In this document: positions 1 through 64,000 of the stretch, one piece after another
Layout of the letters: each line of letters opens with the position of its first letter
Numbering within the stretch: position 1 is the stretch's first letter
From: Nitrosopumilus sp.
GTDB taxonomy: Archaea; Thermoproteota; Nitrososphaeria; Nitrososphaerales; Nitrosopumilaceae
DNA: 64,000 nucleotides
Assembly (NCBI GenBank): GCA_965205425.1
Contig: CBDBGZ010000009.1
Coordinates: 192,001 to 256,000, forward strand
Direction: 5' to 3'
Made by a program: the position numbers and the translations under genes
The notes under the pieces: model-generated
The model's database searches: none
The model's input: the letters and a program-made list of their open reading frames with translations, nothing else
Told to the model about the DNA's origin: nothing

Positions 1-1371
1 AATTCCAAACTTTCCCTTGTTTAATGATCGTGGTTTTCTTTTTGGCACAGCAGAACCAACCTCTTCAGTCATTCCTTTTACATTCTTGTTTTTTACGCCT
101 ACTTTTGCACCCTTGGATATTGCCTTTGCTACTTTTGGAACTTTGGGTAAAATGTTAATACCATATTTTGCAGCACCAATAGGTGGAACAATTACACTAG
201 CACCAATAATTAATGCAGATGGCACAGCAGAACCGATACCATATGCAGGATTAGCCCAAAAATCAGTTTCTACTTTTTTAACACGTTCATTGAAATTTTT
301 TGTAAAATCAGTGTTGCTCTCATAAGATTGTACCCCTGCATCCAACGGTGCAAAAATCAAGTTATCTAAGGAATTACCTTTCTGTGGAATCTGTTCTTTT
401 CCTCGTACATACCTAACTACGTTTTGTCCTGTAATGTATAGATCTTTATATCCTGCATGTTGTCCTTTTGCATATTCCTCAAGAGGCGAACCAATTTTTT
501 TGGGTTCAGGTTTTTTCACATCATTAAAAGAGAATTCATCAAATGGGTTACGTTGAGGTACAGTTCTTGCATATGGTATTGGTTCAGGAAATTTCATAGG
601 AACCGTTCCCACTAGTGCAGGGTTTAATTTTGCCTGTTGTACAATACTATCACGTCTTTTTTTATTTTGAGTTGCTCTGATTAGTGCTGCTGCAGATGAT
701 TCCTTTGATGTAACGACAGTTTCATCTACTGTTCTGTTTGCTTGTTGTTGTGCAAATTTACGCTGATCAGGATTTGATACTGATTCTTTTCTAGGGGATG
801 GTCTGCCACCTGCACGTTGTAATTTGGTACTATCATATCCTGCTGATTCAATGCTTTGTTTTACCTTTTGATTCTGTGCAGTTGTTGCTTTGATTTGATT
901 AATTTTATTTTGTTGCTGAGATTCTCTTAATGCAATTTGTCTTCTCTCTTCTGCCTTTACTGCTGCTGATCGTGCATTGGTAATTGATGATCGTCTATTG
1001 TATGCATCTTTTGCTTCTTTGCTTCTGGCATAGTTTCGAGCCAATGTTACAGCTGATGTGTTTCTATATCCTGCAGGATTTCTTGCTATCTGTCTTTGTG
1101 CCTTGGCTTTAGCCCACTGTGGAACGTTTGATTGCCGTAATGCTAGTCTTTGCAACTCTGCATTTCTATTTCTATTAATGGCATTAATTCTGGATGAATA
1201 TCTTCGAATTGCTTTACTGTTTGGTTCTCGGGTATATCCAATCAATCTTCTTATTCCATTGCGAGGATTTGTGCGATATTTTGGTTGTCTGCGATATTTT
1301 GATGGTCTAGCGCCAAGGGCTGCAACCTGAGCATTATATCTACCATTAATTGATTCTCTGGTTAGTGCCAT
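1..1371 (-). CDS. Large Arg/Lys-rich protein, 3'-truncated by window edge (putative virion protein)
   Basis: ATG at 1371 preceded by GGTGAT SD; frame MALTRESINGRYNAQ... open to position 1; missing from the ORF track because there is no stop in the window. Confidence 0.8.
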   Translation of the reverse strand, partial: MALTRESINGRYNAQVAALGARPSKYRRQPKYRTNPRNGIRRLIGYTREPNSKAIRRYSSRINAINRNRNAELQRLALRQSNVPQWAKAKAQRQIARNPAGYRNTSAVTLARNYARSKEAKDAYNRRSSITNARSAAVKAEERRQIALRESQQQNKINQIKATTAQNQKVKQSIESAGYDSTKLQRAGGRPSPRKESVSNPDQRKFAQQQANRTVDETVVTSKESSAAALIRATQNKKRRDSIVQQAKLNPALVGTVPMKFPEPIPYARTVPQRNPFDEFSFNDVKKPEPKKIGSPLEEYAKGQHAGYKDLYITGQNVVRYVRGKEQIPQKGNSLDNLIFAPLDAGVQSYESNTDFTKNFNERVKKVETDFWANPAYGIGSAVPSALIIGASVIVPPIGAAKYGINILPKVPKVAKAISKGAKVGVKNKNVKGMTEEVGSAVPKRKPRSLNKGKFGI

Positions 1372-1394
1372 AGTATCACCAAGAATTCCATTTC

Positions 1395-1413
1395 AAGGTT
1401 ATTTAAGGAAAAA
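1395..1413 (-). promoter_or_regulatory. Promoter TTTTTCCTTAAATAACCTT (copy 1)
   Basis: 19-bp exact match to 5591-5609; TATA-like TTAAATA upstream of the 1371 start. Confidence 0.6.
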
Positions 1414-1420
1414 TTATTGC

Positions 1421-1888
1421 TCATCCTATGCCTACGCCTTTGATTTTACCATCCACAAATGGAATGATTTCGGTTCTTCTTAATTTGGAATAGTCCTTTG
1501 CTGAAAATACCTTTCTTGCCCATGATGGAAGTTTCTTTTGCTCTATTGTATCATGGTATAGTGCAGCACATGATAACGGAACAGAATATGTAATGTATTT
1601 TTGCTTGTTGTATATTGTTATTGATTCTCTTGTTGGTGATTCTATAAATGATTCAATGATTGCTTTGTATTCACCAGTTACAATGCTGTTTAGAATCTTT
1701 TTTGTTAGATAAAATGTTTTTTTCTTTTTTGTCTTTTCACTACAACAAGGACAAATGCGATTTTTCTCAAAAGTTACATAATCCTCACAGTTATTACAAA
1801 ACACTTTTTCTGCTGTAGGATTGTGTATTGACACATGGAATCTATTTCTGCATACTCCGACCCCTGCAACTTTCATATGTATGTCCAA
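1421..1888 (-). CDS. Zn-finger-containing hypothetical protein
   Basis: CNNC...CPCC motifs. Confidence 0.7.
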   Translation of the reverse strand: MDIHMKVAGVGVCRNRFHVSIHNPTAEKVFCNNCEDYVTFEKNRICPCCSEKTKKKKTFYLTKKILNSIVTGEYKAIIESFIESPTRESITIYNKQKYITYSVPLSCAALYHDTIEQKKLPSWARKVFSAKDYSKLRRTEIIPFVDGKIKGVGIG

Positions 1889-1890
1889 AG

Positions 1891-2238
1891 TTATTCTTCA
1901 CCGAATCCAGGTTTTGAGTGCATCATCTTTTTTGCATCAGGTGAATCAACAGAATATTTTATTTTATGCTGAGTTACGGAATTCAAAAACCAACCTCTTT
2001 CACTTGATGATGCTATCAGCCCACCCATTAGGCCCTCTGCTGCTTCTTCCCAAATCTGTGCAATCTCTGGAGGAACTGTACTTCGCATTGATAATATGCT
2101 GTGAATGCGATTTATCATCCGCATAGCCTTATCATCTGTTTTGAGTGTTCGAGATAACAGATTTAGACGATAAATTATAGGATCATCATTTTTGGATGAT
2201 GAATCAACCATGTCAATAATTTTCTCAACTGCACTCAA
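1891..2238 (-). CDS. Hypothetical viral protein
   Basis: ORF starting 23 nt after the repeated motif. Confidence 0.7.
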   Translation of the reverse strand: MSAVEKIIDMVDSSSKNDDPIIYRLNLLSRTLKTDDKAMRMINRIHSILSMRSTVPPEIAQIWEEAAEGLMGGLIASSSERGWFLNSVTQHKIKYSVDSPDAKKMMHSKPGFGEE

Positions 2239-2274
2239 TGATATAGATCAAATACTGAGAATAAAAAAACTAGG
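2236..2274 (-). promoter_or_regulatory. Element-specific motif CCTAGTTTTTTTATT plus leader; 39-bp block identical to 3365-3403
   Basis: Core motif recurs at about 2261, 3390, 5275, 6774, 6983, 7070, 8522, 8901 (minus strand) and 8933 (plus strand); 20-24 nt before start codons. Confidence 0.7.
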
Positions 2275-2629
2275 TACTAGACCCATGATGTAACCTGTTA
2301 GTGACTAGTTGATAAATCACTATTCCAATAGATAACGCCAACAATACATATCCCACAGTTCTGGCAGGCTCATAAAACGATATCATCATGGAATTTACCA
2401 CCAGCCCTACAATCCCTACTAGTTGAACTGAATGGGTCCTAAGCCATATTATCCCTACAAAGAATCCCCAAATGGCAACAGGTGTTAGTTCACCTAGATT
2501 CCATTGTAAAGGCATTAGTAACACTCCAAACCCATCTTTTTCAAAATCACATGATGCATCTTTAAAGCAATTATCAATTACTTGTAGAAATGTAGATTGT
2601 AAAAATAAAACTATGATATTAGGATACAT
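2270..2629 (-). CDS. Membrane protein (about 3 TM)
   Basis: Hydrophobic segments in translation. Confidence 0.7.
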   Translation of the reverse strand: MYPNIIVLFLQSTFLQVIDNCFKDASCDFEKDGFGVLLMPLQWNLGELTPVAIWGFFVGIIWLRTHSVQLVGIVGLVVNSMMISFYEPARTVGYVLLALSIGIVIYQLVTNRLHHGSST

Positions 2630-3367
2630 CTAAAATCCTAAACTAAAATTACCAAACACGTTACCAACTTGTGACATTATATTTTCAAAGTTTGTCATGA
2701 AGATAACTGCACCAACTAGGAAAAGTGCTATCGTTGCGATTGGAATTACTGTAGTTATTGTTTTTGACATTGACTTTAGATGTTTTTCTGCTGCTAGTAT
2801 CTCTTTTAGTCCTAGTTTGATTGATTGGGGGTTTACTTCACAGTATGAAGATAGGAATTGTTCCACGTTAAAATTAATTGGCTCTCTAATGGAACGTGCA
2901 ACAGTTTTAATCATTTCCTTTTGTTCTGTTTCTATTTCTGGTGTTTGCTGTATTGGTTCACCTTCTTCTGTAAATTCACCAGTTTGCTCTAAATTGATTT
3001 CATGCTCGTAATCATTAGTGGTTAATTCTACATCACTTTTTGCTTGTTGTTCCATTTGTATCTCAACATATCTTTCCAGTTCTGTTCTGTTTGTTTTTTT
3101 ACAGTAAATTTCAATTTCTTTAAGAGCCTGTGGATCAAGTGGGTTATAGTTTGCACCAGAATACAGATAAACTGACTGCTTGTAGATTGATAGTTTTCTA
3201 TCAGATCGTAGTCTGAACCATCCATATTTACATACAAAAAATGTGTTTAGTATCGGTTTAATTTTTACCAGTTCTAACTGCCCAGTTCTGGTTACTATCA
3301 TGGCTATTGGATGATTGGAGAACATCAGCTCTATTACTGGAAAGTGTTTTGATATGGAAAATGGCAA
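2630..3367 (-). CDS. Protein with C-terminal membrane anchor
   Basis: 245-aa ORF with acidic middle region and C-terminal TM. Confidence 0.75.
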   Translation of the reverse strand: MPFSISKHFPVIELMFSNHPIAMIVTRTGQLELVKIKPILNTFFVCKYGWFRLRSDRKLSIYKQSVYLYSGANYNPLDPQALKEIEIYCKKTNRTELERYVEIQMEQQAKSDVELTTNDYEHEINLEQTGEFTEEGEPIQQTPEIETEQKEMIKTVARSIREPINFNVEQFLSSYCEVNPQSIKLGLKEILAAEKHLKSMSKTITTVIPIATIALFLVGAVIFMTNFENIMSQVGNVFGNFSLGF

Positions 3368-3412
3368 TGATATAGATCAAATACTGAGAATAAAAAAACT
3401 AGGTTTTATGTT

Positions 3413-5005
3413 TTAGAACACTTTCTTTCCTAGGAACATTCCAACTGCAACAAGTAATACAATCATAGCCCACACTTCTGCTGATAACTCAAATAATCCC
3501 AACAATCCCATTATTCCTATTGTAGCCCCTGTAACTATAACGCCTACCTGTGCGTTTCTACCTGTCCAGATTGAGGCAACTATCAGAACTATCAAGAATG
3601 GAAATGGTACGCCAAACAATCCATCATTTCCAAATGATTCATTTATCATATCAAAACCTGATGTTATACCGTATGGTTTGTAGACTGTTTGTAACAGTAT
3701 GATATTTTCTGATTCGTCATAACATCTGATGTATGATGTGTGTTTGGTTAGAAATTCAGCATCATATGATGTGATTGATGTTTGATTGTTCCATTCATCA
3801 GTTGATGATGTGAAATGATTACAAAATAATGAAAAGGCATCTTGCTGTTTGTTTGCAGTAAATATTATTTTGTCTGCGGTGCTGTTGTAAGTGGATCTAG
3901 TATGATGGTAAAACAGATCATTTTTTATTAAATAAGTGGGCGATACATTGACAGTTCTAGTTTTAGTAACTGCATTATTCCCTGATGAATCAACTGAATT
4001 GTATGTTATAGAATAAGATCCTACTGCATCTGCAAAACCAGAACTATCTATTGTAACTGCTGAACCGTCATCTGTAGTTGCACCTAGTTCTGTGTAACCA
4101 CTACCTAATTCTATTTCCTGAGGATTATTTCCAGTTAGAGTTATGATTGGTGGTGTGGTGTCAACTACGTTAACAGTTCTTGTAACTGTAACTGCATTAT
4201 TCCCTGATGAATCAACTGAATTGTATGTTATAGAATAAGATCCTACTGCATCTGCAAAACCAGAACTATCTATTGTAACTGCTGAACCGTCATCTGTAGT
4301 TGCACCTAGTTCTGTGTAACCATTGCCTAATTCTATTTCCTGAGGATTATTTCCAATTAGCGTTATGATTGGCGGTGTTGTGTCTGAATTTGCAGAGTAT
4401 GTTATGGTCAGTATCGGATTTTGAAAATTCGAGTATTTGTGGATGTTTGATACTTGGATTTCTGTTCCGCCAATAACAGACATACCAAACCAGCCATTGT
4501 TTAGATTTGATGTAAGATCTGTGATTCCAGCACTTCCAAGCGATACGTTGAGTGTACCGCCTGTTCCATCACATATGATGGAATTGTACTGTGTTCCGTC
4601 TGCCAAGTCATCCCACAAAGAAGAGGCAGATGTTACACTTGGCTGATTTGACAAACTGTATATTCTACATTGGTTGTCACCTGCCTTACTTGCTACAGGA
4701 TCCTCATCAATTGAGAATTCAACATCAGATACTACAGCACCGTCAGGAATTGCAGATACATCCCACTCCAGATACATCCTGTAACAATCCTTTGGACTTC
4801 CGAATCTTGGAACGCCTGCAACAAGATATTGGTTTTCCAGATAGTTTAGGATTCCACCGCCATCACAAATATTGTTAGAGTCCACTTCCTCAATGTACCC
4901 GTCAATGCTAGGAGATAGTGATACGGTTTCTGCATATGCTGGAATTGTATTTACTAGAATTAGAGATGAGAAAACAAGTACAAAAACAAGATAGAATAAT
5001 TTCAT
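3413..5005 (-). CDS. Putative spike/adsorption protein: signal peptide, DNRLRE-like beta domain, two DUF5011-like Ig repeats, C-terminal TM helices
   Basis: YLEWDVSAIPDGAVVS motif; DTTPPIITLxGNNPQEIELG repeats; three TM at the C-terminus. Confidence 0.7.
   Translation of the reverse strand: MKLFYLVFVLVFSSLILVNTIPAYAETVSLSPSIDGYIEEVDSNNICDGGGILNYLENQYLVAGVPRFGSPKDCYRMYLEWDVSAIPDGAVVSDVEFSIDEDPVASKAGDNQCRIYSLSNQPSVTSASSLWDDLADGTQYNSIICDGTGGTLNVSLGSAGITDLTSNLNNGWFGMSVIGGTEIQVSNIHKYSNFQNPILTITYSANSDTTPPIITLIGNNPQEIELGNGYTELGATTDDGSAVTIDSSGFADAVGSYSITYNSVDSSGNNAVTVTRTVNVVDTTPPIITLTGNNPQEIELGSGYTELGATTDDGSAVTIDSSGFADAVGSYSITYNSVDSSGNNAVTKTRTVNVSPTYLIKNDLFYHHTRSTYNSTADKIIFTANKQQDAFSLFCNHFTSSTDEWNNQTSITSYDAEFLTKHTSYIRCYDESENIILLQTVYKPYGITSGFDMINESFGNDGLFGVPFPFLIVLIVASIWTGRNAQVGVIVTGATIGIMGLLGLFELSAEVWAMIVLLVAVGMFLGKKVF
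3951..4384. repeat. Near-identical intragenic tandem duplication, 222-bp (74-aa) period
   Basis: gtaactgcattattccc at 3966 and 4188; long identical stretch follows. Confidence 0.9.
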
Positions 5006-5007
5006 TG

Positions 5008-5253
5008 TTACTCAAAAGATACTGAACTCTTTGATGCTCGCATATATCCCCATACAACAAGCCAACCAAACATGATTAATGGAAAAAAGTAGATAAAAGC
5101 AATTGTTCTATCTCGTGCAATTAATGCTTCTGCTGATGCATTATCCCATTGTGGCATATCAAGTAAAGCAATTACCATAGGCATCGACATATACCAACCA
5201 ACCCCAATGGCAAACACACCGATTACTCCTGCAATTATAATAAAAACAGCCAT
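5008..5253 (-). CDS. Two-TM small protein (minor-capsid-like)
   Basis: Two hydrophobic helices; ATG 5253 fits the motif spacing better than the TTG at 5274. Confidence 0.6.
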   Translation of the reverse strand: MAVFIIIAGVIGVFAIGVGWYMSMPMVIALLDMPQWDNASAEALIARDRTIAFIYFFPLIMFGWLVVWGYMRASKSSVSFE

Positions 5254-5308
5254 AGAACTATTGTTCCTCAGCAAATAAAAAAACTAGGTTTGTGTGTTTC
5301 ATGAATCT

Positions 5309-5581
5309 TTAGTTTTGATTTCCACCAGTTCCGAAAATTTGGAACAACACAAAGAACAATGTAATAGGCAAGATTCCGATTACTGTCCATGCTGTAGTCT
5401 TTCCGTTATGGCATTCTGTATATCCTTGTACAGTTTTATCATCTGCTCCCTCATCGCCTGCACCGTCACCAGGACATGGCACAGCAACAGATACTGCACT
5501 GAATATCATGATTCCTACAATTATACCGACTGCTGCCGATATGAAGGCAAGAATGAATGTGATATTTATCATTAGTACCAA
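5309..5581 (-). CDS. Putative major capsid protein of spindle-shaped virus type
   Basis: 90 aa: two hydrophobic helices joined by a Cys-bounded acidic loop, ending TAWTVIGILPITLFFVLFQIFG; has its own TATA. Confidence 0.65.
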   Translation of the reverse strand: MVLMINITFILAFISAAVGIIVGIMIFSAVSVAVPCPGDGAGDEGADDKTVQGYTECHNGKTTAWTVIGILPITLFFVLFQIFGTGGNQN

Positions 5582-5590
5582 AAATCAAAA

Positions 5591-5609
5591 AAGGTTATTT
5601 AAGGAAAAA
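5591..5609 (-). promoter_or_regulatory. Promoter TTTTTCCTTAAATAACCTT (copy 2)
   Basis: Identical to 1395-1413; upstream of the capsid-like gene. Confidence 0.6.
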
Positions 5610-5637
5610 ATTTTTGTTGTTTTATGCGTAATTTTTT

Positions 5638-6036
5638 TTATGAAATTTTTCCACTAGAACGACCACTCCACCAGTAAAAAATTTGAACTGCCAATAAAAT
5701 ACCAAGTAATGATTTAATTCCGATTACAAACTCATCAGGCAAATCAATAATTGAGCCATCTATCGTATCCCAGATAAAACCACCAGTTACGGTATTAATC
5801 ATAATTATTGTTGCAGCATTTGCAGCTTCTGCAAATTCATAAATCCCATCAAAGATAGTTCCATCCCCTGTAGAGTTTGTAGGGTTTATGATATTTGCAA
5901 ACTCACCAGTCGGTTTATCCCCATCAAAAGTATCTGGCAATGGCTGGCCTCCCAACTCTTGACCTGAGAATCCAGTAACTACAAAGAATCCTATGTTAAT
6001 GCAAACAAAGAATACATGCAATAGTAACAAACTCAT
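5638..6036 (-). CDS. Membrane protein
   Basis: N- and C-terminal hydrophobic helices. Confidence 0.7.
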   Translation of the reverse strand: MSLLLLHVFFVCINIGFFVVTGFSGQELGGQPLPDTFDGDKPTGEFANIINPTNSTGDGTIFDGIYEFAEAANAATIIMINTVTGGFIWDTIDGSIIDLPDEFVIGIKSLLGILLAVQIFYWWSGRSSGKIS

Positions 6037-6039
6037 TTT

Positions 6040-6399
6040 TTACATCTCCGAATTTACTTTGTGATTTTTGAATTGTTTGGCTGTCTGTGTAAATGAGATA
6101 AATGCTGTAAATAGACAAAACATTGCAAGCAAGAAAAATATCCAACCAAAAACAATAATTGAAAAATCACTATGTTGTATGACATATGATGTGCTAGTCC
6201 ATGTTGTAGTTCCATCAGTTATGGTACCACTAATTGTGATGTCTTGACCTGAAAATGATACTATAGATAATGAGAAAAAGAACATCATTCCTACAATGCT
6301 ATATGCTCCCTTGTGGTTAGTTGATGGAAACAGCATAAAGAAAAATGCAAATCCCAACAATGCTAAAAATACAGTTCCATCAATAGTTTCACCTATCAT
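6040..6399 (-). CDS. Membrane protein (3 TM)
   Basis: Hydrophobic translation. Confidence 0.7.
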   Translation of the reverse strand: MIGETIDGTVFLALLGFAFFFMLFPSTNHKGAYSIVGMMFFFSLSIVSFSGQDITISGTITDGTTTWTSTSYVIQHSDFSIIVFGWIFFLLAMFCLFTAFISFTQTAKQFKNHKVNSEM

Positions 6400-6752
6400 G
6401 TAATAGCACCACAGATCAGATCGCCTGTTGCGTCAATGCCTGTAACAAATTGATTTACAGGGCAGATTTTGGATTTTACACCGCCCAATTCAGATGCAGA
6501 TGCAGGACTAATCTCTAAAGTTAAAACGTCAATGGAAGTGTGATTTATTCCAGTAATTGATATGGTGTCTGATCGTACCAGTATTGATGAATCGTATTTC
6601 TCACCAAATATCACACCATTATCTGTAAAAATTGAATAATATGCAGGAGTTGGAGGGATCATACTACTATCGGCAGATGGTACAGTAAAACTCAAAATTA
6701 TCATAAATGAAACAGTGCCAATAATCCCAGCAAAAATTGATTTTTTATCCAC
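6396..6752 (-). CDS. Secreted/anchored protein with tail-fibre-like C-terminus
   Basis: Signal-like N-terminus; PASASELGGVK and CPVNQFVTGIDATGDLIC motifs. Confidence 0.6.
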   Translation of the reverse strand: MDKKSIFAGIIGTVSFMIILSFTVPSADSSMIPPTPAYYSIFTDNGVIFGEKYDSSILVRSDTISITGINHTSIDVLTLEISPASASELGGVKSKICPVNQFVTGIDATGDLICGAIT

Positions 6753-6782
6753 AATGATTAATGATTAATCAAAATAAAAAAA

Positions 6783-6959
6783 CTAGGTTTTGGCTTTGGA
6801 TTTTTCTTTTTGAGTGAAAACAGTTTGTGTTGTGGTAGTTTGTAGCACCTTGCCATTATCTAGGAATTGGTGTATTGTCATAATGTCTTCTTTGTTTGAT
6901 ACATCAATCCCTTTTACTCCATTGTCTATCATGTATTGTAATACGTCAAAGATATTCAT
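6783..6959 (-). CDS. Small hypothetical protein
   Basis: ATG 6959 (MNIFDVLQ) lies 24 nt after the repeated motif. Confidence 0.6.
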   Translation of the reverse strand: MNIFDVLQYMIDNGVKGIDVSNKEDIMTIHQFLDNGKVLQTTTTQTVFTQKEKSKAKT

Positions 6960-6984
6960 TGTATAGTAAAGAATTGCATAGAAT

Positions 6985-7047
6985 AAAAAAACTAGGATAA
7001 GAGTCACCTTACCCTAGTTTCAAGGGCGTAACCCCTTTGAAACACAC
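6985..7047 (-). ncRNA. Candidate two-hairpin small RNA
   Basis: Sits between two copies of the motif; no meaningful ORF; stems TTTCAA(A)GGG/CCCTTGAAA and CTAGGGTAAG/CTTATCCTAG followed by T7. Confidence 0.45.
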
Positions 7048-7078
7048 AATGATACAATAGATTCAGAGAATAAAAAAA

Positions 7079-8209
7079 CTAGGTTTTCACATCATAATCC
7101 TTAAACGGACTCTTCTTTTTTGATTCTTCCTCTAGTTGTTCTCGAATGAGAGTAGTTTTCTTTTTGAATCTATAGCCCTTTTTTCTGGGAACCTTTAGTG
7201 TACTGTCAGACAATTTCAAAACCTCATTCCAATCTACATCATATAAGGAATCCATCTCATTGATCACTTTGTATAGTGTTGCTACGTTTGATGGCAGTGT
7301 CTTTTTTCCTTTGTTGAAAAAACAGAACAAGTTAATTACACTTCTAGTTACAGATGGTGTTGATGCTTCTGTAAGTTTGTTTAATGCAGTTTGAGCATCC
7401 AATTTTTTGTATGTGTCGTGATTTGGCTTTACTGTACATTGACCACATGATTCTCTAGGATATAGCAAGTGGTGACATGACCCAATAGATGAAACTAATG
7501 CTGGTCTAAACGGATCATTTGTTCTGTAAGAGTAATGCTTTTCATCATATGACGATGTTACCACACTAAAGTAGCCCTTGAGAATTGCATTTCTATACAA
7601 TCTTATAAAATTATTCACCTTGAAGGAATTGTGACTACCTAACAACTGTTGATAGTTGGTTCTCTCATTATCTGTAATGCTTGTAAATATGGTAAAATCA
7701 GTATCACGGAAGAACTTCTCTATTGCCTTAGAGTAATGGATTTGCAATATTACGATAACTGGCTGTTTTATCTTGTGTCTGATGTATGTGAGTTCTGCTG
7801 CAATTTCCTCAATTTGTGAATCTGTCAATCCTCTTAGACTGTAACTTGCATCCTCAAAAACTAGAATATGTGGGAGTTGTGGGAGTTTTGATATGATTTT
7901 TACAAAATTTCTAATGTCTGATTTTGAGAACCATTTTATGACATAATTTTTCTTTAGATGTAATCGATGAACTATGGTCTGAGTTAGAGTAGTTTTTCCA
8001 CTGCCTGATTTTCCAATAAATAAAATTCCTGTATATTGATTGTTGATATTGGCATTGATTATCTCATCTACTAGTACCCCTAAAGAATGCCTTTGCATTA
8101 ATGGAATTGGTTCTCTGCCAGATCCTTTCCATTCAGGATGTCGATATTTTGTTGTGTGAAATTCTGCCATTATATCATCACGCTGCCATAAACTGGTCTT
8201 TCTGATCAT
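7079..8209 (-). CDS. P-loop ATPase (virus morphogenesis/packaging type)
   Basis: Walker A GKSGSGKTT, Walker B ILVFED; true start may be ATG 8170. Confidence 0.8.
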   Translation of the reverse strand: MIRKTSLWQRDDIMAEFHTTKYRHPEWKGSGREPIPLMQRHSLGVLVDEIINANINNQYTGILFIGKSGSGKTTLTQTIVHRLHLKKNYVIKWFSKSDIRNFVKIISKLPQLPHILVFEDASYSLRGLTDSQIEEIAAELTYIRHKIKQPVIVILQIHYSKAIEKFFRDTDFTIFTSITDNERTNYQQLLGSHNSFKVNNFIRLYRNAILKGYFSVVTSSYDEKHYSYRTNDPFRPALVSSIGSCHHLLYPRESCGQCTVKPNHDTYKKLDAQTALNKLTEASTPSVTRSVINLFCFFNKGKKTLPSNVATLYKVINEMDSLYDVDWNEVLKLSDSTLKVPRKKGYRFKKKTTLIREQLEEESKKKSPFKDYDVKT

Positions 8210-8498
8210 GGGCGTATTTTGATATTGCCTCCATTACTGCCGATAATGCACGATTATAGTAAATCCATTCAGAGGATACAGATCTTAATGATTCAGTCAA
8301 ATACATTTTATCGTGAGATTTTCTGTCAGTGGGGGATGGCCTGAACTGTTCCAGTTTGACTTGAAATTTTGGAGATAACAATTTGTTGACTGCTTCGATA
8401 TTAATTACTGCCAGTTCTGGTTCATTTCGCTGTTGTGCAAACGTACTAGCTGATACCAAGATGTTCATCATGTTTGTGATGAATTCCATAAATCCCAT
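8178..8498 (-). CDS. Hypothetical protein
   Basis: ATG 24 nt after the repeated motif. Confidence 0.7.
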   Translation of the reverse strand: MGFMEFITNMMNILVSASTFAQQRNEPELAVINIEAVNKLLSPKFQVKLEQFRPSPTDRKSHDKMYLTESLRSVSSEWIYYNRALSAVMEAISKYAHDQKDQFMAA

Positions 8499-8569
8499 TG
8501 TTCTAGGATGGAATAATCAGCGTAAAAAAACTAGGGTCAAGATCGCCATAAATAAAAGATGTCAAGATA

Positions 8570-8791
8570 TTGATGAAAAATATGTTAAAAATGATCCTAA
8601 TTTTGACAGGAGGTATTTTGTTCATTTATGGAGGAATTATCACGATACAATCACAACAAGAATCCGTCATCAACCATACGTTTAGTATGACGGATTATTG
8701 GGAAAATTTGTATGGTCATAACTTTATGATTGGAATTGTAATTTTAGCAATTAGTTTCATTTTGTTTGGATTTGGATTTTTTAGAAAATAG
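8570..8791 (+). CDS. Small two-TM protein
   Basis: Two hydrophobic helices; upstream ATAAATAA. Confidence 0.5.
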   Translation: MMKNMLKMILILTGGILFIYGGIITIQSQQESVINHTFSMTDYWENLYGHNFMIGIVILAISFILFGFGFFRK

Positions 8792-8881
8792 GCTGTGAAC
8801 TGCCATACCAAACACAAATGCACAAGCAGACATCATACCATGACTGATGTATAATGATAGTAAAATTGGATCCAAGATCAA
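8744..8881 (-). CDS. Small single-TM protein (45 aa, MILDPILLSLYISHGMMSACAFVFG...)
   Basis: TTG start 20 nt after the motif at 8901; TM plus basic tail; below the ORF-track cutoff. Confidence 0.45.
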   Translation of the reverse strand: MILDPILLSLYISHGMMSACAFVFGMAVHSLFSKKSKSKQNETNC

Positions 8882-8965
8882 TTAACTAGAGAATCATTTC
8901 ATAAAAAAACTAGGTTTGCAGTTTTCAGATCATAGTTTTTTTATTCTATGATTTAATCTGAAATT

Positions 8966-9036
8966 AAGGATAAGGTGAACCCATCTCACCTAGAAACATG
9001 CTTACATCATGTTGCAGTGAGAAACACCTTATCCTT
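8966..9036. ncRNA. Candidate rod-shaped structured RNA or cruciform
   Basis: Nested inverted repeats: AAGGATAAGGTG/CACCTTATCCTT, TCTCAC/GTGAGA, AACATG/CATGTT. Confidence 0.5.
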
Positions 9037-9223
9037 GTATGACAAACAAGTGATCTTTAAACTTTTTGTTGGTGTGGTGTAGAGAGAAGAAATTGCTAAA
9101 TGTTCTTTGTTTAAAAATAATAGACCAATGATACTTGATACTAAGAATAAAGAATAGAAAAAATTATTGAAAAATTTGTTTTGGTTTGTCTAATGCAACA
9201 AAATAGCAATGTCGGAACATAAT

Positions 9224-9377
9224 TAGGCAGATACTTCTAGGCAGATTATCCATCAATGCACAACACGCCTAAAGTAATCACTTTTCGATAAAAGTATCTG
9301 CCTACGGTATCTGCCTAGATCAAAAAAATGCGTTATGCACCCCTTATACACCCTAAAATGTTGTATAACACGCCTAA
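9224..9377. repeat. Paired inverted iterons TAGGCAGAT x2 / ATCTGCCTA x2 and direct repeat AACACGCCTAA x2
   Basis: 9224, 9238 versus 9294, 9307; 9262 and 9367. Confidence 0.75.
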
Positions 9378-9394
9378 TAATGTCTAATAGTTAT

Positions 9395-9906
9395 TTTCTA
9401 GAACTGAATGGGATGAAGTTCCATTATTTTTTAAAAAAATTAGAGAAAAGTGTGATGTGATATTAATTCCGGGAAATCATGATGCCAATATTCAAAGACT
9501 AGTTCCAGAAAACATTTCAATGATTAGTTCAACTGGAATGGTTGAAGAGAACATTCTGTTAACTCACGGTCATACTTTACCATCAGAGAATTTTTCACAT
9601 GTGGATAAAATCATCATGGGACATCTTCATCCAGTATTTTTTCAAGAAGATTCCATAATAAACGGTCAAAGGGTTTGGGTTTCAATTAAAACTGAAAAAG
9701 AAAATATTTTTCCAAACAAAACAGGAGAAATTGAAATAACTATCATCCCATCATTTAACAAATATTTTTACGCAACTCATAGAAAGCAATACAAAAAATC
9801 CATTTCCCCAATAATTAATAAAATTAAAGAGATGTCCAAAGCGAAAATCATAACATTGGATGGAACAATAATTGGGAACGAATCAAATATCAAACAAGTG
9901 ATTTAA
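9395..9906 (+). pseudogene. 3' part of a metallophosphoesterase interrupted by the integrated element
   Basis: SRTEWDEVPLFF...IPGNHD, THGH and GHLHP motifs present; N-terminal DxH/GD motifs absent. Confidence 0.8.
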
Positions 9907-9940
9907 TCAAATTGTTTTTGTTTCTAGAGTTCCCTTCATA

Positions 9941-10071
9941 TAGCGAGAAGCATATGTTCATGAACTATTTTCAAGGTGTTTCAGATTGTTTATTCGTATT
10001 TACCTTAGGTAAAATCATCTAATCTCTAGTTTTTTGATGATTTTTAGTTCACGAACTTTATCTTTTCGCTA
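9941..10071. mobile_element. 131-bp IS630-derived MITE
   Basis: TAGCGA...TCGCTA ends with TA duplication; identical to 15808-15938; right end matches the IS630 end at 23620. Confidence 0.9.
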
Positions 10072-10492
10072 TAGCACAGTTTGGGCATCTTTCTGATTTG
10101 GTCCAAGTTTTCACAGTTTTTGAATATGAAATACGAACTTCATAGGAATACCCACAATTTTGACACAATACATTAGACGAATAGCTGCTTTTATTCCAAT
10201 CATCATTTGGTTCACGAGTAAACTTGGAAATTAAATCTCTGCCCTTGTCAGATATTCTATAGAGAGTTAAATCATGAAATCCAGGTTTGTCATCAAATGG
10301 AATTCTTTGTACAAGACTATTTTCATCTAAAAAAACTAAAATGTCTTTTAGTTTAAATTCTGCAATCTTTATTTTTACAAAATTTTTCTTTACATTATTT
10401 TTTAGATGAATAAAACGAATTCCATCAGCATCAAATTTCTCAATTTTACTAAGAACTTCATCTAGTTCATCATCAGAGAATTTTTTTGCCAT
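10058..10492 (-). CDS. wHTH-like protein with C-terminal Zn ribbon
   Basis: CQNC...CPNC; stop codon supplied by the MITE. Confidence 0.6.
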   Translation of the reverse strand: MAKKFSDDELDEVLSKIEKFDADGIRFIHLKNNVKKNFVKIKIAEFKLKDILVFLDENSLVQRIPFDDKPGFHDLTLYRISDKGRDLISKFTREPNDDWNKSSYSSNVLCQNCGYSYEVRISYSKTVKTWTKSERCPNCAIAKR

Positions 10493-10529
10493 GTTATTTT
10501 ATAGAATACTTGTGTTTATGTTTTTAAAA

Positions 10530-13500
10530 TTATTCATATTCATCATAAGGTTCTATAGGATCTTTGGTTGTTTCATTATCTCTTAACCATTCTAATGTTT
10601 TAACAAAAGAATCAGCCAATTCTATGGTCGTAAGAACTGGAATTCCCAATTCCAAAGATTTACGTCTAATTTGGTATTCATCATCAAGCATTCCAACGTA
10701 TTTTTCTAAAGTAGAAGTACTTGGAATATTTATGATGAAATCTATTTTTCGGTCATACAATAAATCAGAAATATTTGGTTTTCTGTCAGGTTCAGATATT
10801 TTATGAACAATTTCTACTTCACCAATTTTTTCTTCAAAAAATTCTGCAGTATGTTCAGTTGCCAGAATTTTAAATCCTAATTGTTTTAGCTTGGCAATTG
10901 ATGCTACAAGTTTTTCTTTATTTTGTGCACCACCTACAGTAACAAGAGCAGTTCCTGTTGCGGGAAGATTGTATCCAACAGAAGTCAATCCTTTGGATAA
11001 AGCATCATAGAAACTATTTCCAAAGCATGCAGCTTCACCAGTAGATTGCATTTCAACTCCAAGTGCAATATCAGCACCATCAAGTGCCATAAATGAGAAT
11101 TGTGGAACCTTTATTCCATAATTGTGGATTTTTTGCCACTTGTTTTCGGGGATTTTAGGCAAAGGTTTGTCCAAAATTGCTCTGGAAGCTAAGGAAATCA
11201 GATTGGTTTTAACTAATTTTGAAACAAATGGCATGGAACGTGATGCTCTGATATTCAATTCAATTACATAGACATGATCATCGTGGACTAAAAATTGTAG
11301 ATTAAAGGGGCCTTTAACATTAAATGTTAGAGCAATTTTTTTAGTGTATTCATTTATTGTATCAATTGTTTTGTTACTAAGACGCCATGGTGGAATACAC
11401 ATCATTGCATCTCCAGAATGAACACCAGCACTATCAATATGCTCAACTATAGCACCAATTACAACTTCTTTGCCATTACTAATTCCATCTACATCAACTT
11501 CAAGTGAATTTAACATGAATTTAGAAATTACAACTGGATGATCGGGGGAAACATCAGTAGCTTCTTTGACATATGTTTTTAATTCATCTTGAGACCAAAC
11601 AACTTTCATTGCAGCCCCTGACAAAACATAGGAAGGTCTAACAATTACAGGGAACCCAACATCTTGTGCAAAACTTCTTGCTTCACTAAGATTTGAAAAG
11701 GCTTGCCATCTAGGTTGTTGAATGTGAAGTTTATCAAGTTCTGCACTGAATTTTGAACGGTCTTCAGCTCTATCGACATCATGGGCAGTAGTTCCCATAA
11801 TATTAATTCCATGTTCTGCAAGTCCAGGAGTTAAATTATTTGCAGTTTGTCCACCAACGCATGTAATTACACCTTTAGGGTTTTCAAAGTCAGAAATATC
11901 AAGTAGTCTTTCTTGGGTAATTTCTTCAAAGTATAATCTTGTACAAATATCATAATCAGTAGAAACAGTTTCAGGATTACAGTTAACCACTGAAACATTT
12001 TTTTCACCATTTTCTTGCAAACCCCAAACCATGTTTACAGTTCCCCAATCAAATTCAACACTGCTACCAATTCTATATGGACCAGCACCTACCACAACTA
12101 CAGCTTTTTCATCAGATGGGATTTGAATGTCATTGGAATATCCTCCATATGTCATATACAGATAGTTAGTTACGGCAGGCCATTCTGCTGCAAGCGTATC
12201 AATTTGTTTAACTGCAGGCACAACACCCATCTTCTTGCGCAAATTACGTATCTCATCAGGGGTTTTTTCGGTGGCTCTAGCAATCTGTTTATCTGCAAAG
12301 CCCAATTGCTTGGCATCACGCATCAAGGGTTCATCAAGAGTTTTAGATTTTATTTTAGTCTCCATTTCTACAATATTTTTGATTTTCTCAACAAACCAAG
12401 GATCAATAGATGATAATGTGTAAATTTTATCAACTGAAATTCTCATCTTCAATGCAATTACAACATTATACAAAATCTTGTCATCATGATGAGATAATTT
12501 TTCTTCAATCTCTTCTTCAGTATAGGATTTACCAGTTGTACGATTCAATACCAATCCATCATTTCCAATATCTAACATTCGAATTGCTTTTTGTAAAGAT
12601 TCTTCAAATGTTCTGCCAACTGCCATTACTTCACCAACAGATTTCATAGTAGGACCAAGTTTTGGATTTACAAGTTCAAATTTTGAAAAGTCCCATCTAG
12701 GATGTTTACATACAATGTAATCAAGTGAAGGTTCGAAACATGCAGTAGTATTTTTTGTAATTCTGTTTACCAGTTCAGATAAATTATAACCTAATCCAAT
12801 CTTTGCAGACATGTATGCAAGTGGATATCCTGTCGCTTTACTTGCAAGAGCAGAAGAACGAGAAAGTCTAGGGTTAATTTCAATGGCAACAAATCTATCA
12901 GAATCAGTATCAAGAGCATATTGAATATTGCATTCACCAACTATTCCAACATGTTTGGTTGCACGCAAACCAGCTGTACGTAACATATGATATTCATTAT
13001 TGTTAATTGTTTGAGAAGGAGCAACTACAATGTTATCACCAGTGTGAACTTTCATGGAAAGAACATTTTCCATATTACATACAATTACATTATTTCCATC
13101 ATAATCTTGCATAATCTCATATTCAATTTGTTTCCATTGACCAATGTATTCCTCAACTAGAACTTGGCCAACCATGGATGCTTTGATTCCTCTTTCAACA
13201 ATTTCATGAAGTTCAATTTCATTGTGAGCAACACCTCCACCTCTACCTCCAAGAGTATATGCCACACGAACAATTACAGGATAAGTAAGTTCTTCAGCAA
13301 TCTTTTTGGCATCTTCAAAATTGGTGACAGTTTTACTTTTGAGTACGGGTACACCACATTCCTTCATGGAGTCTTTGAAAAGCTGCCTATCCTCAGTTCT
13401 TTGAATTCCTGGAATCTGGGTTCCAAGTACATTTACACCATATTTTTGCAAAATTCCAGCTTCTTCTAGTTTGACTCCACAATTCAAAGCCGTTTGTCCA

Positions 13501-13772
13501 CCATATGCCAACATGATTCCATCAGGTCTTTCTTTTTCAATAATAGATTCTACATAATCAGGAGTTACAGGTAAAAGATAGACTTGGTCTGCAAATCTAG
13601 TATCAGTTTGGATAGTTGCAATATTTGGATTGATTAGAACACTGTTGATTCCATCTTCATGAATTGCTTTAAGACACTGACTTCCAGAATAATCAAATTC
13701 ACCAGCTTCACCAATTTTAATCGCACCACTTCCCAACACAAGGATTTTCTTTAGAGATTCATTTTTTGGCAT
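10530..13772 (-). CDS. carB: Carbamoyl-phosphate synthase large subunit
   Basis: GSGAIKIGEAGEFDYSG; duplicated ATP-grasp domains; MGS domain. Confidence 0.98.
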   Translation of the reverse strand: MPKNESLKKILVLGSGAIKIGEAGEFDYSGSQCLKAIHEDGINSVLINPNIATIQTDTRFADQVYLLPVTPDYVESIIEKERPDGIMLAYGGQTALNCGVKLEEAGILQKYGVNVLGTQIPGIQRTEDRQLFKDSMKECGVPVLKSKTVTNFEDAKKIAEELTYPVIVRVAYTLGGRGGGVAHNEIELHEIVERGIKASMVGQVLVEEYIGQWKQIEYEIMQDYDGNNVIVCNMENVLSMKVHTGDNIVVAPSQTINNNEYHMLRTAGLRATKHVGIVGECNIQYALDTDSDRFVAIEINPRLSRSSALASKATGYPLAYMSAKIGLGYNLSELVNRITKNTTACFEPSLDYIVCKHPRWDFSKFELVNPKLGPTMKSVGEVMAVGRTFEESLQKAIRMLDIGNDGLVLNRTTGKSYTEEEIEEKLSHHDDKILYNVVIALKMRISVDKIYTLSSIDPWFVEKIKNIVEMETKIKSKTLDEPLMRDAKQLGFADKQIARATEKTPDEIRNLRKKMGVVPAVKQIDTLAAEWPAVTNYLYMTYGGYSNDIQIPSDEKAVVVVGAGPYRIGSSVEFDWGTVNMVWGLQENGEKNVSVVNCNPETVSTDYDICTRLYFEEITQERLLDISDFENPKGVITCVGGQTANNLTPGLAEHGINIMGTTAHDVDRAEDRSKFSAELDKLHIQQPRWQAFSNLSEARSFAQDVGFPVIVRPSYVLSGAAMKVVWSQDELKTYVKEATDVSPDHPVVISKFMLNSLEVDVDGISNGKEVVIGAIVEHIDSAGVHSGDAMMCIPPWRLSNKTIDTINEYTKKIALTFNVKGPFNLQFLVHDDHVYVIELNIRASRSMPFVSKLVKTNLISLASRAILDKPLPKIPENKWQKIHNYGIKVPQFSFMALDGADIALGVEMQSTGEAACFGNSFYDALSKGLTSVGYNLPATGTALVTVGGAQNKEKLVASIAKLKQLGFKILATEHTAEFFEEKIGEVEIVHKISEPDRKPNISDLLYDRKIDFIINIPSTSTLEKYVGMLDDEYQIRRKSLELGIPVLTTIELADSFVKTLEWLRDNETTKDPIEPYDEYE

Positions 13773-14913
13773 TACTTTTCTCCATCATTTGTTTTAGTTC
13801 ATCAAATACAAATTTACAATCATATGGGCCAGGTGCAGCTTCAGGGTGAAACTGTACTGCAACACAATTTTGTTTTTTGTGTTTTATTCCTTCAACTGTT
13901 TTATCATCTGCATTAGTAAACCATAATTTGAAATCAGATTTTTCAATAGATTCTGGAGTTATTCCATATCCATGGTTTTGACTAGTAACATATACTTGAT
14001 CATTTTCTAAATTAATACAAGGTTTATTTTGTCCTCGATGTCCATATTTGAGTTTATAAGTTTCAGTATTTCCTGCAATACCAATTATTTGTGCTCCCAA
14101 ACAAATTCCTAATGTTGGAACATTGTTCTCAATTAGTTTTTTCGCAGTATCAATTGTATCAGGGCATTTCTGAGGATCACCAGGTCCACTACTCAATATA
14201 ACACCTTTAGGATTGTAAGACATTATTTTTTCATAATGAGTATTCCAAGGAACTAAAATTACTTTGTAACCAAGTTCACGAACATTTCTTAAAATTGCAT
14301 TCTTTGCACCAGTATCAATTACAACCACGGATTTATCACCATCACCATAAACCTGTTCTTCTTTTGTAGATACTTCATCCATGAATTGCTCAGAATCATA
14401 ATGTTTTGCAGATTTTAGTTGTTCTTTTACAGATTCAACATCAATTTCAGTATCAGAAACTACAAGAGCTGCCATCATAACTCCACTAGTTCGAAGTTTT
14501 TTTGTTAATTCACGGGTGTCAATTCCAGAAATTCCTGGAACCTTTTCATTATTCATCCATTCATCCAAGGTCATTGTAAGATTCCAATGACTTGCAGTCA
14601 ACGATAATTCATGTACGACCAAACCACGAATTTGCATTTTATTTGATTCAAAGAATTTTGGGATTCCATCATCATCTTTGATTGATGAATCTGGTACACC
14701 ATAATTTCCAACTAAAGGATAGGTTAAAGTCAAAATTTGACCATTGTAAGACGGGTCAGTAAGAGCCTCAGTATAACCAACCATTCCAGTATTGAAGACA
14801 ATTTCTCCAAAAATAGTTGTAGAATAACCAAAACCTTGGCCATCAAGAACAGTACCATCGTCAAAGATCAGTTTTCCAAACTTGTTTGCGTGGTTTGATT
14901 TCTTTGTAGTAAT
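13759..14913 (-). CDS. carA: Carbamoyl-phosphate synthase small subunit
   Basis: GICLG and QFHPE motifs; conserved N-terminus (KLIFDDGTVLDGQGFG...GEIVFNTGM) extends upstream of the track start; probable ATT start at 14913. Confidence 0.95.
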   Translation of the reverse strand: MTTKKSNHANKFGKLIFDDGTVLDGQGFGYSTTIFGEIVFNTGMVGYTEALTDPSYNGQILTLTYPLVGNYGVPDSSIKDDDGIPKFFESNKMQIRGLVVHELSLTASHWNLTMTLDEWMNNEKVPGISGIDTRELTKKLRTSGVMMAALVVSDTEIDVESVKEQLKSAKHYDSEQFMDEVSTKEEQVYGDGDKSVVVIDTGAKNAILRNVRELGYKVILVPWNTHYEKIMSYNPKGVILSSGPGDPQKCPDTIDTAKKLIENNVPTLGICLGAQIIGIAGNTETYKLKYGHRGQNKPCINLENDQVYVTSQNHGYGITPESIEKSDFKLWFTNADDKTVEGIKHKKQNCVAVQFHPEAAPGPYDCKFVFDELKQMMEKSNAKK

Positions 14914-15524
14914 TGTGACCCTCGTTAAGTCCGCAAGAATGTGAATTTAAGTTTTATGTGAAAATAAAATCCAAGAAATTGATCGCTAATCTACAAAATA
15001 TGAAATAAAATTACAGATCATGTTCATCTACATACTACGCTGATTTATTTAGTATGAAAATAAGAAAAAACATTGAGAACAGGAATCATTAGAGATATTT
15101 TCATTCATCCAAAAAAACATTAACAGAAATTGATGAAAATTCAGAAAAATATTTTGTCCCAGCAATAGGTGTTTTAATTTTCTTAGCAATATCAGCAATG
15201 ATCGGAGAAATCAGCGGAATATGGGATGGGATGTATGGTGAAGAAACAGTGAAAGAACCAATTGAATATTCATATAATTGGATAGTCACCATAAGTTCGG
15301 CATTTTTAGGTACAGGTCTAATGCTATGGGTTGCAAGGAAAATATACCAAGTTGAAACAACATACAAAAGAATATTTTCAACACTTCAATTTGCAGGATT
15401 ACCATATTCAATACTAAGTATTCCAGTATCAATTATCCTAGGATTTTATCTAACAAATACAGCACAAGAAATGAATTTAGAATTTGCATATAATTTACTA
15501 ATAACCCCATTTCTAATGTTAGTA

Positions 15525-15655
15525 TAACGACGATCAAAAGTTCATGAGTTGTTTTTAGGGGTTTCAATTTGTTTATTCGTATTTACCTATAGGTAGGATC
15601 AACTGATTTCTAGTTTTTTGAAATTATTTAGTTCACAAACTTTGTCTTTTCGCTA
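15525..15655. mobile_element. 131-bp IS630-derived MITE, diverged variant
   Basis: TAACGACGATCAAAAGTTC...TCGCTA; TA TSD. Confidence 0.85.
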
Positions 15656-15807
15656 TACCACTTTGGATACATCTAGTAATTTTATCGATCATTGCAGCAA
15701 AACAAAGTTTCCAATTAAGCACAACACAAGTTATTGTGGTATGGATAGTAAGCGGTATTATTGCAGTGGGTGTTTTCATACCCATAGGAATTGTATTGGG
15801 AGTACTA

Positions 15808-15938
15808 TAGCGAGAAGCATATGTTCATGAACTATTTTCAAGGTGTTTCAGATTGTTTATTCGTATTTACCTTAGGTAAAATCATCTAATCTCTAGTTTT
15901 TTGATGATTTTTAGTTCACGAACTTTATCTTTTCGCTA
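15808..15938. mobile_element. 131-bp IS630-derived MITE
   Basis: Identical to 9941-10071; TA TSD. Confidence 0.9.
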
Positions 15939-15975
15939 TAGGAGCTTTTAACGTATTTTAAAATAATTTAGCAAT

Positions 15976-17169
15976 CTAAAGTGCTTGGAACTCTTCGCTC
16001 CACTTGTGATAAGCACGAATCATCTCAGTTGAAACACTAGGTTTTCTTCTTTCCATAATATTTTTGAAATCAGCTGTTGTAAGAGCTCTTGGTTGAACTG
16101 GTTCTTCACCTTCAACAGGTTCATGATAATCAGGAGAATCAAAAATTTCATGAACAGTTTTAATCTGTGCTGCTTGACAAACATCTTTGATGTCACTTGC
16201 ACTATAACCATCAAATATTTTTGCGAGTTCACGATTATTTACATTAAGATTTTTACTCAAAGGAGCAGTATATTGTTCAAAGAGATTTTCTCTAGCTGCT
16301 TGTGTAGGTAAGGATACATAGATTCTCTTTTGGAATCTTCTAAGGAAGGGCCAATCAAGACTCCAAGGTTTGTTTGTTGCACCAATGACATACAACATCA
16401 AATCTTTTCCTTTTCCGTTTACTCCATCCATTTCAGTTAAAAATTGATTTTTAGTTCTAACTTCTCCACCGACTTCACTATTTCTAGAACCTAATAGAGA
16501 ATCAACCTCATCTACAAACAAAATAACTGGTTTGCCTTCCTTCTCAGCATATTGTCTTGCCATAGAGAATAATTTTGAAACATTCTTTTCTGCTTCACCT
16601 AACCATTTGCTCATCATAGATGATGCATCAACATTAATGAAATAACCATCCATTTCATTTGCAGTAGCTGCTGCAAGCATAGTTTTTCCGGTTCCTGGTG
16701 GCCCATACAACAACATGCCTTTTGGCCATCCAAGTGGAAACAAATCAGGTCTTTTAGTAGGATATACAATAGATTCACGTAATGCACTTTTAGCATCATC
16801 TAAACCAATTACTTGCTCCCAAGTAACATCAGGTTTTTCTTTCATTACTAATTCTTCAAAATCATTTTCATTTTCTTGTCTCTGAACAGATTTCTTTTGA
16901 TCTGATTCAGAAGCTTTTGGATCAACTGCGGGCTCAACACCATGAGCTTGTTGTAATGCTTGAATTCTGCTATGGTAAGAATTACATCGCTCCTTGTAAA
17001 TTTGATTCAATTTACTATTTGGGTATAATTGTAATAATTTCACTAGTGCATCAATTGCTTGCTGATAATGAGTGATTGCCATACCACGGGCACCTTGAGA
17101 ATCAAATTTGATGGCTTCAGAAGCATATTTGCTTGCTGTGTTTTCTAATTCTTGTGGGGCTAAACTCAT
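15976..17169 (-). CDS. cdvC: Vps4-like AAA ATPase (ESCRT cell division)
   Basis: N-terminal MIT domain, GPPGTGKT, FVDEVD, ATNKPW. Confidence 0.92.
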   Translation of the reverse strand: MSLAPQELENTASKYASEAIKFDSQGARGMAITHYQQAIDALVKLLQLYPNSKLNQIYKERCNSYHSRIQALQQAHGVEPAVDPKASESDQKKSVQRQENENDFEELVMKEKPDVTWEQVIGLDDAKSALRESIVYPTKRPDLFPLGWPKGMLLYGPPGTGKTMLAAATANEMDGYFINVDASSMMSKWLGEAEKNVSKLFSMARQYAEKEGKPVILFVDEVDSLLGSRNSEVGGEVRTKNQFLTEMDGVNGKGKDLMLYVIGATNKPWSLDWPFLRRFQKRIYVSLPTQAARENLFEQYTAPLSKNLNVNNRELAKIFDGYSASDIKDVCQAAQIKTVHEIFDSPDYHEPVEGEEPVQPRALTTADFKNIMERRKPSVSTEMIRAYHKWSEEFQAL

Positions 17170-17178
17170 CCTAATTAC

Positions 17179-17694
17179 CTACGCAGTATCTTCTCGAGAA
17201 TTTTGTTGGTATTCTACGGTGTTAATCTCTGTCACAAAATTGGTTAAATTAATTGGACTCGTTTCGTGTTCATTGTAATCAGGTCCATCATGATATTTTT
17301 TTTTAAAATCAGATTTTTCAGAGATATGAGTATGCATATCCTTAACCTTGTTAATAGAGTCCTCAGCAGACATAATTAATTCAGAAACTTCATCATCTAA
17401 ATCCCCCAGAGAATCAGCAGTCTCAGTGATTATTGAAGTGAAATGCTTTAGAATTGAGCGCATTTCTTTTTTATCAGCATATTTACACATCATAAAATTA
17501 GCAATACCTACAATTTTATCTAAATCCTGTAATTCCTCTAAAGAAAGTTTGTCAATTTTTGAATCATCTGAAGATTTAGCCTCAGATAATTTTTTATCAA
17601 TTTTTGAAGAGATGGATCTAATACGGTCTACATCTTTTGAAAAATTTCGTTTTTGATTTAACATATCAAGTATTGCATAATTTGAAAAAATCAA
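17179..17694 (-). CDS. Helical hypothetical protein in the cdvC cluster
   Basis: Coiled-coil ORF adjacent to cdvC. Confidence 0.7.
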   Translation of the reverse strand: MIFSNYAILDMLNQKRNFSKDVDRIRSISSKIDKKLSEAKSSDDSKIDKLSLEELQDLDKIVGIANFMMCKYADKKEMRSILKHFTSIITETADSLGDLDDEVSELIMSAEDSINKVKDMHTHISEKSDFKKKYHDGPDYNEHETSPINLTNFVTEINTVEYQQNSREDTA

Positions 17695-18229
17695 GATTAG
17701 GATACTGCTTATTTAATTTAGAGCCTACCATCAATTTTACTTCATTAAGTGAAGTTGAAGATTTACCATTTGATTGACTGAAATCAAATCTTGCAGTAGT
17801 AAGTGCAGCTGAATCAAGCACAATACTACCTAAATGTACAGATATTTCAGATAATTTTTGACTGCAACTTGGAATAATATCAAACAATTGTGCACTAACA
17901 GTTCTAATCATAGGAATTGAAGGAGGAAGAATTTCTGGAATACTACCTACATTAGAAATATGTTTCATGTTCTTTTTTACGTGGAGAAGAATTTCCAGAG
18001 AGTAGGTTACAAGATGTTCAAGTTTCAAGGAGTCCATCATAGTTTTATCTGATTCATCAAAGTCATGAACTAATTCTTTGTTTGTTTCTTTTAGTTTGGA
18101 TTGTTTTTCTTTAAGAGTGTCAATTATCTCATCTAATAGATTTACAGAATATTCTAATCTAGGAACTAGAGTAACGGAATGCGAAATATTTTCAATTTCT
18201 AATGGATTTACACTACATTTTACCAACAT
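17666..18229 (-). CDS. Divergent ESCRT-III/CdvB-like coiled-coil protein
   Basis: Helical pattern and position upstream of cdvC; family assignment is inference. Confidence 0.55.
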   Translation of the reverse strand: MLVKCSVNPLEIENISHSVTLVPRLEYSVNLLDEIIDTLKEKQSKLKETNKELVHDFDESDKTMMDSLKLEHLVTYSLEILLHVKKNMKHISNVGSIPEILPPSIPMIRTVSAQLFDIIPSCSQKLSEISVHLGSIVLDSAALTTARFDFSQSNGKSSTSLNEVKLMVGSKLNKQYPNLDFFKLCNT

Positions 18230-18388
18230 ACCAAATAGAACTTCTAGATTTCATATATCAGGACGGTGTATCAAATAATTTAGTAACCACAGTTACACCC
18301 ATCAGCAGATACATTTTTGATTTTTTTTGAGTATTTGTGTAAAGGAATTTAGCTCTCAATTTTACCTAATAACAAATCAAGGATAATC

Positions 18389-19549
18389 ATGGTAAATGAG
18401 CACGTTTTGACAGTAAGTTTAGAAGAATTTGGATTAAGCAAGTATGAAGCACAGGCATATGTTGCTTTGATTGCAAAGGGTACAATTTCAGCAAGTGAAT
18501 TAGCATATTATTCTGAAATTCCAAGAACCAAAATTTATCCAACGTTGTTAAAATTAGAAAGTAAAAAACTGGTTATTATTTCAAAAAGTAAACCAATAAT
18601 GTGTACAGCAATTGCACCAGAAGATGCGTTTGATGGAATTATTCATGAGCAGATCAATAAAGTAAACGCAATGAATACACTAATTTCAAATTTAAAGAAA
18701 GCAAGTGAGGAGAGTAGAAAATCAAGAGGTTCTGAAGAAAAAAGATATTTTCATTTGAGTGCAAATAATGTATTACCTCAACTTCAAACAATGATTGAAG
18801 GTTCAAAATCATCAATTAAGATTATGACAGATCAGTGGGGATTTGGATTGTTGGCAGAATGTAAAGAACAGTTATTGTCAGTACTACGTCGTAATTTAGA
18901 CGTCAAATTGTTAGTATCACCATCACAAATTTGTTCTGAAGCATATAGAGCAATTCCAGACGATGTTGAAATTAGAGCATCAGAAATTACACAGAATTGT
19001 TTTATTTTTGATGAGACAGAATTGTTAATGGTAAATAATGAGAATGGAAAAGGAGCCACTTTTTCATCAACTGAAATTCTAGGAGTAAATCAAGAAAGAA
19101 TATTTTCAAATATTTGGAAAAATTCAATAAAAACAAAAGCTCTTGCAGACATGACAAAAGCAGAAGCACAAGAAATTTACAAAATAATTAAAACAGTCAA
19201 TGAAACAGGGTTATTGCACATTCTAAATTCTACAATGGTTTCAAAAAAATCAGATATAGACATGTTCAAACTTTTAGAAAAGAATGGAATTTCACTCAAA
19301 TCAAAGACACTAGATGATGTTATTGACATCATGGATGCCATAATGCAAATTACCTGTTCAGGACATGTGAATTTTGAGGCAAACACCAAAAATATCACAG
19401 TGGAATCAAAACTAAACAGTGGACATTCACTACCATGGGTATCAATTTTGGACGGATGCCTTCAAAAACAAGGGTACAAAACTAGAACAGTATATCAAAA
19501 CAACTCCAATAAAGGAGAAAAAGTCCTTATCAAAATTTCAAAAAACTAG
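18389..19549 (+). CDS. TrmB family transcriptional regulator
   Basis: FGLSKYEAQAYVAL...IPRTKIYPTL HTH. Confidence 0.9.
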   Translation: MVNEHVLTVSLEEFGLSKYEAQAYVALIAKGTISASELAYYSEIPRTKIYPTLLKLESKKLVIISKSKPIMCTAIAPEDAFDGIIHEQINKVNAMNTLISNLKKASEESRKSRGSEEKRYFHLSANNVLPQLQTMIEGSKSSIKIMTDQWGFGLLAECKEQLLSVLRRNLDVKLLVSPSQICSEAYRAIPDDVEIRASEITQNCFIFDETELLMVNNENGKGATFSSTEILGVNQERIFSNIWKNSIKTKALADMTKAEAQEIYKIIKTVNETGLLHILNSTMVSKKSDIDMFKLLEKNGISLKSKTLDDVIDIMDAIMQITCSGHVNFEANTKNITVESKLNSGHSLPWVSILDGCLQKQGYKTRTVYQNNSNKGEKVLIKISKN

Positions 19550-19962
19550 TCAAGAAAAATATAGTTTGAATAGATTTAGAGTTTTTTCTGAGATTCTTTG
19601 TATGCAATATACGAAATAAAGTCAGATGTACTTTGAAACGGAGTATTACCTCTAAGATTTTTCTCAATATGTGCAGATACTTTATTTGCTAATTTTTGAC
19701 TATCAATCATTTTGATATTCTTGTTGTATCAGTTCAAGAGTCTTAGAATCAAATTTTGCAAAGCATTTGTTCAATTCTTCCTCATCTAATTCTTCATCAT
19801 GAAATAACATGTACTAATTTTAAATTAGGAATTTGATGCACATTACATTAGTAGATAAGAAACATGTACAAAATGCTCAAAATTGTATAGTTTTTGAAGA
19901 AATTCACACCTAGTAATTTTTCAAGGCACCACCAATAAATAATTCCCAATAAGGAACTGATC

Positions 19963-20568
19963 ATGAAAACAATTTCCATAAATTACATTTTAGAGTGCAT
20001 GAATGATGAAAAAAACTATTTTGGAGATTTATGGGAAACTTGTCTGAATAATAAAAAAAGATTCAACAGAACCAAATTAAAAGAAATTTTGAAAAAAATG
20101 GAAGTGTTAGGTCATATCAAAAAACATGGTTACAAAAATGACGCATATTATGTCAAAAATTATCATTATTCACTTGAGGAAAATATTGGTTTTATTAACA
20201 ACATTATGTTTACTTATGAATCTAAAATTAATTTAACACTAAAAAAATTAGAAAATAGAAAAATATTTTTAGATATTTCAAAAAATCTAACTTCGTATAA
20301 ATTTAGTAAATATACAAAAACAGAATATGAGACATTACTCACAAACATGACAAGTATGTTTGAATTGGCATCATCAATTTTATGGTCTAAAGAAAATAGC
20401 GATGATACAGAATTAAAAAAAGAATTAAAAAATTGCTTCAAACAGATAAATGAATTCATGAATGAAATAAATCAAAAATTGTTGGAAGGAAGGAAAACTC
20501 AAGAAAGAATATTGTTACAAAAAGACTTTAGTAATAAAATTCCAGAAGCAGGACATCTCAAGATATAG
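19963..20568 (+). CDS. wHTH-containing hypothetical protein
   Basis: 201-aa ORF with HTH-like N-terminus. Confidence 0.6.
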   Translation: MKTISINYILECMNDEKNYFGDLWETCLNNKKRFNRTKLKEILKKMEVLGHIKKHGYKNDAYYVKNYHYSLEENIGFINNIMFTYESKINLTLKKLENRKIFLDISKNLTSYKFSKYTKTEYETLLTNMTSMFELASSILWSKENSDDTELKKELKNCFKQINEFMNEINQKLLEGRKTQERILLQKDFSNKIPEAGHLKI

Positions 20569-20740
20569 AATATGACAAACGAATGTCACTAGAGACACTT
20601 ACTAGATCCTCATCATAAAGTACCCCTAGCAACAAGTCATTTCAAATTCTTGGATATATACAACAATCCATACAAGTTTAGATATCAAAAGAAATTAGAT
20701 AGTAAAAACTAAAATCACAGAAAAATTTAGCAACATAGTC

Positions 20741-21196
20741 TTGATTGAAGAAAAACTTGAAACGATGGGAATTAAACTTCCAAACCCACCAACACCCGCA
20801 GGATCATATGTTCCTGCAATCAAGACAGGGAATTTGTTATTCATCTCAGGTCAAATTCCAATGGAAGAGGGTAAAGTCATCTTTACTGGAAAAGTTTCAA
20901 ATGATAACATGGAAGTGGCTCAAAAATCAGCAAGAATGTGTGCAATCAATCTATTAGCTCAGATGAAAAGAGAACTAGGTGATTTGGACAAGGTTACAAA
21001 AATAGTAAAACTTTCAGGATTTGTAAATTCCATGCCCGAATTTTCACAACATCCCAAAATAATCAATCCAGCATCAGATTTGTTTTTTGAAATATTTGGA
21101 GATAAAGGAAAACACGCTAGAGTAGCTGTAGGAGTTGCATGTTTACCATTAGATTCAATGACTGAAATTGATGCCATTGTAGAATTTTCAGATTAA
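20741..21196 (+). CDS. RidA/YjgF family protein
   Basis: GNLLFISGQIP; KHARVAVGVACLP. Confidence 0.9.
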   Translation: MIEEKLETMGIKLPNPPTPAGSYVPAIKTGNLLFISGQIPMEEGKVIFTGKVSNDNMEVAQKSARMCAINLLAQMKRELGDLDKVTKIVKLSGFVNSMPEFSQHPKIINPASDLFFEIFGDKGKHARVAVGVACLPLDSMTEIDAIVEFSD

Positions 21197-21241
21197 ACAA
21201 TTTGGGAATTTTCTTAAATAGATTTTTGATGTAATGAGCAC

Positions 21242-21502
21242 ATGGTGCAAATGTGTCGAGGAATATGTGAACGTCTAAAATCAACTTCATTTACAAATAA
21301 TTTACGTTACAAAATTGGTCAAAAATGGTGCTCATTATGTGCATTATTTTTCTTTACTGAAGAAAACACATGTCCATGTTGTAAAACAAGACTTAGAACA
21401 AAAGCTAGGAGTAAAAAGGATAATTGCCCAGAATGTAAACACGAAAAAGGAAAATGTGATTGTCTTTGTTGCTGTTCTGTTTCACAAATAGGCTGTGTAT
21501 AG
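21242..21502 (+). CDS. Cys-rich Zn-binding small protein
   Basis: CRGICE, KWCSLC, CPCC motifs; stop supplied by the IS630 end. Confidence 0.65.
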   Translation: MVQMCRGICERLKSTSFTNNLRYKIGQKWCSLCALFFFTEENTCPCCKTRLRTKARSKKDNCPECKHEKGKCDCLCCCSVSQIGCV

Positions 21503-23620
21503 CGACGATCAAAAGTTCGCAAACATCTTTGCGGGATTTCTAAAGATATAATTTGCAACATCAAGCTTGAATTTTGTCACTCTGAAATATTTTGACACTG
21601 CCTTGTTCATCATTGTAAACATTGCATAATACTCTGAAACCAACAATGCATATTTGCTTATCTTCCAGCACGGGTGTGTCCTAAAACTATCCTCTAACAT
21701 GTTTTGTAACCCCCATCAAATTAACAACTCGTATGTTGTAACAAATTACACGCAACGCCAACTCTTTTCTTTGAACCAACTTGTTTTTTGATGACAAGCT
21801 ATTTCCAAAGATTCTTTTGAGTACTGCAAATACTGATTCAACAAGTGACCTCTTGTGATAATGTCTGTCAAATTCATCTTGATTGTCCTGGAATAATGTT
21901 ATCATTTTTTTCCATGATGCAGAGCCTTTGGGATTTCTAACTGTGTTCTTCTTTGGTTTGATGTATGGTATCTTTTGCAGAGTAGCTACCATATTGCAAA
22001 TGTCTCGTGACAAATATGCAGGATCTGCACAAAAATCACCAATTCCCTTTGGAATGTCTTTGATTAGTTTTTTGAGAATTGGTGCATCACCACGAGTTCC
22101 TTTAGTAATGTCAAAAGATACTATTGCCATGGACTGTATTGCAATTAGGATGTGCAGTTTTAGATATAATTTCTTGGATTTGTGCGTGTTTGTCTTGATG
22201 TCAAACCAAGCCTCACATCTTTTGGTACCAAATCCTGAACTGTCAGGAGCTATGTCTTTTTTTTGATTGGTTCTGTGAGTTTTGCGTTTACCTTTTTCAA
22301 ATAAGGCATTGGAATTCTTTTTAGACTGTCATTAATGACAGTCTTGCTTGGTGCTTTTTTGAGCTCCATTATTTCCAACAGATCCGGCCTTGATCTCAAG
22401 TGGGACTCCATGGAACGATAATCCAATCCAAACTTTACCTTTAGCATTGCACACATTATCTTTGCTTTTGTTGGAAATGCAGGACGTCCGCCTGTCTTTG
22501 GTTCCCATGGTGTATCCATACTCCAAACTGTCTTCTTTACTTTTTCCAAGAATAGAATCTCCTCATCCTTGCGATATGTGCCATATACTTGCCAGTCTCT
22601 TTTTGATTTGTTTTGCATAGTTGTTGTGATTCCATGCGATCAATATGTTACAGAATTGAATAAAATTGTTATATTTGTCTACTTTTAGGACACACCCTTC
22701 CAGCACTGCTCTATCATGTTCTTCAAGTATGGTGATCCCTTTGGCAACCAGATTAGTTTGACATCTCTATTATTTGCAAGGTATTTCTTTACCTTCTTTG
22801 ATTTGTGAACTGATGCTCTATCTAAAATGATTGCAATTTTGCCATATTTCTGATGCAATTCCTTTAGGTACTCTACAAATGTTACAGCGTTGAATTTGTC
22901 ATAAACTCTGAATAGTTGATTGCCATTTTCTGTAATTGTACCATACACTGCCAGACTCTCATGTCGTCCTGTATATGGAAGAAATATTCTCTTGGCAACT
23001 GGTGACCAGTACTTTTTTCCTGTTTTTGTATCCCTTACAAAGAATGCTTCATCAGCCATTGCAATTACAAATCCTTTCTTTTTTAGGCGTGAAATTCTCT
23101 TTTTGATGCGTTGCTGCCAGCTTCTCACAGCAGATATACTTGCATGGTTGATGTGATATTTTTGTGCAGTTTTTGCAGACATGCCGTATTGGTGCATTAT
23201 CTTTCTGATGTGGGTTATGTGAAATTTTACTCCAGTGGAATAAAAGATACTTTGTTGCAACATTATGGGGGTAAACAAAGTTAGCATTGCTTTTGGACAT
23301 GATAGCATCCATTCGAGTCTGGGAGATTGTTCTTGGCCTACCACTTCTTGGGTGGTCGTAGAGGCCATCTATCTCAAAACGACTCGTCCATTTTCTCACC
23401 CAGCTTGTGCAGTGGTGTAATGTCTTTGCAGTGCACTGTATGTCCTTTCCATCCTTTAGAATCATCAACACTGCAAGCATCCTTACTGCAACCTTGGAGT
23501 TTTCTTTTTTGTATGCTGCTTCAAGTGATTCTAACTTGTTCATCAAATTTTACCATACATAGTGATCAAAAAGTTTTTTGTTTTGGAATAATTTAGTTCA
23601 CGAACTTTATCTTTTCGCTA
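21500..23620 (-). mobile_element. IS630-family element, transposase frameshifted and interrupted by an IS5-like element
   Basis: TAGCGA ends with flanking TA; HTH ORF 23052-23546; DDE ORF (ADEA, LDRASVH, LPKGSP) continuing at 21509-21671. Confidence 0.85.
21672..22697 (-). mobile_element. IS5-like element, two ORFs joined by a probable -1 frameshift
   Basis: 15-bp TIR GGGTGTGTCCTAAAA; 9-bp TSD TTCCAGCAC; DSSG, ADPAY and RSLVESVF motifs. Confidence 0.92.
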
Positions 23621-24011
23621 TACATGATATTACTCATTGGGGGATTAGTGCATCAATCGGGGTCATTTTCATCATTCATAGTTTGAAAAAGTTTGATCCT
23701 AGCTGGCAAGAATGGTTAGTGAGTATTGGAATCCCACCAGAAATGCAATTGCCAATTGCATTAGCAAAATTCATCGGGGAGGCATTTTGTTAGTTGTAGG
23801 TGTTCTCACCAGAGTTACAAGTTCAATATTTGCAGTAATTTTACTGGGGGCAATATTCCATATCAGATGGGAAAATGGATTTTTTGTTTCCAAAGGAGGA
23901 TGGGGATGGGATCTTGTAATGCTAGCTGCAGTTCTTGCAATAATAGTTGCAGGGCCTGGAAGAATTTCAATTTCACACCTGGTGAAAAAAATTCCTAGAT
24001 TTTTACAGTAA
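23621..24011 (+). pseudogene. DoxX family membrane protein, 5'-truncated and frameshifted
   Basis: HDITHWGISASIGVIFIIH...GGILLVVGVLTR...GPGRIS; begins at the IS630 TA. Confidence 0.8.
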
Positions 24012-25256
24012 TTATTTTATTTTTTTGTTTAATTCTGTAATGAATTTTTTTATTTTTGGTTTAGGAACCACAGCACCACAGGCTTTATCATGTCCTCCAC
24101 CAGAACCACCAAGACTAGTTGCTAAAAGATTTACAATTCTACCCAAGTGAACCTTACAGTCTTTTGAACCTCTAACTGAAACAGCATAGATACCATGATC
24201 AACGCGTTCTTTGTAAGCTACACCAACATTTTTCCCAGACAATCCCATTACAAAATTAACTGCACCACTTGCACCAGCATCCAAAATTTCCATATGGCCA
24301 AGATTACTCATAGTTTTCAATCCCACCTTGACCTTAGCAATCATTTGAGATAGTTTCTCTACTTGGATTTGTGCAAATTCATAGGTATTTGGAATATCAT
24401 GTGGGAATCTTGAATCTGCTAATTCTTCAACTAAATATTGTAAATAGTCAGGTTCCTTTTGATGACCCACAATATTGTAAGTCATTACAGTTGCACTAAT
24501 CAAAGCAAATTGTCTATCATAAATTTGAAATAATTTAGAACCAATTGGTCTTGTTTCCATATAATCAGTAATTGCAGCACATGTTGCAATGAAAGATGCA
24601 TGATCATTGAGTTTTGATTTGAATGCAGTATAAGCCAAAACTGCAGTACATTCATTGACATCATGAATGACTTTGACTTTGAGTTTGTTTAGTGATTTTA
24701 CAACAGTAGGATCAATATCGTGATGATCAATATAAGTAACTGAAACTTTATTCTTTCTCAGTCTTGTCATAATATCTATAAATTCATCTTGGGTTTTTTT
24801 GCTCAATCCCAAATCACAAATAAATAATGATTTTAATTTTTCATCTAAAACTACTTGGTTTAATGCTTCCATCTGTCCCGGATAATCAACTAGCATTGCA
24901 TCTCCGCCAAATGCTTGACGAATTAATGCCGCAGAACTAATTCCATCACAATCTTCCTTATGGGAAATACAAATTACTTTAGTTCTCTTTTGTTTGGTTA
25001 CTTTTTTAGCTGGTGTTTTTTTGGTTACTTTTTTAGCTGGTGTTTTTTTGGTTACTTTTTTAGCTGGTGTTTTTTTGGTTACTTTTTTAGCTGGTGTTTT
25101 TTTGGTTACTTTTTTAGCTGGTGTTTTTTTGGTTACTTTTTTAGCTGGTGTTTTTTTGGTTACTTTTTTAGCTGGTGTTTTTTTGGTTACTTTTTTAGCT
25201 GGTGTTTTTTTGGTTACTTTTTTAGCTGGTGTTTTTTTAGTTTTAGATGAAACCAA
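24012..25256 (-). CDS. DHH/DHHA1 phosphoesterase with a histone-H1-like N-terminal repeat tail
   Basis: HKEDCDG, IDHH, GGSGGGH motifs. Confidence 0.9.
   Translation of the reverse strand: MVSSKTKKTPAKKVTKKTPAKKVTKKTPAKKVTKKTPAKKVTKKTPAKKVTKKTPAKKVTKKTPAKKVTKKTPAKKVTKKTPAKKVTKQKRTKVICISHKEDCDGISSAALIRQAFGGDAMLVDYPGQMEALNQVVLDEKLKSLFICDLGLSKKTQDEFIDIMTRLRKNKVSVTYIDHHDIDPTVVKSLNKLKVKVIHDVNECTAVLAYTAFKSKLNDHASFIATCAAITDYMETRPIGSKLFQIYDRQFALISATVMTYNIVGHQKEPDYLQYLVEELADSRFPHDIPNTYEFAQIQVEKLSQMIAKVKVGLKTMSNLGHMEILDAGASGAVNFVMGLSGKNVGVAYKERVDHGIYAVSVRGSKDCKVHLGRIVNLLATSLGGSGGGHDKACGAVVPKPKIKKFITELNKKIK
24995..25238. repeat. 27-bp tandem repeat x9 encoding KKTPAKKVT
   Basis: ttggttactttttagctggtgttttt-type unit repeated in tandem. 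Confidence 0.95.
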
Positions 25257-25303
25257 TACAGATTAAAAAATCACAAACCCTCATTTAAATGAAGAATGTA
25301 AAA

Positions 25304-25495
25304 TTAGGATCTTTTGGTAGATTTTTTGATACTCTGATTTACCAATGAGCTAGAATCAAGATAAACATCGTAAAATGATAATCCTTCTAATTGGGTTTGA
25401 TTATCAATTTCTTGTATTTTTTTTAATTCATCAGAAGACGCATTTAGAACCATATCATCTAGTTTTTTCAAATGTTCACGCTCTTTAGGAGTCAT
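25304..25495 (-). CDS. Small conserved-looking hypothetical protein
   Basis: ORF with upstream TATA. Confidence 0.6.
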   Translation of the reverse strand: MTPKEREHLKKLDDMVLNASSDELKKIQEIDNQTQLEGLSFYDVYLDSSSLVNQSIKKSTKRS

Positions 25496-25614
25496 TTAAT
25501 TTCTGATTAAAAATTCTCATTTATAACCAAAAGTTGCCATATTAGACTAATTACTAAACTTCATAGACATGATTATGGCGAAAATATAATAGAAGATTTC
25601 CATGTAGGCTCAAT

Positions 25615-26778
25615 ATGGAGACAAAAAATATCGGTCTACGTGGAATTGAAGTTGCAGATACCAGAATTTCAAATATTGATGGTGAAAAAGGCAAGCTAAT
25701 TTATCGAGGATTCGACATACTAGATCTCACAAAAAATTCATCATTTGAAGAAACTGCATATCTATTACTATATGACAAATTACCTACTAAACAAGAATTA
25801 GATGAATTTAATGCAAAATTGGTGGAAGCAAGATACATTCCAAAACAAATGCAGAAAAACATGGGCAATTGGAGAAAAGATGCAGATCCAATGGATATGC
25901 TTCAAGCATTCGTTTCTGCACTAGCAGGATATTATGATGAAGAATTTTCAAATAAAGATGCCAGTTACGATAAGGCAATCAACCTAATTGCTAAAGTACC
26001 AACTATTGTTGCAAGTTGGCAAAGAATAAGAAATGGATTAGATCCAATAGATCCTGATTCATCACTTAGTCATGCTGCAAATTTCCTATACATGATGTTT
26101 GGAGAAAAACCAGATTCAGAAGTTGAAAAAATCTTTGATGTCTGTTTAATTCTTCATGCAGATCACACTTTCAATGCTTCAACTTTTACTGCCAGACAAG
26201 TTGCATCAACAAGAGCACACATGTATTCAGCATCAAGTGCAGCCATTGGAGCACTAAGTGGAGAATTACATGGAGGAGCAAATACGGAAGTTATGAAAAT
26301 GCTCTTAGAAATTGCAGAATTGGATAAAGTAGAAGTATGGATTAAAGAAAAGATGTCTGTAGGAGATAGAATTATGGGAATGGGTCATGCAGTTTATAGA
26401 ACATATGACCCAAGAGCGCAAGTACTAAAAGAACTATCAAGAAAACTTGCAGAAAAAACCAAAGACCCATGGTACGAGATTACAGAAAAAGTAGAAACCA
26501 CAACTATTTCTGAAATGAAATCCCAGAAAGACAGAGACATCTATCCAAATGTGGACTTGTATAGTGCATCATTATATTACATGTTAAAAATTCCAATGGA
26601 TCTTAATACCCCCATCTTTGCAGTTTCAAGAGTAGTTGGATGGGCAGCGCACATCATTGAAGAAAAATTTGCAGAGGCAGCACCAAAGCCAGCATTATAC
26701 AGACCAAAGGCAACATATGTTGGAAAGTATTGTGGACCTCAAGGTTGCGAATACCAAACTTTAGACTTGAGAAAATAA
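25615..26778 (+). CDS. gltA: Citrate synthase
   Basis: HADHTFNAST, LHGGAN, GMGHAVY, YPNVD. Confidence 0.97.
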   Translation: METKNIGLRGIEVADTRISNIDGEKGKLIYRGFDILDLTKNSSFEETAYLLLYDKLPTKQELDEFNAKLVEARYIPKQMQKNMGNWRKDADPMDMLQAFVSALAGYYDEEFSNKDASYDKAINLIAKVPTIVASWQRIRNGLDPIDPDSSLSHAANFLYMMFGEKPDSEVEKIFDVCLILHADHTFNASTFTARQVASTRAHMYSASSAAIGALSGELHGGANTEVMKMLLEIAELDKVEVWIKEKMSVGDRIMGMGHAVYRTYDPRAQVLKELSRKLAEKTKDPWYEITEKVETTTISEMKSQKDRDIYPNVDLYSASLYYMLKIPMDLNTPIFAVSRVVGWAAHIIEEKFAEAAPKPALYRPKATYVGKYCGPQGCEYQTLDLRK

Positions 26779-26780
26779 TT

Positions 26781-27002
26781 TTAATTTCTTGTGCTTAACC
26801 AATCTTTAGCTTTTGAATTTACATCGTGTTTATACAACACTTCAAAAACCATATCATAAAATGTGATATCTTTTTTCTGGGCCTGATCATCTAGCCATTT
26901 GATTCCATCTGCCAATTCTGGATCATATTCTGAAAACTCTACTAATTCATCTACCATTTTTGAGAAGAAGGCGTGAGATTCAAGCATGAATACATCTTTC
27001 AA
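26781..27002 (-). CDS. Small hypothetical protein
   Basis: ORF with protein-like composition. Confidence 0.65.
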   Translation of the reverse strand: MKDVFMLESHAFFSKMVDELVEFSEYDPELADGIKWLDDQAQKKDITFYDMVFEVLYKHDVNSKAKDWLSTRN

Positions 27003-27063
27003 TCTATGATCATAAGTAAGGTATTCAAATTATATAGACAAAAGACCCCTTTTTGGTTGACAA

Positions 27064-27474
27064 TTGCACCATGTTTTCTATTTAGACGGAAATGCAAAGA
27101 AAATTTCATGGGTTATTCAGACTAATGATTCAAATTCTGAACAAAGTAGAGAACATGTAGAAATTTACAGAGATAAAATTTCAAATTTACAATCAAAATA
27201 CATTGCATTACATATTGGTTTGTTTTGGGGGATTGGAGTATTCATAATAAAAAATGACGATCATATAAAAATAAAATTAGATGATAAAATAATGTTTGAA
27301 CAATTAACGACAAATAAAATTATCAACGATGAATTTATTGAAAACAAAATTAAATTCATCAAGCAACTAATTGCTCAAAGAAAATTAAAGATAGACTTTG
27401 AAATAATACAACAAGAAACCAATATCGCTAAAAAAACACTTGATGCAAAAGAGCTTAAGAGCAAAAACGATTAG
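27064..27474 (+). CDS. RNase H-like fold protein (degenerate)
   Basis: YLDG...SKYIALHIGL...IKLDD pattern. Confidence 0.55.
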   Translation: MHHVFYLDGNAKKISWVIQTNDSNSEQSREHVEIYRDKISNLQSKYIALHIGLFWGIGVFIIKNDDHIKIKLDDKIMFEQLTTNKIINDEFIENKIKFIKQLIAQRKLKIDFEIIQQETNIAKKTLDAKELKSKND

Positions 27475-27707
27475 TATCTTGGTGAGAGCTCATTTGCAGT
27501 TTGTACATATACTACAAACTAGAATAATAAAAGAAAGATTTGTTCAATTTGATTGACAACACTTTATCTTCAATTAGAGCGATCTTATGAGATTTTCAAA
27601 GGATTACTAAGAATACTGTAAATATTTCATAGAATGAAAGAATTTTGAAAATGGATGTGTTTTAGACGATTAGATTTATTTAGATCATAGCAAGTCAGGG
27701 ATCAATT

Positions 27708-28340
27708 ATGGCAAGTATAGACAAAGCAGCTATAGTATTCTCAATTGCAATAGCCCTAATAGGTGTAGGAATTGCAGTTGCAGGAGATGCTGTACAAAAC
27801 AACCCAACATATTCTGCTCCCGTAGATTCTACTCCAAAAGTTTCAACTGAAACTTCAGAGCCAGAACCACAAGCAGACCCATTTGCAGATATTGCTGAAA
27901 AAGTAAAATCTGGAGATAATATGATGGAAAAAGAAGCTGTAGAACTTGAAGAAATCAACATAACAGAAACTCATGAAGAAGAAGCTATGATGGAAGAAAC
28001 TCATGAAGAAGAAGCTATGATGGAAGAACCAGCAGGACCAACAACTCATACTGTTGATATTCCAGTAGGAACTTCAGTTCCAGGATGTGAAGAAAGTAAT
28101 GCATGTTACTTACCAGCAGATATCACAATTAATGCTGGAGATACAGTAGAATGGATTAACATCGACACAGCAGCTCACACAGTAACTGGCGGTAGTCCAG
28201 CTGATGGCCCATCTGACGTATTTGATAGCAGTCTAGTCATGGCAGATGCAGTGTATGCATTTACTTTTGATGACGCAGGCAGTTACGATTACTTCTGTAT
28301 GGTACACCCATGGATGGTCGGTAGTGTTACAGTGAACTAA
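27708..28340 (+). CDS. Membrane-anchored blue (type 1) copper protein
   Basis: HTVT and YFCMVHPWMVG ligands; acidic ETHEEEAMME duplicated linker. Confidence 0.93.
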   Translation: MASIDKAAIVFSIAIALIGVGIAVAGDAVQNNPTYSAPVDSTPKVSTETSEPEPQADPFADIAEKVKSGDNMMEKEAVELEEINITETHEEEAMMEETHEEEAMMEEPAGPTTHTVDIPVGTSVPGCEESNACYLPADITINAGDTVEWINIDTAAHTVTGGSPADGPSDVFDSSLVMADAVYAFTFDDAGSYDYFCMVHPWMVGSVTVN

Positions 28341-28360
28341 CCAAAATTTTTCCTTTTTTC

Positions 28361-29947
28361 TTATTTTATTTGATTTTTCCTTATTGTTCGATTATAGGAT
28401 ACACCAAATCTGTGAGTTTCATCTCTGGCATACTGTAAAATTTTCAGAGATGGTTTGTATTTTGGAATAATTACAGGATTTTTATTTTTTGGCAGATAGA
28501 CTTCTTCATTTTCTTTAGCTAATGAGATACAAGGCAAATTCAAACCAAGAGATTCCAAAGATTTTAGAGCAGCACTGAGTTGGCCTTTTCCGCCATCAAT
28601 AACAATCAAATCAGGAAGTTCAGAATTTTCTTCAAGTAAACGATAGTATCGTCGTTTTATGATTTCACCAATCATTGCAAAATCATCTCTTCCAGAGACT
28701 GTTTTAATTTTGAATTTTCTATATCCAGATTTATTTGGAATGCCACCAACAAATCTAGACATAGAGCCTACTGCAAAGTCTTCCCCATGGTTAGAAATAT
28801 CAAAACATTCAATGGTATTTGGAATCACAGGTAGATTTAGAATTTCTTTTAATTCAACTAGGCCAGGATCACCACCTTTAGAGTGAATTAGTTTAATATT
28901 TTTTAAAATTAAATTTAGAATTTCTTTTTTCTTTCCTTTTGTAGGAGATAAAATTTGAACATTTAGTCCAGATTGTTCAGATAGTAATGACTCTAATAAT
29001 TTTTTATTTTCAGGAAACTCACTAACTAAAATAAATTTTGGTATTTTATGTGTAGAATAGTACTGGAATAAGAAATTAGAAAATGAATTATCACCTACTA
29101 AATCAAAAAAGAATTTGTCACTATCTCTAATTACCCCATTAATCATTCTAAAATTCATCACAGACGCAGATTGTTCTTGAATACCTATACCAAAATATTC
29201 CTCATCAGAATTTTCAACATATTCCATTTTTTGTTTAGTCTGAAGACTTCCAAGCCTAATCAATGTATCACGAATATCTTTTGCACGCTCAAACTGCTGA
29301 GATTCTGCAGCTTGTTGCATTTCTTCTTCTAATTTCTTAGTGAAAACTTTGGTTTGGTTTTTACCTTTGAGAACATCTTGTAGAGCCTTAACGTGTTTAG
29401 GATATTTTTCTTGAGCATCTTTAAATTCACAAGGTCCTTCACAATTTCCCAAATGATATTCTAAACATACTTTTTTTGGCAGGGTTTTACAAATTCTAAT
29501 TTGAAATGCTTTTCTTAACGTGCCAATTGTAAGTAATTTTGAACTTCCTTGAGTAAACGGTCCAAAGGTTTTCCCTTTCCCTAAAAATTTACCATCCCTA
29601 GTTCGTCTCGATACTAATAACCGGGGATATTTTTCATCAGAAATTCTCAGATAGGTGTATCTTTGTTGATCTTTTAATTCTATATTGAATCTTGGACGAT
29701 ATTTTTTGATCATGTTGGATTCTAAAAGAAATGCTTCACTTTCATTATCAGTTAAAACAAATTCAATTTCAAAAATATTTTCTACAAGTTTTTGTGTTTT
29801 GTAATTTTGATTTTTGTTAAAATATGATTTTACTCTATTTTTTAAATTCTTGGCCTTACCAATATAGATAATTGTACCATCAGAATCTTTCATCAAATAG
29901 ATTCCAGGATCAGTAGGGATAGTTATTTTAGAAATATCAAAAGTCAT
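28361..29947 (-). CDS. uvrC: Excinuclease ABC subunit C
   Basis: GIY-YIG N-terminus, IECFDIS, IDGGKGQ, RDETHRF. Confidence 0.96.
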   Translation of the reverse strand: MTFDISKITIPTDPGIYLMKDSDGTIIYIGKAKNLKNRVKSYFNKNQNYKTQKLVENIFEIEFVLTDNESEAFLLESNMIKKYRPRFNIELKDQQRYTYLRISDEKYPRLLVSRRTRDGKFLGKGKTFGPFTQGSSKLLTIGTLRKAFQIRICKTLPKKVCLEYHLGNCEGPCEFKDAQEKYPKHVKALQDVLKGKNQTKVFTKKLEEEMQQAAESQQFERAKDIRDTLIRLGSLQTKQKMEYVENSDEEYFGIGIQEQSASVMNFRMINGVIRDSDKFFFDLVGDNSFSNFLFQYYSTHKIPKFILVSEFPENKKLLESLLSEQSGLNVQILSPTKGKKKEILNLILKNIKLIHSKGGDPGLVELKEILNLPVIPNTIECFDISNHGEDFAVGSMSRFVGGIPNKSGYRKFKIKTVSGRDDFAMIGEIIKRRYYRLLEENSELPDLIVIDGGKGQLSAALKSLESLGLNLPCISLAKENEEVYLPKNKNPVIIPKYKPSLKILQYARDETHRFGVSYNRTIRKNQIK

Positions 29948-32775
29948 TTTTTTAATAATTTCTTTAGATACTTTCCAGTATAACTTCCAGGTGCTTTGGA
30001 AATTTGTTTAGGAGTACCAATAGCCACAACTTTACCACCTTCATCACCACCTTCAGGTCCAAGATCAATTAACCAATCAGAATTTTTTATTACATCCATG
30101 TTGTGTTCAATTACAACTACAGAATTCCCCAAGTTTACTAACCGATTAAGAACATCTAATAATTTTTGAACGTCAGCAAAATGTAAACCTGTTGTAGGCT
30201 CATCTAAAATGTAAAGAGTTTTCCCAGTTCCGCGTTTAGATAATTCAGATGCAAGTTTTACTCTTTGAGCTTCACCTCCAGACAAAGTTGTAGAGGATTG
30301 CCCTAGTTTGATGTAACCCAAACCAACATCATATACTGTTTGTAGTTTTCTTTTAATAGCAGGAATATTCTCAAAGAAATTTAATGCCTCATAAACAGTC
30401 ATACCCAAAATATCAGAGATATTTTTTCCTTTATACAAAACATATAAGGTTTCAGTATTGTATCTTTTACCCTTACATTCATCACATTTTACATAAACAT
30501 CAGATAAAAACTGCATTTCGATTTGTTTAACACCATCACCATCACATGCAAAGCACCTGCCATCAGCTACGTTAAATGAAAATTGTCCTGGAGCATATCC
30601 ACGTTCTTTAGATAATGCAGTATTGGAATAAAGTTCTCGAATAGGGGTAAATGCACCAATATATGTAGCAGGATTTGAACGAGGAGTCCTTCCAATTGGA
30701 GATTGATCAATTGCAATAACTTTGTCGATATTATCTAAACCAAGAATTTCTTTGTGAGCTCCGGGTCTAACATTTGATTTGTAGAAATGATTTTCCAATG
30801 TTTTTAATAAAATATCATTTATCAACGTAGATTTTCCAGATCCAGATACTCCAGTTACTGAAACAAAAAGTCCTAAAGGAATTTCAACATCAATATCTTT
30901 AAGATTATTTTCTGAGGCATTCTTTATAATTAATGAACCAGAAGAATTACGGATTTTTTCATCGAGATTTATCAATGAATTGTTTCTCAAATATTTACCA
31001 GTTACAGATTTTTTATCTTTAAGAATTTGATTTACAGTTCCTTGAAAAACAACATTTCCTCCATGTACGCCAGCTCCAGGACCTAAATCAACCATCCAGT
31101 CTGAATTTCGTATAACTTCCTCGTCATGCTCTACAACTATGACTGTATTTCCCAGATTTCGTAGCTTATTTAGCGTTTTAATTAATCTAGTGTTATCTCG
31201 CTGATGTAATCCAATAGTAGGTTCATCAAGCACATACAAAACTCCAGTTAAGTTAGAACCAATCTGAGTAGCTAATCGTATTCGTTGCGATTCACCTCCA
31301 GACAATGTAGAACTTAATCGATTTAATGTAAGATAATTCAATCCAACATTCATTAAAAATTCTAAACGTTCTCTAATTTCTTTTAGAACATCTCTTGCAA
31401 TGTATTGTTCATTTTCAGTTAATTTTAACGAGGAAAAGAAATCATAGCAATGATCAATGGACATATCACATACATCCATAATTCCTTTTTCATTAATTTT
31501 TACTGCAAGTGATTCAGGTTTTAATTTTTTACCATCACATGTTGTACAAGGAGTATCCCTCATGAATTGTTTAAGCCATTCTCGTTTGGATTCAGAATCA
31601 GTTTCCATAAATGTGCGTTGCAAATTAGATAAGACACCTTCAAATGTATTTGTAGATTGCCAAGAAGAGTCTCCAGATTTTGAACGATATGTAAAATCAA
31701 TTAAATCATCGGTTCCGTGTAAAATTATTTGAAGATGTTTAGATTTTATCTTATCAAAAGGAGTCATTAAATCAAAACCAAATTTTTTCCCAACTGCCCT
31801 TAATGCTTGGCGTCGAAATGCAGAGAATCGTCCACTCCATGGAACAATAGCACCATCCAAAATAGATTTTGTTTTATCTGGAACTACTAAATCAGCATCA
31901 AATTCCATCTTTACACCTAAACCATTACATGTTTTACACATACCAAAAGGAGAATTAAATGAAAAAGATCTTGGCTCTAGTTCACCTACAGTCAAACCAC
32001 AGTAAGGACATGCATTATTTTGTGAGAAGATTTTTTCTAACTTTTCAGTTGCAATCATTACATCACCTTTTGATGCTTTGATTGCAGTTTGTATAGCCTC
32101 AAAAAGTCTGGATCTTTCAGATTTCTCAGTTGTAATTCTATCAACTACAATCTCAATATTATGCCATTTTTGCCTATCAAGAGGAGGGATTTCATCTTCC
32201 AGGCTTAAAATCTCCCCATTTAGGCGTATTCTAGAGTATCCATCTTTCTTAATTTGTTCAAATAATTTTTCATATGTTCCCTTTTTTCTCTGAACAATTG
32301 GAGCTAAAACTAGGGTTTTCTTTCCTGAAAAATATTTGAGTATAGAATCACATATTCGTTCAATAGATTGTGTCGACACTTTACGTCCACAATTTGTACA
32401 ATAGGGAATACCAATTCTTGCAAACAACAACCGCATGTAATCATAAATTTCAGTAGTAGTACCAACAGTAGAACGTGGATTTTTACTGGTAGTTTTTTGC
32501 TGTATTGAAATTGCAGGAGATAAACCTTCAATAGAATCAACATCAGGCTTGTCCATCATTTCTAAAAATTGACGAGCATATGCAGAAAGTGATTCCACAT
32601 ATCGTCTTTGACCTTCAGCATATATTGTATCAAAAGCTAATGTAGATTTTCCAGAACCAGACAAACCACTAATTACAACTAGTTTATTTTTAGGAATATC
32701 AATATCTAAATTCTTTAGATTATGATGTCGAGCCCCACGAATTTTTAATTTATTTTCTGTCATTTTTGTATTCAA
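29944..32775 (-). CDS. uvrA: Excinuclease ABC subunit A
   Basis: Two ABC ATPase modules and Zn fingers. Confidence 0.98.
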
Positions 32776-34711
32776 TCTCCTTTTCTATTCTTTTTATTCT
32801 ATCTCTACATTCAATTGCACGTTCAAAATCTAATTCTTCTGAATATTTTTTCATTTGTGCATCTAATTCAATTATTTCAGTTGCAAGATCATGTGTTGAT
32901 TTTAATTTTGAATCATCTAAAGCAACTTCTTGTTCGGGAACAGATTTGATTATAGTTTTTGGAATAATGTTATGTTCTTTATTATACTGCATTTGTTTTT
33001 CTCTACGACGTTTAGTTTCATCCATTGCATTTTTCATATATTGAGTCGTATGGTCAGCATACATTATTACCGTTCCATGTTCATTTCTTGCAGCACGACC
33101 ACATGTCTGAATTAAACTTGTAAAATTTCTCAAAAACCCCTCTTTATCAGCATCTAAAATTGCAACCAAAGAAACTTCAGGAATATCCAATCCTTCTCTA
33201 AGAAGATTAATTCCAACAAGAACATCAAATTCGCCCAAGCGTAGTTGTCGAATAATCTCAGTTCGCTGCAATCCTTCAATTTCAGAGTGCATGTATCGTA
33301 CTCTGACTTGTTTTTTTGAAAGATATTCAGCCAAATCTTCAGCCATTCGTTTTGTCAAAGTTGTGACTAAAACTCGTTCAGAATTAGCAGATCTTTTGTT
33401 AATTTCTTTGATTAAATCATCCATCTGGTCTTTTGTGGGTCTAATCTCAACTTTAGGGTCAAGCAAACCAGTTGGCCTTACAAGTTGCTCAGCTATGTGA
33501 GATGAGATTTTTTTCTCATAGTCAGATGGAGTTGCTGAGACAAAAATGGTATTTTGAATGTATTTTTCAAATTCTTCAAATTTTAATGGTCTATTATCAA
33601 AAGCACTTGGCAATCTAAAACCATATGTAATTAATTCATTTTTTCTAGAGTGATCACCTTTGTACATGCCGTGAAGTTGAGGTAACGTGACATGAGATTC
33701 GTCAATTACCAAAAGATAGTCATCTCCAAAGAAATCCATTAAACAAAATGCTTTTTCTCCAGATTTTCGCCCATCAAAATGCCTAGAATAGTTTTCAATT
33801 CCAGAACAATAGCCCAATTCTTCAATCATTTCTAAATCATAGTTTGTTCTCATTTCAAGTCTTTGTTTTTCTAATTCATTTAATTCAGGTAAACGTAATT
33901 CCAATTCATTTCTTATTGATTTGACGGCTTTTTCTCGAACATCTTTTGCAATTAGATAGTGTTTTGCAGGATATATTTTCATTTGAGATATTTTCTTTTT
34001 TTCTTTTAATGAAACATGATCTAAAAGAGTAATTTTTTCAACTTCATCTCCAAACATAGAGATTCTTACTAAATCTTCAGAATATGCAGGAGTAATATCA
34101 ATAGTATCGCCCTTTACTCTAAAATTCCCAGGGGCTACTTCAGTGTCATTTCTTTCATATCTAGCATCAATGAACTGTCGAATAATTTCATTTCTTTTAA
34201 TTTCATCACCAGTGTTAATAGTGATAGCTAAATCTTCCCAATCTTTAGGATTTCCAAGAGAATAGATACAAGATACAGTAGATACAATGATTGTAGGTTC
34301 TCCAGATAAAAGCATCGCAGTTGCTTCTAATCTCAATTTTTCAATTTTTTCATTTACTTGAGTATCTTTTTCTATGTAAGTATCAGTTTGAGGAAGATAG
34401 CTTTCAGGTTGATAATAATCATAATACGATACAAAGTAACCCACATTATTTTTTGGAAAGAATTGTTTTAGCTCAGAATAAAGTTGTGCTGCCAAAGTTT
34501 TATTGTGAGAAATAACTAGCGTATTTTTTCCTGTTCGTTTAATTACATTTGCAACAGAAAATGTCTTACCACTTCCAGTTACTCCCAAAAGAGTTTGAAC
34601 TGAGCCTTTCTTGACACCATTAACCAATGCGTCGATAGCTTGAGGCTGATCTCCTGTAGGAGTATAATCAGATGCTAATTCAAATTTTGAGATTTGTTCC
34701 AACAAATACAA
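32750..34711 (-). CDS. uvrB: Excinuclease ABC subunit B
   Basis: GVTGSGKT, YYDYYQPE, DESH. Confidence 0.98.
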   Translation of the reverse strand: MYLLEQISKFELASDYTPTGDQPQAIDALVNGVKKGSVQTLLGVTGSGKTFSVANVIKRTGKNTLVISHNKTLAAQLYSELKQFFPKNNVGYFVSYYDYYQPESYLPQTDTYIEKDTQVNEKIEKLRLEATAMLLSGEPTIIVSTVSCIYSLGNPKDWEDLAITINTGDEIKRNEIIRQFIDARYERNDTEVAPGNFRVKGDTIDITPAYSEDLVRISMFGDEVEKITLLDHVSLKEKKKISQMKIYPAKHYLIAKDVREKAVKSIRNELELRLPELNELEKQRLEMRTNYDLEMIEELGYCSGIENYSRHFDGRKSGEKAFCLMDFFGDDYLLVIDESHVTLPQLHGMYKGDHSRKNELITYGFRLPSAFDNRPLKFEEFEKYIQNTIFVSATPSDYEKKISSHIAEQLVRPTGLLDPKVEIRPTKDQMDDLIKEINKRSANSERVLVTTLTKRMAEDLAEYLSKKQVRVRYMHSEIEGLQRTEIIRQLRLGEFDVLVGINLLREGLDIPEVSLVAILDADKEGFLRNFTSLIQTCGRAARNEHGTVIMYADHTTQYMKNAMDETKRRREKQMQYNKEHNIIPKTIIKSVPEQEVALDDSKLKSTHDLATEIIELDAQMKKYSEELDFERAIECRDRIKRIEKEIEYKNDRK

Positions 34712-35020
34712 TCCCTAAAAACTGAACTTATAGCTAACGTTTCTTAATTAAAAACAAACAGTCAGCTAATTTTCAAAAATGAAAATTTTGGGACATTTTT
34801 AAATTCAAAAATAATAAAATTCAGCATTGTCATCAAAAAAGAAAAAAAGTGAAGAAAAGCCAGAAGACAATAAAAAAGAAAACAGAGAAGTGAAAGATAC
34901 CGAACAAGAAATTCTGTTTGAACTTAGATTAAAAACAGATGAGTCATTTAAAAAATTAAAAGAAGCAAACAAAAAAGATCATGTTGGATTTTGATATTTT
35001 ATTAAATTAATTACAAATAA

Positions 35021-35653
35021 CTACCATACAGGCTCATCTATCATTTTCAAACCATCATGAGTCACCTCAAAACCCATAATTTTCAAGGTTTTCAGAGCCG
35101 TTGGAGAATTTTTCTTGAAGATTTTTTGTGCAAGATTCATCCTATCACCAGGTCTCATATGTTGACCGATTTTGTATTTACCATGAAGTGTTTGTGGAGT
35201 AACTTTGATAACACTAACAGCATCTAAAACTCGCATATCAGATTGAATTGGATCATATTGTCCTTCAGGTTGGTATTTTTTCATCAAGCCATTTAGCGCA
35301 AGTGTTTTTTCTTCTCTATCAGAAACAAAGGAGGCAATTCCTTTGATTACAACACTGATGTACAACGTATCAGCAAGGGATGCATTATGAGGATCTTCAA
35401 AGTAAGATGGCAAAAATTCTAGTTCTCTGTCTGCTTCAAATCCAATCTTGTTGTTTCTAGAAATATTGTCTAATTTCTCACCCTTTACATGGGAATGCAT
35501 GTATACTGCATCATTAAGAAATACAAAATTCATTGGAATGATTTGGGGAAAACCATTCTCATCAATACTAGATATTCGTCCAACATGTTCTTCATTTAGA
35601 AATTCTTTTACTTTATCATAAGATCTAATCTGAAGAATACCAGTTAACTGCAT
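35021..35653 (-). CDS. Pyridoxamine 5'-phosphate oxidase-like flavin-binding protein
   Basis: VGRISSID..PQIIPMNF, GEKLDNI; ATG MQLTG is the more likely start. Confidence 0.85.
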   Translation of the reverse strand: MQLTGILQIRSYDKVKEFLNEEHVGRISSIDENGFPQIIPMNFVFLNDAVYMHSHVKGEKLDNISRNNKIGFEADRELEFLPSYFEDPHNASLADTLYISVVIKGIASFVSDREEKTLALNGLMKKYQPEGQYDPIQSDMRVLDAVSVIKVTPQTLHGKYKIGQHMRPGDRMNLAQKIFKKNSPTALKTLKIMGFEVTHDGLKMIDEPVW

Positions 35654-35696
35654 GCAATATTTCAAAAAAATAATATTATAAATCCTAAGTATAGAA

Positions 35697-35954
35697 ATGC
35701 CTAAAATACAAGACAAATCAAAAATCATTATGGATGATCCATATCTTAATGATCTAAGGGATGATTTTCAAGGATATTCAAATCAATTAAAAAAACTAAA
35801 AAAGAAATTACTCAAAACAAAATCTCCTGAATCTCAAGCAAAGATAATCAAACAGATTGATTCCATAGCAAACAAAATGGAGAATAATCAAAAACAGTCA
35901 GTAAAAGTAACAAAATCTAGGATCAAGGAACTAAAGTCAAAATCAAGAAAATAG
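35697..35954 (+). CDS. Small basic coiled-coil protein
   Basis: ORF. Confidence 0.6.
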   Translation: MPKIQDKSKIIMDDPYLNDLRDDFQGYSNQLKKLKKKLLKTKSPESQAKIIKQIDSIANKMENNQKQSVKVTKSRIKELKSKSRK

Positions 35955-36131
35955 AATCAATCTTCTTCATCTAATTCTTTGGCCATTGCCTTAATTTCTA
36001 AAATCTTACATTCTAATTCATTACATTCGGTTTTGAATTCTGTGCTCATATGTCATAATTACAAAAATAATCAAAAGCAAATAACATTCTAAAACTTGAC
36101 TTTTTTCATCCAATTTCTTCATTAATGTAAA

Positions 36132-36581
36132 TTGCTAAATTTAGGATCAAATCAACTAAATGAAATGACTGAGATTGATGAAGAACGAGAAGAAGCTACC
36201 AAAATAACACTTGATCTTCTTGAAGAATGGGGGTCACAATCAAGATTCATCTGGTTCAGAGAACTACATAGAATTACAGACATTGACAAAGGATTACTCA
36301 GAAATGTTCTCAATGAATTAAAAAAATCAAAAGAAGTTAAAGAAATGCATGGGACAAATAACAGGATATTCTTTTGTCTCAAAAGATACTATATCAAATG
36401 CCGAGATGTTGAATTTCGATTTAAAGGTAAAGAGATAATGTTACGGGATGGGAGTAAAACAAAAATTATTCAGGGTGAAACAAAAGCAACTGAGCGTACA
36501 AGGAAAAGACTAGAGAAGCAGAAAAAGAAACGTAAAGCAAAATCACTTACAAAAACTAAAACAAAAACCAGTAGACATTAA
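36132..36581 (+). CDS. wHTH protein with basic tail
   Basis: FRELHRITDIDKGLLRNVLNEL HTH pattern. Confidence 0.6.
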   Translation: MLNLGSNQLNEMTEIDEEREEATKITLDLLEEWGSQSRFIWFRELHRITDIDKGLLRNVLNELKKSKEVKEMHGTNNRIFFCLKRYYIKCRDVEFRFKGKEIMLRDGSKTKIIQGETKATERTRKRLEKQKKKRKAKSLTKTKTKTSRH

Positions 36582-36582
36582 A

Positions 36583-36816
36583 TCATAAAGAGTCTTCGGC
36601 TTGGCGTCTTGCAAAATTTGATTCTGCACGTTTTAGTTTTGAAGACTCTGCAACATCTTCAGTCATATCATACAAATTGTGCAACTCCATATCAGGAGTC
36701 AATTCATCTTCCTTTTCATCATCTAAATCATATTCAAGATTTGCCAAAATTTCCACATTTTCCTCTAAAATGTCAAGGCATTTTTTTACTGATTCAGGAA
36801 GGTCTTCATCCATCAT
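36583..36816 (-). CDS. Small acidic protein
   Basis: ORF. Confidence 0.5.
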   Translation of the reverse strand: MMDEDLPESVKKCLDILEENVEILANLEYDLDDEKEDELTPDMELHNLYDMTEDVAESSKLKRAESNFARRQAEDSL

Positions 36817-36872
36817 AGTATCTAGTATACAGTAAACTAAATGATTTGCTGTATGTTATAGTAAAGAACGTC

Positions 36873-37985
36873 TTATTGTTTGGCTTTTGCTTTTTCACGT
36901 AATGCAGGCATTACATGACTTGCAAATTTATCAATAGAACCAAAGTAGTTCTTACCCCAGAATCTAATTACAAAGTGATTAACACCAGCATCCATGAATC
37001 TCTCAAATACAGGAATCATGTCTTCAGGAGTACCAACTGCAGTTGATGAACGAGCAACATCATTAGGAATTTTAGTTGCAGCCTCTCTCATCTTTACAAT
37101 CCAACTTTGATCAGACATTGAATATTCTGTAAAGTATTTTACGAAATCAAATCCTTCAATTTCTTTTAATCCGTGAACTCTCAAAATTTCAGGCTTGAAT
37201 AAACTAACTTTTACCGCCTCTTTCATCTTAGCCCAAGATGCTTCTGCATCTTCTGAAAAGTAGACATCAATATCCAAAGCCATTTGGAAGTTATCTTTTT
37301 CTTCTTGTGTTCTGTTATTTGCATCCATTGAAACCTCGATTTGTTTTCTATGATCTTCAAATAATTCAGGAGTATAACCGATTGGTAGCCATCCATCGCC
37401 TAGTTTTCCAGTTAATGCAAGTGTACGTTTACCACCTGATGCCATATAGGTAGGTGGACGTGGTTTTCTAATTGGCGGAGCTTGCAAGCATGCGCCTTCA
37501 AGTTGATAGTATTTTCCCTTATAATCGACAGTATTATCAGGAGTTGATGTGTATAATTTATGAATAGTTTCAATTTGTTCTTCCCATTTTGAAACTGGTT
37601 TTTCAAATGGAATGCAGAATTCTTTCAAGTTCTGTGCTTCACCAGCTCCAATTCCTAAAATTGCTCTACCTTTAGAAACTCTATCAAGAGTAATTGCAGC
37701 TAGTGCAATATTTGATGGATGTCTTCGGATTGCATCAGTAACACAAGTTCCTAGTTCAACATTATTTGTTACAGCTGCAATTGCAGATAACATAACCCAA
37801 GGGTCAAGAACAGTAGCATTTTTCCATTGCGGTACATTTGTGTGGTCCATATAGAAAATAGAATCATAACCAGTTTTGTCAGCAAGTATACATGCTGTCA
37901 ATATTTGGTCTTCAGTATAACCAGCTCTTGCTACATTTAGTCCATTTTGAATACCAAATTTGAGTTGTTTTGAAGCCAAGTACAT
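36873..37985 (-). CDS. LLM class (F420-dependent) oxidoreductase
   Basis: MDH...LDPWVMLSAIAAVT...LGTCVT; RAILGIGAG. Confidence 0.92.
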   Translation of the reverse strand: MYLASKQLKFGIQNGLNVARAGYTEDQILTACILADKTGYDSIFYMDHTNVPQWKNATVLDPWVMLSAIAAVTNNVELGTCVTDAIRRHPSNIALAAITLDRVSKGRAILGIGAGEAQNLKEFCIPFEKPVSKWEEQIETIHKLYTSTPDNTVDYKGKYYQLEGACLQAPPIRKPRPPTYMASGGKRTLALTGKLGDGWLPIGYTPELFEDHRKQIEVSMDANNRTQEEKDNFQMALDIDVYFSEDAEASWAKMKEAVKVSLFKPEILRVHGLKEIEGFDFVKYFTEYSMSDQSWIVKMREAATKIPNDVARSSTAVGTPEDMIPVFERFMDAGVNHFVIRFWGKNYFGSIDKFASHVMPALREKAKAKQ

Positions 37986-38078
37986 TTACGTTAGATTGTT
38001 AGAATAAAAAGTTTCATCAAGCTGCCAATTTCGTACTTTATCAAGAAAATAGAAAAAAAGTAAAAAATGTTGAATTTT

Positions 38079-39023
38079 TTACAAATTGCCTGCATTGATA
38101 TCTTCAAGACACTTTACGACATCATCTTTTGATATTGGAATTGGATTTGGATCCAAATGTCCTTTATCTGTCATTACAGTATCTGCAGCTTCTGAAATAT
38201 CAGCTTTGAGTTCTAGTTTATCAAAGCCAAGTTTTTCCATAGCCTCTTTGAATCTATCATAGAAGATTGATTTGTTATGCTTGTGTGCAACGGTAGTACA
38301 AGAGGACAATGAATATCCATGTGGTACACCCTCATTTGAGAACACATAGGACAATGCATGTCCTAAAGTGGTAGAACAATTACCAAAGCCCATTCCAGAT
38401 AACATTGATCCGTAAGGATAGTTTTCTGGTTTGTCATTCATAATTGCATCATACAGAATATCAAATGCTTGTTTGCATAGAGTTCTTGTCAAGTCATTAC
38501 CGAGTTTGCTATCATAGCCTTCGGTAGCTTGAGCACATGCATCACAGACAGAATTTTTCAAGACTTGTTCTGGAGTACCATCCATAAAGTATGAATCCAC
38601 TACAGCCATGTCAGCTAAAAATTTGTCTTCACGTAACAATTTCTTTTTACCATCAAATTTCAGAACACAATAAGTTGTCATTTCAGCTCCAGTTCCAAAT
38701 GTTGTTGGAATTAAGATTTTTTCTTTTTTCATCTCAGGTGCAACATATTTTACTACATCCATTGAACTTCCACCACCAAGTCCAATTAGACATGATGGGT
38801 TTTTGTCTCTGAATTGCGAAATAACAGTATTGACATCGTCAATTGATGGTTCAGGTTTTACTTGGTCATACAACATGTAATCCTGGATACCCATTCTTGC
38901 TAACCATTTGTCAGATAGTGCTGGCGGAACGGTTGTGACAACTAGGGCATTTTTTGGATACTCTGTTTCACCAAGTGCATTTTCTCCAAAGTTGATAACT
39001 TTTGGAATGCGTACTGTTTGCAT
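38079..39023 (-). CDS. Iron-containing alcohol dehydrogenase family; likely malonic semialdehyde reductase of the 3HP/4HB cycle
   Basis: GLGGGSSMD, IPTTFGTG, HALS, HG motifs; substrate assignment rests on recalled Nitrosopumilus synteny. Confidence 0.85.
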   Translation of the reverse strand: MQTVRIPKVINFGENALGETEYPKNALVVTTVPPALSDKWLARMGIQDYMLYDQVKPEPSIDDVNTVISQFRDKNPSCLIGLGGGSSMDVVKYVAPEMKKEKILIPTTFGTGAEMTTYCVLKFDGKKKLLREDKFLADMAVVDSYFMDGTPEQVLKNSVCDACAQATEGYDSKLGNDLTRTLCKQAFDILYDAIMNDKPENYPYGSMLSGMGFGNCSTTLGHALSYVFSNEGVPHGYSLSSCTTVAHKHNKSIFYDRFKEAMEKLGFDKLELKADISEAADTVMTDKGHLDPNPIPISKDDVVKCLEDINAGNL

Positions 39024-39060
39024 AAATCAGAAGCATCATTGATTATTATTATATCTTGCA

Positions 39061-40350
39061 TTGTTGAGTGACAGTATGATTATTAGGAATTTTGAGGATT
39101 TAGCAACCACAGATAAGAAAAAAGATTGTTTAGAAATTCTAGAATCAGGATTACAAGCAGCAAATCCAGAAAACATTATTCAAAAATTTGTCAGACCAAA
39201 TGAAATCAAAATAAATGGAAAAACATTCAATCTTGAGAAATATTCCAATATCTATTCAGTTGCTTTTGGAAAAGCAGGAGATTCTATGACTAGAGCACTA
39301 AATGCAGTAATTCCAATTAAAAGCGGAATCATAGTTATCCCAAAAGGCTCAAAATCCCTTATCAAAGGTAAAAAATTTCAAATTTTTAATTCAAGACATC
39401 CCAAACCAGACCAAACAAGCGTAAAAGCCGCAAAAGAAGTCATGAAATTTGTTCAAAACAAGCGAGGGGATGAATTGATAATTTTTCTAGTGTCTGGAGG
39501 AGGTTCGGCATTACTTGCAATGCCAGATGATATTACTTTAGAAGATAAAGTTCATGTAACAAATGTATTGCTCAAGTCAGGAGCCACAATTCAAGAGTTT
39601 AACTGCATACGAAAACATCTCTCAAAAATCAAAGGAGGGAAATTGGTAGAAAATATGAAGTGTGAGGGAATAAGCTTAGTAATGTCAGATGTAGAAGGAG
39701 ATGATCTTTCATCTATTGCTTCAGGAACTACATACATGGATGATACTACATATGCAGATGCATTAGATATTATCGACAAATACAAAATCCGTTGGAAAAT
39801 GCCACAAGAAGTTTTAGATCTTTTAGAGAAAGGAAAAAATAAAAAAATAGAAACTAGAAAAAAATCTAAAATCGAAAATTTTGTTGTTGCGAATAATGAT
39901 GATTGTTTGCAAGCAATGAAAGAAAAAGCTGAAAAAATAGGCTATACAGTATGTATGATACAACTTTTTGGAGATATCAAAGAAGCAGTAACAAAAATTC
40001 TTGAGAGAATTTCAGAAGATGAAAAAACGTGTATAATTTTTGGAGGAGAAACTACAGTTAAAGTTCTAGGAAAAGGAATGGGAGGAAGAAACCAAGAATT
40101 AGTTTTAAGATTATTAAAAAATACACAGAAATTAAAAAAGATGGCTATTGCATCAATTGGTACAGACGGAATTGATGGAAATTCTCTCTTTGCTGGAGCA
40201 ATTACAGAAAATATCAAAATAGATTTGGATACAATGAAGGAATTTCTAAAAAATAGTGATTCAGGGCGATTCTTCCAAAAGCAAAAAGGAAATGTCATTA
40301 CAAATGCCACGCATACAAATTTGATGGACATAGGCGTGATTTTACGATAA
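39061..40350 (+). CDS. Glycerate 2-kinase (MOFRL family)
   Basis: SGGGSAL, GGETTV, GGRNQE, GTDGIDG, TNLMD. Confidence 0.93.
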   Translation: MLSDSMIIRNFEDLATTDKKKDCLEILESGLQAANPENIIQKFVRPNEIKINGKTFNLEKYSNIYSVAFGKAGDSMTRALNAVIPIKSGIIVIPKGSKSLIKGKKFQIFNSRHPKPDQTSVKAAKEVMKFVQNKRGDELIIFLVSGGGSALLAMPDDITLEDKVHVTNVLLKSGATIQEFNCIRKHLSKIKGGKLVENMKCEGISLVMSDVEGDDLSSIASGTTYMDDTTYADALDIIDKYKIRWKMPQEVLDLLEKGKNKKIETRKKSKIENFVVANNDDCLQAMKEKAEKIGYTVCMIQLFGDIKEAVTKILERISEDEKTCIIFGGETTVKVLGKGMGGRNQELVLRLLKNTQKLKKMAIASIGTDGIDGNSLFAGAITENIKIDLDTMKEFLKNSDSGRFFQKQKGNVITNATHTNLMDIGVILR

Positions 40351-40449
40351 CTTTTGAAAAATAGCCTAAAAAATATTAAATTTTAAAATCCAAATTAAAC
40401 AAATGTCTATTTGAAAAGTAGAGTCCTTCAAATATCACAATTGTCTAAT

Positions 40450-40635
40450 TGAGACATGGGCATAATTATTTACAAAAATAATTTCCAATATCGCTCTAGC
40501 AACACAGCATTCTCTTCACAATTCTTGGATTCTCTGTTTTTGTTATGCAATTGTAATATACTGCAAGTTGATACACCAACACGCAAACCAATACAAATGA
40601 TTTCACGTTGTCAAATCCTTTCACATGTACAGTTC
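40450..40635 (-). mobile_element. Right-end remnant of the IS family seen at 60632-61775
   Basis: TIR TGAGACATGGGCATAA plus transposase C-terminus. Confidence 0.8.
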
Positions 40636-41606
40636 GGCCTTGTAGAAACCATGATAAAATAACAAAATCTAATTTTCTAATCCTGTAAGCATTGTATGCA
40701 ATTAACCTGTACAACATCTCATTGTCCTGAGTTGTAACATTTCTTGATGTGACATCTCCTGACATTATCTGTTTGATCACAAAAAAGATTGTTTCAGATT
40801 TGTTTCTCTGATGGTACAATTGTACAGGAAAGTTCCTCTTCATCTCCTTTCTGTGAATTCCGCTGGTTCTGTAAATTGGAACTGTTCTATATCGAGTTGG
40901 AATTATTGCAGCTGTGTTGATCTGTTCTGCACCAACATGGTTATTCTCATCATCAAAACCCATGTCACCTAACACAATATCAACTGGAACAATATTGTTG
41001 GTTTTGTACAACAATGGCAGAAAATCAGGATTATCATGTTGCATGTTGTGGTGTGTCATGACACAGCAAACAAGCTGTGTATTCATGTCAGCACAAACAA
41101 CAACTTTTAGGAAATTCCTGCGTAACTGTACTCTTTTTGTATAATAGTATGATGCTGTACTGTAACTGAATCCGCTACCATCAATTCCAGCTAGAACCAG
41201 TCTGACTTTTTTGTACAAAATGAATTCCTGCAACATTTTATGTAACAGATTTCCTTCCAGTCTTGCAGCTGCCTTTTGTAGTGTGGTGTAATGTGGAATG
41301 GTAGACAAACCAAGATATTCCTGAATTCCTACACATTCTTCTAAAAATTCTGTAAATCTTCTATAACTCTTTGATTCGTACTGTCGTATTGCCAAGAGTA
41401 TGAGATGTGTCCAAACAGAATAGATATGATTTGATTTTGGATGTAAGAACCTAGGAATTCTGCATCTGGTGATTATATTGAGTAGTGTTTTGCACATTTT
41501 GACGTATGATGAGACCATACTGTAATCTGCAAATACAATCCTAATGGATCTAAATTAGCTAAAATGTATCACAATTGGGTTAAAATCAGATGGTTTCTAC
41601 AAGGCC
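40636..41606 (-). mobile_element. IS5-family element with intact DDE transposase
   Basis: 16-bp TIR GGCCTTGTAGAAACCA; IDGSG, GDMGFD, RNKSETIF; no TSD. Confidence 0.9.
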
Positions 41607-41861
41607 CACGTAAAGCACTCTCGTACAAGAGTGAGACATCCACAAACAAATGGTAAGCTAGAAAAGTTCTGGGATATCTTTGAGTGTAAAATAGAATACT
41701 TTGAGTCAGTGGAGCAGTTTATGCATTGGTACAATCACATTAGAGTTCATGGCGCACTAGACTTGGATAATATGGAGACACCATCTGATGCGTATCACTC
41801 CAAGATGATAACAAACGAAATACTCATAGACCCAAGTATTCTATGGAGGAATTACTCATGA
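41607..41861 (+). pseudogene. IS481-like integrase-core fragment
   Basis: HPQTNGKLEKFW...WYNHIRVH...TP. Confidence 0.75.
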
Positions 41862-42295
41862 AAGTGACACGAAATAATTTTTGGAAAGAACAGATTAAAT
41901 TCACATCTGTTCTTTTTTTATTTGGTTCTGCTGTTATCCTATTATCTATTGGTTTTATTGTATTGTATGAAATACCAACAGCACCTGATAATTTAATTGA
42001 AAAGCAATATGATAGTTTTGAAAAATTATTTATAAATCACTATTTGTTCAAAGACAAAGAAGGTATTGATGAAACTATTTCATATCGTGTGACTCATATT
42101 GAAGAGAGTTTATCACCATGGTATAATGGTGATGGTAGTTTTAAATCTAAATATGATTCTTACACATTTTATTTCAGAATACATGATAATAGATTAGTAT
42201 TATTTAGTATAGATGGTTATGATGATAATTGTATTCCTAGAGCCAGTCCTTATCATTCTGTATGTGCAAATCCATGGCCATTGGATGATTGGTAA
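41843..42295 (+). CDS. Membrane-anchored hypothetical protein
   Basis: N-terminal TM; 5' end fused to the IS fragment. Confidence 0.55.
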   Translation: MEELLMKVTRNNFWKEQIKFTSVLFLFGSAVILLSIGFIVLYEIPTAPDNLIEKQYDSFEKLFINHYLFKDKEGIDETISYRVTHIEESLSPWYNGDGSFKSKYDSYTFYFRIHDNRLVLFSIDGYDDNCIPRASPYHSVCANPWPLDDW

Positions 42296-42315
42296 TAGAT
42301 AGAAAAGTGATCATA

Positions 42316-42373
42316 TAGCGAAAAGATAAAGTTCGTGAACTAAATAATTCCAAAACAAAAAACTTTTTGATCA
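42316..42373. mobile_element. Solo IS630 end
   Basis: Reverse complement of 23563-23620. Confidence 0.8.
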
Positions 42374-42748
42374 GTCTACACTGTTCAATCTTAGTGTCAT
42401 TTTGTAATTTCATAAGAATTGTTACTTTTTCCAATTGTAAGTAAAATCAAAATACCTGTGATTATTGTTGCATCAATTTGCAGAATTGCTTCAATAGATA
42501 ATTCAACCATAATTAATTCAAAATATTCCATACAATAACTAACATAACCTAATTCATTGTTATCATAGGAGTATAAAACAACAAAATCCAATTAACCAGT
42601 CATAGTTCTCGGAATCCAGAAAAATAATTCTAAATAACAAATTTTTGATTTGGATAAATTACTTCAGTAGACAACAGTTCACTTAAAAAAATACCTTTAA
42701 TGAGATTTTTAATGCATTTGTAGATGATAATTTATTGAATTATTTGAT

Positions 42749-43296
42749 TTATTGTGAAAATTTAACCGTACAATCATCTGCATAGATTAGTGTTTTTCTT
42801 GTTCTTCCACTAACATCTATGATTTTTCCATTTTTTTCCATATCTTTTAAAATTTCTTTGAGAAATCTAAAAGGTGTATCTGCAAGGACAAAATCCCTAA
42901 TTACTTCCAATGGAACTGTTTTGCCTTTAAAATTATTAAAAATAATTCTACTGGCATCATCAACCCATTGTGATTGGTCACTATAATCTACAAAATAGGT
43001 TTGATGAGTATCTGTTTTATCTGAAAATGTATACGTTCCATTCCCTACTACTTTCAACATTGCTTTTTTCATGGCATCCATGCCTTTGTGGTGTTTTGTG
43101 GCAAAGACCAAATCATAGATTGTTCTTCTACTTGAATCCATCATGGTAAATGGTCTTACAAAATGAACACCGTTTGAATGTAATTGTTCCACATACAGAT
43201 CAAGCAAAAAATTCAATCGTTCATCTGTTGATTTGATGTCTCTAGCTCCTCTCCATGTATCCGTTCCATATAACCCGTCAATTGCTGATTCATGTG
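42749..43296 (-). pseudogene. C-terminal fragment of three-Cys-motif partner protein (TcmP-like)
   Basis: GLYGTDTW...YDLVFATKHHKGMDAMKKAM; N-terminal half absent. Confidence 0.7.
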
Positions 43297-43333
43297 TTTA
43301 AACATTTAAACTTCAACAAATTGTAGAAAAAAT

Positions 43334-44179
43334 ATGGCTGTTGGTTCAGATATTGAATGGACAGAAGCTACTTGGAATCCCACTAGTGGATGTAATAAAA
43401 TTTCTCTTGGATGTAAAAACTGCTATGCTGAAACATTAACTAAAAGACTCAAAGCTATGGGGCAACAAAAATACAAAAAAGGCTTTCAATATGTTGAACA
43501 CCCTTCTGATGTCAATCTACCATTAACCTGGAAAAAACCTCGTAAAATATTTGTAAATAGTATGTCGGACTTGTTCCATGAAAATTCTTCGTTTGAGTTT
43601 ACTGGAAAATGTTTTGCAACAATGATTCAAGCCGATCAACATGATTATCAAATTCTTACAAAACGACCTAAACGTATGGCTGAGTTTTCTAACTTATTTT
43701 TCAAATATTTTGGTCACAAAATTCCTAACTTTATGTGGATGGGTGTAAGTGTTGAAAACCATGATTACATATCCAGAATTAATGAATTAAAAAAAGTCAA
43801 ATGTAATACTCGCTTCATAAGCTTTGAACCTTTGATAGGTCCTGTGGGAAAAGTAAATCTCAAAGGAATCGATTGGGCCATTATTGGTGGCGAAAGTGGT
43901 CATCATTATCGTACTGTTGAAAAAGAATGGATATTGGATATCATTGAACAATGTAAAAATCAAAACGTTCCAGTATTTTTCAAACAATGGGGTGGCTTTA
44001 GGCCAAAATCGGGAGGCAGAATAATCAACCGTAGAAAATATAGTGAATACCCAAAGATATCTAAAAAGAATTCATTAAAGGACATTCATTTTGATGATGT
44101 TGCATTTGCAGAATTATGTTTGAAACATGAATCTGAAAAATTAAAACTACAGCAACAAAACAAAATACCTGCTAATTAA
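43334..44179 (+). CDS. DUF5131 (phage Gp37/Gp68-like) three-Cys-motif protein
   Basis: IEWTEATWNPTSGC..S.GCKNCYA; SMSDLFH; GGESG; FFKQWGG. Confidence 0.92.
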   Translation: MAVGSDIEWTEATWNPTSGCNKISLGCKNCYAETLTKRLKAMGQQKYKKGFQYVEHPSDVNLPLTWKKPRKIFVNSMSDLFHENSSFEFTGKCFATMIQADQHDYQILTKRPKRMAEFSNLFFKYFGHKIPNFMWMGVSVENHDYISRINELKKVKCNTRFISFEPLIGPVGKVNLKGIDWAIIGGESGHHYRTVEKEWILDIIEQCKNQNVPVFFKQWGGFRPKSGGRIINRRKYSEYPKISKKNSLKDIHFDDVAFAELCLKHESEKLKLQQQNKIPAN

Positions 44180-44264
44180 TTGAGACTTGGGCATAATGAT
44201 TTACAAAAATAAAAACTATTCAACAGCAAAGCAGGGATTGGAGATGATTTCGTATGGGAGAATT

Positions 44265-44492
44265 TTACGAATTTCTACGTTTTATAACAAAAACAATAAC
44301 TATGGATATAGATAACAATATGCTAAAAAATACAAAAGATACAGAATTATATCTTATATCACATCTTTGTAAATCAGAGTTCCAATACAAAAAATCAATA
44401 TCACGATTGCAATCATAAACAAATTCTAGTTCTGCAAAAGCAGATTGATTGCATAGCACCAACAAACTGATACAAATTAAAATTTTTAACAA
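44265..44492 (-). CDS. Small secreted protein with C-terminal anchor
   Basis: Signal peptide, Cys pair, TM. Confidence 0.55.
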   Translation of the reverse strand: MLKILICISLLVLCNQSAFAELEFVYDCNRDIDFLYWNSDLQRCDIRYNSVSFVFFSILLSISIVIVFVIKRRNS

Positions 44493-44507
44493 AATAAAAA
44501 AGAAGGG

Positions 44508-45452
44508 TTAACCACTAACCGTTATTAATGATTCTAGGTGTGTAGTAGTACTTGCGGAACTGCCAGCATTAATGCCAGTAATTTTAGAATCTTGTGCACA
44601 AAAACCTGCAGTACTACCAGATAAGGAAGTGTCATAAGATTTTGAATAAGACCATGTTTCTTGACCTAAAACATTTTCCTGCTCAAAATCTACATCAAAA
44701 GCAAAGTTGACAGTACTATGTGCAACACTTTCATTCAAACAAATCTTTCCCAAATGTTCAGATAGAAAAGACAAAGGTACGAATGTGACATTAGCATATG
44801 ATATAGTATCACCACCCCAGACTATACTTTTTTCAGAACAGTATAGAGGAATAGGGAGGAATATCAAATCCTGAATACATGGATAAAAAATCTCAGATTG
44901 ATTTTTTAAACTTACATCATCTGTATGTATTTTGTATGTGTTTGATAACTTGTCAAGATAAGAGACTTTGTTTGTTTCGTTATCTTCAAGTTGTCTAGTT
45001 GCCTCTGTTACTCTATCAGACCAATATTCTTTATTTTGATCTAATCTATCTTTAGACACAACTCCTAAGAGTTCGAGGTCAAAGATTGCAGAATGTAGAA
45101 ATTTAGTTTCTTCAACAGTATTTTCACCAAGTGCTTTTGCTTTATGTAAAGCAAGTATTGTATCGCTTAAAACTTCAAGTCCATCATTTACAGCTTGATC
45201 ATATGGTGAAAGATTATCTCTTGATTCGATAAACTTTATCACATATTGCTGTTGTTGAGTAGAATTAAAATTTTGGAAATCATCAGATTGTTTGAGAACT
45301 TCCAAATAAACAGAATCTACATTACCAACTGGTCCTATATCATTTGTAAAGTCTTCTTCACCGGGTTCACCTTGAGCAAAAGTATCGCTCATTGCTACAG
45401 GAACAAACAAAATTAGCATCAAAAACGGTAGCGTATATTTTATGTTATTCAT
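44508..45452 (-). CDS. Secreted protein
   Basis: Signal peptide; Cys-containing C-terminal domain. Confidence 0.75.
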   Translation of the reverse strand: MNNIKYTLPFLMLILFVPVAMSDTFAQGEPGEEDFTNDIGPVGNVDSVYLEVLKQSDDFQNFNSTQQQQYVIKFIESRDNLSPYDQAVNDGLEVLSDTILALHKAKALGENTVEETKFLHSAIFDLELLGVVSKDRLDQNKEYWSDRVTEATRQLEDNETNKVSYLDKLSNTYKIHTDDVSLKNQSEIFYPCIQDLIFLPIPLYCSEKSIVWGGDTISYANVTFVPLSFLSEHLGKICLNESVAHSTVNFAFDVDFEQENVLGQETWSYSKSYDTSLSGSTAGFCAQDSKITGINAGSSASTTTHLESLITVSG

Positions 45453-46201
45453 ATTATTGTGTCACTATCGAAATTATCAATATTTATACGGTACTATCAT
45501 TTCATGGATACAAAACAAGGCTCTAAATACCTAAAATTAATGCATGTCTGGGAGAATCCTGGAATGAAATTAAATTTAATTCTACGAATTGATTCGTTAT
45601 GATGAAAAGTTAATTTCATTTGAATAAATTTGAAATATGAGGGGGGACCAGTCCTGGAATGAAAAAATTATTTTATTTGCCATTAAAATTAATTTTGACG
45701 TGCAAGGAAAATGCAGAGTGAGATAAGGATGTAAAATATCAATTAATTTTAATCGTGGAATAGGTTTAATTTTAATTCTGGGATGAATTTATCTTTAATT
45801 TTAATCTTTGAATTAAAAGTTTGCAGATCTAAAGTATAGTTTTAAAGTATAGTTTTAAACTGTTATTCTAAACTGTGAATCTAGATTGGGGATGTGTTAA
45901 ATTGATGTTAAATTATTGTTGTTCAACTGAAATATTTGACTTTGATTAAAATTTAAAATGAAACTGAAATTAATCAATAATCAAATTAATTACGGTAGCA
46001 GAAAATTAAGATTAGAGAAAAAAAAGTAAACGGTTAAAGTTAATTGGACGGGAGCAGAAAAAATGAGGAATTTGCGGACTGTGATGAATTTCGGGTATGA
46101 TATTTTTGCGATCAACGATTAATTGATGTGTATGGATTTGATAGTTTTGTCTTGATTTGCTGTCTTTGGATTTAATTCTGTTTGATTGATTCAACAGTTC
46201 T

Positions 46202-46389
46202 TCTCTGTACTCTCTCTGCATCCTCTGTACTCTCTCTGCATCCTCTGTACTCTCTCTGCATCCTCTGTACTCTCTCTGTATCCTCTGTACTCTCTCTGTA
46301 TCCTCTGTACTCTCTCTGTATCCTCTGTACTCTCTCTGTATCCTCTGTACTCTCTCTGTACTCTCTCTGTATCCTCTGTACTCTCTCTG
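46202..46389. repeat. 20-bp tandem repeat (CTCTGTACTCTCTCTGYATC), about 9 copies
   Basis: Directly visible; no spacers. Confidence 0.95.
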
Positions 46390-46460
46390 TATTGTTGTAC
46401 GGTTTAGTCTTCTCTGGATAGTTTTGGTATTTGTTGTGTGTAAATGGTTATGAGGTATTA

Positions 46461-47006
46461 CTATTCATAGTATATCACTGCAACATCGACTCTTGGCTGG
46501 TTGTATGCCCTATGATTAATTGTTACTCCAAATTCATCTACATGTAAATGGGACTCTGCAGAGTCTGGTGCTGTGATGAGTAGTGTCGTACCATCATGAG
46601 ATATTGCTACTGAACCGTAATACATGTGGCGTGGGATAGAGCTGTATGTTATTCCAGCATACTCTGAATTGCATTGCTCAAGTGAGAATTCTACTGTGGT
46701 GCCAAGCTGAACCTGTACACTGCACGAATCAGTTGTAATTGATTCTAGTGTAAATATTGAATCTTGTGGAACTGTTATTTCAAAGGATGTCTCAGCAGAG
46801 TTGCCCGAGTCATCAGTTGCAATACAATAGATGGTGGTTTGTCCTGTATTGTGTATGTTAGATGGATTGCAACTCATTGATACGTCCTCATCTACACTAT
46901 CAGTTGCAGTGGGTTTGAGATAATCTATTGGAAATACCAGATTATTTCCTGAAATGATATCCTCAGATACGCCTGCAAATACCGGAGGGGTTGTATCTAC
47001 AACAAT
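46461..47006 (-). pseudogene. 3' fragment of an HYR-domain surface protein
   Basis: IVVDTTPPVF...ATDSVD...CIATDDSGN; 5' part replaced by IS110. Confidence 0.75.
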
Positions 47007-48355
47007 TATCTATGTGAAATCTTTAAAAACATTTGCACTCTTTTGCAACACATGAGAATGGCTACCGCTAGAGATGATCCCATTCATTTTCAAAAGATGA
47101 AACCGGACACATATCTATTCGAGGATCTCCCTCAGTACCATTCTTCATCCATTTATCAGAACCATGCCGCAGTTACAAAACGAGGATCTCCCTCAATGTG
47201 TTTAACGAGGATTATAGTTCTGATCATAATGTTTCATTATGCATTTTTGATGCACTGGTAAAATGTCATGTTGTTTTTTAACATCCAGTAAATTATTCTC
47301 AACAGTTTGGATGCTGCTGCCACTGCAGCTTTTGATGTCCCCCTCTTTTTTGCAAGACGTTTGTAAAAATTTGTAATGGTGCTGTTTTTTGCATATCTTA
47401 CATGAGAATGTACTGCCTCCACCAGAACCCAGCGTAACATGCTACTTCCTCTTCTTGTTATGGACCCATGGCGTATGGTGTCAGCTGAGTTTCTCACCGA
47501 TGGTACAATTCCTGCATATGAACACAGTTTGTGAGAATCTGAAAATCTTTCGATATTGTCAATTTCAGAGGATATGGTTAATGCAGTAAATCTTCCAACA
47601 CCAGGTATTGATTCTAAGAGTTGTGCGTTAGAATCATGTTTTAGAGCATCCTTGATTCTCATGTCTGACTCTGCGATTCTATCATTGATTGATATTATCA
47701 TCTTGAGATATCCATCTATTCGATAGTCATCTAATCCCAACAGTTTGTGCACATATGAATCAGAAAATGCAGTTCCTGGTATCTTGATTGCATTTTGTAA
47801 GGTTATACTGTGAATCAAATTTTTCATCCTTGTCCTGTTGCGGACTAGTTTGGTTCTATATCTCACCAGTTGTCTTGTTTGCACGGTATCTTTTTCTGGT
47901 ACATGACAAGATGAGATGTATCCTCCTCTTAGCAAATCTGCCAAGATGTGAGCATCAATCTTGTCAGTTTTTTTCTTTGATGCTGCAATTGCTTTTGTGT
48001 GATATGGGTTTGATAGTATTACATCAAATCCTAGTTCGTCTCGCAGAAACCTAAACACGCCATACCAGACAGATGATGATTCCATTACACATTTTGAGTT
48101 TTTTGGGATTGCAGAAAATGCTTTTTTGATATCCCCTCTGGTGTTTGTAATTTTTTCATTGAATAATGTATGTCCTTTATCATCCATTGTTTCGACCTGT
48201 AAGAATTCTTTGTGCAAATCAATTCCGACATAGGTCATGGGTTTTGTCTTTCTAGTCCTAATGATTTTCTTTGGTTTTTTCTTGGAGGTGTATCTTTTAG
48301 AAACTATAGAATCAGCAGTACCATCTAAATTTCGTTGTTTATTCACATATGGTTA
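47007..48355 (-). mobile_element. IS110/IS1111-type element A (transposase 47237-48346)
   Basis: VGIDLHK, KTDKID, SIPGVG motifs; ends TA-ACCATATGTG and CACATAGA-TA. Confidence 0.92.
47009..47236 (-). ncRNA. Bridge/seek RNA candidate of IS110-A
   Basis: Two TGAGG...CCTCG loop modules downstream of the transposase; donor loop matches the element ends. Confidence 0.7.
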
Positions 48356-48568
48356 CAATTTGTATACTAGAACAAACAATCCGAATCCAGGTAACACTAC
48401 AAATGTCATAATCGTGATAGGTATATCCATCCAACAATTACTTCTATCTGCATTTGGACTCCATGTTGGATACAAACAAGCATCAGTTGGATATTGCGCG
48501 TACAGTATGATAGATACAAAGAAAGACAAAAGTAAAAAAATAGTAGATAATATTAGAAATTTGCTCAT
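48353..48568 (-). CDS. Small two-TM protein with Cys loop
   Basis: ORF; stop created at the IS110 junction. Confidence 0.55.
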   Translation of the reverse strand: MSKFLILSTIFLLLSFFVSIILYAQYPTDACLYPTWSPNADRSNCWMDIPITIMTFVVLPGFGLFVLVYKL

Positions 48569-48593
48569 TTTAGATACAAAAGAGTGATTGGCA

Positions 48594-51500
48594 TTATTGG
48601 ATTCTCAAACTTTTTGCGATGTTAGGCCATGGACTGAATATTTTGAAAACCTCTATACAGTTACCATATGGATCTCTAACCTCGTAATGTATAGTATTGA
48701 CATCTATGACACAAGAACCGCCTGCTACAATGCCAAGCATAGTGGATGTACCATTTCCATGATTTATAATACTTTGTTTCCCAACCCCAAATAACCATCA
48801 ACACTCTTTGATGCTTTGAAATCATTTCTGATTCTATTGCATTGCAATCATTTTATTGTACAGACAAACTTTCATTTTCAATTCATGAATCATGTTTTCT
48901 CTCTTGTGCGATGTCACATGCTCTCCAAATATTCTTTTGAATACAGAGAATACTCCCTCTACAATCCATCTATCCCCATAGCTTACGCTGAGCTTCCATA
49001 GATCCAAGTTATACAATTGTGCCAAAACGGACTTTCTCCGAGGATAACAATCAGTTACAACTGATGAGTTTTTTCTTGTTTTAATTGCAGGTAGAATATC
49101 ATTATCATAATACAGATATGAAAAATTATCCTTTGTATCATATGCACCATCAGCCAAAGTTTTAGTGACATTGCCAAACTGTTTTGATTGCTCAACTAGC
49201 GATATGAAATGTTTTGAATCATGTGACTTGTCATCTGTAATATCAATCCCTGTGATCTGTTTAGATTTCACATCTACTGCCACATGAATTTTAAGAAATC
49301 CTCTTCTCTTCTGCCATTTCTGTCTCATCCACTCACCTCTGTTTGCAACCTTGATTCCAGTTGAGTCTATTGCAATGACAATGTCTTTTCCTAGTTTTGG
49401 ATTCATCTTGATGTCAAGTTTGTTGACACGTTTCCAAATGGCAGAATATGTGGGAGTCTTTGTTTTGGATTGGAGGTGTGATTTTATCAGACCTTCTGTT
49501 TGTCTGAATGGAAGATGCAAATAGAGATGACAGTATCCTAGTGCCTCCATGAAGGATTCAGGATAGACAAATCGATGACCTTCCTTTTTGTGATTCATCT
49601 CTTTTAGTTCCATACTCCATGATTCCATTGCGTCAAAGGACAACATGATTTCTCCACGTCTAACTAGTGTTTTGTTGTAATTTTTCCAGTTTCTGTTCAT
49701 GGAATAATACAGAATATTCTGATCTAAAGCTTGGGTGATGAAATTAATTGGATCAACTAGTCATGTTGGGAAACACAGCAATTTATAAAAATAGGCCCCC
49801 CACTATCTCCTTTTTGAGAAGGATATGTAGCTGATACTTGTTCAGTTAAGACATGTGTTTCTAATGACACAGTTACGTTGGTGTAAGAAATGTGACCGAT
49901 ACCATCATTATGTCTTGCAGATATTTCTACTTCTGTACCCCGACTAAAATCATCTAATCCGCCAAAATCAATCACCTGAATAGTTCCATTATTGGTTTGC
50001 AATTCATTTATTTTTGGTGTTATGTTGTCATTAGATATTTCGATCAATACTGCATCAGAATTTGTAGAACTACCCATACTTACATTTGAATCTGACAATA
50101 TTGTCGAACCTATTTCTGGTAGGATTAGGGACAAAGTATCTGTATCAAGACTTACTACTCTGTACAAGCTAGTTAGATGTATGTTATGTGATGCAGTTAA
50201 TAGTGCAGGTGTTCCAGTATAATTTAGAATCAACCCTGCTGTTCCTTGTGAACCTGTAATATGTAAAGGGTTATTTCCAAATATTCTGATGGCATCCCCT
50301 CCACGTAATTCATGTGTCTGTTCATCTTCCGGACATCCATAGTTGCCATCACCTGCCTCATCAGGGCACTGGTCTATCCCGTCATGGAACCCGTCACCGT
50401 CTGCAGGCCTGCCATCAGTTACGGTAATGGTAAATGATTCACTTGCCCTGTTTCCAGCAGCATCAGCTGCATTGCAACTCACTGTTGTTACCCCGATTTG
50501 GAAATAACCAGTACTGTGTGAACATGTAACATTTACAGTGCCATCTATACTATCAGTTGCAGTTACATCAAACTCTGCATAATACCCAAGAGAACTACGA
50601 GGAACTCCAGTAATGTCTGCGGGTATCACAATTACTGGAGGTGCTGTGTCTGCAGGTGTTATATCTTGATCATCATTTTCAACCTTTAGTATTATATTGT
50701 CAATTCCAAACTTGTTATCCTCATCTGCAATTTGTGCAGTTATTCTCATCTTAAATGAGGCAGTATCATCAAGTCTCAGCGTATGCTGTTGCCACAGACT
50801 ATCCCCGCTGGTCCATTTGAACTTTTCAGTCCATGCGCTTCCATCATAAACTTCAACTTTGAGCCAGTCATCACTTTCAAAGTCATCATCAATTAGTTTC
50901 CAAAATGTCAAAGTTATATGGTCATATCCTGATATGTCGATACCCTCACGCATTGTAATGGTACAAGGCTCACATTCATCATCATTTGTTGCAACATCAT
51001 TTGTAATAGTATGTCATGGAATCACCCCGTAATTAGAACCCAGGTCATCATCCTCAATGTCATCCCCGCTTGTATTCCAGTTTCTCATGTTGCTAAATTC
51101 CTCTAGAAATATTGTGTATGCTCCAAGGTCTGCCGGATTGATGCCATTGCCAATTAGTATATTGGCATAGGCTTTGCATACATTGATGAATCCTGGCAAT
51201 ACGTCAGGTGTGCAGTTTGCCTCATAGTATGTTTGGGCAGGTGATGAGGTTTCTGCAATAAACTCTGCATATACTATCTTAATTGGCGCACCAGTTTCCA
51301 AGGCATGCTGTATCTCATTTACATTGTATTTGATACCTGCCACTGCAGCCATCGGATGCATGCCTACGACAAGTATTTTTTCTTCCTCATCAACATATGT
51401 TATGGTAAACGGATAGTCATGCTCATAGCTTCCTGCAGAATGTCCCTCCATGATTCCCGTCAAATCTGAATGCGCCTTGTATAACTCGCTGACTATACCT

Positions 51501-51682
51501 ACAGGACCTACCGTACCATCATCAAAGAGGAAATCATCAGGTGTGGTGGTTGTAGCACTGGTGGCATTAAGATTATCATTGGCACTCTGGGCAAAAGATA
51601 TCATATCATTTTCAGCAGTCGCGATAACAATCATTGAAAATATCAAAACCGCAAACATTACAGTCTTTATTTTATTATTCAC
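48594..51682 (-). pseudogene. Large secreted serine protease with HYR domain, broken by an in-frame TGA (51014) and an IS insertion
   Basis: LTASH, SDA, GDSGGP triad; reading continues HGNGTSTMLGIVAGG...FSPW after the IS is removed. Confidence 0.8.
48770..49780 (-). mobile_element. IS5-family element (transposase 48834-49700)
   Basis: TIR (T)RCTKTGTTTCCCAAC; 8-bp TSD ATTTATAA; IDSTG, ADGAYD, RWIVEGVFS. Confidence 0.93.
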
Positions 51683-51736
51683 AATCACTTTAATACTACA
51701 CAAATTGATTCTATTTATAATTTGTATCCATGTGGT

Positions 51737-52700
51737 GGCCTTGTAGAAACCATGATAAAATAACAAAATCTAATTTTCTAATCCTGTAGGAATTGTATGC
51801 AATTAACCTGTACAACATCTCATTGTCCTGAGTTGTAACATTTCTTGATGTGACATCTCCTGACATTATCTGTTTGATCACAAAAAAGATTGTTTCAGAT
51901 TTGTTTCTCTGATGGTACAATTGTACAGGAAAGTTCCTCTTCATCTCCTTTCTGTGAATTCCGCTGGTTCTGTAAATTGGAACTGTTCCATATCGAGTTG
52001 GAATTATTGCAGCTGTGTTGATCTGTTCTGCACCGACATGGTTATTCTCATCATCAAAACCCATGTCACCTAACACAATATCAACTGGAACAATATTGTT
52101 GGTTTTGTACAACAATGGCAGAAAATCAGGATTATCATGTTGTGGTGTGTCATGACACAGCAAACAAGCTGTGTATTCATGTCAGCACAAACAACAACTT
52201 TTAGGAAATTCCTGCGTAACTGTACTCTTTTTGTATAATAGTATGATGCTGTACTGTAACTGAATCCGCTACCATCAATTCCAGCTAGAACCAGTCTGAC
52301 TTTTTTGTACAAAATGAATTCCTGCAACATTTTATGTAACAGATTTCCTTCCAGTCTTGCAGCTGCCTTTTGTAGTGTGGTGTAATGTGGAATGGTATAC
52401 AAACCAAGATATTCCTGAATTCCTACACATTCTTCTAAAAATTCTGTAAATCTTCTATAACTCTTTGATTCGTACTGTCGTATTGTCAAGAGTATGAGAT
52501 GTGTCCAAACAGAATAGATATGATTTGATTTTGGATGTAAGAACCTGGGAATTCTGCATCTGGTGATTATATTGAGTAGTGTTTTGCACATTTTGACGTA
52601 TGATGAGACCATACTGTAATCTGCAAATACAATCCTAATGGATCTAAATTAGCTAAAATGTATCACAATTGGGTTAAAATCAGATGGTTTCTACAAGGCC
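51737..52700 (-). mobile_element. Second copy of the 40636-41606 IS, frameshifted
   Basis: Same TIRs; small deletion near 52140. Confidence 0.9.
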
Positions 52701-52744
52701 GATATAACAAGTGTTCCAAAACAGATGATGAGAATGATAGACAA

Positions 52745-53035
52745 TTAATCCATCAAACAAGGTAGATAGTAATGACCATTACTGGGCAGAGTCCAACATT
52801 GATCAAACATATCCTCATATATCACGTTTTCAGTTATGAGTATACCATGTTCGTCTTCAATTCTACAATTGGTTGGTGATTGTAAGAAGTGTTCGTCACA
52901 ACGTATGACATATTTTGCATCTTTTAGAAATTGTGGAGTATCTATGGAATCATAAAATGTAATTTGTATTAATGTAATAATTAATATAAAAAATAATACA
53001 ACTAAAACTATTACAAAGTTACGTTTTGATATCAT
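52745..53035 (-). CDS. Small membrane-anchored Cys-containing protein
   Basis: N-terminal TM; four Cys. Confidence 0.6.
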   Translation of the reverse strand: MISKRNFVIVLVVLFFILIITLIQITFYDSIDTPQFLKDAKYVIRCDEHFLQSPTNCRIEDEHGILITENVIYEDMFDQCWTLPSNGHYYLPCLMD

Positions 53036-53049
53036 AAAAAAAATTGGTG

Positions 53050-53898
53050 TTAGTTAGTATAGTGCCACAAAGCTGTATATACATCCCACCAAAAAGTAGG
53101 AGAATCATATGTGTCTAGCTCAGGATTTGGCTCATTTAGCTGTTGTAAAGTATGCCATCCATTACTAATTACACTGCCATAGTGATGAGTTGTAGTATTC
53201 GAATAGATAAAATTCTCATCTCTAAATTCTCCTTCATTACAACCACCAACCCCAGTTAGGTTTTTCTTCCCATAATCATAACCTACACTATCACGATCTG
53301 CCCAAGGATGTTGGATTTGATGATATCCGCTAGCAACAAGTGAATTTTGAATACTTTGTAGATCATCAAAACCATCCTTGTTTACAGTTTTGGAAGGATT
53401 AAGATGTGATGTTTGTCCATATGTTATGCCACAAGCATTAAGTGACCAAAACCAGACACTTGTTTGACCTGAAGCACCACCTTGTGGAGTAGTTGTTGTA
53501 GCATTTGTTAGCAAACTAAACTTGCCAGATTGTGCTTTTGTCATTACATTATCTATGTCAGTTTGATCACCAGTTTTTATCACCTCGGTAATCTTATTGT
53601 TTAGTTTTGCCCATTGTTTCATGATTTTGATGTCATCACGTGATACGCTATCTTTACGCATCTGTTTTTTATCAACAACCATGTTACCTTCAGAATCATA
53701 TGTGACATAACCTTTGGAATTTGTAAATGCCTTATCTATTTCAGCTAGTGTGTATGGTTCTTTTGCAGCTTCTGCTGATTGTATTCCTGATTCACTATTA
53801 AATGGTAGAATCATCACAGCAATCAAAGTAGCAAACAATATAGTCTGTAATTTTGTTACGTTTTTCATATCCTTATCAATAACGATTTTTGATGGCAA
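53050..53898 (-). CDS. Secreted protein with helical pro-region and aromatic C-terminal domain
   Basis: Signal peptide ending SAEA. Confidence 0.75.
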   Translation of the reverse strand: MPSKIVIDKDMKNVTKLQTILFATLIAVMILPFNSESGIQSAEAAKEPYTLAEIDKAFTNSKGYVTYDSEGNMVVDKKQMRKDSVSRDDIKIMKQWAKLNNKITEVIKTGDQTDIDNVMTKAQSGKFSLLTNATTTTPQGGASGQTSVWFWSLNACGITYGQTSHLNPSKTVNKDGFDDLQSIQNSLVASGYHQIQHPWADRDSVGYDYGKKNLTGVGGCNEGEFRDENFIYSNTTTHHYGSVISNGWHTLQQLNEPNPELDTYDSPTFWWDVYTALWHYTN

Positions 53899-53994
53899 TA
53901 AAAACGGTTCTGTGTAATCTAGGTGACCTGTTTTCTTCTGTGTAGTGGGGTGACCTGAGATTTTTTATGAATTGTTAGATGGGGGTGATAACCA

Positions 53995-55331
53995 TAACCA
54001 TATGTGCCAAAATCAGCTAGGAAATTAGATGGTACTTGCATTCGTATCAAGAAAGTAAGAAATGCAAACAAACACACTACCCTTCCTGAAAAAAAATATT
54101 TGATGTTTGTAGGATTGGATGTTCACAAGAACTCTGTACAGGTGGCAGCAGTAGATGAGATTGGCAAATTATTATTTAACAAAAAGATTTCCAGTGATTT
54201 TTCTGCTATTAGCAAAATTACATCCAAAATTCCAAAGAACGCAAAATATGTTTTAGAGTCATCATCTGTCTGGTATGGCCTTTATAGACACATGACAGAC
54301 AAATTACATCTTGATGTTATACTATCTAATCCATACAACACAAAGATAATAGCATCATCACTCAAAAAGACTGATAAAATTGATGCGTACCATCTTGCAA
54401 ATTTGCTACGAGGAGGATACATTGCAGAATCATTTGTGCCAGATCACACAATTGTGCAATACAGACAGCTTGTAAGACATCGACACAAGATTGTGCGCAT
54501 CATTGTAAAGATGAAGAATTCCATACATGGTATTACACTACAGGAGGGAATCCATATCAAAGCAACACCATTTTCCTCAGAACACATACGTGCACTTGGA
54601 AAATTGGAGAGTTATAGAATAGATTCGTACCTACAAAGCATAAAATTTCACAAAAAGGAGGTTGCAAAAATAGATTCCATGATACGTCGCATGGTAAATG
54701 ATAATCCTGACGTGTGTATTTTGACATCAATACCTGGAGTTGGACCATACACTGCATTGAGCATATTCTCAGAAATTGCAGAGATTAGTAGATTTTCAAA
54801 TTCTCGCAAGTTATGTGCATATGCAGGGATTGTTCCATCGGTGAGAAATTCTGCAGATACAATACATCACGGAAGAATTACAAAGAGAGGAAGCACCATG
54901 CTAAGATGGTTGCTAGTGGAGGCAATTCATGCACATGTTAGATGCGCACCAGATAGCGACATTACAAAATTTTACAATCGCATTAAGAAAAAGAGAGGGA
55001 CCTCAAAGGCAGCAGTTGCTGCTGCATCAAAGTTATTGCGTGTCATATATTGGATGCTAAAAGAGAGGAGAGAATTTATTCAATGTCATCAATAATTTGT
55101 AAAACATTACAGTTAGGAGTTTGGCCGCGTTTTCACATTGAGGATGCATAATACCTCGAAACTATAACCGCGGTTTCACCTAATAAATGGATGAAGATGG
55201 TACTGAGGGAGATCCTCGAATAGATATGTGTCCGGTTTCATCTTTTGAAAATGAATGGGATCATCTCTAGCGGTAGCCATTCTCATGTGTTGCAAAAGAG
55301 TGCAAATGTTTTTAAAGATTTCACATAGATA
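53995..55331 (+). mobile_element. IS110-B (transposase 54004-55095, intact)
   Basis: VGLDVHK, KTDKID motifs; ends TA-ACCATATGTG and CACATAGA-TA. Confidence 0.92.
55096..55329 (+). ncRNA. Bridge/seek RNA candidate of IS110-B
   Basis: 3' ~150 nt nearly identical to IS110-A; 5' target loop differs. Confidence 0.72.
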
Positions 55332-56453
55332 TGTGAATAAGAAGACAAGGAAATCAGATAGCATAAAAAATGAATCTAACAGTTCCAAAACTTGCAGTGT
55401 ACTCTCTCCAAAAAAGATTACAAACAAACAGATTAGGAAAAATCCAAAGAAAGGCATGTTTGTGGGCATTGATCTGCACAAAAAGTTTCTTCAAGTAGCA
55501 ATAATGGATGATACAGGCAAAGTATCACAAAACGACAAAGTGGATAACACTCATGAATCCATCAAAAAGTATTTTACAAAAATACCAATTTCTGCAAATA
55601 TTGTCATGGAATCCTCATCAGTCTGGTATGACACGTATCGATTTCTGACAGATACTTTGGGATACAAAAACGTCACACTCTCAAACCCATATTTGACAAA
55701 GGCAATTGCTGCATCAAAAAAGAAAACAGACAAGATTGATGCCAAGATATTGGCAGATCTTTTACGAGGAGGATACATTGCCAAATGCTATGTTCCAGAC
55801 AAAAAGATTGTACAACAAAGACAGCTTGTAAGATATAGGAAAAAACTAATCCAATGGAGAACATCTGTCAAGAATTCAGTTCATGGAATATTGTTACAAG
55901 AAGGAATCAAGATTCCAGGAGTTACATTCACTGAAACATACAACAGAAGACTCAAGGCACTAGGAGATTACAGAATAGACGGATTCTTGCAACAAATCAG
56001 CCACACCTTAATTTACAGATTGCAGAGATTAATTCCAAAGTGTATGCTGCTGTAAAAGTTAATCCTGATGCAATTTTAATAAACTCGATTCCAGGAATTG
56101 GGCATTATTCTTCGCTTGTCATTGCATCAGAGATTGCAGATATTGAAAGATTCAATGATTCTCACAAACTGTGTGCATATGCAGGAGTTGTACCATCAGT
56201 TAGAAACTCTGCAGATACAATACACCATGGCAGAATAACAAAACGAGGAAGCATGACATTGAGATGGGTTCTAACCGAGTGTATACACACTCATGCAATA
56301 CATGCCAAAGATAGTGACATTACAAAATTTTACAATCGCATTAAAAAGAAAAGAGGATCATCCAAAGCTGCAGTAGCTGGTGCATCAAAGATCCTGAGGG
56401 TGATTTATTGGATGTTAAAGGAGAGGAGAGAATTTGTACAAAATTATAGTTAG

Positions 56454-56655
56454 GACTGCAAGTCGCGTTGTAATTATTGAGGGACAAGGCCTCGTTTGAT
56501 AACTGCGAACAATCCTAACTAGGATGAAGATAGCATTGAGAGAATAGTCTCGTATGGATACATGTCTGCCATCTTTTGATTGAAACCATTCTCTAGCGAA
56601 AGCTATGCCCTGATGTATGGAAAGAGAGGAAATGTATAAAAACAATTCACATGGA
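56454..56655 (+). ncRNA. Bridge/seek RNA candidate of IS110-C
   Basis: Same architecture; guides TGTAATT and TGATA match its flanks; ATGGATA matches its own right end. Confidence 0.72.
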
Positions 56656-57019
56656 TAAATTACAAAAAGAGATTACAGAGCTAAAGAAGAAATTATCCTA
56701 CTATGAGAACCCAAACTCTCCACCATCATCTGATTCTCTCCACTGGAAAAAACAAAAGAAAGAACGAAAATCAACTCATCCAAACAAACCAGGACAAAAG
56801 CCAGGACATGATGGTAAAACTCACAGCTTCAAACCCACAAAAACAATTCATCATGATTCAAAGAAATGCTCAAACTGTGGCAGTAAAAAATAACTCAAAC
56901 TACACAACAAACTCGAATCATTGCAGAAATCCCAAAACCGCAACCAGTTACCATAACAAAACATGTTATTCCTTCTTACTTTTGCAACAATTGTGGAAAT
57001 ACAACAGTTACTGATTGCC

Positions 57020-58046
57020 GGGTGTGTCCTAAAAGTAGACAAATATAACAATTTTATTCAATTCTGTAACATATTGATCGCATGGAATCACAACAACTAT
57101 GCAAAACAAATCAAAAAGAGACTGGCAAGTATATGGCACATATCGCAAGGATGAGGAGATTCTATTCTTGGAAAAAGTAAAGAAGACAGTTTGGAGTATG
57201 GATACACCATGGGAACCAAAGACAGGCGGACGTCCTGCATTTCCAACAAAAGCAAAGATAATGTGTGCAATGCTAAAGGTAAAGTTTGGATTGGATTATC
57301 GTTCCATGGAGTCCCACTTGAGATCAAGGCCGGATCTGTTGGAAATAATGGAGCTCAAAAAAGCACCAAGCAAGACTGTCATTAATGACAGTCTAAAAAG
57401 AATTCCAATGCCTTATTTGAAAAAGGTAAACGCAAAACTCACAGAACCAATCAAAAAAAAGACATAGCTCCTGACAGTTCAGGATTTGGTACCAAAAGAT
57501 GTGAGGCTTGGTTTGACATCAAGACAAACACGCACAAATCCAAGAAATTATATCTAAAACTGCACATCCTAATTGCAATACAGTCCATGGCAATAGTATC
57601 TTTTGACATTACTAAAGGAACTCGTGGTGATGCACCAATTCTCAAAAAATTAATCAAAGACATTCCAAAGGGAATTGGTGATTTTTGTGCAGATCCTGCA
57701 TATTTGTCACGAGACATTTGCAATATGGTAGCTACTCTGCAAAAGATACCATACATCAAACCAAAGAAGAACACAGTTAGAAATCCCAAAGGCTCTGCAT
57801 CATGGAAAAAAAATGATAACATTATTCCAGGACAATCAAGATGAATTTGACAGACATTATCACAAGAGGTCACTTGTTGAATCAGTATTTGCAGTACTCA
57901 AAAGAATCTTTGGAAATAGCTTGTCATCAAAAAACAAGTTGGTTCAAAGAAAAGAGTTGGCGTTGCGTGTAATTTGTTACAACATACGAGTTGTTAATTT
58001 GATGGGGGTTACAAAACATGTTAGAGGATAGTTTTAGGACACACCC
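57020..58046 (+). mobile_element. Second copy of the IS5-like element at 21672-22697 (extra frameshift)
   Basis: Same TIRs; extra A near 57810; no TSD. Confidence 0.92.
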
Positions 58047-58076
58047 TCTTTACGCAGAAGGGATATTAACGGTTCT

Positions 58077-58526
58077 TTGTTCGACATACCAATTAAAGAC
58101 CCTCACGTAGGACTTGTTGAAATTCTAAATAATCTACCAGTTAACGGAATGGAATATTTACCGAATCGAGTTATGGGATTCTTTGAAGTGTTGTTCCCCG
58201 ATTATGTTCCTGAAAATCTAAGAAATTTTTTGATAACTATAAAACAAGTAGAAAACAATCCATCATTATTACAATTCTCAAAACATGAAGCAGTAGATAC
58301 TAGTGCAAAATCCATAAAAATAGGACTGGAATCCAAAGGATCAAATGATGAATGGTTTGAAATTCTTAATTCAATAGGATGGATAAACACCGCTGGAAAA
58401 ACAACTCAAAACATCAATGAATTTACCAGTGGTCTAGTATTGCCAAAAGGACAATCACAACTAAGGGCAGTATTACAACTATTGGGGAATCTAAAAATAT
58501 CTGCTGATGTCGTATTGTCGAACTGA
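58077..58526 (+). CDS. Hypothetical protein, probably 5'-truncated by the IS
   Basis: ORF abutting the IS end. Confidence 0.5.
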   Translation: MFDIPIKDPHVGLVEILNNLPVNGMEYLPNRVMGFFEVLFPDYVPENLRNFLITIKQVENNPSLLQFSKHEAVDTSAKSIKIGLESKGSNDEWFEILNSIGWINTAGKTTQNINEFTSGLVLPKGQSQLRAVLQLLGNLKISADVVLSN

Positions 58527-58563
58527 TTTTATCCTCATATATCAGTTATAATCATACAATACT

Positions 58564-58701
58564 ATGACTATAGGATATTGTGTAAAGTGCAAATCAAAGA
58601 GAACTATGAAAGGTGCAACCAAAACAAAGATGAAGAACGGTAGACCTGCAACTAAAGGCAAGTGTACAAAATGCAATACTGGTATGTTTAGAATTGGTTA
58701 A
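58564..58701 (+). CDS. DUF5679-like small Zn-binding DNA-binding protein (45 aa)
   Basis: MTIGYCVKCKSKRTM...MKNGRPATKGKCTKCNTGMFRIG; not in the ORF track. Confidence 0.8.
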   Translation: MTIGYCVKCKSKRTMKGATKTKMKNGRPATKGKCTKCNTGMFRIG

Positions 58702-58707
58702 GATAAA

Positions 58708-58986
58708 ATGAAAAAACTAAACAAAGAAAATATATCAAAAATAAAAAATGTTTCAGGATATTACAAAATTTTCAACAAAAATAGAAAATTGGAATATGTA
58801 GGGGTATCTAAAGTATTACGTCATAGGTTACAATCATACTATCAAAAAGACGATTTCACAGTAAATAAAACTAAAAGGTCTCTTAGACCACACGCAAAAA
58901 ATTTCACTGTAGCATATATGGGCATTAATCAGGCTAGAAGACTTGAAAAAGAAATGAAAAAAAACACGCCACATAATAAATTATGA
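58708..58986 (+). CDS. Stand-alone GIY-YIG-like nuclease domain
   Basis: SGYYKIF...YVGVSKVLRHRLQSY...LEKE...PHN. Confidence 0.75.
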   Translation: MKKLNKENISKIKNVSGYYKIFNKNRKLEYVGVSKVLRHRLQSYYQKDDFTVNKTKRSLRPHAKNFTVAYMGINQARRLEKEMKKNTPHNKL

Positions 58987-58995
58987 GATGAAAAT

Positions 58996-59187
58996 TTGTC
59001 TGAATTCAAATCGTATCGAAAAAAACCAATAATCATAAGAGCAAAACAAATGAATGAACCATTTGAGGTCAAAACAATGGAAGGAACGATGAAAGGAAAA
59101 ACAGGTGATTATTTAGTAGTTGGAATCAAAAATGAAAAATATCCGATTGATAAAGATATTTTTGAAAAAACATATAATCCAATTTAA
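58996..59187 (+). CDS. Small phage-type protein (PGDYG-like)
   Basis: YRKKPIIIRA...TMEG...GDYLVVG...YPIDKDIFEKTY. Confidence 0.75.
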   Translation: MSEFKSYRKKPIIIRAKQMNEPFEVKTMEGTMKGKTGDYLVVGIKNEKYPIDKDIFEKTYNPI

Positions 59188-59523
59188 TTTTTCTAAAATT
59201 TAGGGATTAACTGAACAAATTAGGATGTTTTTATATCACATTAGTGGACTGGTAACAGATGGAAAATTCCACCAAGATCAGAATTAAAGATAATCCTTTG
59301 TTGAAATTGTTAAGTCGAATTGGTAAGTTGAGAATAGGTCGAGTTGGATTGACTGAAATTTTAATTATTCTTACTTTGATTTTCATTATAGGAAAACTAT
59401 TGTAAATTCTATATACCCAGCAAACGCATGGCGTTGTAATCCATTTTTCCAAGCCTCTTAGGATTTTCCCTTTTGAGCCTCTATATTTTGAAAATAATCT
59501 AAAAGTGTAAAGATAACCTACCT

Positions 59524-59809
59524 TTTACAAAAATAATTTCCAATATCGCTCTAGCAACACAGCATTCTCTTCACAATTCTTGGATTCTCTGTTTTTGTTA
59601 TGCAATTGTAATATACTGCAAGTTGATACACCAACACGCAAACCAATACAAATGATTTCACGTTGTCAAATCCTTTCACATGTACAGTTCTAATGTTGAA
59701 CGTATCTTTGAATATTTCAAATAAAGGTTCAATTGAAACTTTTCTTTGTGAGTACAACTCTTGACCAATTACAGAATTGTAAAACTCTACGAGTGTTATT
59801 CTCTCTGGT
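59524..59809 (-). mobile_element. Transposase 3' remnant of the 60632-61775 family
   Basis: QELYSQRKVSIEPLFE...KRMLCC. Confidence 0.8.
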
Positions 59810-59854
59810 GGCAAAAAAATACGCAAAAAGTATAAGTGTTGATGGCCTTTTGTA

Positions 59855-60457
59855 TTGGAATCTTTTTTATTAAAATCTATATTACTGTATAATGAATTCA
59901 AAATATTGCCAATCGAATCACTCATGTTTTATTTTACTGGAGAAAATGCATTGACAAATCTAGCAGCAGTTGTAACTATTTTATCTCTTGGCATATCTTC
60001 AATTTTATATTTTGTTAAGAGATGGCATGACACTTCAACTGAAAAAAGAAGGGCTTCTAAAAATCTCTATACGGAACTCGATGATGCTTTGGACGGATTA
60101 GATGAAAAGATATACACCAATGATCTTAGAAAGATAAAACTTAACGATAAAGATTATGCGTATTTTATGAATCGCAGACTGAATCATGATTTTTATGATA
60201 GTTTAATTTTTTCAGGAAAAATAAACTTCCTAAAATCAGAACTACAACAGTCAGTACAGGATATATTTCAAATTATAAAGGATCATAATTTTTATCTTAA
60301 AAAAATCAGAGACATTGAAGATAATGCAAGAGTTGGAGATGATATATCTTCCATAACAAAACGATACTATGAACAGTTAGATAAAGATGAGAAATCTCTA
60401 CTAGAACGTATTCCAAAAATGAAAGAAAAACTCAAGAAAGAATTTAAGATAAAATAA
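59855..60457 (+). CDS. Membrane-anchored hypothetical protein
   Basis: TM plus coiled coil; true start probably ATG 59924. Confidence 0.6.
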   Translation: MESFLLKSILLYNEFKILPIESLMFYFTGENALTNLAAVVTILSLGISSILYFVKRWHDTSTEKRRASKNLYTELDDALDGLDEKIYTNDLRKIKLNDKDYAYFMNRRLNHDFYDSLIFSGKINFLKSELQQSVQDIFQIIKDHNFYLKKIRDIEDNARVGDDISSITKRYYEQLDKDEKSLLERIPKMKEKLKKEFKIK

Positions 60458-60631
60458 TTGATTATTTCTTCTTTGGTCTGGAATTTGCAGGCATTTCAGC
60501 ACTTGTAGTGCTAGATACTCCTTCTCTGCTACCTATGAACTCTTTACCATGTTCTTTGGTTCTAAGATGTTTTGGACTTTCATCAGTCATGATGTGATTA
60601 CTGTCTTGAATTATTTAAACTCTAACTAATA

Positions 60632-61775
60632 TGAGACATGGGCATAACTAATTCTAATTTTTGAGTCAATTCTCAAATTATTCAAATAGAAAAAGCTAAG
60701 GATCTTATCATGTTTTGTTCATTGTAATGTCAAAACAAATGAAAATCCCTAACAAGATTCTATCGGAATCATTTCTTATTGGTATGTTACATTTGGTGGG
60801 AATGTTGTCTTTGTATGAAGAGATACTGAAAACTTGGTAGACCGTACGTATACTCTACAATTCTAATGGTACAGCTGTCCATCATAAAATCTTGGATGAG
60901 AATTCCTAGTAACAATACATTACATTATTTCCTTTCAATCAAACCTTCCAATGACAAACTGCTCAAGGTTTGCAAATTAACTCAAATTCCAGACAGAAGA
61001 ACTATTGACAGACGATTTCAATTTCTACCCATTAGTGACATGATTAGTACCATGGGCAACAAATTCATCTCAGAGGGATTGGTGGAAAATGTTTCAGCAT
61101 CAGGGGATAGTTCAATGCTAAAAGCAGATGGTCCAGTATGGCACAAATCAGACATAAAGAACAATCGTCTACCAATCCCAGGAATTGATACTGATGCAAA
61201 ATGGGGTTTTTCAAAATCAAAGGGTTGGATATTTGGATACAAACTGCACATGAGTTGCAGTACTGGAAAACTGATAGTTCCATTGTCTGCTGATGTTTCA
61301 ACTGCAAATGTTTCTGATGGTAAAATGTATGAAACGTTAGTCAAACCACTTGCAGGACTAGTTGAAAATGTTCTATGTGATGTGCCATATGATGATAAAT
61401 CATTATATCAGTTTAGTGATGGGAGACATTTGAGATTGATTTGTCCTATCAAAATATATCCATCAACACCGCCAGAGCGAATCAAACTTGCAGATTTTTA
61501 TAATTCTGTACAAGGTCAAGAGTTGTACTCACAAAGAAAAGTCTCAATTGAACCTTTATTTGAAATATTCAAAGATACGTTCAACATTAGAACTGTACAT
61601 GTGAAAGGATTTGACAACGTGAAATCATTTGTATTGGTTTGTGTGTTGGTGTATCAACTTGTAGTATATTACAACTGTATAATTGGAGCAGAAAATCCAA
61701 GAACTGTAAAGAGAATGCTTTGCTGTTAGGAAATGACTGAGAGTTATTTTTGTAAATAATTATGCCCAAGTCTCA
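60632..61775 (+). mobile_element. IS4/IS5-superfamily DDE element, transposase degraded at the 5' end
   Basis: TIR TGAGACWTGGGCATAA; DSS, GYKLH and RKVSIE motifs. Confidence 0.85.
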
Positions 61776-62136
61776 GATATTTTGGTACAAGTTCCAAGTC
61801 ATTATGAGAATGAATATTTTTTTCAAAGTAATTCTCAGATGGACCCATTACAACATAGTGAGATAACACATTAAATGCCCCGTTTGATTTTATTGGTTCT
61901 GCCCTGAACCCTTGGCAGGTATCTGAACCCTTGAATTTGAAAACAAAATGGCTTGCATCTCCAGGGTACAATGAACCATCAGGATTGTTTCGGAATTGTC
62001 CTCCATATGAAATAGGAAATAGTTTTCCGTCAATACTAACACTGCATGGTTTTTCTAAACTCTGATGAGTTGCATATGCGGTAGTAACAACAATCGGAAT
62101 GAATAATAGTAAAAATAACAAGAGAATAATTTTCAC
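61776..62136 (-). pseudogene. 5' part of a secreted protein truncated by the IS
   Basis: Signal peptide; ORF runs into the TIR. Confidence 0.6.
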
Positions 62137-62187
62137 AGTTTCAAATGAAAATTAAGTGTAAAAAGGAAGAATTTAGAAAATAACCCA

Positions 62188-62349
62188 TCAAGATATTGAA
62201 ACTTTGCCTGATTTTTCTATGGTAAATGTTACAGTATCTGGAATGTTAAGGAATTGATCTAAAGGTTTTGGTAATGTCATCTTGACATCTTTTCCAACTC
62301 GGTTAACACTTACTGTAAATTTTGTTGCACCTTCTTTCCATTTTGGCAT
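62188..62349 (-). CDS. AbrB/MazE-like swapped-hairpin DNA-binding protein (53 aa)
   Basis: MPKWKEGATKFTVSVNRVGKDVKMTLPKPLDQFLNIPDTVTFTIEKSGKVSIS; upstream TATAAATA; not in the ORF track. Confidence 0.75.
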   Translation of the reverse strand: MPKWKEGATKFTVSVNRVGKDVKMTLPKPLDQFLNIPDTVTFTIEKSGKVSIS

Positions 62350-62375
62350 ACATAACAGTACAAATACTACTATTT

Positions 62376-62417
62376 ATATTCTACCTAATACATAACGTTA
62401 ACATATTCTACCTAATA
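62376..62417. promoter_or_regulatory. Direct repeat ATATTCTACCTAATA x2 in a divergent promoter (putative operator)
   Basis: Exact 15-mers at 62376 and 62403, between the AbrB-like gene and the tRNA. Confidence 0.65.
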
Positions 62418-62429
62418 ATTAATATTTGT

Positions 62430-62500
62430 GGGCCAGTAATTCGAAGGTCGAATCTCTAGTCGTCAACTAGAAGGCTCGGGTTCGATTCCCGACTGGTCCA
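62430..62500 (+). tRNA. Atypical tRNA: anticodon GTC (Asp) on an Ala-type acceptor (G3:U70, A73), with C33
   Basis: GGGCCAG/CTGGTCC-A; D ATTC/GAAT; AC TCTAG-TCGTCAA-CTAGA; T TCGGG-TTCGATT-CCCGA. Confidence 0.85.
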
Positions 62501-62535
62501 CGTAATGTTTATTTAGAAATGATATGTAGAATAAT

Positions 62536-62580
62536 TAGTTGACGACTAGATGTTAGTTCGCCTTTGAACTAGCCTTTTTT
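62536..62580 (+). ncRNA. Sequence antisense to the 5' half of the upstream tRNA, ending in a hairpin and T6
   Basis: TAGTTGACGACTAGA is the exact reverse complement of 62455-62469; degenerate complementarity continues through the D arm and acceptor. Confidence 0.55.
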
Positions 62581-62655
62581 CTATTTTCTGAAAATTTTAG
62601 AGGGGTTTAACATCTAGGCATAATTTCAAAAAATCATTACACCATTGAGTTTTTG

Positions 62656-62897
62656 TGCGTAAGTAAATTTTGTGACAATATCGTATTGTGCCATCGGGCT
62701 GAAATGAGGTTTGATTGTTCCATTTACGAACAAAAGCTAAACCCGCCCTGAATTTTGGGAATTGTAAAAAATTCACATCATGCCTGATGTGAATACAATA
62801 ATTGAGGGGGTGAATATTTACGCATAAGTTTTTTCCAATTTTACATATTTGATAGGGGGTTTAGCTTTTAGGCACAAATTTGGTCATTAACAAATTT
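62656..62897 (+). ncRNA. Candidate large multi-stem structured RNA with possible pseudoknot
   Basis: Stems 62686-92/62871-77, 62732-44/62857-69, 62771-80/62785-94; two small hairpins; 62656-65/62815-24 pairing; G-U pairs favour + strand. Confidence 0.55.
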
Positions 62898-62931
62898 TAT
62901 TAATTCATCATGTAATAATAAATTAGAAACA

Positions 62932-63019
62932 CGTCAGGAATGGGATTCGAACCCATGAAACCGATGTACTCAGCAAAGAGATTTTCAATCTCTCGGTATT
63001 ACCACTAACCGATCCTGAC
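62932..63019 (-). tRNA. Atypical class II tRNA: anticodon GAA (Phe) with long variable arm and G73 (Ser-type body)
   Basis: GTCAGGA/TCCTGAC-G; D GGT/ACC; AC AGAGA-TTGAAAA-TCTCT; 20-nt variable region with GCTGA/TCGGT stem; T ATGGG-TTCGAAT-CCCAT; upstream TTAAATA. Confidence 0.85.
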
Positions 63020-63267
63020 GAGTTTTCTTCTAAAAATTCCTATTTAAGAATTGGTTCTGATGTATTCAAGTGAATAAAATCTTAGAATATTCAACCTTTA
63101 AAAAATAGAAATTTGTATTATTATTACGGTTCCGTTGGTGTAATGCTGACTATGAGACTTGGAAACAAGAGCTCAGGGATCGACTTTATCTTTCAACATT
63201 TCAATATATGAAAAAATAACTAATATTGTAAAATTTCATAAAACCTCTATTTCTCATTATTCTCACA

Positions 63268-63483
63268 ATGGTCAGCCGTGACTTTGTAATTTTGGATTAT
63301 TCACACCAAAGAAAGTACAGAAATCATACATGTGCAAAATGCGGAGACTTATTTAGTATAGGTGATGCTGTCCATACTCAAAGAACAAAACGTTCTAAGA
63401 GAATATGTCACAAACAATGTTGGGAGTCAATGTATACCCCAGATCATAAGTCTTTTCAATTTATTGTTCTTGCAAAATACTGA
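63268..63483 (+). CDS. Small LIM-like Zn-finger protein, 3' end overlapping an IS
   Basis: CAKC...CHKQC. Confidence 0.55.
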   Translation: MVSRDFVILDYSHQRKYRNHTCAKCGDLFSIGDAVHTQRTKRSKRICHKQCWESMYTPDHKSFQFIVLAKY

Positions 63484-64000
63484 TACATATTCAAATTAAA
63501 TTTGTGGGTTCTAAAATATTCCATAACTGTATGTCTCATCTCATGAATAGATTCATAAAATTCTGATTCAACATTAACATGTTTGCACTGTCTCCAAATC
63601 TCTTCAATCATACTCAAATGTGGAGAACCTCTTGGAAGATATGCCAGTTTGACATCTTTGTTTTTACGCAGATATTCTTTTACATCATTAGCTTTGTGTT
63701 GCGGTGCTCTATCGACGATAACAAATATTTTCCCGAATTTTTTACGAGCTGCCTCCAAATAATCCATAAATGCAATTGAGTTAAATTTTTCATACGATCT
63801 AAAAAAACTTTGATTATCATCAGTCATCATTCCATAAACCAAAAATCTTTGGTGCGATCCTCTCCAACGTACAATCATTCGTTGGTGTACATCTGTCCAG
63901 TATTTTTTACCAAGACGTACATCGTCTACAAATACAGACTCGTCTTGGATGAATACTGTAAAACCTTTCTTTTTTGCCTTTTCTATGCGTGAAATGATGC
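63456..64000 (-). mobile_element. IS630-family transposase (partial)
   Basis: IVDRAPQH, LPRGSPHLSMIEEIW. Confidence 0.85.

What the first reader, a model, noticed from the sequence alone, without database searches (positions are those of the whole stretch)
62188..63190. Compact RNA module: regulator, two identity-mismatched tRNAs, an anti-tRNA sequence and a structured RNA
Seen: within ~1 kb that is empty in the ORF track lie an AbrB-like gene, a duplicated operator, two well-folded tRNAs, an antisense copy of one of them and a large structured RNA, among phage-type genes and IS scars. In both tRNAs the anticodon (Asp, Phe) disagrees with the body (Ala, Ser). Established: AlaRS and SerRS are among the few synthetases that ignore the anticodon, so such tRNAs act as missense suppressors. 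Inference: a mobile-element system using deliberate mistranslation or decoy tRNAs, for example an RNA toxin-antitoxin/addiction module, abortive infection, or a counter to anticodon nucleases. Two independent mismatches of the same logic are hard to explain by drift.
Basis: partly seen in the sequence, partly recalled or inferred. Interest (0 to 1): 0.92.

Follow-up and report, generated by a model that had tools for sequence, protein, structure and literature searches.

The report
Mismatched tRNAs with cognate antisense RNAs
An ammonia-oxidising archaeon carries transfer-RNA genes that bear the marks for accepting alanine or serine yet read codons of other amino acids, and each alanine-type copy sits beside a small RNA gene complementary to its own anticodon arm, which looks like a safety catch on a deliberately error-making tRNA.

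Summary
Both tRNA genes are real (Rfam tRNA 52 and 57 bits, cut-off 29). Neither is a one-off mutant.

**Gene A (62430-62501)** belongs to a family with the alanine marks G1-C72, G2-C71, G3.U70 and A73 in 17 of 17 copies. The anticodons seen are only Asp, Phe or Leu.

- In 17 of 18 intact copies found without using the antisense as a criterion, a 12-18 nt stretch complementary to that copy's own anticodon arm lies at a fixed place.
- That stretch is followed by a hairpin and a T-run.
- It co-varies with the arm. 0 of 9 canonical tRNA-Ala genes have one.

**Gene B (62931-63020)** belongs to a long-variable-arm family with G73. GAA is kept in 30 of 34 copies despite stem covariation. It has no antisense partner.

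**Other parts of the finding**
- The small protein with paired operator repeats recurs at 4 loci, but an AbrB fold is not verified.
- The "large structured RNA" is not supported.
- The five parts are not one conserved module.

**Best reading (about 0.4):** an RNA-only, toxin-antitoxin-like pair, in which a mis-decoding Ala-tRNA is held in check by its anti-anticodon sRNA.

No expression or charging data exist. I found no description in print.

The parts
61744..62136 (-). 130-aa ORF with a hydrophobic N-terminus, downstream of the small regulator gene. Its function is unknown.
   Evidence: ORF. A 62%-identical homologue lies next to the regulator homologue beside an A-type tRNA in G036. No Pfam, PADLOC or PHROG hit.
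62188..62349 (-). 53-aa protein (MPKWK... family), a putative DNA-binding regulator transcribed divergently from tRNA A.
   Evidence: Homologues sit divergently next to an A-type tRNA at 4 loci: the window, G167, G036 and G000 contig 8. Only 8 relatives were found in the large protein database. AF2 pLDDT is 76. No family could be assigned.
62376..62422 (.). Two direct repeats (ATATTCTACCTAATA core) spaced 27 bp, between the regulator gene and tRNA A. Putative operators.
   Evidence: All 4 loci with the regulator have two repeats of 12-22 nt spaced 27-29 bp. The repeat sequence is shared by the 75%-identical pair (window, G167) and differs in the two divergent loci.
62430..62501 (+). tRNA A: cloverleaf with the alanine identity elements (G1-C72, G2-C71, G3.U70, A73) and anticodon loop UCGUCAA (GUC, Asp; C33).
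   Evidence: Family invariants hold in 17 of 17 copies. The D-arm and anticodon-arm pairs co-vary (helices 2 and 3).
62508..62515 (+). TTTATTTA (TTTAATTA in paralogues), an A/T box about 24 nt upstream of the antisense seed. Possible TATA box of the sRNA, or a T-rich end of the tRNA gene.
   Evidence: These columns are invariant in the 7-sequence alignment. The promoter role is inferred. The same motif follows a canonical tRNA-Ala in another genus.
62536..62550 (+). Seed: 15 nt perfectly antisense to the 5' strand of the anticodon stem, the whole loop and 3 nt beyond, of tRNA A.
   Evidence: -24.6 kcal/mol, uninterrupted.
62552..62580 (+). Hairpin GTTAGTTC/GAACTAGC plus T6: a terminator-like 3' end of the antisense RNA (or of the tRNA-trailer transcript).
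   Evidence: 6 of 8 hairpin pairs change on both sides across the family (helix 5).
62597..62885 (.). Repeat-bearing spacer. A G-run motif (GGGGGTTTARC..AGGC) lies at 62600 (+), about 62745 (-), about 62803 (+) and 62854 (+). An inner 9-bp hairpin lies at about 62774-62795.
   Evidence: It is a paralogue of a +/-/+ motif unit found once in many genomes of the genus. No covariation. Nature unknown.
62931..63020 (-). tRNA B: class II (long variable arm), G73, U2-A71, loop UUGAAAA (GAA, Phe). The leader AAACTC can pair with the trailer (G)TGTTT.
   Evidence: Family covariation shows 15 of 26 pairs changed on both sides, with 0 of 500 shuffles as high.

Best explanation
The core of the finding is a two-gene RNA module. 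One gene encodes a tRNA that carries the complete alanine identity set but reads Asp codons; in paralogues it reads Phe or Leu codons. Next to it lies a small RNA made of a free 5' seed, a hairpin and a U-run. The seed is complementary to that tRNA's own anticodon arm.

Proposed working:
- The single AlaRS of the cell charges the tRNA with alanine regardless of the anticodon.
- A free tRNA of this kind would put Ala at Asp, Phe or Leu codons and would be harmful.
- The cognate sRNA base-pairs over 12-18 nt with the anticodon loop and the 5' stem strand, so the tRNA cannot decode and may be degraded.
- If the sRNA is lost or stops being made, the tRNA is released.
- The pair would thus work like a type I / type VIII toxin-antitoxin (addiction or abortive-infection) module whose toxin is a mis-decoding tRNA.
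- In 4 loci, including this one, a small divergent regulator with paired operators adds transcriptional control.

tRNA B (class II, G73, GAA) is a second, independent family of hybrid-identity tRNA. It is probably serine-accepting, has no antisense partner, and lies here by co-location in an IS-rich island.

Shown: the RNA gene architecture, its conservation, and the co-variation of arm and seed. Inferred: transcription of both RNAs, alanylation, decoding, toxicity, and the relative stability of the two RNAs.
For: (a) Identity elements are under selection.
- G1-C72, G2-C71, G3.U70 and A73 occur in 17 of 17 copies, while pairs 5:68 to 7:66 change with compensation.
- That AlaRS reads G3:U70 and ignores the anticodon, and that 52 of 57 tRNA-Ala anticodon variants mistranslate in yeast, is from the abstract of PMC10543346.

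(b) Non-Ala anticodons are kept. Only Asp (GUC, AUC), Phe (GAA) and Leu (AAG, CAG) occur.

(c) Cognate antisense.
- In this genome, 7 of 7 A-type tRNAs have an uninterrupted duplex (-19.5 to -24.9 kcal/mol) at a fixed distance, against 0 of 3 B and 0 of 7 canonical tRNAs.
- In 5 other genomes, using detection that ignores the antisense, 10 of 11 intact copies have it, against 0 of 9 canonical tRNA-Ala.
- Cognate energies average -22.6 kcal/mol (n = 14) and non-cognate -9.7 (n = 182, of which 2 are at or below -18).

(d) RNA-level pairing on the sense strand. 19 of 210 pairs are G.U. The opposite strands pair more weakly in 10 of 14, equally in 1 and more strongly in 3.

(e) The partner looks like an independent sRNA.
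- In subfamily A1 it lies 31-35 nt downstream on the same strand.
- In subfamily A2 it lies 32-34 nt upstream on the opposite strand, so it cannot be a trailer there.
- Both fold as free seed + hairpin + U-run.

(f) Toxin-antitoxin-like population features.
- There are several mutually specific copies per genome.
- Orphan sRNA genes or copies with a broken tRNA half are frequent: 8 of 15 A2 sites, plus the A1 remnants L012, L030, L039 and L062.
- Only 1 of 18 intact tRNAs lacks its sRNA.

(g) Patchy distribution in IS-rich regions. A1 or A2 occurs in 13 of 151 genomes of the genus. A1 was not found in 145 genomes of other genera of the order.

(h) No dedicated synthetase: one AlaRS and one SerRS N-domain in the genome.

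(i) C33 in this copy and in 3 of 15 A1 loops recalls the odd position 33 of known natural mistranslating tRNAs (passage in PMC11415595).
Against: - There are no data on transcription, processing, charging or toxicity.
- B has the same kind of mismatch but no antisense, so a mismatched tRNA can evidently be carried without one.
- One intact A-type tRNA (L145) also lacks it.
- AspRS and PheRS read the anticodon, so A copies could be partly charged correctly. GAA copies even have A73.
- The A/T box after the tRNA is also found after a canonical tRNA-Ala in another genus. In A1 the antisense could therefore be merely a 3' trailer. The whole tRNA-plus-trailer transcript folds into a rod (-53.4 kcal/mol, z = -5.0).
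- The count of broken tRNAs beside intact sRNAs is biased, because most of those sites were found through the sRNA hairpin.
- No PADLOC defence model matches the neighbours.
- A check of seeds against all tRNAs of the genome put the cognate first in only 5 of 7. The other two were within 1.6 kcal/mol. It is a noisy test.
Confidence: 0.4

Rival explanations
1. Gated, non-lethal mistranslation or a 'pro-tRNA'. The antisense stretch acts mainly in cis as a 3' trailer (A1) that locks the anticodon arm in a rod-shaped precursor. Release by 3' processing, under control of the small regulator, gives a dosed burst of Ala-for-Asp/Phe/Leu substitution as a stress or adaptation device, not an addiction module.
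For: The tRNA-plus-trailer transcript folds as one long rod, -53.4 kcal/mol, z = -5.0. The regulator and operators sit at 4 loci. Regulated mistranslation by natural dual-identity tRNAs is known in bacteria (passages in PMC11415595).
Against: In subfamily A2 the antisense lies on the opposite strand upstream, with its own hairpin and T-run, so it cannot be a trailer. Orphan sRNA genes persist. Several mutually specific copies per genome are not needed for a simple stress switch.
Confidence: 0.2
2. The tRNAs are not mistranslators. The anticodon-reading AspRS, PheRS or LeuRS charge them correctly, or they are poor substrates for everything. They are spare tRNAs of mobile elements, and the antisense RNA merely tunes their level.
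For: Anticodons are strictly conserved within three amino-acid families. A-type GAA copies have A73, which I recall as the tRNA-Phe discriminator. The canonical tRNA-Phe of this genome also has A73.
Against: A G.U wobble at 3:70 kept in 17 of 17 copies, while neighbouring pairs change, is hard to explain without AlaRS or another reader of G3:U70. A-type GUC copies have A73 and A38, where the canonical tRNA-Asp of this genome has G73 and C38. Canonical, GC-rich tRNA-Asp, -Phe and -Leu genes already exist.
Confidence: 0.15
3. A non-ribosomal role. The tRNA-like RNA and its antisense form a copy-number/incompatibility or immunity pair of a mobile element. Alternatively they are a decoy with a protective cap against anticodon nucleases. 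The tRNA shape would then serve only stability, processing or recognition.
For: The modules lie in IS-dense, variable regions. In 3 loci the A1 unit is followed by the same repeat-bearing region. The seeds are specific to their own copy, as in antisense incompatibility systems.
Against: No replication or nuclease gene is consistently linked. The intact T-loop, the D-loop GG, the 7-nt anticodon loop and the AlaRS identity set point to a chargeable, L-shaped tRNA. Two exact-pattern scans of viral contigs found nothing.
Confidence: 0.15
4. Decaying tRNA pseudogenes or tRNA-derived repeats spread by IS activity, with an accidental inverted partial duplication. No function.
For: The surroundings are IS-rich. 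Several degenerate copies exist.
Against: Compensatory changes occur in every helix. Arm and seed co-vary across 24 loci in two different gene arrangements. Identity elements and anticodons are invariant. The families persist across species of the genus.
Confidence: 0.05

Closest known systems
tRNAProX (tRNAProA/N/T) of Streptomyces and Kitasatospora (passages in PMC11415595; PMC10404621, abstract start only)
   Same: These are natural tRNA gene families that join the identity elements of one amino acid to anticodons of others. They have an unusual base at position 33, a patchy distribution, and cause mistranslation when expressed.
   Different: They are bacterial and come with a dedicated ProRSx paralogue. 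Here there is one AlaRS and one SerRS. No antisense partner is described for them. The families here use synthetases that ignore the anticodon altogether.
Nematode nev-tRNAs (PMC3333845 and PMC4300185, abstract starts in the search listing)
   Same: Like family B, they are class II tRNAs with a long variable arm and anticodons that belong neither to Leu nor to Ser. They are conserved within a clade and misacylated in vitro.
   Different: They are eukaryotic, carry Gly/Ile anticodons and accept leucine. B has G73 (a Ser-type discriminator) and GAA or GAU.
Type I toxin-antitoxin pairs with trans-encoded antisense RNA (tisB/istR-1, zorO/orzO, ibs/sib). Recalled; no call.
   Same: The genes are adjacent, tandem or divergent. 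The complementarity is short (about 12-20 nt). The sRNA is a seed plus a terminator hairpin. A genome holds several copies, each sRNA specific for its own partner.
   Different: The toxin there is an mRNA for a small hydrophobic peptide. Here the target is a tRNA, and no conserved peptide ORF exists: the only overlapping ORF, 62322-62459, has no counterpart.
CreTA, type VIII toxin-antitoxin of haloarchaea (PMC8501985, abstract start in the search listing)
   Same: It is archaeal, both toxin and antitoxin are RNAs, and the toxic action goes through the tRNA/translation system.
   Different: CreT sequesters a rare tRNA. CreA is a CRISPR-like guide that needs Cascade and represses transcription. 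Here the proposed toxin is itself a tRNA, and the antitoxin would pair with it directly.
Engineered tRNA-Ala anticodon variants in yeast (PMC10543346, abstract)
   Same: They have the same design as family A, with G3:U70 plus a non-Ala anticodon. They were shown to insert alanine and often to slow growth.
   Different: They are laboratory constructs in a eukaryote. The natural family here has a co-evolving antisense partner.

Membership tests
tRNA (Rfam RF00005) | Cloverleaf scoring above the family's gathering score | tested here: met
   52.4 and 56.9 bits against 29. ARAGORN calls both.
tRNA-Ala (identity for AlaRS) | G3.U70 wobble pair with A73 and G1-C72/G2-C71 | tested here: met
   17 of 17 A-type copies, the window's included.
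tRNA-Ala (decoding) | Anticodon NGC | tested here: not met
   0 of 18 intact A-type copies carry it. The window's copy is GUC.
tRNA-Ala (function) | Charged with alanine by AlaRS | not testable with these tools
   Needs an aminoacylation assay. A single AlaRS gene is present.
tRNA-Asp | GUC anticodon together with the discriminator and loop of the genome's own tRNA-Asp (G73, C38) | tested here: not met
   The GUC is present, but A73 and A38 stand where the canonical copy at contig 9, 482364-482441, has G73 and C38.
tRNA-Ser (identity for SerRS) | Long variable arm plus G73 | tested here: met
   The variable arm is present. G73 occurs in 31 of 31 aligned B copies. Canonical Ser of this genome has G73 and canonical Leu has A73.
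tRNA-Ser (body and decoding) | Ser anticodon and Ser-like arms | tested here: not met
   GGA occurs in 1 of 34, GAA in 30 and GAU in 3. The T-arm and D-loop resemble the genome's tRNA-Leu more than its tRNA-Ser. Global identity is not discriminating.
Type I toxin-antitoxin | Adjacent antisense sRNA with short, copy-specific complementarity to the toxin transcript | tested here: met
Type I toxin-antitoxin | Toxin is a small hydrophobic peptide | tested here: not met
   No conserved ORF. The 45-aa ORF 62322-62459 has no match in the other loci.
Any toxin-antitoxin system | The toxin alone inhibits growth, the antitoxin rescues, and the antitoxin is less stable | not testable with these tools
   Needs expression experiments.
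CreTA (type VIII) | Antitoxin flanked by degenerate CRISPR repeats and dependent on Cascade | not tested
   I did not search for CRISPR repeats or cas genes. The sRNA here has a plain hairpin and T-run.
AbrB/SpoVT-type regulator | Match to the family profile, or a swapped-hairpin fold | tested here: inconclusive
   No Pfam match at E up to 10 for 10 family members. No PDB sequence match. Foldseek gives no hit at E up to 0.001. VIA best Z is 2.4 to a plant B3 domain. The monomer model of a probable dimer has pLDDT 76.
tRNAProX-like system | Dedicated synthetase paralogue next to or with the tRNA | tested here: not met
   One AlaRS and one SerRS N-domain in the genome. No synthetase lies near the loci.
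tRNA-Sec / allo-tRNA (8/5, 9/4, 8/4 forms) | Acceptor stem of 8-9 bp | tested here: inconclusive
   In B the base before G1 pairs with G73 (C-G in 9 and U-G in 2 of 11), and the leader and trailer pair further. Whether this is part of the mature RNA cannot be told. The D-stem and anticodon are not Sec-like.

The most novel reading that the evidence does not exclude
An RNA-only toxin-antitoxin system in archaea in which the toxin is a purpose-built mis-decoding tRNA: alanine identity with an Asp, Phe or Leu anticodon. The antitoxin is a small RNA that cages the anticodon arm by direct base pairing. Each copy has evolved its own lock-and-key sequence. Proteome-wide mistranslation would then be used as an addiction or abortive-infection weapon. 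The serine-type GAA family would be a second, differently controlled arm of the same strategy.
Probability: 0.3. Interest if true: 0.92.

Novelty: new variant of a known kind. Interest (0 to 1): 0.82.

Why it matters
Natural tRNAs that break the link between anticodon and amino acid are rare. The few known cases have changed how we think about the fidelity of the genetic code.

Here two such families occur in archaea, in the accessory genome of ammonia oxidisers. One of them comes with a co-evolving RNA that masks the anticodon, an arrangement I could not find described.

If the tRNA is charged with alanine and decodes, this would be:
- the first case of mistranslation used as a controlled weapon or switch;
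- a new class of RNA-RNA toxin-antitoxin pair;
- a natural, sequence-programmable way to switch a tRNA off.

Even if the function is different, the arm-seed covariation defines a new regulatory interaction between an sRNA and a tRNA.

Tried and rejected
- **Expression.** The look-up of sequencing runs listed 5 holders of the stretch, none on record as RNA: no RNA holder listed.
- **Viral link.** Two exact-pattern scans of viral contigs, one for the B 3' end and one for the A1 hairpin, found 0 matches.
- **Genome-contig scans.** The first pattern was too strict and found 0. The second found 2 records titled Nitrosopumilus sp. and 1 probably chance Clostridia hit.
- **Isotype by global identity.** Not discriminating. 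tRNAscan-SE isotype models were not available.
- **YrlA / Y-RNA-like idea.** Rfam gives 20.7 bits against a cut-off of 69, E = 0.44. Rejected.
- **C/D-box guide idea for the trailer.** No conserved C/D boxes appear in the alignment. Rejected by eye.
- **Bulge-helix-bulge splicing idea.** The arm-seed duplex is uninterrupted. Rejected.
- **Peptide toxin idea.** The 45-aa hydrophobic ORF 62322-62459 is not conserved.
- **Replication-origin idea for the G-run motif region.**
  - The conserved counterpart is not next to cdc6 in this genome: contig 4 versus contig 9.
  - In two relatives the two lie far apart.
  - The review PMC4010727 (passages) gave no motif to compare.
  - The question is left open.
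- **RNA structure of that region.** There is no covariation, with a covariation term of +0.78.
- **53-aa protein.** Pfam, PADLOC, PHROGs, PDB sequences, Foldseek and VIA gave no assignment.
- **The count of structure pairs on alignment A3.** The acceptor and T helices were out of register in the stored structure. I recounted them from the raw sequences.
- **Seeds against all tRNAs of the genome.** The cognate came first in 5 of 7. The test is noisy because whole GC-rich tRNAs and part of the hairpin were included.
- **Conserved protein partner of B.** A rhodanese gene follows B in 3 genomes and an MT-A70 methylase lies near 2 copies. Nothing is general.
- **Earlier findings of this scan.** Three look-ups returned nothing.
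- **Literature.** Searches found no paper describing such archaeal tRNAs or a tRNA/anti-anticodon sRNA pair. Subscription journals are not covered.
Full report
**What is at the coordinates**

The window holds exactly two tRNA genes, and both lie in the finding.
- Gene A is at 62430-62501 (+), anticodon GTC.
- Gene B is at 62931-63020 (-), anticodon GAA.
- Rfam's tRNA model scores them 52.4 and 56.9 bits against a gathering score of 29. Nothing else in the 64 kb reaches any Rfam threshold.

The stretch lies between two multi-copy insertion sequences, 61001-61785 and about 63430-64000. It is at the end of an IS-dense region with three IS110 and several DDE transposases.

The only archaeal records returned by a public-genome scan for the gene-A hairpin are titled Nitrosopumilus sp..

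**Gene A is one member of a family**

ARAGORN on the whole 2.2-Mb genome lists 61 tRNA genes. Besides GC-rich canonical tRNA-Asp, -Phe, -Ala and -Ser genes, it finds seven AT-richer genes of about 72 nt. Their acceptor stem is that of tRNA-Ala, but their anticodons are GUC (3 copies), GAA (2) and AAG (2).

Seventeen copies from this and related genomes could be parsed automatically:
- G1-C72, G2-C71, G3.U70 and A73 are present in 17 of 17.
- Pair 5:68 shows five pair types and pair 6:67 shows four.
- A wobble pair kept while its neighbours change with compensation is the signature of selection on G3.U70.

G3.U70 is the determinant AlaRS uses irrespective of the anticodon (abstract of PMC10543346). 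The genome has one AlaRS gene. Global identity to canonical tRNAs does not assign an isotype, at 0.64-0.73 to many. So "alanine body" means the identity elements, not the whole sequence.

**The antisense partner**

In the window, 62536-62550 is a perfect 15-nt reverse complement of the anticodon arm: the 5' stem strand, all seven loop bases and three more. A hairpin (62552-62573) and T6 follow.

The same architecture holds in the paralogues, although the arm sequences differ:
- In this genome, all 4 copies of subfamily A1 have an uninterrupted 12-15-bp duplex. The partner lies 33-35 nt (54 nt in one copy) downstream on the same strand.
- All 3 copies of subfamily A2 have a 16-bp duplex with a stretch 34 nt upstream on the opposite strand.
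- None of the 3 B copies and none of 7 canonical tRNAs has anything comparable.
- Across 14 A1 units from 7 genomes, cognate energies run from -15.8 to -28.0 kcal/mol (mean -22.6). The 182 non-cognate combinations average -9.7, and 2 reach -18.

To avoid circularity I searched five other genomes with a pattern for the T-arm and the 3' acceptor only. Of the 34 matches, 30 were given loci, and I examined those 30:
- 10 of 11 intact non-Ala-anticodon copies have the contiguous cognate stretch (-22.9 or better) at the canonical place.
- One (L145) does not.
- 0 of 9 canonical tRNA-Ala genes do.

Together with this genome, that makes 17 of 18.

Two further points bear on the nature of the pairing:
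- 19 of 210 duplex pairs are G.U.
- The opposite strands pair more weakly in 10 of 14 cases, equally in 1 and more strongly in 3. This favours pairing between RNAs of the tRNA's sense.

**Is the partner a trailer or a separate sRNA?**

From seed to T-run, both subfamilies fold as a free 5' seed, a hairpin and a U-run.

In A2 this RNA can only come from the opposite strand, divergently from the tRNA.
- Its hairpin pattern occurs at 16 sites in 10 of 151 genomes of the genus. It occurs at 0 sites when the pattern is read backwards.
- I examined 15 sites. Seven have a divergent GGGC... tRNA whose arm matches the seed. Eight have none or a broken one.

In A1 an invariant A/T box (TTTAATTA; TTTATTTA at 62508-62515 here) lies about 24 nt before the seed, where an archaeal TATA box would be expected. 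That reading is inferred. The same box follows a canonical tRNA-Ala in another genus. The whole tRNA-plus-trailer also folds into a rod (-53.4 kcal/mol, z = -5.0). A cis role in A1 therefore cannot be excluded.

**Distribution**
- The covariance model of the A1 unit gives full-length hits of 73 bits or more in 8 of 151 genomes of the genus. One further genuine unit scores 65.7 bits.
- With the A2 pattern, 13 of 151 genomes carry an A-type module.
- In a sample of 145 genomes from other genera of the order, the two best hits were ordinary tRNA-Ala(GGC/UGC).
- Anticodons seen in A are only Asp (GUC, AUC), Phe (GAA) and Leu (AAG, CAG).
- Degenerate copies exist in which the tRNA half is truncated or broken while the sRNA hairpin remains: L012, L030, L039, L062 and L157. 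Most of these were found through the hairpin, so the asymmetry is biased.

**Gene B**

B is a class II tRNA. In the Rfam register it has G1-C72, U2-A71, U8, a long variable arm and G73.

The genome has three copies. All carry GAA, and the anticodon and variable-arm stems co-vary.
- A model of the family finds 30 hits of 70 bits or more in 19 of 151 genomes of the genus.
- In 31 aligned copies the loops are YUGAAAA (26), CCGAAAA (1), CUGAUAA (3, Ile) and CUGGAAA (1, the Ser anticodon). G73 is present in 31 of 31.
- Three metagenome copies are also GAA.
- On the first 11 copies, 15 of 26 pairs change on both sides, and 0 of 500 shuffles reach the observed covariation.

In this genome canonical tRNA-Ser has G73 and tRNA-Leu has A73. 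The discriminator and the long arm therefore predict serine. I recall, from no call, that A73-to-G alone converts a human tRNA-Leu into a serine acceptor. B's T-arm and D-loop nevertheless resemble the tRNA-Leu genes more, and a sister genus has a B-like gene with A73 and GAA.

B has no antisense partner. Its leader (AAACTC) pairs with its trailer (GGGTTT) in nearly all copies.

A and B co-occur in 9 of the 13 A-carrying genomes. Kin are not independent. The two are adjacent only in this window.

**The protein and the operators**
- Homologues of the 53-aa ORF lie divergently next to an A1 tRNA at four loci in three genomes.
- In each, the intergenic space has two direct repeats of 12-22 nt spaced 27-29 bp. 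The repeat sequence goes with the protein's similarity group.
- This supports a DNA-binding regulator of the tRNA gene.
- No family could be assigned, so "AbrB-like" stays a resemblance only.
- The other A1 loci lack this gene.

**The "structured RNA"**

62597-62885 holds four copies of a G-run motif in +/-/+/+ order and an inner hairpin. A shorter +/-/+ unit occurs once in many genomes of the genus. There the motifs are conserved in sequence without compensatory change, and Rfam finds nothing. It looks like a set of protein-binding repeats rather than an RNA. What it is remains open.

**Reading**

What is shown is a co-evolving pair: a chargeable-looking tRNA with alanine identity and a non-alanine anticodon, and an adjacent small RNA gene antisense to its anticodon arm. 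It is multiplied into mutually specific copies and confined to variable, IS-rich parts of some genomes.

The most economical mechanism is that the sRNA keeps a harmful, mis-decoding tRNA inactive. That is a toxin-antitoxin-like or tightly gated mistranslation device.

The steps from gene to transcript, to alanylation, to decoding and to harm are all inferred. B shows that a mismatched tRNA can be kept without such a partner.

I found no description of either family, or of a tRNA/anti-anticodon sRNA pair, in four literature searches. The closest known systems are tRNAProX, the nev-tRNAs, type I toxin-antitoxin pairs and CreTA.

Noticed in passing
window 62597-62885; L016 1333-1518 and the like in L011, L013-L015, L018-L020, L026; own genome contig 4, 117561-117657: A G-run motif (GGGGGTTTARC...AGGC) in +/-/+ order forms a ~170-nt intergenic unit. 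The unit is present once in many genomes of the genus, and the window has a longer paralogue right after the gene-A module. It has no Rfam hit, shows no covariation and is not next to cdc6. In two relatives it lies roughly 44-47% of the chromosome away from cdc6.
   Followed up: partly
window 44000-61800: An IS graveyard with three IS110-type transposase genes (one split into two ORFs), several IS4/IS5-type DDE genes, an IS630-type gene at the window's end, a GIY-YIG ORF and a DUF5131 ORF.
   Followed up: partly
window 59855-60457 (+): A 200-aa ORF with two predicted N-terminal hydrophobic stretches. It gives a weak match to a SLATT-type PADLOC model (E = 0.0086) and has a 36%-identical paralogue on contig 4.
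   Followed up: no
window 63268-63483 (+): A 71-aa Cys-rich ORF. Its last 16 codons belong to the multi-copy IS630-type element, so the IS insertion has probably replaced its original end. Paralogues 31-33% identical exist elsewhere in the genome.
   Followed up: no
L036 and L062 (G153): A2-type tRNAs (one has a broken acceptor stem) keep their cognate divergent sRNA upstream. They are also followed by an A1-type sRNA gene whose seed matches a GUC-type arm, not theirs. This is a chimeric arrangement or an orphan antisense gene.
   Followed up: partly
L145 (G036) and L152 (G014): Two exceptions. L145 is an intact G3.U70 tRNA with GAA and higher GC (0.61), with no nearby antisense. L152 is a relative with A3-U70 instead of G3.U70, whose 13-bp complement lies 146 nt downstream on the opposite strand.
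   Followed up: no
L107 (G175, another genus of the family): A B-like class II tRNA with loop UUGAAAA but discriminator A73 (Leu-type). The GAA class II design therefore exists with either discriminator.
   Followed up: no
L096 (G172): Three B-type genes in tandem within about 550 nt. Two are intact with GAA. One has a broken 5' acceptor strand and GAU.
   Followed up: no
L068, L074, L104: A 98-aa rhodanese-domain gene follows B in the same orientation in three genomes, at about 90% identity. This is probably a shared chromosomal site rather than a functional link.
   Followed up: partly
own genome, whole: Several canonical tRNA genes occur twice (Tyr-GTA with intron, Leu-CAA with intron, Ser-TGA, Thr-TGT, Glu-CTC). 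The assembly is rated 5.2% contaminated. Some duplicates may come from a second strain in the assembly.
   Followed up: no
A-type anticodons AAG and AUC: An A at position 34 is unusual for archaeal tRNAs as far as I recall (no call). It adds to the non-canonical look of the family.
   Followed up: no

What the first reader, a model, noticed from the sequence alone, without database searches (positions are those of the whole stretch)
62430..62500. tRNA with alanine identity but aspartate anticodon
Seen: acceptor G1-C72, G2-C71, G3:U70 and discriminator A73; anticodon loop UC-GUC-AA; every stem fully paired. Established: G3:U70 and A73 specify Ala, whereas tRNA-Asp uses G73 and C38, both absent here. 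C33 replaces the near-universal U33. Inference: charged with Ala and reading GAC/GAU, or an Ala-charged non-decoding RNA.
Basis: partly seen in the sequence, partly recalled or inferred. Interest (0 to 1): 0.85.

Follow-up and report, generated by a model that had tools for sequence, protein, structure and literature searches.

The report
Alanine tRNA mimics with antisense partners
The odd "alanine acceptor, aspartate anticodon" tRNA is real, and it belongs to a previously undescribed family in ammonia-oxidising archaea in which each alanine-type tRNA look-alike sits beside its own small RNA gene that is complementary to its anticodon loop, which looks like an RNA-only poison-and-antidote pair.

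Summary
Window 62430-62500(+) is a clean cloverleaf (Rfam tRNA 52.4 bits) with G1-C72, G2-C71, G3.U70, A73 and the loop UCGUCAA.

It is not an isolated mutant. It is one of 7 paralogues in this Nitrosopumilus genome and one of 43 copies compiled from at least 15 of 151 congeners plus metagenomes.

- **Alanine identity is kept.** G3.U70 occurs in 38 of 40 distinct copies, while acceptor pairs 5:68 and 6:67 change on both sides.
- **The anticodon arm is the most variable part.**
- **Every copy has a partner.** Each has a linked gene for a small RNA of about 45 nt: a TATA-like box, a 5' seed complementary to positions ~27-41 of its own tRNA-like RNA, a hairpin and a T-run. Here the small RNA is at 62536-62580, with 15 of 15 Watson-Crick pairs.
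- **Seeds and arms covary.** Each position shows 3-5 pair types.
- **Decay is one-sided.** Small-RNA genes without an intact tRNA-like gene are common (11 of 25). The reverse was seen once, in a damaged copy.

Best reading (about 0.45): an alanine-charged, mis-decoding tRNA acts as a toxin, and an antisense RNA that masks its anticodon acts as the antidote. The modules lie in IS-rich and mobile-element-rich islands. No expression or charging data were available. I found no published description.

The parts
62425..62429 (+). 5' leader TTTGT immediately before G1
   Evidence: Identical in all 7 copies in this genome and in 24 of 40 distinct family members. It is also found before ordinary tRNA-Ala(UGC) genes of the genus, which points to descent from tRNA-Ala.
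62430..62500 (+). tRNA-like gene with alanine acceptor identity (G1-C72, G2-C71, G3.U70, A73), anticodon GUC, C33, no encoded CCA
   Evidence: 92.3 bits with family model R1. Cloverleaf covariation in the family: 96% of cells paired, 16 of 21 pairs changed on both sides, 0 of 500 shuffles as high.
62455..62471 (+). Anticodon arm (stem UCUAG/CUAGA, loop UCGUCAA), the variable address that the small RNA recognises
   Evidence: tRNA positions 27-41 are Watson-Crick complementary to 62536-62550.
62508..62516 (+). TATA-like box TTTATTTAG, 19 nt upstream of the seed; presumed promoter of the small RNA
   Evidence: A conserved box (TTTAATTAG or variants) sits at the same place in the 7 aligned same-strand modules. 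A/T-rich boxes lie 19-22 nt before the seed in the other classes. Promoter activity is inferred, not shown.
62536..62550 (+). 5' seed of the small RNA, 15 nt, perfectly complementary to the anticodon arm of the neighbouring tRNA-like RNA
   Evidence: Shuffled arms against their own flanks gave a mean longest match of 6.8 and a maximum of 12 in 4200 trials.
62552..62573 (+). Hairpin GTTAGTTC-loop-GAACTAGC of the small RNA
   Evidence: Terminator-like site found by the scan. The 45-nt RNA folds at -10.2 kcal/mol, z -3.05. A compensatory change is seen in G014a (TAGCTC/GAGCTA).
62575..62580 (+). T-run, presumed transcription stop of the small RNA
62581..62682 (.). About 100 nt conserved with modules C and G014a only. 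It may be the 3' end of a minus-strand ORF (62597-62776). Whether it belongs to the module is uncertain.
   Evidence: In copy C the homology is cut by an IS at C9:711082/3.
62188..62349 (-). Divergent 53-aa ORF (MPKWK...). Similar small ORFs lie upstream of modules G and G036a. It is an optional neighbour, not part of every module.
   Evidence: No Pfam family at E<=0.01. Only itself was found by the word-based search.

Best explanation
Window 62430-62500 encodes a tRNA-shaped RNA derived from tRNA-Ala. It keeps everything needed to be matured and alanylated: the cloverleaf, the T loop, G18G19, and the G1-C72/G2-C71/G3.U70/A73 identity set. Its anticodon arm has become a fast-evolving address. 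Thirty-five bases downstream lies a separate gene for a small RNA of about 45 nt (62536-62580). The 5' 15 nt of that RNA pair perfectly with positions 27-41 of the tRNA-like RNA, that is the 5' strand of the anticodon stem, the whole loop and the start of the 3' strand. A hairpin and a U-run follow.

The pair is one copy of an accessory two-RNA cassette found in IS-rich, mobile-element-rich and defence-rich islands of some Nitrosopumilus genomes.

Proposed mechanism:
1. The tRNA-like RNA receives CCA and is charged with alanine, because AlaRS ignores the anticodon.
2. Its 7-nt loop (A37 always, U33 mostly) reads Phe, Leu, Asp or Ile codons (GAY here) and inserts alanine, which is harmful.
3. 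The cognate small RNA binds and opens the anticodon arm. This keeps the RNA off the ribosome or marks it for decay.
4. A stable tRNA with a short-lived antisense RNA makes a poison-antidote (addiction or abortive-defence) module, and specificity is set by seed-arm complementarity.

Shown: the anatomy, family membership, covariation within the cloverleaf and between the two genes, conservation of G3.U70, sporadic distribution, and one-sided decay. Inferred: transcription of both RNAs, alanylation, decoding, toxicity and neutralisation.
For: **Family.**
- The family has 7 copies in this genome.
- 42 model hits (40 distinct) come from this genome, its relatives and metagenomes.
- A scan of 151 genomes of the genus put family members in at least 15.

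**Alanine identity under selection.**
- Pairs 1:72 and 2:71 are G-C in 40 of 40 distinct copies.
- Pair 3:70 is G.U in 38 of 40.
- Pairs 5:68 and 6:67 show 5-6 pair types.
- A73 is present in 38 of 40.
- AlaRS recognises G3.U70 and not the anticodon, and tRNA-Ala anticodon variants mistranslate and slow growth in yeast (PMC10543346, abstract; PMC9976931, passages).

**Linked antisense gene.**
- Of 43 family members, 42 have a segment complementary to their own anticodon arm within 300 nt, scoring at least 12.5 (median 15).
- 46 ordinary tRNAs of this genome gave a median of 8.5 and a maximum of 13.
- In an unbiased tRNA-like-first sample of 20 new hits, all 19 family members had it. The one ordinary tRNA-Ala(CGC) did not.
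- The segment is always followed by a hairpin and a T-run and preceded by an A/T box 19-22 nt upstream. This holds in all three placements: downstream same strand 13, upstream divergent 28, downstream convergent 2.

**Covariation between the two genes.**
- Positions 27-41 are paired in at least 17 of 19 distinct modules, with 3-5 pair types per position.
- Cognate cofold gain averages -16.2 kcal/mol, against a non-cognate median of 0.
- Internal imperfections: five are G.U (B p35 and G015 p39; two G397 modules by eye), two are non-wobble mismatches, and none is A.C.

**The arm evolves fastest.** In near-identical type-2 bodies, 5 of 8 columns at positions 31-38 vary, against 9 of 64 elsewhere.

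**One-sided decay.** Of 25 real small-RNA places found by hairpin patterns, 11 lack an intact cognate tRNA-like gene. The only tRNA-like gene without a small RNA (L057) has an IS-like sequence at its 5' end and a C6.U67 mismatch.

**Loop keeps tRNA features.** A37 is present in 40 of 40, U33 in 30 of 40, and only 7 anticodon types occur.

**Context.** The neighbours are IS elements, a TraG/VirD4-like gene, ParE, AAA_15, BrxC/D, Csa1 and a restriction-modification methylase.
Against: - No RNA data: neither RNA is shown to be made, charged or paired (one search listed no RNA run).
- Decoding is doubtful for many copies. C33 occurs in 10 of 40, including this one. The closing pair 31:39 is unpaired in 23 of 40.
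- A34 anticodons (AAG, AUC) are, as far as I recall, not normally used by archaeal tRNAs.
- This copy and the type-2 copies have G14 and C21 where tRNAs usually have A (read).
- No promoter for the tRNA-like gene could be assigned. In the divergent arrangement the only clear A/T box lies 6-16 nt from G1.
- The decay asymmetry is partly shaped by how I searched: hairpin patterns find small-RNA genes by design. IS insertions into the tRNA-like gene could be a target preference rather than a sign of selection.
- Related copies are not independent, so all counts overstate the number of events.
- No conserved protein partner was found.
- Toxicity and half-lives are untested.
Confidence: 0.45

Rival explanations
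1. The tRNA-like RNA does not decode. It could be an alanine donor for a non-ribosomal reaction, or a stable tRNA-shaped scaffold or sponge. Under this reading the small RNA is either its regulator or the real effector, which the tRNA-like RNA titrates or protects.
For: C33 occurs in 10 of 40 copies and the 31:39 pair is open in 23 of 40, giving effective 9-nt loops. A34 anticodons occur. The anticodon arm behaves as a recognition address that covaries with the seed. G3.U70 conservation fits any use of the alanylated RNA. An earlier scan note describes a phage tRNA mimic that acts as an antisense scaffold (e1-5357982, untested here).
Against: No aminoacyl-transferase or other conserved enzyme lies next to the modules. 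A37 is invariant, position 35 is only A or U, and only 7 of 64 anticodons occur. That is more tRNA-like than a free address needs. The seeds have no other match of 12 nt or more to host tRNAs: the best is 9 nt. I saw no further target in the genome at 11-mer level beyond chance. The one-sided loss of the tRNA-like gene is not predicted if it is harmless.
Confidence: 0.2
2. It is a regulated mistranslating tRNA used by the cell or the element for its own benefit, for example stress-induced statistical Ala substitution or recoding of particular genes. The small RNA would be the off-switch rather than an antidote.
For: The same anatomy as above. Natural mistranslating tRNA families exist in bacteria (PMC10404621, search listing and abstract only). 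The anticodon set is non-random.
Against: The distribution is sporadic and multi-copy: at least 15 of 151 genomes of the genus and none recognised among 24 genomes of other families in the order. The modules lie in IS and mobile-element islands. Decayed copies and orphan small RNAs are frequent. Specificities diversify rapidly. All of this fits selfish or defensive cassettes better than a housekeeping adaptation. No dedicated synthetase or target genes are linked.
Confidence: 0.12
3. The match is a DNA-level feature, not an RNA pairing. The anticodon-arm DNA and its nearby copy would be paired recombination sites (attachment or inversion sites of an integrase or invertase), or products of repeated gene conversion. 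The tRNA-like genes would be integration targets of mobile elements.
For: The modules lie at island borders, for example next to a TraG/VirD4-like gene in G236. Half or rearranged tRNA-like genes break at or near the anticodon arm (L071; L046). L114 shows a deletion exactly between the two direct copies.
Against: The copy is inverted in 13 modules and direct in 30. In both cases it lies on the strand where an A/T box comes 19-22 nt before it and a hairpin plus T-run directly after it, which is gene-like and not site-like. Imperfections are G.U-compatible in the RNA sense (5 G.U, 0 A.C). No flanking repeat of the tRNA-like region was found within 40 kb in G236. No integrase is consistently adjacent.
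Confidence: 0.08
4. It is a decaying tRNA pseudogene whose odd features and neighbouring match are accidents.
For: IS-ridden surroundings. Some copies are clearly degenerate.
Against: There is strong compensatory covariation in all four stems. G3.U70 is conserved. Forty-two of 43 copies have cognate seeds, against ordinary-tRNA controls.
Confidence: 0.02

Closest known systems
Canonical archaeal tRNA-Ala
   Same: G1-C72, G2-C71, G3.U70 and A73. The same TTTGT 5' leader as the genus' tRNA-Ala(UGC) genes. No encoded CCA. Normal T arm.
   Different: The anticodon is never NGC. The D loop is short (72-75 nt in total). The anticodon arm is hypervariable. The family is accessory and multi-copy. Each copy is linked to an antisense small-RNA gene, whereas the ordinary tRNA-Ala genes (H, L146) have none.
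Natural and engineered mistranslating tRNAs: tRNA-Ala anticodon variants (PMC10543346, abstract) and the bacterial tRNA-ProX family (PMC10404621, listing and abstract only)
   Same: The identity set of one amino acid is combined with the anticodon of another. AlaRS is blind to the anticodon.
   Different: Those are single tRNA genes, in one case with a dedicated synthetase. None is reported with a cognate antisense RNA. None is in archaea, to my knowledge (recalled). Here the anticodon arm diversifies together with a partner gene.
RNA-based toxin-antitoxin systems: type I and III (RNA antitoxins) and type VIII CreTA of Haloarcula (PMC12737573, passages)
   Same: A small, mobile two-gene cassette. 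The antidote is a short RNA that acts by base complementarity. In CreTA the toxin is itself an RNA that acts on translation through a tRNA. Orphan antidotes occur.
   Different: Here the presumed toxin would be a tRNA itself. The antidote would pair directly with the toxin RNA, without Cascade or any protein known so far. No toxin ORF exists.
tmRNA (bacterial, including two-piece forms)
   Same: An alanine-accepting tRNA-like domain with G3.U70. In two-piece forms, two RNAs are held together by pairing (recalled).
   Different: A full anticodon arm is present. There are no pseudoknots. No conserved tag reading frame exists, because the hairpin sequences differ between classes. ARAGORN finds no tmRNA. 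Archaea lack SmpB (recalled).
Antisense copy-control RNAs of plasmids (ColE1 RNA I/RNA II; recalled, not searched)
   Same: A loop-initiated RNA-RNA interaction, with specificity set by a few loop bases that diversify into incompatibility types.
   Different: No replication gene or origin is linked. One partner is a bona fide aminoacylatable tRNA shape.

Membership tests
tRNA (Rfam RF00005) | Cloverleaf with four helices and a conserved T loop, scoring above the gathering threshold of 29 bits | tested here: met
   52.4 bits, full-length match. Family-wide covariation of all four helices.
tRNA-Ala | Acceptor identity set G1-C72, G2-C71, G3.U70 and A73 (PMC9976931, passages) | tested here: met
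   Read. Family: G.U 38 of 40, A73 38 of 40.
tRNA-Ala | Anticodon NGC reading GCN codons | tested here: not met
   GUC here. No NGC anticodon in 40 distinct members.
tRNA-Ala | Charged by AlaRS | not testable with these tools
   Inferred from the identity set only.
tRNA-Asp | G73, G34, U35, C36 and C38 (PMC9976931, passage on aspartate identity) | tested here: not met
   G34, U35 and C36 are present, but A73 and A38 replace G73 and C38. The genome's own tRNA-Asp has G73 and C38.
tmRNA | tRNA-like domain without an anticodon arm, plus pseudoknots and a tag ORF | tested here: not met
   ARAGORN reports no tmRNA. Rfam gives no tmRNA hit. A complete anticodon arm is present.
Archaeal C/D box guide sRNA (for the small RNA) | C (RUGAUGA) and D (CUGA) boxes flanking the guide, with a k-turn | tested here: not met
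   The boxes are not conserved across the aligned small RNAs (by eye). No Rfam hit other than tRNA at E<=1.
Toxin-antitoxin module (RNA antitoxin types) | Two adjacent genes, one product neutralising the other, with a specific cognate relationship | tested here: inconclusive
   Adjacency and cognate specificity are met. Neutralisation is not testable here.
Toxin-antitoxin module (RNA antitoxin types) | Toxicity of one partner; a stable toxin and a labile antidote | not testable with these tools
   Only indirect evidence: 11 of 25 small-RNA genes lack an intact tRNA-like gene, while the reverse was seen once in a damaged copy.
Mobile-element attachment site in a tRNA gene | A direct repeat of part of the tRNA gene at the far end of an inserted element, with an integrase nearby | tested here: not met
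   No repeat of 17 nt or more of the tRNA-like region within 40 kb in G236. No consistent integrase. Tested at one locus only.
IS110 bridge/seek RNA | A non-coding RNA inside the IS, next to the DEDD transposase | tested here: not met
   The IS110 copy near module B ends about 200 nt before the module. The genome holds about 17 IS110-family copies.

The most novel reading that the evidence does not exclude
This is an RNA-only addiction or defence cassette. The poison is an alanine-charged tRNA that misreads Phe, Leu, Asp or Ile codons. The antidote is a short, programmable antisense RNA that masks the anticodon loop. Specificities diversify by co-evolution of seed and anticodon arm, and the cassette spreads with mobile elements among marine ammonia-oxidising archaea.
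Probability: 0.4. Interest if true: 0.95.

Novelty: categorically new. Interest (0 to 1): 0.88.

Why it matters
If the two RNAs work as inferred, this would be the first natural case of a tRNA used as a toxin through deliberate mistranslation. It would also be the first case of a tRNA controlled by a dedicated antisense RNA aimed at its anticodon.

It would add an RNA-RNA toxin-antidote class in archaea. It would show that the anticodon-blindness of AlaRS is exploited by selfish or defensive elements. It would also offer a naturally orthogonal, programmable switch for mistranslating tRNAs.

The non-decoding reading would still be of interest. A conserved, alanylatable tRNA mimic with a co-evolving antisense partner in globally abundant nitrifiers has no described counterpart in the literature I could search.

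Tried and rejected
- **Expression.** The look-up of sequencing runs listed no RNA holder (5 runs, none on record as RNA).
- **Viral origin.** Exact-pattern scans of IMG/VR gave 5 and 2 stretches. All 7 lack a tRNA and have unrelated context, so I treat them as chance.
- **Genome-contig scan of the type-1 hairpin pattern.** It gave 34 stretches. Three are in two Nitrosopumilus records, the same places as G236 and G414. One is in a Nitrosopelagicus record that I did not look at. The other 30 are in bacterial records and were not inspected.
- **Metagenome scan.** Of 7 stretches, 4 are family-related (L071, L074, and L073 which equals L075) and 3 are unrelated.
- **Attachment-site repeats.** None found around G236a.
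- **IS110 bridge-RNA idea.** Rejected.
- **The 1321-bp IS next to copy C.** This is an independent insertion.
- **Known RNA families.** Only tRNA matched.
- **Seeds aimed at host tRNAs.** The best match is 9 nt.
- **Seeds aimed at other genome sites.** 11-mer matches were at a level I judged to be chance, with no formal control.
- **Antisense partner for the second odd tRNA family** (type-II-like, GAA). None within 400 nt.
- **The divergent 53-aa ORF.** No Pfam family, and only itself was returned by the search for homologous proteins. A pairwise comparison of the three similar small ORFs was not run, so their similarity rests on reading.
- **Arm finder error.** In one search my arm finder mis-registered G014c by 3 nt. 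Its row in the per-position table is shifted.
- **G236b small RNA.** It was mis-extracted (117 nt) because of the internal duplication, and it was left out.

Full report
**1. The observation**

The window comes from contig C9 of a 2.2-Mb, 33% G+C archaeal genome. Record titles of two close relatives name the genus Nitrosopumilus.

ARAGORN and Rfam both call a tRNA at 62430-62500(+) (52.4 bits, E 2.2e-8). The genome's ordinary tRNA-Asp has G73 and C38. The aspartate identity set is G73, G34, U35, C36 and C38, and the alanine set is G1-C72, G2-C71, G3.U70 and A73 (passages of PMC9976931).

**2. It is one of a family**

A whole-genome ARAGORN run showed several 72-75-nt genes with the same GGG...UCCA acceptor but different anticodons. 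Seven share the TTTGT leader, G3.U70 and A73.

A covariance model built from them (R1) scores the seven at 78.5-94.1 bits. Ordinary tRNAs score at most 62.9 bits.

The same leader precedes ordinary tRNA-Ala(UGC) genes of the genus. The family therefore looks derived from tRNA-Ala.

**3. Each member has a cognate complementary segment nearby**

A k-mer scan found that the anticodon arm of each copy recurs nearby. For A, C and G it is reverse-complemented about 110-130 nt downstream. For D, E and F it is a direct copy about 50 nt upstream. B has a 13-nt match with one G.U.

In the window the segment is 62536-62550. It forms 15 Watson-Crick pairs with tRNA positions 27-41.

Read on the strand where it is antisense to the tRNA-like RNA, the segment always has the same setting: an A/T-rich TATA-like box 19-22 nt upstream, then a hairpin and a T-run directly after it. 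The predicted RNAs are 40-46 nt (terminator-like site; fold z -3.05).

An alignment of seven same-strand modules shows a conserved box, a variable spacer, a variable seed, a conserved hairpin and a T-run. G014a has a compensatory change in the hairpin.

No Rfam family other than tRNA matches these regions.

**4. Distribution**

| Search | Result |
|---|---|
| Type-1 hairpin pattern, 401 genomes of the family | 5 genomes matched, 1 by chance |
| Type-2 hairpin pattern, 151 genomes of the genus | 10 genomes matched |
| Model R1, the same 151 genomes | family members in at least 15 |
| 24 genomes of other families in the order | two best hits are ordinary tRNA-Ala(UGC) |

Some genomes hold many copies: 7 here, and at least 8 in G397.

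The neighbours are IS elements (IS110, IS4/5, IS630, IS3-like), a TraG/VirD4-like gene, ParE, AAA_15, BrxC/D, Csa1 and a restriction-modification methylase. This genome is extremely IS-rich. The adjacency of copy B to an IS110 and of copy C to a 1321-bp IS is incidental.

**5. Tests of the link**

- *Longest exact match.* Cognate arm against its own flank gives 8-21 nt in 21 modules. The two low values are each interrupted by a single G.U or mismatch. Shuffled arms give a mean of 6.8 and a maximum of 12 in 4200 trials. Off-diagonal values of 11 or more come only from identical arms or from the adjacent D/E pair.
- *Unbiased tRNA-like-first sample.* Twenty new R1 hits were taken from the genus scan. 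All 19 family members have a cognate seed followed by a hairpin and a T-run; 18 score at least 12.5 and one decaying copy has 9 nt. The one ordinary tRNA-Ala(CGC) has none.
- *All 43 members.* The median score is 15, and 42 of 43 score at least 12.5. Forty-six ordinary tRNAs of this genome give a median of 8.5 and a maximum of 13.
- *Placement.* Downstream same strand 13, upstream divergent 28, downstream convergent 2 (three by coordinates).

**6. Covariation**

*Within the tRNA-like RNA (40 distinct sequences).* 96% of cells are paired, 16 of 21 pairs have changes on both sides, and 0 of 500 shuffles reach the observed values. Slid controls give 33-49% paired. Pairs 1:72 and 2:71 never vary. 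Pair 3:70 is G.U in 38 of 40. Pairs 5:68 and 6:67 show 5 and 6 pair types. The wobble pair has thus been kept through extensive turnover of its neighbours. That is what selection for AlaRS recognition predicts.

*Between the genes (19 distinct modules).* Positions 27-41 pair with the seed in at least 17 of 19, with 3-5 pair types per position.

*Internal imperfections.* Five are G.U: B p35 and G015 p39, and two G397 modules (read by eye). Two are non-wobble: G007 G-G and G036c C-U. None is A.C. The numbers are small, and some cases may share descent.

*Rate of change.* Among near-identical type-2 bodies, variation is concentrated in positions 31-38: 5 of 8 columns against 9 of 64 elsewhere (Fisher p 0.006; the sequences are related, and G015 and G236b were left out).

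*Energy.* Cofolding gives a cognate gain of -16.2 kcal/mol on average, against a non-cognate median of 0.

**7. The loop is not a free address**

- A37 occurs in 40 of 40 copies.
- U33 occurs in 30 and C33 in 10.
- Position 34 is G in 28, A in 10 and C in 2.
- Position 35 is only A or U.
- The anticodons are limited to GAA 15, AAG 9, GUC 8, GAG 3, CAG 2, GAU 2 and AUC 1, that is Phe, Leu, Asp and Ile.
- The closing pair 31:39 is unpaired in 23 of 40. This would ease invasion by the small RNA, but it also casts doubt on efficient decoding.

**8. Decay is one-sided**

Of 25 real small-RNA places found by the hairpin patterns, 11 lack an intact cognate tRNA-like gene.

- *Type 2, 8 of 17:* truncated, IS-interrupted, internally duplicated, deleted between the two direct copies, or absent.
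- *Type 1, 3 of 8:* two orphan anti-GUC-type small RNAs lie beside type-2 modules in G236, and one stands alone in G414. Neither genome has a matching tRNA-like gene.

The only tRNA-like gene without a small RNA (L057) has foreign, IS-like sequence right at its 5' end and a C6.U67 mismatch.

The pattern searches find small RNAs by design, so this asymmetry is suggestive rather than proof. It is, though, what a poison-antidote pair predicts.

**9. Interpretation**

*The most economical reading:*
- The RNA is matured and alanylated. AlaRS reads G3.U70 and not the anticodon (PMC10543346, abstract).
- Its loop can read abundant Phe, Leu, Asp and Ile codons and insert alanine, which is harmful. In yeast, 36 of the 60 tRNA-Ala anticodon variants tested reduced growth, and 52 of 57 mistranslated (PMC10543346, abstract).
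- The linked small RNA neutralises it by pairing with the anticodon arm.
- Diversifying, co-evolving specificities, orphan antidotes, multi-copy sporadic occurrence and island context all fit a selfish or defensive cassette.

*Closest precedent.* The RNA-RNA type VIII CreTA pair of haloarchaea (PMC12737573, passages). There the toxin is an mRNA-like RNA and the antidote works through Cascade.

*Rivals.* A non-decoding alanyl-RNA or sponge; a beneficial regulated mistranslator; DNA-level recombination sites; pseudogenes. They are weighed in their own section.

*Not shown.* Transcription, charging, decoding, toxicity and pairing in vivo are all unshown. No RNA run was available.

**10. Novelty**

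Full-text searches returned no description of such a module. The searches were:
- tRNA-like + Thaumarchaeota + mobile genetic elements
- Nitrosopumilus + tRNA-like
- alanine identity + anticodon + mistranslation + tRNA genes + archaea
- mistranslating tRNA terms
- RNA toxin/antitoxin + type VIII + archaea + tRNA

Subscription-only literature was not searched.

It is related in theme but different in anatomy, and I did not test it here.

Noticed in passing
window 62931-63020 (-): A second odd tRNA: 90 nt, Rfam tRNA 56.9 bits, anticodon GAA, an 18-nt variable arm and G at the discriminator. It has two paralogues elsewhere in the genome (C8:120792-120883, C9:901280-901368). By the recalled rule (long variable arm plus G73) it looks serine-type with a Phe anticodon, so another anticodon-blind identity. 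No antisense partner lies within 400 nt.
   Followed up: partly
window 62771-62794 (-): A terminator-like hairpin with a T-run downstream of the type-II-like tRNA on the minus strand.
   Followed up: no
G000 C9:453980-454040 (L005, downstream of module F); also L042 and L046: A conserved element of about 59 nt that folds strongly (-23 kcal/mol). It follows the tRNA-like/small-RNA modules in F, G236a and G236b. There is a single copy in this genome and no Rfam hit.
   Followed up: partly
window 62581-62682 and minus-strand ORF 62597-62776: About 100 nt after the small RNA is conserved with modules C and G014a. The differences include several synonymous-looking changes in the minus-strand frame, so it may be the end of a small gene.
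   Followed up: partly
window 62188-62349 (-) and 61744-62136 (-): A divergent 53-aa ORF (MPKWK...) followed by a 130-aa ORF with a hydrophobic N-terminus. Similar pairs lie upstream of modules G and G036a. No Pfam family was found.
   Followed up: partly
whole genome G000; window 54004-58500: Extreme IS load: a 1321-bp IS in about 30 copies, about 17 IS110-family copies, and many IS630 and IS4/5 fragments. The window region upstream of the finding holds IS110, DDE, GIY-YIG and PGDYG fragments.
   Followed up: partly
L114 (G014:C2:18203-18290): A small-RNA hairpin fused directly to the anticodon arm and 3' half of a tRNA-like gene. This is the product expected from recombination between the 16-nt direct copies, and it deletes the promoter region and the 5' half.
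   Followed up: no
L071 (metagenome contig, 821 nt held): A type-1 module nearly identical to copy B, with a perfect seed, followed by the 3' half of a type-2 tRNA-like gene that starts at position 39. This shows modules recombining at the anticodon arm.
   Followed up: no
small-RNA genes of all classes: The 3' strand of the hairpin ends in CTAGCC (or CTAATCTC) just before the T-run in otherwise different hairpins. It may be a shared protein-binding or processing motif.
   Followed up: no
G000 C9:489600-491295: In intron mode ARAGORN calls a 1.7-kb 'tRNA-Ile' inside a gene of aspartate-rich repeats. This is a false positive.
   Followed up: no

What the first reader, a model, noticed from the sequence alone, without database searches (positions are those of the whole stretch)
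62536..62580. Built-in antisense to the Ala/Asp tRNA (candidate antitoxin or folding switch)
Seen: 35 nt downstream of the tRNA, on the same strand, is a perfect 15-nt complement of its anticodon arm. It is followed by GTTCGCCTTTGAA and CTAGCC, which complement the D arm and acceptor 5' strand largely via G-U-compatible changes. It has its own 8-bp hairpin, a T6 run and an upstream TTTATTTA box. Inference: a separately transcribed anti-tRNA, or a 3' trailer that misfolds the precursor until processed. The best-preserved part covers the anticodon.
Basis: partly seen in the sequence, partly recalled or inferred. Interest (0 to 1): 0.82.

Follow-up and report, generated by a model that had tools for sequence, protein, structure and literature searches.

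The report
tRNA gene paired with own antisense RNA
An ammonia-oxidising archaeon carries several odd tRNA genes (alanine-type acceptor stem, but aspartate, phenylalanine or leucine anticodons), each next to a small gene whose RNA is complementary to that tRNA's own 5' half, which looks like a built-in mask for a potentially mis-decoding tRNA.

Summary
Window 62536-62577 is complementary to the 15-nt anticodon arm and to the whole 5' half (positions 1-40) of the tRNA at 62430-62500. It has 35 pairs: 30 Watson-Crick, 4 G.U and 1 A.C.

It is one member of a family found in at least 12 of 151 genomes of the genus, with 7 intact copies in this genome. It was not found in 150 other genomes of the order.

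Both the cloverleaf and the tRNA/antisense duplex are supported by compensatory changes. All 26 intact tRNAs have A73, 25 of 26 have G3.U70 (the alanine identity set), and none has an alanine anticodon (GTC 11, GAA 8, AAG 4, CAG 2, ATC 1).

The antisense unit has its own TATA-like box and ends in a T-run. In a second arrangement it sits upstream on the opposite strand, so it must be a separate transcript.

No conserved protein partner was found. Copies lie in IS-rich, non-syntenic places, and orphan antisense genes and truncated tRNAs exist.

Best reading: a dedicated antisense small RNA that masks a potentially mistranslating tRNA, in an RNA-only, toxin-antitoxin-like logic. Expression, charging and toxicity are untested.

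The parts
62397..62407 (+). AT-rich promoter-like box about 33 to 23 nt before the first base of the tRNA (inferred promoter of the tRNA gene)
   Evidence: Most of the 17 tandem modules have an AT-rich box at about -33 to -23, and G1 is preceded by a conserved T-G-T in nearly all. Ordinary tRNA genes of the genome carry their box at about -38 to -29 (read by eye). That this is a promoter is an inference.
62430..62500 (+). tRNA with alanine acceptor identity (G3.U70, A73) and aspartate anticodon GTC (62462-62464). Its anticodon loop at 62460-62466 has C at position 33.
   Evidence: ARAGORN. Rfam tRNA 52.4 bits. Cloverleaf covariation: 98.1% of cells paired, 11 of 20 pairs with changes on both sides. 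Identity positions.
62508..62515 (+). TATA-like box of the antisense gene. Its T-rich stretch may also end transcription of the tRNA gene.
   Evidence: Seven of its eight bases are invariant in the 8-sequence alignment. It ends 19 nt before the pairing starts here, and 17-22 nt before it in 15 of 16 parsed modules. Function is inferred from archaeal promoter geometry (recalled).
62536..62550 (+). Antisense segment 1: a perfect complement of the anticodon stem 5' strand, the whole anticodon loop and 3 nt of the 3' strand
   Evidence: In the helix-3 alignment counts, 11 of 15 pairs have changes on both sides.
62552..62574 (+). Antisense segment 2: complement of the D arm (itself an 8-bp hairpin, 62552-62573) and of the acceptor 5' strand
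   Evidence: helices 1 and 2. The hairpin loop changes together with the D loop in homologues.
62575..62580 (+). T6 run, the inferred terminator of the antisense RNA
   Evidence: A T-run follows the complementarity in all 8 aligned modules, and on the antisense strand in 7 of 7 opposite-strand modules.
62376..62422 (+). Two copies of a 20-nt direct repeat just upstream of the tRNA (possible regulatory site; unexplained)
   Evidence: family D2, 90% identity. The same repeat pair stands upstream of the module of genome G167.

Best explanation
This is a two-gene, RNA-only module.

Gene 1 (62430-62500) is a structurally intact tRNA. Its acceptor stem carries the alanine identity set (G3.U70, A73), but its anticodon reads aspartate codons. 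If alanyl-tRNA synthetase charges it, it would put alanine at Asp codons.

Gene 2 (about 62535-62580) has its own TATA-like box and T-run. It makes a small RNA of about 45 nt that mirrors the tRNA's 5' half. This RNA has two stem-loops: an anti-anticodon arm, then an anti-D arm, followed by the anti-acceptor segment.

The small RNA pairs with its own tRNA. It probably starts at the anticodon loop or catches the nascent 5' half before the 3' half is made. That pairing hides the anticodon and prevents or undoes the cloverleaf, so the tRNA stays out of translation unless the antisense runs short.

Shown here:
- the tRNA fold
- the identity positions
- the complementarity, its covariation and its specificity for the cognate partner
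- the two gene arrangements

Inferred:
- transcription of both genes
- charging with alanine
- harm from the free tRNA
- neutralisation by the antisense
For: 1. Duplex under selection. In 8 aligned modules 91.4% of cells pair and 17 of 35 pairs change on both sides. No shuffle of 500 reaches this, and slid controls stay at or below 44%. RNAalifold itself picks this long-range duplex.

2. Non-Watson-Crick cells are mostly G.U on the tRNA's strand (41 G.U, 8 A.C, 16 other). This points to pairing as RNA on that strand.

3. Specificity.
- Among 17 modules the mean cognate energy is -42.0 kcal/mol, against -22.7 (sd 6.6) for non-cognate pairs.
- The cognate is the best partner for 16 of 17 tRNAs and 17 of 17 antisenses.
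- Among the 7 modules of this genome, every cognate pair (-39.8 to -45.6) beats every non-cognate pair (-35.7 at best).

4. The tRNA fold is also under selection. 98.1% of cells pair, 11 of 20 pairs have double changes, and G3.U70 is kept in 8 of 8 while positions 4-7 change with compensation.

5. Identity positions.
- Of 26 intact members, A73 is present in 26, G3.U70 in 25 and A37 in 26.
- Anticodons are GTC 11, GAA 8, AAG 4, CAG 2, ATC 1, and none is an alanine anticodon.
- In this genome G3.U70 with A73 occurs only in the 3 ordinary tRNA-Ala genes and these 7 genes.

6. Own transcription unit.
- A TATA-like box ends 17-22 nt before the pairing in 15 of 16 parsed modules.
- In 7 modules the antisense gene is upstream on the other strand, with an AT-rich box before it in 6 of 7 and a T-run at the end of the complementarity in 7 of 7.

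7. The antisense has no other near-perfect target in the genome, and ordinary tRNAs are poor partners.

8. Selfish-module hallmarks.
- No conserved protein neighbour in 19 loci.
- IS-dense surroundings.
- Non-syntenic flanks.
- A patchy distribution: 12 of 151 genomes of the genus.
- Three orphan antisense genes without a target.
- 5'-truncated tRNA copies.

9. Published work. AlaRS recognises G3:U70 and ignores the anticodon. In yeast, 36 of 60 tRNA-Ala anticodon variants slowed growth and 52 of 57 caused mistranslation (abstract of 10.1101/2022.11.23.517754).
Against: - No expression data of any kind. No RNA run is on record for this organism, so both promoters, both RNA ends and the pairing in cells are inferred.
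- Charging with alanine is inferred from identity positions only.
- The GTC and GAA anticodons are themselves identity elements for AspRS and PheRS (recalled). A73 is the normal discriminator of tRNA-Phe (recalled). Some copies might therefore be charged correctly, or doubly.
- This window's copy has C at position 33, as do 5 of 26 members. U33 is almost universal in elongator tRNAs (recalled), so its decoding may be poor.
- 11 of 26 members have one mismatch in the anticodon stem.
- One tRNA (G015) pairs better in silico with a foreign antisense than with its own.
- The G.U excess includes one column that is G.U in all 8 sequences, and related sequences are not independent.
- A mature, modified tRNA is hard to invade, so full-duplex formation may need co-transcriptional capture, which is speculative.
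Confidence: 0.45

Rival explanations
1. Cis folding switch. The tRNA gene is read through to the T-run at 62575-62580. The 3' trailer folds back on the 5' half and keeps the precursor inactive until the trailer is removed.
For: The single 152-nt RNA folds into this hairpin at -53.4 kcal/mol, z -5.16. No run of five or more T lies between the tRNA and the antisense in this copy, so read-through is plausible. Covariation fits cis pairing as well as trans pairing.
Against: In 7 related modules the antisense lies on the opposite strand, upstream of the tRNA, and cannot be part of the same transcript. A conserved TATA-like box sits at promoter distance before the antisense. Three orphan antisense genes exist without a cognate tRNA.
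Confidence: 0.15
2. An RNA pair with a role outside translation. The tRNA-shaped RNA could be a decoy, a sponge, a processing handle or a copy-control or incompatibility RNA. Its variable anticodon arm would serve as a specificity tag read by the antisense, and no mistranslation would be involved.
For: The anticodon stem is the fastest-changing part, and the partners are orthogonal within one genome. This resembles antisense control RNAs of plasmids (recalled). C33 in 5 of 26 members and a stem mismatch in 11 of 26 suggest relaxed decoding constraints. The modules sit among mobile elements.
Against: The loops are not random tags. A37 is present in 26 of 26 and U33 in 21 of 26, and only five anticodons for three amino acids occur, while the stems vary freely. 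G3.U70 and A73 are kept although neighbouring pairs change. The elbow positions of real tRNAs are invariant. No replication or other partner gene is conserved nearby. No second target of the antisense exists in the genome.
Confidence: 0.2
3. A DNA-level feature with no RNA function: an inverted duplication of a tRNA 5' half, the terminal inverted repeats of a small tRNA-derived mobile element, or an integration scar.
For: The arms form an imperfect 40-nt inverted repeat in IS-rich DNA. Copies sit in non-syntenic places. Truncated and mosaic copies exist.
Against: Copies are only 70-84% alike, yet both arms change together. Mismatches are biased to G.U on one strand. The opposite-strand arrangement turns the pair into a direct repeat while keeping the T-run on the antisense strand, so no DNA hairpin or terminal inverted repeat is conserved. 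The 3' half of the tRNA keeps pairing with the 5' half, which a transposon end would not need. Integration into tRNA genes duplicates 3' parts in direct orientation (recalled), not 5' halves.
Confidence: 0.07
4. Chance complementarity beside an ordinary tRNA pseudogene.
For: None beyond the AT-rich, repeat-rich setting.
Against: 0 matches expected in shuffles. z -5.16. Conserved and covarying in 12 genomes.
Confidence: 0.01

Closest known systems
Type I toxin-antitoxin systems (hok/sok type; recalled)
   Same: A small antisense RNA with its own promoter is encoded beside the RNA it neutralises by base pairing. The systems are multi-copy, patchy, found in mobile DNA, have no other partner, and include orphan antisense genes.
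   Different: The target here is a tRNA, not an mRNA for a small membrane peptide, and there is no toxin reading frame. Harm would come from mis-decoding. Toxicity and differential stability are untested.
Mistranslating tRNA-Ala anticodon variants of yeast and human (10.1101/2022.11.23.517754, abstract read; PMC12084884, listing only)
   Same: A tRNA with G3:U70 and a non-alanine anticodon. The anticodon plays no part in charging by AlaRS.
   Different: Those are engineered or sporadic single-base variants of normal genes. Here diverged gene families keep such anticodons across species, and each has a co-evolving antisense gene.
Bacterial hybrid-identity tRNAs for deliberate mistranslation (PMC10404621; start of the abstract in the listing only)
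   Same: Naturally kept tRNA genes whose acceptor identity and anticodon disagree.
   Different: They are bacterial. As recalled, they come with a dedicated synthetase paralogue. Here there is a single AlaRS gene and an antisense RNA instead.
Kissing-loop antisense control RNAs of plasmids (CopA/CopT, RNA I/RNA II; recalled)
   Same: The antisense RNA is a mirror image of the target's stem-loops. Its loop is complementary to the target's loop, and pairing specificity diverges between related elements.
   Different: Those control replication primers or rep mRNAs. No replicon genes are present here.
T-box leaders (recalled)
   Same: An RNA that reads a tRNA's anticodon by base pairing.
   Different: T-boxes pair with 3-4 nt plus the 3' end, are bacterial mRNA leaders and sense charging. 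Here about 35 nt of the 5' half pair, and no downstream gene is controlled.
YrlA / bacterial Y RNA (Rfam RF02553)
   Same: A tRNA-like T arm enclosed by a long helix, in the one-transcript fold.
   Different: Scores 20.7 bits against a gathering score of 69, E 0.44. It is not a member.

Membership tests
tRNA (Rfam RF00005) | Cloverleaf with conserved D and T loop positions, scoring above the family's gathering score | tested here: met
   52.4 bits against 29. ARAGORN call. Cloverleaf pairs 98.1% kept, with 11 of 20 pairs compensated.
tRNA-Ala | G3.U70 pair and A73 discriminator (identity set for AlaRS; abstract for G3:U70, A73 recalled) | tested here: met
   This copy has both. G3.U70 is present in 25 of 26 and A73 in 26 of 26 family members. 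In the genome the two are otherwise found only in the 3 ordinary tRNA-Ala genes.
tRNA-Ala | Anticodon NGC | tested here: not met
   GTC here. 0 of 26 members have NGC.
tRNA-Ala | Charged with alanine by AlaRS | not testable with these tools
   Needs an aminoacylation assay. The genome has one AlaRS gene.
tRNA-Asp | GUC anticodon together with the G73 discriminator seen in the genome's ordinary tRNA-Asp | tested here: not met
   The anticodon GTC is present, but the discriminator is A. The ordinary tRNA-Asp (contig 9, 482364-482441) has G73 and an unrelated acceptor stem.
Type I toxin-antitoxin | Toxin is a small protein translated from the target mRNA | tested here: not met
   The target is a tRNA. 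No reading frame lies in 62430-62580.
Type I toxin-antitoxin | Antisense RNA with its own promoter that pairs with the toxin RNA | tested here: inconclusive
   Pairing and covariation are shown. The promoter and terminator are inferred from conserved boxes and spacing. There are no RNA data.
Type I toxin-antitoxin | Target is harmful when the antisense is lost | not testable with these tools
   Needs expression tests.
Small inverted-repeat transposable element (MITE) | Near-identical copies bounded by terminal inverted repeats | tested here: not met
   Copies are 70-84% alike with compensated arms. In 7 modules the arms are in direct orientation. Target-site duplications were not looked for.
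Box C/D guide RNA | Conserved C and D boxes flanking the guide | tested here: not met
   No such boxes among the conserved columns between the tRNA and the antisense in the 8- and 17-sequence alignments (read by eye). No Rfam hit.
Split or intron-bearing archaeal tRNA (bulge-helix-bulge substrate) | Two 3-nt bulges separated by a 4-bp helix at the junction | tested here: not met
   In the predicted duplex the two 3-nt bulges are 12 bp apart, and they are not conserved in homologues. The tRNA is complete without splicing.
YrlA (RF02553) | Score at or above the gathering score | tested here: not met
   20.7 bits against 69.

The most novel reading that the evidence does not exclude
An RNA-only toxin-antitoxin (or abortive-infection) system of archaea. 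The toxin is a tRNA that alanyl-tRNA synthetase charges and that inserts alanine at Asp, Phe or Leu codons. The antitoxin is a short-lived, co-evolving antisense RNA that caps the anticodon and unfolds the tRNA. Several mutually orthogonal pairs coexist in one genome, and orphan antisense genes act as immunity against incoming copies.
Probability: 0.25. Interest if true: 0.95.

Novelty: categorically new. Interest (0 to 1): 0.82.

Why it matters
If the reading holds, it would be the first case of three things:
- a tRNA gene with a dedicated, co-evolving antisense RNA gene
- natural alanine-identity tRNAs with non-alanine anticodons kept across species in archaea
- a toxin-antitoxin-like module made of two non-coding RNAs, with mistranslation as the harmful activity

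It would make conditional, genetically encoded mistranslation testable in archaea. It would also give a natural set of orthogonal tRNA/anti-tRNA pairs as tools for switching a tRNA on and off.

Even if the tRNA is not used in translation, two mutually exclusive structures are both supported by covariation (the cloverleaf and a 35-bp intermolecular duplex). That makes it an unusually clear new RNA-RNA system. My four literature searches found no description of such pairs. They cover open-access papers and bioRxiv only.

Tried and rejected
- **RNA evidence.** The look-up of sequencing runs listed 5 holders from 3 studies, and no RNA holder is listed. Read laying was therefore not used, and expression stays open.
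- **Earlier findings of this scan.** Three look-ups returned nothing.
- **Protein partner.** ORFs of 60 aa or more in 19 loci were clustered. No family recurs in more than 3 loci. One of the two 3-locus families is the IS630-like transposase. Pfam scans of neighbours give transposases and unrelated housekeeping genes.
- **Box C/D guide, bulge-helix-bulge substrate, Y RNA.** Considered and rejected; see the membership tests.
- **Viral contigs.** The hairpin pattern gave 3 hits and none is a module.
- **Metagenome contigs.** 55 pattern hits, of which 2 are true modules. The exact pattern only finds close relatives.
- **Order-wide scan.** The covariance model found only ordinary tRNA-Ala genes in two genomes outside the genus.
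- **Sponge idea.** The 15-nt seed has no other site with up to 1 mismatch in the genome.
- **Antisense for the neighbouring long-arm tRNA family.** Nothing above background within 600 nt.
- **Global similarity of the 7 tRNA-likes to ordinary tRNAs.** This did not single out tRNA-Ala. tRNA-Ala genes are among the top four matches for 6 of 7 copies and the top match for only 3. Descent from tRNA-Ala is therefore not shown, only the identity positions.
- **Parsing limits.** One module (G161) gave a spacing of 8 because I had cut its tRNA wrongly. The script stopped before the 17th module (G159).

Full report
**The observation**

The window's last 1.6 kb holds a 72-nt tRNA at 62430-62501 (+). ARAGORN calls it tRNA-Asp with anticodon GTC, and Rfam's tRNA model scores it 52.4 bits against a gathering score of 29.

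- A 15-nt stretch at 62536-62550 is the exact reverse complement of 62455-62469. That target covers the 5' strand of the anticodon stem, the whole 7-nt loop and 3 nt of the 3' strand.
- The 15-mer occurs nowhere else in the window, with 0 expected in 100 shuffles. It occurs nowhere else in the 2.2-Mb genome at up to 1 mismatch.
- The complementarity runs beyond the anticodon arm. RNAduplex pairs tRNA positions 1-40 with 62535-62577 at -44.5 kcal/mol.
- As one RNA, 62430-62581 folds at -53.4 kcal/mol, z -5.16.

**It is a family**

The genome is 9 contigs, 33% G+C, has archaeal amoA and no tmRNA. It has 53 ARAGORN tRNA genes.

- Seven of them carry G3.U70 and A73 but a non-alanine anticodon. The only other genes with that pair and discriminator are the three ordinary tRNA-Ala genes.
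- An eleventh row, tRNA-Pro GGG, was flagged by my script with 6 of 7 pairs and discriminator C. I take that as a register error.
- In a scan of every tRNA's 5' half against its 300-nt flanks, these seven are the top seven (-38.7 to -69.9 kcal/mol). Ordinary tRNAs score -20.5 to -36.5. The two highest values come from two tandem copies matching each other.
- Four of the seven have the antisense downstream on the same strand, as in the window. Three have it upstream on the opposite strand.
- An eighth copy, 5'-truncated, lies on contig 4.

**Distribution**

I built a covariance model from 8 modules and scanned with it.

- In the genus it found full-length matches of 38 bits or more in 12 of 151 genomes. 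The tool's tally of 74 of 151 at E 0.01 is mostly partial matches to the T arm of ordinary tRNAs.
- I inspected 16 further matches. They include intact modules whose antisense lacks the hairpin sequence seen in the window. The 3' part of the antisense is therefore simply the complement of each tRNA's own D arm and acceptor strand.
- In 150 other genomes drawn from the order, only two ordinary tRNA-Ala genes matched weakly.
- An exact-pattern scan gave 0 modules among 3 viral hits and 2 modules among 55 metagenome hits.

**Covariation**

Counts come from a MAFFT alignment of 8 modules from 4 genomes.

- The tRNA/antisense duplex keeps 91.4% of 280 cells paired, and 17 of 35 pairs have changes on both sides. 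No shuffle of 500 reaches any of the five measures, and sliding the partner by 1-3 columns drops pairing to 25-44%.
- The anticodon-arm helix is the most variable, with 11 of 15 pairs compensated.
- One member changed its anticodon from GTC to ATC, and its antisense changed to match.
- Cells that are not Watson-Crick are G.U 41, A.C 8 and other 16. This excess is expected if the strand shown pairs as RNA. One column is G.U in all 8, and the sequences are related, so the count overstates independence.
- The cloverleaf is supported too: 98.1% paired, 11 of 20 pairs compensated, and G3.U70 unchanged in 8 of 8 while positions 4-7 vary.
- Without any alignment, among 17 same-strand modules the cognate antisense is the best of 17 for 16 tRNAs, and the cognate tRNA is the best for 17 of 17 antisenses. 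The mean is -42.0 against -22.7 kcal/mol. The exception is G015.

**A separate gene**

- A TATA-like 8-mer follows the tRNA by 4-24 nt and ends 17-22 nt before the first paired base in 15 of 16 parsed modules. G161 gave 8 because of my wrong cut, and G159 was not parsed. This fits the archaeal rule of a TATA box centred about 26 nt before the start (recalled).
- In the 7 opposite-strand modules the antisense strand shows the same order: an AT-rich box (found in 6 of 7), 7-20 nt, the complement of the anticodon arm, D arm and acceptor, then a run of 5 or more T at the end of the complementarity in 7 of 7.
- That arrangement excludes co-transcription with the tRNA.
- Most tRNA-likes also have an AT-rich box at about -33 to -23 from G1 (by eye).

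**What the tRNA is**

Of 26 intact members (24 genomic, 2 metagenomic):

| Feature | Count |
|---|---|
| G3.U70 | 25 of 26 |
| A73 | 26 of 26 |
| A37 | 26 of 26 |
| U33 | 21 of 26 |
| C33 | 5 of 26 (including the window's copy) |

- The anticodons are GTC 11, GAA 8, AAG 4, CAG 2 and ATC 1, with no NGC.
- The stems differ widely, while the loops stay anticodon-like and use only three amino acids' codons.
- AlaRS reads G3:U70 and not the anticodon, and such variants mistranslate and often slow growth in yeast (abstract).
- The genome has one AlaRS gene.

**Context**

- The last 24 kb of the window and the surroundings of the other copies are full of IS4/5, IS110, IS630 and IS3-type transposases.
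- No protein family recurs beside the modules.
- Homology between loci is mostly confined to the module itself.
- Three antisense genes (two in G153, one in G036) have no matching tRNA anywhere in their genomes.
- 5'-truncated tRNAs with an intact antisense exist.

**Reading**

The evidence shows two genes whose RNAs pair. Both the tRNA fold and the duplex are under selection, and each antisense is specific for its own tRNA.

The most economical function is that the small RNA masks a tRNA that would otherwise put alanine at Asp, Phe or Leu codons. This is an antitoxin-like or conditional-mistranslation device. That step is inferred.

Expression, charging and harm are all untested, and the C33 of this copy argues for weak decoding. 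The rivals are:
- a cis folding switch
- a non-translational RNA pair
- a DNA-level repeat

They are weighed in their own sections.

Four literature searches found work on mistranslating tRNAs but none on tRNA/antisense gene pairs.

Noticed in passing
window 62931-63020 (-): A second odd tRNA lies 430 nt away: a long variable arm (type II), discriminator G, anticodon GAA (Phe). Rfam tRNA scores it 56.9 bits.

- There are three diverged copies in this genome.
- Relatives occur in 10 of 151 genomes of the genus, and 8 of those 10 also carry the alanine-type modules.
- ARAGORN finds GAA in 8 of 10 loci scanned and no tRNA in the other 2.
- Serine-type identity with a Phe anticodon is possible.
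- No antisense above background within 600 nt.

   Followed up: partly
window 62582-62682: The 101 nt after the T-run are 95% identical to the stretch after the module on contig 9 at 711083-711182, which is higher than the modules themselves (84%). They contain a G-run/AGGC motif that recurs across the genus, often as facing pairs about 60 nt apart. Similar motifs stand at about 62800-62880. Their nature is unknown.
   Followed up: partly
window 40496-64000: A very IS-dense stretch: IS4/5-type DDE transposases, three IS110-type genes (one of them split, 55255-56450) and an IS630-type gene running off the window's end (63456-63998, -). The IS630 end is repeated about 20 times in the genome.
   Followed up: no
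L099 (metagenome contig), module at 400-548 (-): A mosaic locus. An opposite-strand-type antisense gene is followed by a complete same-strand module and then the 3' half of an opposite-strand-type tRNA. It looks as if one module had replaced the 5' half of another, which hints at recombination between module types.
   Followed up: no
G000 contig 4, 165846-166126: Two opposite-strand modules in tandem, 209 nt apart. Their backbones are nearly identical but their anticodon loops differ (AAG and GAA), and each has an antisense matching its own loop.
   Followed up: partly
window 61744-62136 (-): A 130-aa ORF with a hydrophobic N-terminus and no Pfam match lies about 300 nt upstream of the tRNA. 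A 71% similar DNA stretch lies at the same relative place beside the module of genome G036. It is seen in only two loci.
   Followed up: no
window 62445-62566 (+): A weak Rfam match to YrlA (Y RNA-like): 20.7 bits against a gathering score of 69. It is produced by the T arm enclosed in the long helix and is not a member.
   Followed up: yes

What the first reader, a model, noticed from the sequence alone, without database searches (positions are those of the whole stretch)
62932..63019. Class II serine-type tRNA carrying a phenylalanine anticodon
Seen: canonical numbering gives a perfect 5-bp anticodon stem around UU-GAA-AA, a 20-nt variable arm with a stem, G73 and a TATA box ~25 nt upstream. 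Established: tRNA-Phe is class I with A73; a long arm plus G73 is recognised by SerRS. Inference: Phe>Ser missense tRNA. Caveats: GAA is one substitution from Ser GGA, and a slipped, weaker register would display UGA (Ser).
Basis: partly seen in the sequence, partly recalled or inferred. Interest (0 to 1): 0.75.

Follow-up and report, generated by a model that had tools for sequence, protein, structure and literature searches.

The report
Serine-type tRNA with phenylalanine anticodon
An ammonia-oxidising archaeon carries, in a stretch of mobile DNA, an intact tRNA gene built like a serine tRNA but reading phenylalanine codons; it belongs to a conserved family that could put the wrong amino acid into proteins, though nobody has measured what it does.

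Summary
Window 62932-63019 (minus strand) is an 88-nt class II tRNA gene: Rfam tRNA 56.9 bits, perfect 5-bp anticodon stem, loop UU-GAA-AA, 20-nt variable arm, G73, TATA-like box at -28 to -22.

It is neither a one-off mutant nor a slipped tRNA-Ser(UGA). The genome, a Nitrosopumilus, has three paralogues. Relatives occur in 17 of 151 genomes of the genus, another genus, Nitrosotalea and other thaumarchaeal MAGs, metagenomes and 2 IMG/VR contigs. In 30 distinct members all four stems co-vary (15 of 20 pairs compensatory). G73 is invariant (30/30) and the loop reads GAA in 28 and GAU in 2.

The genes are accessory, often multi-copy, and lie in IS-, integrase- or ParB-rich islands. All canonical Phe and Ser tRNAs are present, and there is no extra synthetase.

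A second family in the same genomes keeps the alanine identity set (G3.U70, A73) with Asp, Leu, Phe or Ile anticodons; one member lies 430 nt away.

Best reading: a mobile-element-associated serine-accepting missense tRNA. Charging and decoding are inferred, not shown. A conserved leader-trailer helix suggests restrained maturation. The closest known kinds are bacterial allo-tRNAs and nematode nev-tRNAs, but it is a member of neither. This scan earlier noted a similar tRNA on other, viral DNA.

The parts
62932..63019 (-). Class II tRNA gene, positions 1-73: acceptor 63013-63019 / 62933-62939, D arm 62995-63010, anticodon arm 62977-62993, variable arm 62957-62976, T arm 62940-62956, discriminator G73 at 62932
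   Evidence: Rfam tRNA 56.9 bits; ARAGORN; family model R1 88.5 bits; covariation over 30 members
62984..62986 (-). Anticodon GAA (G34 A35 A36) in the loop UUGAAAA
   Evidence: Read; GAA in 28 of 30 family members and GAU in 2
63041..63047 (-). TATA-like box TTAAATA at -28 to -22 from tRNA position 1
   Evidence: Sequence; positional peak of TATA-like motifs at -30 to -26 across 30 family members
63020..63025 (-). Leader AAACUC, complementary to the trailer. In this copy the helix is interrupted at -2/74.
   Evidence: AAACTC in 13 of 30 members; a leader-trailer helix of 5 bp or more in 20 of 30 members against 0 of 50 other tRNAs of the genome
62926..62931 (-). Trailer UGUUUC after G73. Most relatives have GGUUU here (trailer GGGTTT counted from G73). 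No CCA is encoded.
   Evidence: GGGTTT, counted from G73, in 21 of 30
62430..62500 (+). Neighbouring 71-nt tRNA-like gene of a second family: alanine identity set (G3.U70, A73) with an Asp anticodon GUC and C33
   Evidence: (52.4 bits)
62533..62574 (+). Inverted copy of the 5' half of that Ala-type tRNA-like gene. With it, 62425-62575 folds into one long hairpin (approximate limits).
   Evidence: -53.5 kcal/mol, z -4.95; inverted copy of the anticodon arm at +35 to +40; weak YrlA match, E 0.59
40496..64000 (.). IS-rich variable island that holds both tRNA genes: DDE_Tnp_1 at 40496-41518, 48834-49700 and 60866-61729; IS110 at 47237-48346, 54004-55095 and 55255-56453; DDE_3 from 63456 to beyond the window end; DUF5131; GIY-YIG. 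Housekeeping genes (FMN reductase, pyrophosphatase) resume about 2.5 kb past the window end.
   Evidence: Pfam scans

Best explanation
Shown: the 88-nt gene is an intact member of a conserved family of accessory tRNA genes in ammonia-oxidising archaea. The family is found in Nitrosopumilus, a second genus of the family, a Nitrosotalea MAG, other thaumarchaeal MAGs, many metagenome contigs and 2 predicted viral contigs. It has a canonical 7/5 class II cloverleaf under purifying selection, its own TATA-type promoter, invariant G73, a maintained variable-arm hairpin, and an invariant loop YU-GAA-AA (rarely GAU). The genes lie in variable islands rich in transposases, integrases, ParB and methylases, often in several copies. 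They come on top of a complete canonical tRNA set. Inferred: once matured and given CCA, the RNA is charged with serine by the cell's single SerRS. SerRS ignores the anticodon and, where tested, relies on the long arm, G73 and G30-C40. The charged tRNA then reads UUU/UUC, so it acts as a Phe-to-Ser missense tRNA carried by mobile DNA. Such a tRNA is expected to be harmful, so its output is probably restrained. The conserved helix between the 5' leader (AAACUC) and the 3' trailer (GGGUUU) would hold the primary transcript as a blunt, closed precursor, and I propose it limits or gates RNase P / RNase Z maturation. What the host or the element gains (conflict, defence, addiction or stress mistranslation) is unknown.
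For: It is a real tRNA. Three paralogues lie in the genome. The family reaches 75 bits or more in 17 of 151 genomes of the genus. An anticodon-blind pattern finds 12 of 12 hits with GAA, in Nitrosopumilus, Nitrosotalea and other thaumarchaeal MAGs. In metagenomes 22 full tRNAs were found (19 GAA, 3 GAU) with many different acceptor stems. Two IMG/VR contigs carry members. Covariation over 30 distinct members: 97.3% of cells paired, 15 of 20 pairs with changes on both sides, 0 of 500 shuffles as high, slid controls 36-49% paired. The variable arm is 14-22 nt and forms a hairpin of 4 bp or more in 26 of 30. G73 is present in 30 of 30, G1-C72 in 28 of 30 and G30-C40 in 26 of 30. Canonical Leu tRNAs of the same genome have A73 and canonical Ser tRNAs have G73. 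Identity rules come from passages of the review PMC9976931: serine identity is anticodon-independent; G73 and G30-C40 are strong elements for bacterial-type and archaeal SerRS; G73 is an antideterminant for H. volcanii LeuRS; Phe identity needs A73, plus G20 in A. pernix, whereas this tRNA has G73 and U20. Canonical tRNA-Phe and all five Ser tRNAs are present, and the genome has one SerRS-type and one PheRS set. A TATA-like box sits at a fixed distance. A second family in the same genomes keeps G3.U70 and A73 (21 of 21) with Asp, Leu, Phe or Ile anticodons, so both scaffolds belong to synthetases that ignore the anticodon. Bacterial allo-tRNAs with the same logic insert Ser at Leu codons and arrest growth in E. 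coli (PMC5389517, passages).
Against: There is no expression, end-mapping, CCA or charging evidence of any kind; no RNA run was on offer. SerRS, PheRS and LeuRS identity rules have never been tested in Thaumarchaeota. The body is as close to the genome's tRNA-Leu as to its tRNA-Ser under the family model (60.4 against 60.0 bits), so the serine call rests mainly on G73. In yeast, tRNA-Ser with GAA or GAU is among the most toxic of all 64 anticodon variants (PMC6125640, passages), yet this genome holds three copies, and UUY makes up 4.4% of its codons. That argues for silence, low activity or a non-decoding role. The leader-trailer helix is conserved: 5 bp or more in 20 of 30 members against 0 of 50 other tRNAs, with C-G to U-A exchanges at -3/75. 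It could equally mean that the 3' end is never freed. In the window's own copy the helix is interrupted at -2/74.
Confidence: 0.45

Rival explanations
1. It is a tRNA-shaped RNA that is not used for decoding. It would stay as a closed precursor or be otherwise uncharged, and would act as a decoy or sponge for something that recognises the tRNA-Phe anticodon loop (an anticodon nuclease, a modification enzyme or a defence sensor), or as a regulator or primer for the mobile element.
For: A conserved leader-trailer helix buries the 3' end. No CCA is encoded. The invariant loop alongside freely co-varying stems fits recognition of the loop by a protein. Three copies of a predicted highly toxic missense tRNA are tolerated. 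The companion Ala-type family often has C33 and flanking sequences that can sequester its anticodon arm. Most allo-tRNA(UAU) species tested were inactive in translation (PMC5389517).
Against: All universal tRNA core positions are kept: U8, A14, G18G19, A21, U33, purine 37, the T-loop UUCRAAU. So is the full serine identity set, including G73 in 30 of 30, which a mere decoy of tRNA-Phe would not need. Some metagenomic relatives carry a T-loop insertion placed like an archaeal tRNA intron, which implies handling by the tRNA maturation machinery.
Confidence: 0.27
2. It is a supplementary phenylalanine tRNA. PheRS charges it through the GAA anticodon despite the odd body, and it boosts reading of the abundant UUY codons of AT-rich mobile-element genes.
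For: G34, A35 and A36 are strictly conserved Phe determinants, and yeast tRNA-Tyr given a GAA anticodon is mischarged by PheRS (PMC9976931). UUY is 4.4% of codons. Viruses and mobile elements often carry tRNAs for codons they use (recalled).
Against: A73, the other universal Phe determinant, is replaced by G73 in 30 of 30 members, and position 20 is U, not G. The long arm is actively maintained. Sister genes carry GAU, CCU and ACG on the same kind of body. The parallel Ala-type family keeps G3.U70 in 21 of 21 members. This pattern is expected for anticodon-independent charging, not for anticodon-driven charging.
Confidence: 0.12
3. It is a decaying tRNA-Ser pseudogene or an attachment-site remnant left by integrating elements, with no function of its own.
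For: It lies among IS elements. Some relatives are visibly damaged: a D-arm tandem duplication in G007, a degenerate T loop in G015, and array members with unpaired acceptor or T stems. A tyrosine integrase lies just downstream of one copy. Thaumarchaeal elements commonly integrate into tRNA genes (PMC6563490, passages).
Against: Compensatory change in all four stems and the variable arm, with an invariant loop and G73, cannot be produced by neutral decay. Each copy has its own promoter-like box. No partial 3' copies of 18 nt or more that would mark att duplications exist in the genome.
Confidence: 0.04
4. It is really tRNA-Ser: either the anticodon loop is read one base over (UGA), or it is a recent single-base mutant of tRNA-Ser(GGA).
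For: GAA is one substitution from GGA. In this copy a register with 4 pairs and a G.A mismatch would show UGA.
Against: GAA is fixed across a family that has diverged in every stem. In the 18 of 30 members with CUGAAAA the slipped register gives C33 and unpaired stems. The genome already has tRNA-Ser GGA, UGA (twice), CGA and GCU.
Confidence: 0.02

Closest known systems
Bacterial allo-tRNAs (Mukai et al. 2017, PMC5389517; passages read)
   Same: Long variable arm plus G73 (serine identity) combined with non-serine anticodons. Accessory genes found near transposon-related and toxin-antitoxin genes. Shown to insert Ser at Leu codons and to arrest growth in E. coli, which is the mechanism proposed here.
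   Different: Allo-tRNAs are bacterial. They have an 8/4 or 9/3 acceptor/T branch and a tRNA-Sec-like D arm (long stem, tetraloop), and they show 35 different anticodons, with Phe seen once. This family is archaeal and has the canonical 7/5 branch and an ordinary Ser-type D arm. It is almost fixed on GAA and has a conserved leader-trailer helix.
Nematode nev-tRNAs (Hamashima et al. 2012, PMC3333845; passages read)
   Same: Class II tRNAs whose anticodon belongs to neither Leu nor Ser. They are conserved within a lineage, and their identity is set by the discriminator and the V-arm rather than by the anticodon.
   Different: nev-tRNAs have A73 in all 115 genes and are leucylated. They are eukaryotic and chromosomal, and tend to target rare codons. 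This family has G73 (serine-type) and targets a frequent codon pair (UUY is 4.4% of codons).
Engineered yeast tRNA-Ser anticodon variants tS-F(GAA) and tS-I(GAU) (PMC6125640; passages read)
   Same: Exactly the same two anticodons on a serine body. They were shown to put Ser at Phe or Ile codons and to be among the 11 most depleted of 64 variants. Toxicity was relieved by extra tRNA-Phe.
   Different: Those are laboratory constructs in a eukaryote. Here the combination is natural, conserved and archaeal, and its activity is untested.
Natural serine tRNA(CAG) of CUG-clade yeasts (PMC2246281, seen only in the search listing; otherwise recalled)
   Same: A serine-identity tRNA that reads a codon of another amino acid in vivo.
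   Different: That tRNA is a core chromosomal gene underlying a lineage-wide codon reassignment. This one is a patchy accessory gene (17 of 151 genomes) that competes with an intact canonical tRNA-Phe.
   Same: It describes a serine-body tRNA with a GAA anticodon on a putative virus of marine ammonia-oxidising archaea, and its 86-nt sequence shares 4 of 22 short words with this gene.
   Different: Different DNA (viral, not chromosomal). I saw only the summary. My own scans found family members on 2 of 6 IMG/VR hits, which is consistent with it.

Membership tests
tRNA (Rfam RF00005) | Score above the curated gathering threshold for the cloverleaf model | tested here: met
   56.9 bits against 29; ARAGORN call
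tRNA-Ser (class II, serine identity set) | Long variable arm with a stem | tested here: met
   20 nt with a 5-bp hairpin in this copy; 14-22 nt across the family, with 4 bp or more in 26 of 30
tRNA-Ser (class II, serine identity set) | Discriminator G73, plus G30-C40 and G1-C72 as found for archaeal SerRS (PMC9976931) | tested here: met
   G73 in 30 of 30; G30-C40 in 26 of 30 and G1-C72 in 28 of 30; all three are present in the window copy
tRNA-Ser (class II, serine identity set) | Anticodon for a serine codon (NGA or GCU) | tested here: not met
   GAA here; GAA in 28 and GAU in 2 of 30
tRNA-Ser (class II, serine identity set) | Aminoacylation by SerRS | not testable with these tools
   Needs in vitro charging or acid-gel / tRNA-seq analysis of a carrier strain
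tRNA-Phe | Anticodon G34 A35 A36 | tested here: met
tRNA-Phe | A73, G20 (A. pernix, yeast) and a class I short variable loop (PMC9976931) | tested here: not met
   G73, U20 and a 20-nt arm; the genome's canonical tRNA-Phe has A73, G20 and a short loop
tRNA-Leu (class II) | Discriminator A73 | tested here: not met
   G73 in 30 of 30; all 5 listed Leu tRNAs of the genome have A73
allo-tRNA | 8/4 or 9/3 acceptor/T branch and a tRNA-Sec-like D arm (long stem, tetraloop) (PMC5389517) | tested here: not met
   7-bp acceptor and 5-bp T stem, both supported by covariation; D stem of 3-4 bp with a loop of 8-11 nt. An 8th pair, C-1:G73, is possible but would give 8/5, not 8/4.
allo-tRNA | V-arm plus G73/U73 with a non-serine anticodon, near mobile or toxin-antitoxin genes | tested here: met
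   (transposases, integrase, HicA, ParB, MT-A70 nearby)
nev-tRNA | A73 and leucylation; nematode-specific | tested here: not met
   G73; archaeal host. Leucylation was not tested.
tRNA-Sec | UCA anticodon, 9/4 (archaeal) branch, 6-7-bp D stem (recalled) | tested here: not met
   GAA, 7/5 branch, short D stem

The most novel reading that the evidence does not exclude
Mobile elements of ammonia-oxidising archaea carry a toolkit of deliberately mismatched tRNAs. They are built on just those scaffolds whose synthetases ignore the anticodon: serine-type (GAA, GAU, CCU, ACG), alanine-type (GUC, GAA, AAG, GAG, GAU) and perhaps one leucine-type. They are aimed at the most used NNY codon pairs (AUY, GAY, UUY). 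They are kept latent by flanking complementary sequence: a leader-trailer helix in the Ser type, and a copy of the anticodon arm in the Ala type. On this reading they form an RNA-only, translation-poisoning toxin or abortive-infection / addiction system whose active agent is a tRNA.
Probability: 0.25. Interest if true: 0.9.

Novelty: new variant of a known kind. Interest (0 to 1): 0.72.

Why it matters
Natural tRNAs whose charging identity and anticodon disagree are rare. The known cases are bacterial (allo-tRNAs, Streptomyces proline-type tRNAs) or eukaryotic (nev-tRNAs, CUG-clade yeasts).

This would be an archaeal case, and it has unusually clean evolutionary evidence. The family has diverged in every stem yet holds G73, the long arm and GAA fixed. 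It has an ordinary 7/5 cloverleaf, rides on mobile DNA, and occurs together with alanine-type chimeras.

If it is charged and used, it is a conserved device for putting serine at one of the commonest codon pairs of globally abundant nitrifiers. That would bear on how mobile elements and hosts fight through translation, and on how much code ambiguity cells tolerate. If it is not charged, it is a new tRNA-shaped regulatory or decoy RNA.

Either outcome can be tested directly in cultured Nitrosopumilus strains. The family is also a practical annotation trap, because gene callers label these genes tRNA-Phe.

Tried and rejected
- **Expression.** The look-up of sequencing runs listed no RNA holder, so nothing can be said about transcription, ends, CCA or charging. 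Read laying used DNA contigs only.
- **Viral carriage.** Two family-specific patterns found 0 IMG/VR contigs. A looser pattern (T arm plus trailer) found 6, of which 2 are family members. Their neighbouring ORFs had no Pfam or PHROGs match.
- **Conserved partner gene.** All-against-all BLASTP of 574 ORFs around 24 copies gave no family present at more than 6 loci. Pfam on 139 flanking ORFs showed variable content with no synthetase or tRNA-modifying gene. The genome has no extra SerRS-type or PheRS gene.
- **Attachment-site reading.** No partial 3' copies of the tRNA occur in the window or the genome. The tRNA-Phe att sites in the supplement of PMC6563490 belong to canonical A73 tRNAs.
- **Variable arm as an intron.** It is a plain hairpin without the two bulges of a bulge-helix-bulge motif (by eye), and a canonical tRNA-Phe exists. 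I ran no formal BHB model.
- **Antisense ORF.** An ORF starting at the conserved downstream ATGAAAC runs through the tRNA in different frames in different copies (by eye). Rejected as a gene.
- **Flanking copies of the anticodon arm.** These exist for the Ala-type family but not for this family, apart from tandem arrays.
- **Isotype scoring.** No tRNAscan-SE isotype models were available. The family model scores the genome's tRNA-Leu(UAG) at 60.4 bits and tRNA-Ser(GCU) at 60.0 bits, which is uninformative. In other genomes of the genus the best canonical hit sampled was tRNA-Ser(GCU) at about 69-72 bits.
- **Literature.** Five full-text searches found no description of this family. Supplements of bioRxiv preprints could not be seen.

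Full report
**1. The observation**

ARAGORN finds two tRNAs in the window. One is a 72-nt 'tRNA-Asp(gtc)' at 62430-62501(+). The other is a 90-nt 'tRNA-Phe(gaa)' at 62931-63020(-). Rfam's tRNA model matches 62932-63019(-) at 56.9 bits against a gathering score of 29.

Read on the minus strand, the gene is:
- acceptor 5' strand GUCAGGA, then U8 C9;
- D arm GGUU-AGUGGUAA-UACC, then G26;
- anticodon arm AGAGA-UUGAAAA-UCUCU;
- variable region UUGCUGAGUACAUCGGUUUC, 20 nt, with a 5-bp hairpin when folded alone;
- T arm AUGGG-UUCGAAU-CCCAU;
- acceptor 3' strand UCCUGAC, then G73.

No CCA is encoded. TTAAATA lies at -28 to -22.

Contigs from sequencing runs of three studies cover 62627-63200 without a single difference, so this is not an assembly artefact. 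One of those runs may be the source sample.

**2. The organism and its tRNA set**

The window lies in a 2.2-Mb, 33% G+C genome of 9 contigs. Several of its tRNAs carry introns. Its nearest public relatives are titled Nitrosopumilus.

The genome has a normal tRNA-Phe(GAA) with A73, G20 and 69% G+C. It also has tRNA-Ser GGA (with an intron), UGA (twice), CGA and GCU. It has one gene each for the SerRS-type class II enzymes and one PheRS alpha/beta pair. The gene in question is therefore extra, and no dedicated synthetase accompanies it.

**3. It is one of a family**

The genome has three such genes: C9:254931-255020 (this one), C8:120792-120883 and C9:901280-901368.

An anticodon-blind pattern (5' acceptor, a gap, then T arm and 3' acceptor) found 12 places in one-genome-per-species contigs. 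These lie in Nitrosopumilus MAGs, a Nitrosotalea MAG, two 'Thaumarchaeota archaeon' MAGs, and one contig binned as Leptonemataceae. That last contig is nearly identical to a Nitrosopumilus array and is probably mis-binned. All 12 read YUGAAAA.

A covariance model of the family scores 75 bits or more in 17 of 151 genomes of the genus (29 matches). Sixteen of those 17 genomes are 1.7 Mb or larger. The next-best hits sampled, at about 69-72 bits, are the canonical tRNA-Ser(GCU).

In an even sample of 151 genomes of the order (64 genera), GAA-confirmed members appeared only in this genome, one congener and one genome of another genus of the same family. More divergent members would fall below the threshold used.

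Of the 80 loci fetched, 22 hold full ARAGORN tRNAs (19 GAA, 3 GAU) and 30 match the model. Their acceptor stems are very different: GGCGCGG, GAUGGGU, GACUGGU, GUCGGCG and others. Five carry an insertion of about 12-28 nt in the T loop, placed like an archaeal intron.

Two narrow patterns found nothing in IMG/VR. A looser pattern found 6 contigs, 2 of which are family members with GAA.

**4. Selection on the RNA**

I counted pairs over 30 distinct members (an alignment fitted to the model, which leans towards the structure):
- 97.3% of cells pair.
- 15 of 20 pairs show changes on both sides, including all 5 anticodon-stem pairs.
- No shuffle out of 500 reaches any of the five measures.
- Sliding the partner by 1-3 columns drops pairing to 36-49%.

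Acceptor stems change as units, for example GUCAGGG/CCCUGAC against GUUGGCG/CGCCAAC. The variable arm is 14-22 nt and forms a hairpin of 4 bp or more in 26 of 30 members, with different sequences.

Against this turnover, several features stay fixed. The loop is CUGAAAA (18), UUGAAAA (10) or CUGAUAA (2). G73 is present in 30 of 30. G1-C72 is present in 28 of 30 and G30-C40 in 26 of 30.

This excludes a pseudogene, a recent point mutant and the slipped UGA register. With CUGAAAA, the slipped register would put C at position 33 and unpair the stem.

**5. An unexpected feature: the leader-trailer helix**

Most members are preceded by AAACUC (13 of 30) or AAACCU. Counting from G73, they are followed by GGGUUU (21 of 30). 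The leader and trailer are complementary, so the acceptor helix can continue for 5 bp or more in 20 of 30 members. It reaches at most 4 bp in the genome's other 50 tRNAs.

Over 55 sequences including metagenomic ones, pairing is as follows:

| Position pair | Paired |
|---|---|
| -1/73 | 51 of 55 |
| -2/74 | 43 of 55 |
| -3/75 | 44 of 55 |
| -4/76 | 45 of 55 |
| -5/77 | 45 of 55 |

At -3/75 there are 30 C-G and 9 U-A pairs, because the GGCGCGG subgroup uses AUUAUCU/GGAUGGU.

A TATA-like box peaks at -30 to -26. The transcript should therefore start only a few bases upstream, and the T-run should end it. That would give a blunt, fully paired precursor. This is inference. In the window's own copy the helix is interrupted (U-2 opposite U74).

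**6. Genomic context**

The window copy sits in an island of about 25 kb holding three DDE_Tnp_1, three IS110 and two IS630-type transposase genes, plus DUF5131 and GIY-YIG genes. Housekeeping genes resume about 2.5 kb beyond the window.

Around 23 other copies, one side is often housekeeping: GlutR, arginine decarboxylase, Rpb7, EPSP synthase, histidine genes, eIF-6 or rhodanese. The other side holds transposases, a tyrosine integrase with a PriX-like primase, ParB, MT-A70 methylases, DUF4326, PAPS reductase, HicA or restriction genes.

No protein family recurs at more than 6 of the 24 loci. One genome has a tandem array with a 292-bp unit. Another has a 1.6-kb inverted duplication that includes the tRNA, bracketing 37 kb.

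No partial 3' copies that would mark long att sites exist in this genome. The family is therefore accessory and tied to mobile DNA. I could not settle whether it is cargo or target.

**7. A second, parallel family**

The 'tRNA-Asp(gtc)' 430 nt away has the acceptor GGGCCAG/CUGGUCC with A73. That is G1-C72, G2-C71, G3.U70 and A73, the same as the genome's three alanine tRNAs. The genome has seven such 71-74-nt genes, with anticodons GUC (3), AAG (2) and GAA (2).

Across the genus, 21 of 21 sampled members with non-alanine anticodons keep G3.U70 and A73, while positions 4-7 co-vary. The anticodons are GAA (7), GUC (6), AAG (5), GAG (2) and GAU (1). The closest canonical tRNA is tRNA-Ala(UGC), at 60.8 bits.

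Members scoring 64 bits or more occur in 15 of 151 genomes, 9 of which also carry the serine-type family. About 1.7 would be expected by chance, but related and larger genomes inflate the overlap.

The genome holds further chimeras. A class II, G73 gene carries a CCU anticodon (C9:356126-356209), although a canonical tRNA-Arg(CCU) with a D-loop intron exists. An A73 class II-like gene carries ACC. Another genome has a class II gene with ACG.

Serine, alanine and leucine are the identities that do not depend on the anticodon (PMC9976931, passages). That these are the scaffolds found with foreign anticodons is the strongest indirect support for the view that charging matters to these genes.

The anticodons GAU, GUC and GAA read three of the four most used NNY pairs: AUY 6.6%, GAY 6.0% and UUY 4.4% of codons.

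**8. Mechanism**

Shown: the gene is intact, it belongs to a selected family, it carries the serine identity marks with a Phe anticodon, it has promoter-like and helix features, and it lies in mobile DNA.

Inferred: serylation by the single SerRS, and reading of UUY as serine.

For the inference:
- The identity rules point to serine.
- Bacterial allo-tRNAs, built on the same logic, insert Ser at Leu codons and arrest growth.
- Yeast tRNA-Ser(GAA) and (GAU) put Ser at Phe and Ile codons.

Against it:
- There are no RNA or charging data.
- The identity rules are untested in this phylum.
- The body is as Leu-like as it is Ser-like.
- These same anticodons are among the most toxic in yeast, yet three copies are tolerated here.
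- The conserved helix may keep the 3' end buried.

I put the serine-charged missense reading at 0.45, a non-decoding tRNA-shaped RNA at 0.27, a PheRS-charged extra tRNA-Phe at 0.12, a relic at 0.04 and a mis-read tRNA-Ser at 0.02. The remainder is left open.

**9. Comparison and novelty**

It works like an allo-tRNA but fails that family's defining 8/4 or 9/3 branch and its Sec-like D arm. It resembles nev-tRNAs but has G73, not A73.

Five full-text searches found no description of it. This scan has noted a similar tRNA before, on other (viral) DNA. I class it as a new variant of a known kind.

Noticed in passing
window 62430-62500 (+); also G000 C2:54916-54987, C9:711260-711332, C4:165846-165917, C4:166055-166126, C9:454069-454140, C8:191679-191753: A second family of low-G+C, 71-74-nt tRNA genes. 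It has the alanine identity set (G3.U70, A73) but Asp, Leu, Phe or Ile anticodons. All 21 sampled members across the genus keep G3.U70 and A73. Several have C33 instead of U33. The family occurs in 15 of 151 genomes, 9 of which also carry the serine-type family.
   Followed up: partly
window 62425-62575 (+); loci L198-L218: The Ala-type genes carry a flanking copy of their own anticodon arm that co-varies with it. It is a direct copy at about -50 (Leu and Phe types) or an inverted copy at about +35 (Asp types). In the window, the downstream inverted copy covers the whole 5' half, so 62425-62575 folds into one long hairpin (-53.5 kcal/mol, z -4.95). Rfam gives a weak YrlA (Y RNA-like) match here, E 0.59. 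Unexplained.
   Followed up: partly
G000 C9:356126-356209 (-) (locus L203); canonical gene at C9:675463-675555 (+): A further class II, G73 tRNA-like gene with acceptor GUCACGA, close to this family, carries the Arg anticodon CCU. The genome's canonical tRNA-Arg(CCU) is present, with an insertion in the D loop that ARAGORN misses.
   Followed up: partly
L048 / L077 (G143:C1:438023-438108): A 64% G+C class II tRNA with the acceptor of canonical tRNA-Ser(GCU) (GCGGGGG) and G73, but the anticodon ACG (Arg).
   Followed up: no
G000 C9:1042184-1042268 (+): An 85-nt tRNA-like gene with a Leu-type D loop, A73, a long but poorly paired variable region and the anticodon ACC (Gly). It may be a leucine-type chimera or a degenerate copy.
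   Followed up: no
L025 / L029 / L060 (G164:C1:406766-407600) and L027: A tandem array of 4-5 family copies with a 292-bp unit (promoter, tRNA, conserved 3' box), some of them degenerate. It lies between PAPS-reductase, zinc-ribbon, DUF4326 and MT-A70 genes. A nearly identical array sits on a contig binned as a Leptonemataceae bacterium, which is probably a binning error.
   Followed up: partly
L002 / L022 / L044 (G007:C1:554900-555014): A family copy whose D arm holds a tandem duplication of about 24 nt (GGTATAGCGATATAGCGATATAGCG...), so it is probably inactivated, yet it keeps GAA and the conserved 3' flank.
   Followed up: no
3' flanks of C8:120792, C9:901280 and loci L016, L021-L023, L025, L037: A conserved non-coding box about 35-50 nt downstream of many copies (TCYTTAAAAAGTTTCAT). 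It looks like an archaeal TATA box on either strand, and on the reverse strand it would drive transcription antisense to the tRNA. It is absent from the window copy.
   Followed up: no
metagenome loci L090, L108, L130, L147, L148: Class II, GAA, G73 relatives with GC-rich acceptors (GCCGAGG and similar). They lack the leader-trailer helix and carry an insertion of about 12-28 nt in the T loop, placed like a non-canonical archaeal intron. The bulge-helix-bulge motif was not checked.
   Followed up: no
window 62468-62682: In DNA contigs of public runs this stretch (the 3' part of the Ala-type gene plus its downstream hairpin arm) has 2-5 times the depth of its surroundings, and contigs break at both ends. 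It is therefore a repeated element in those samples.
   Followed up: no
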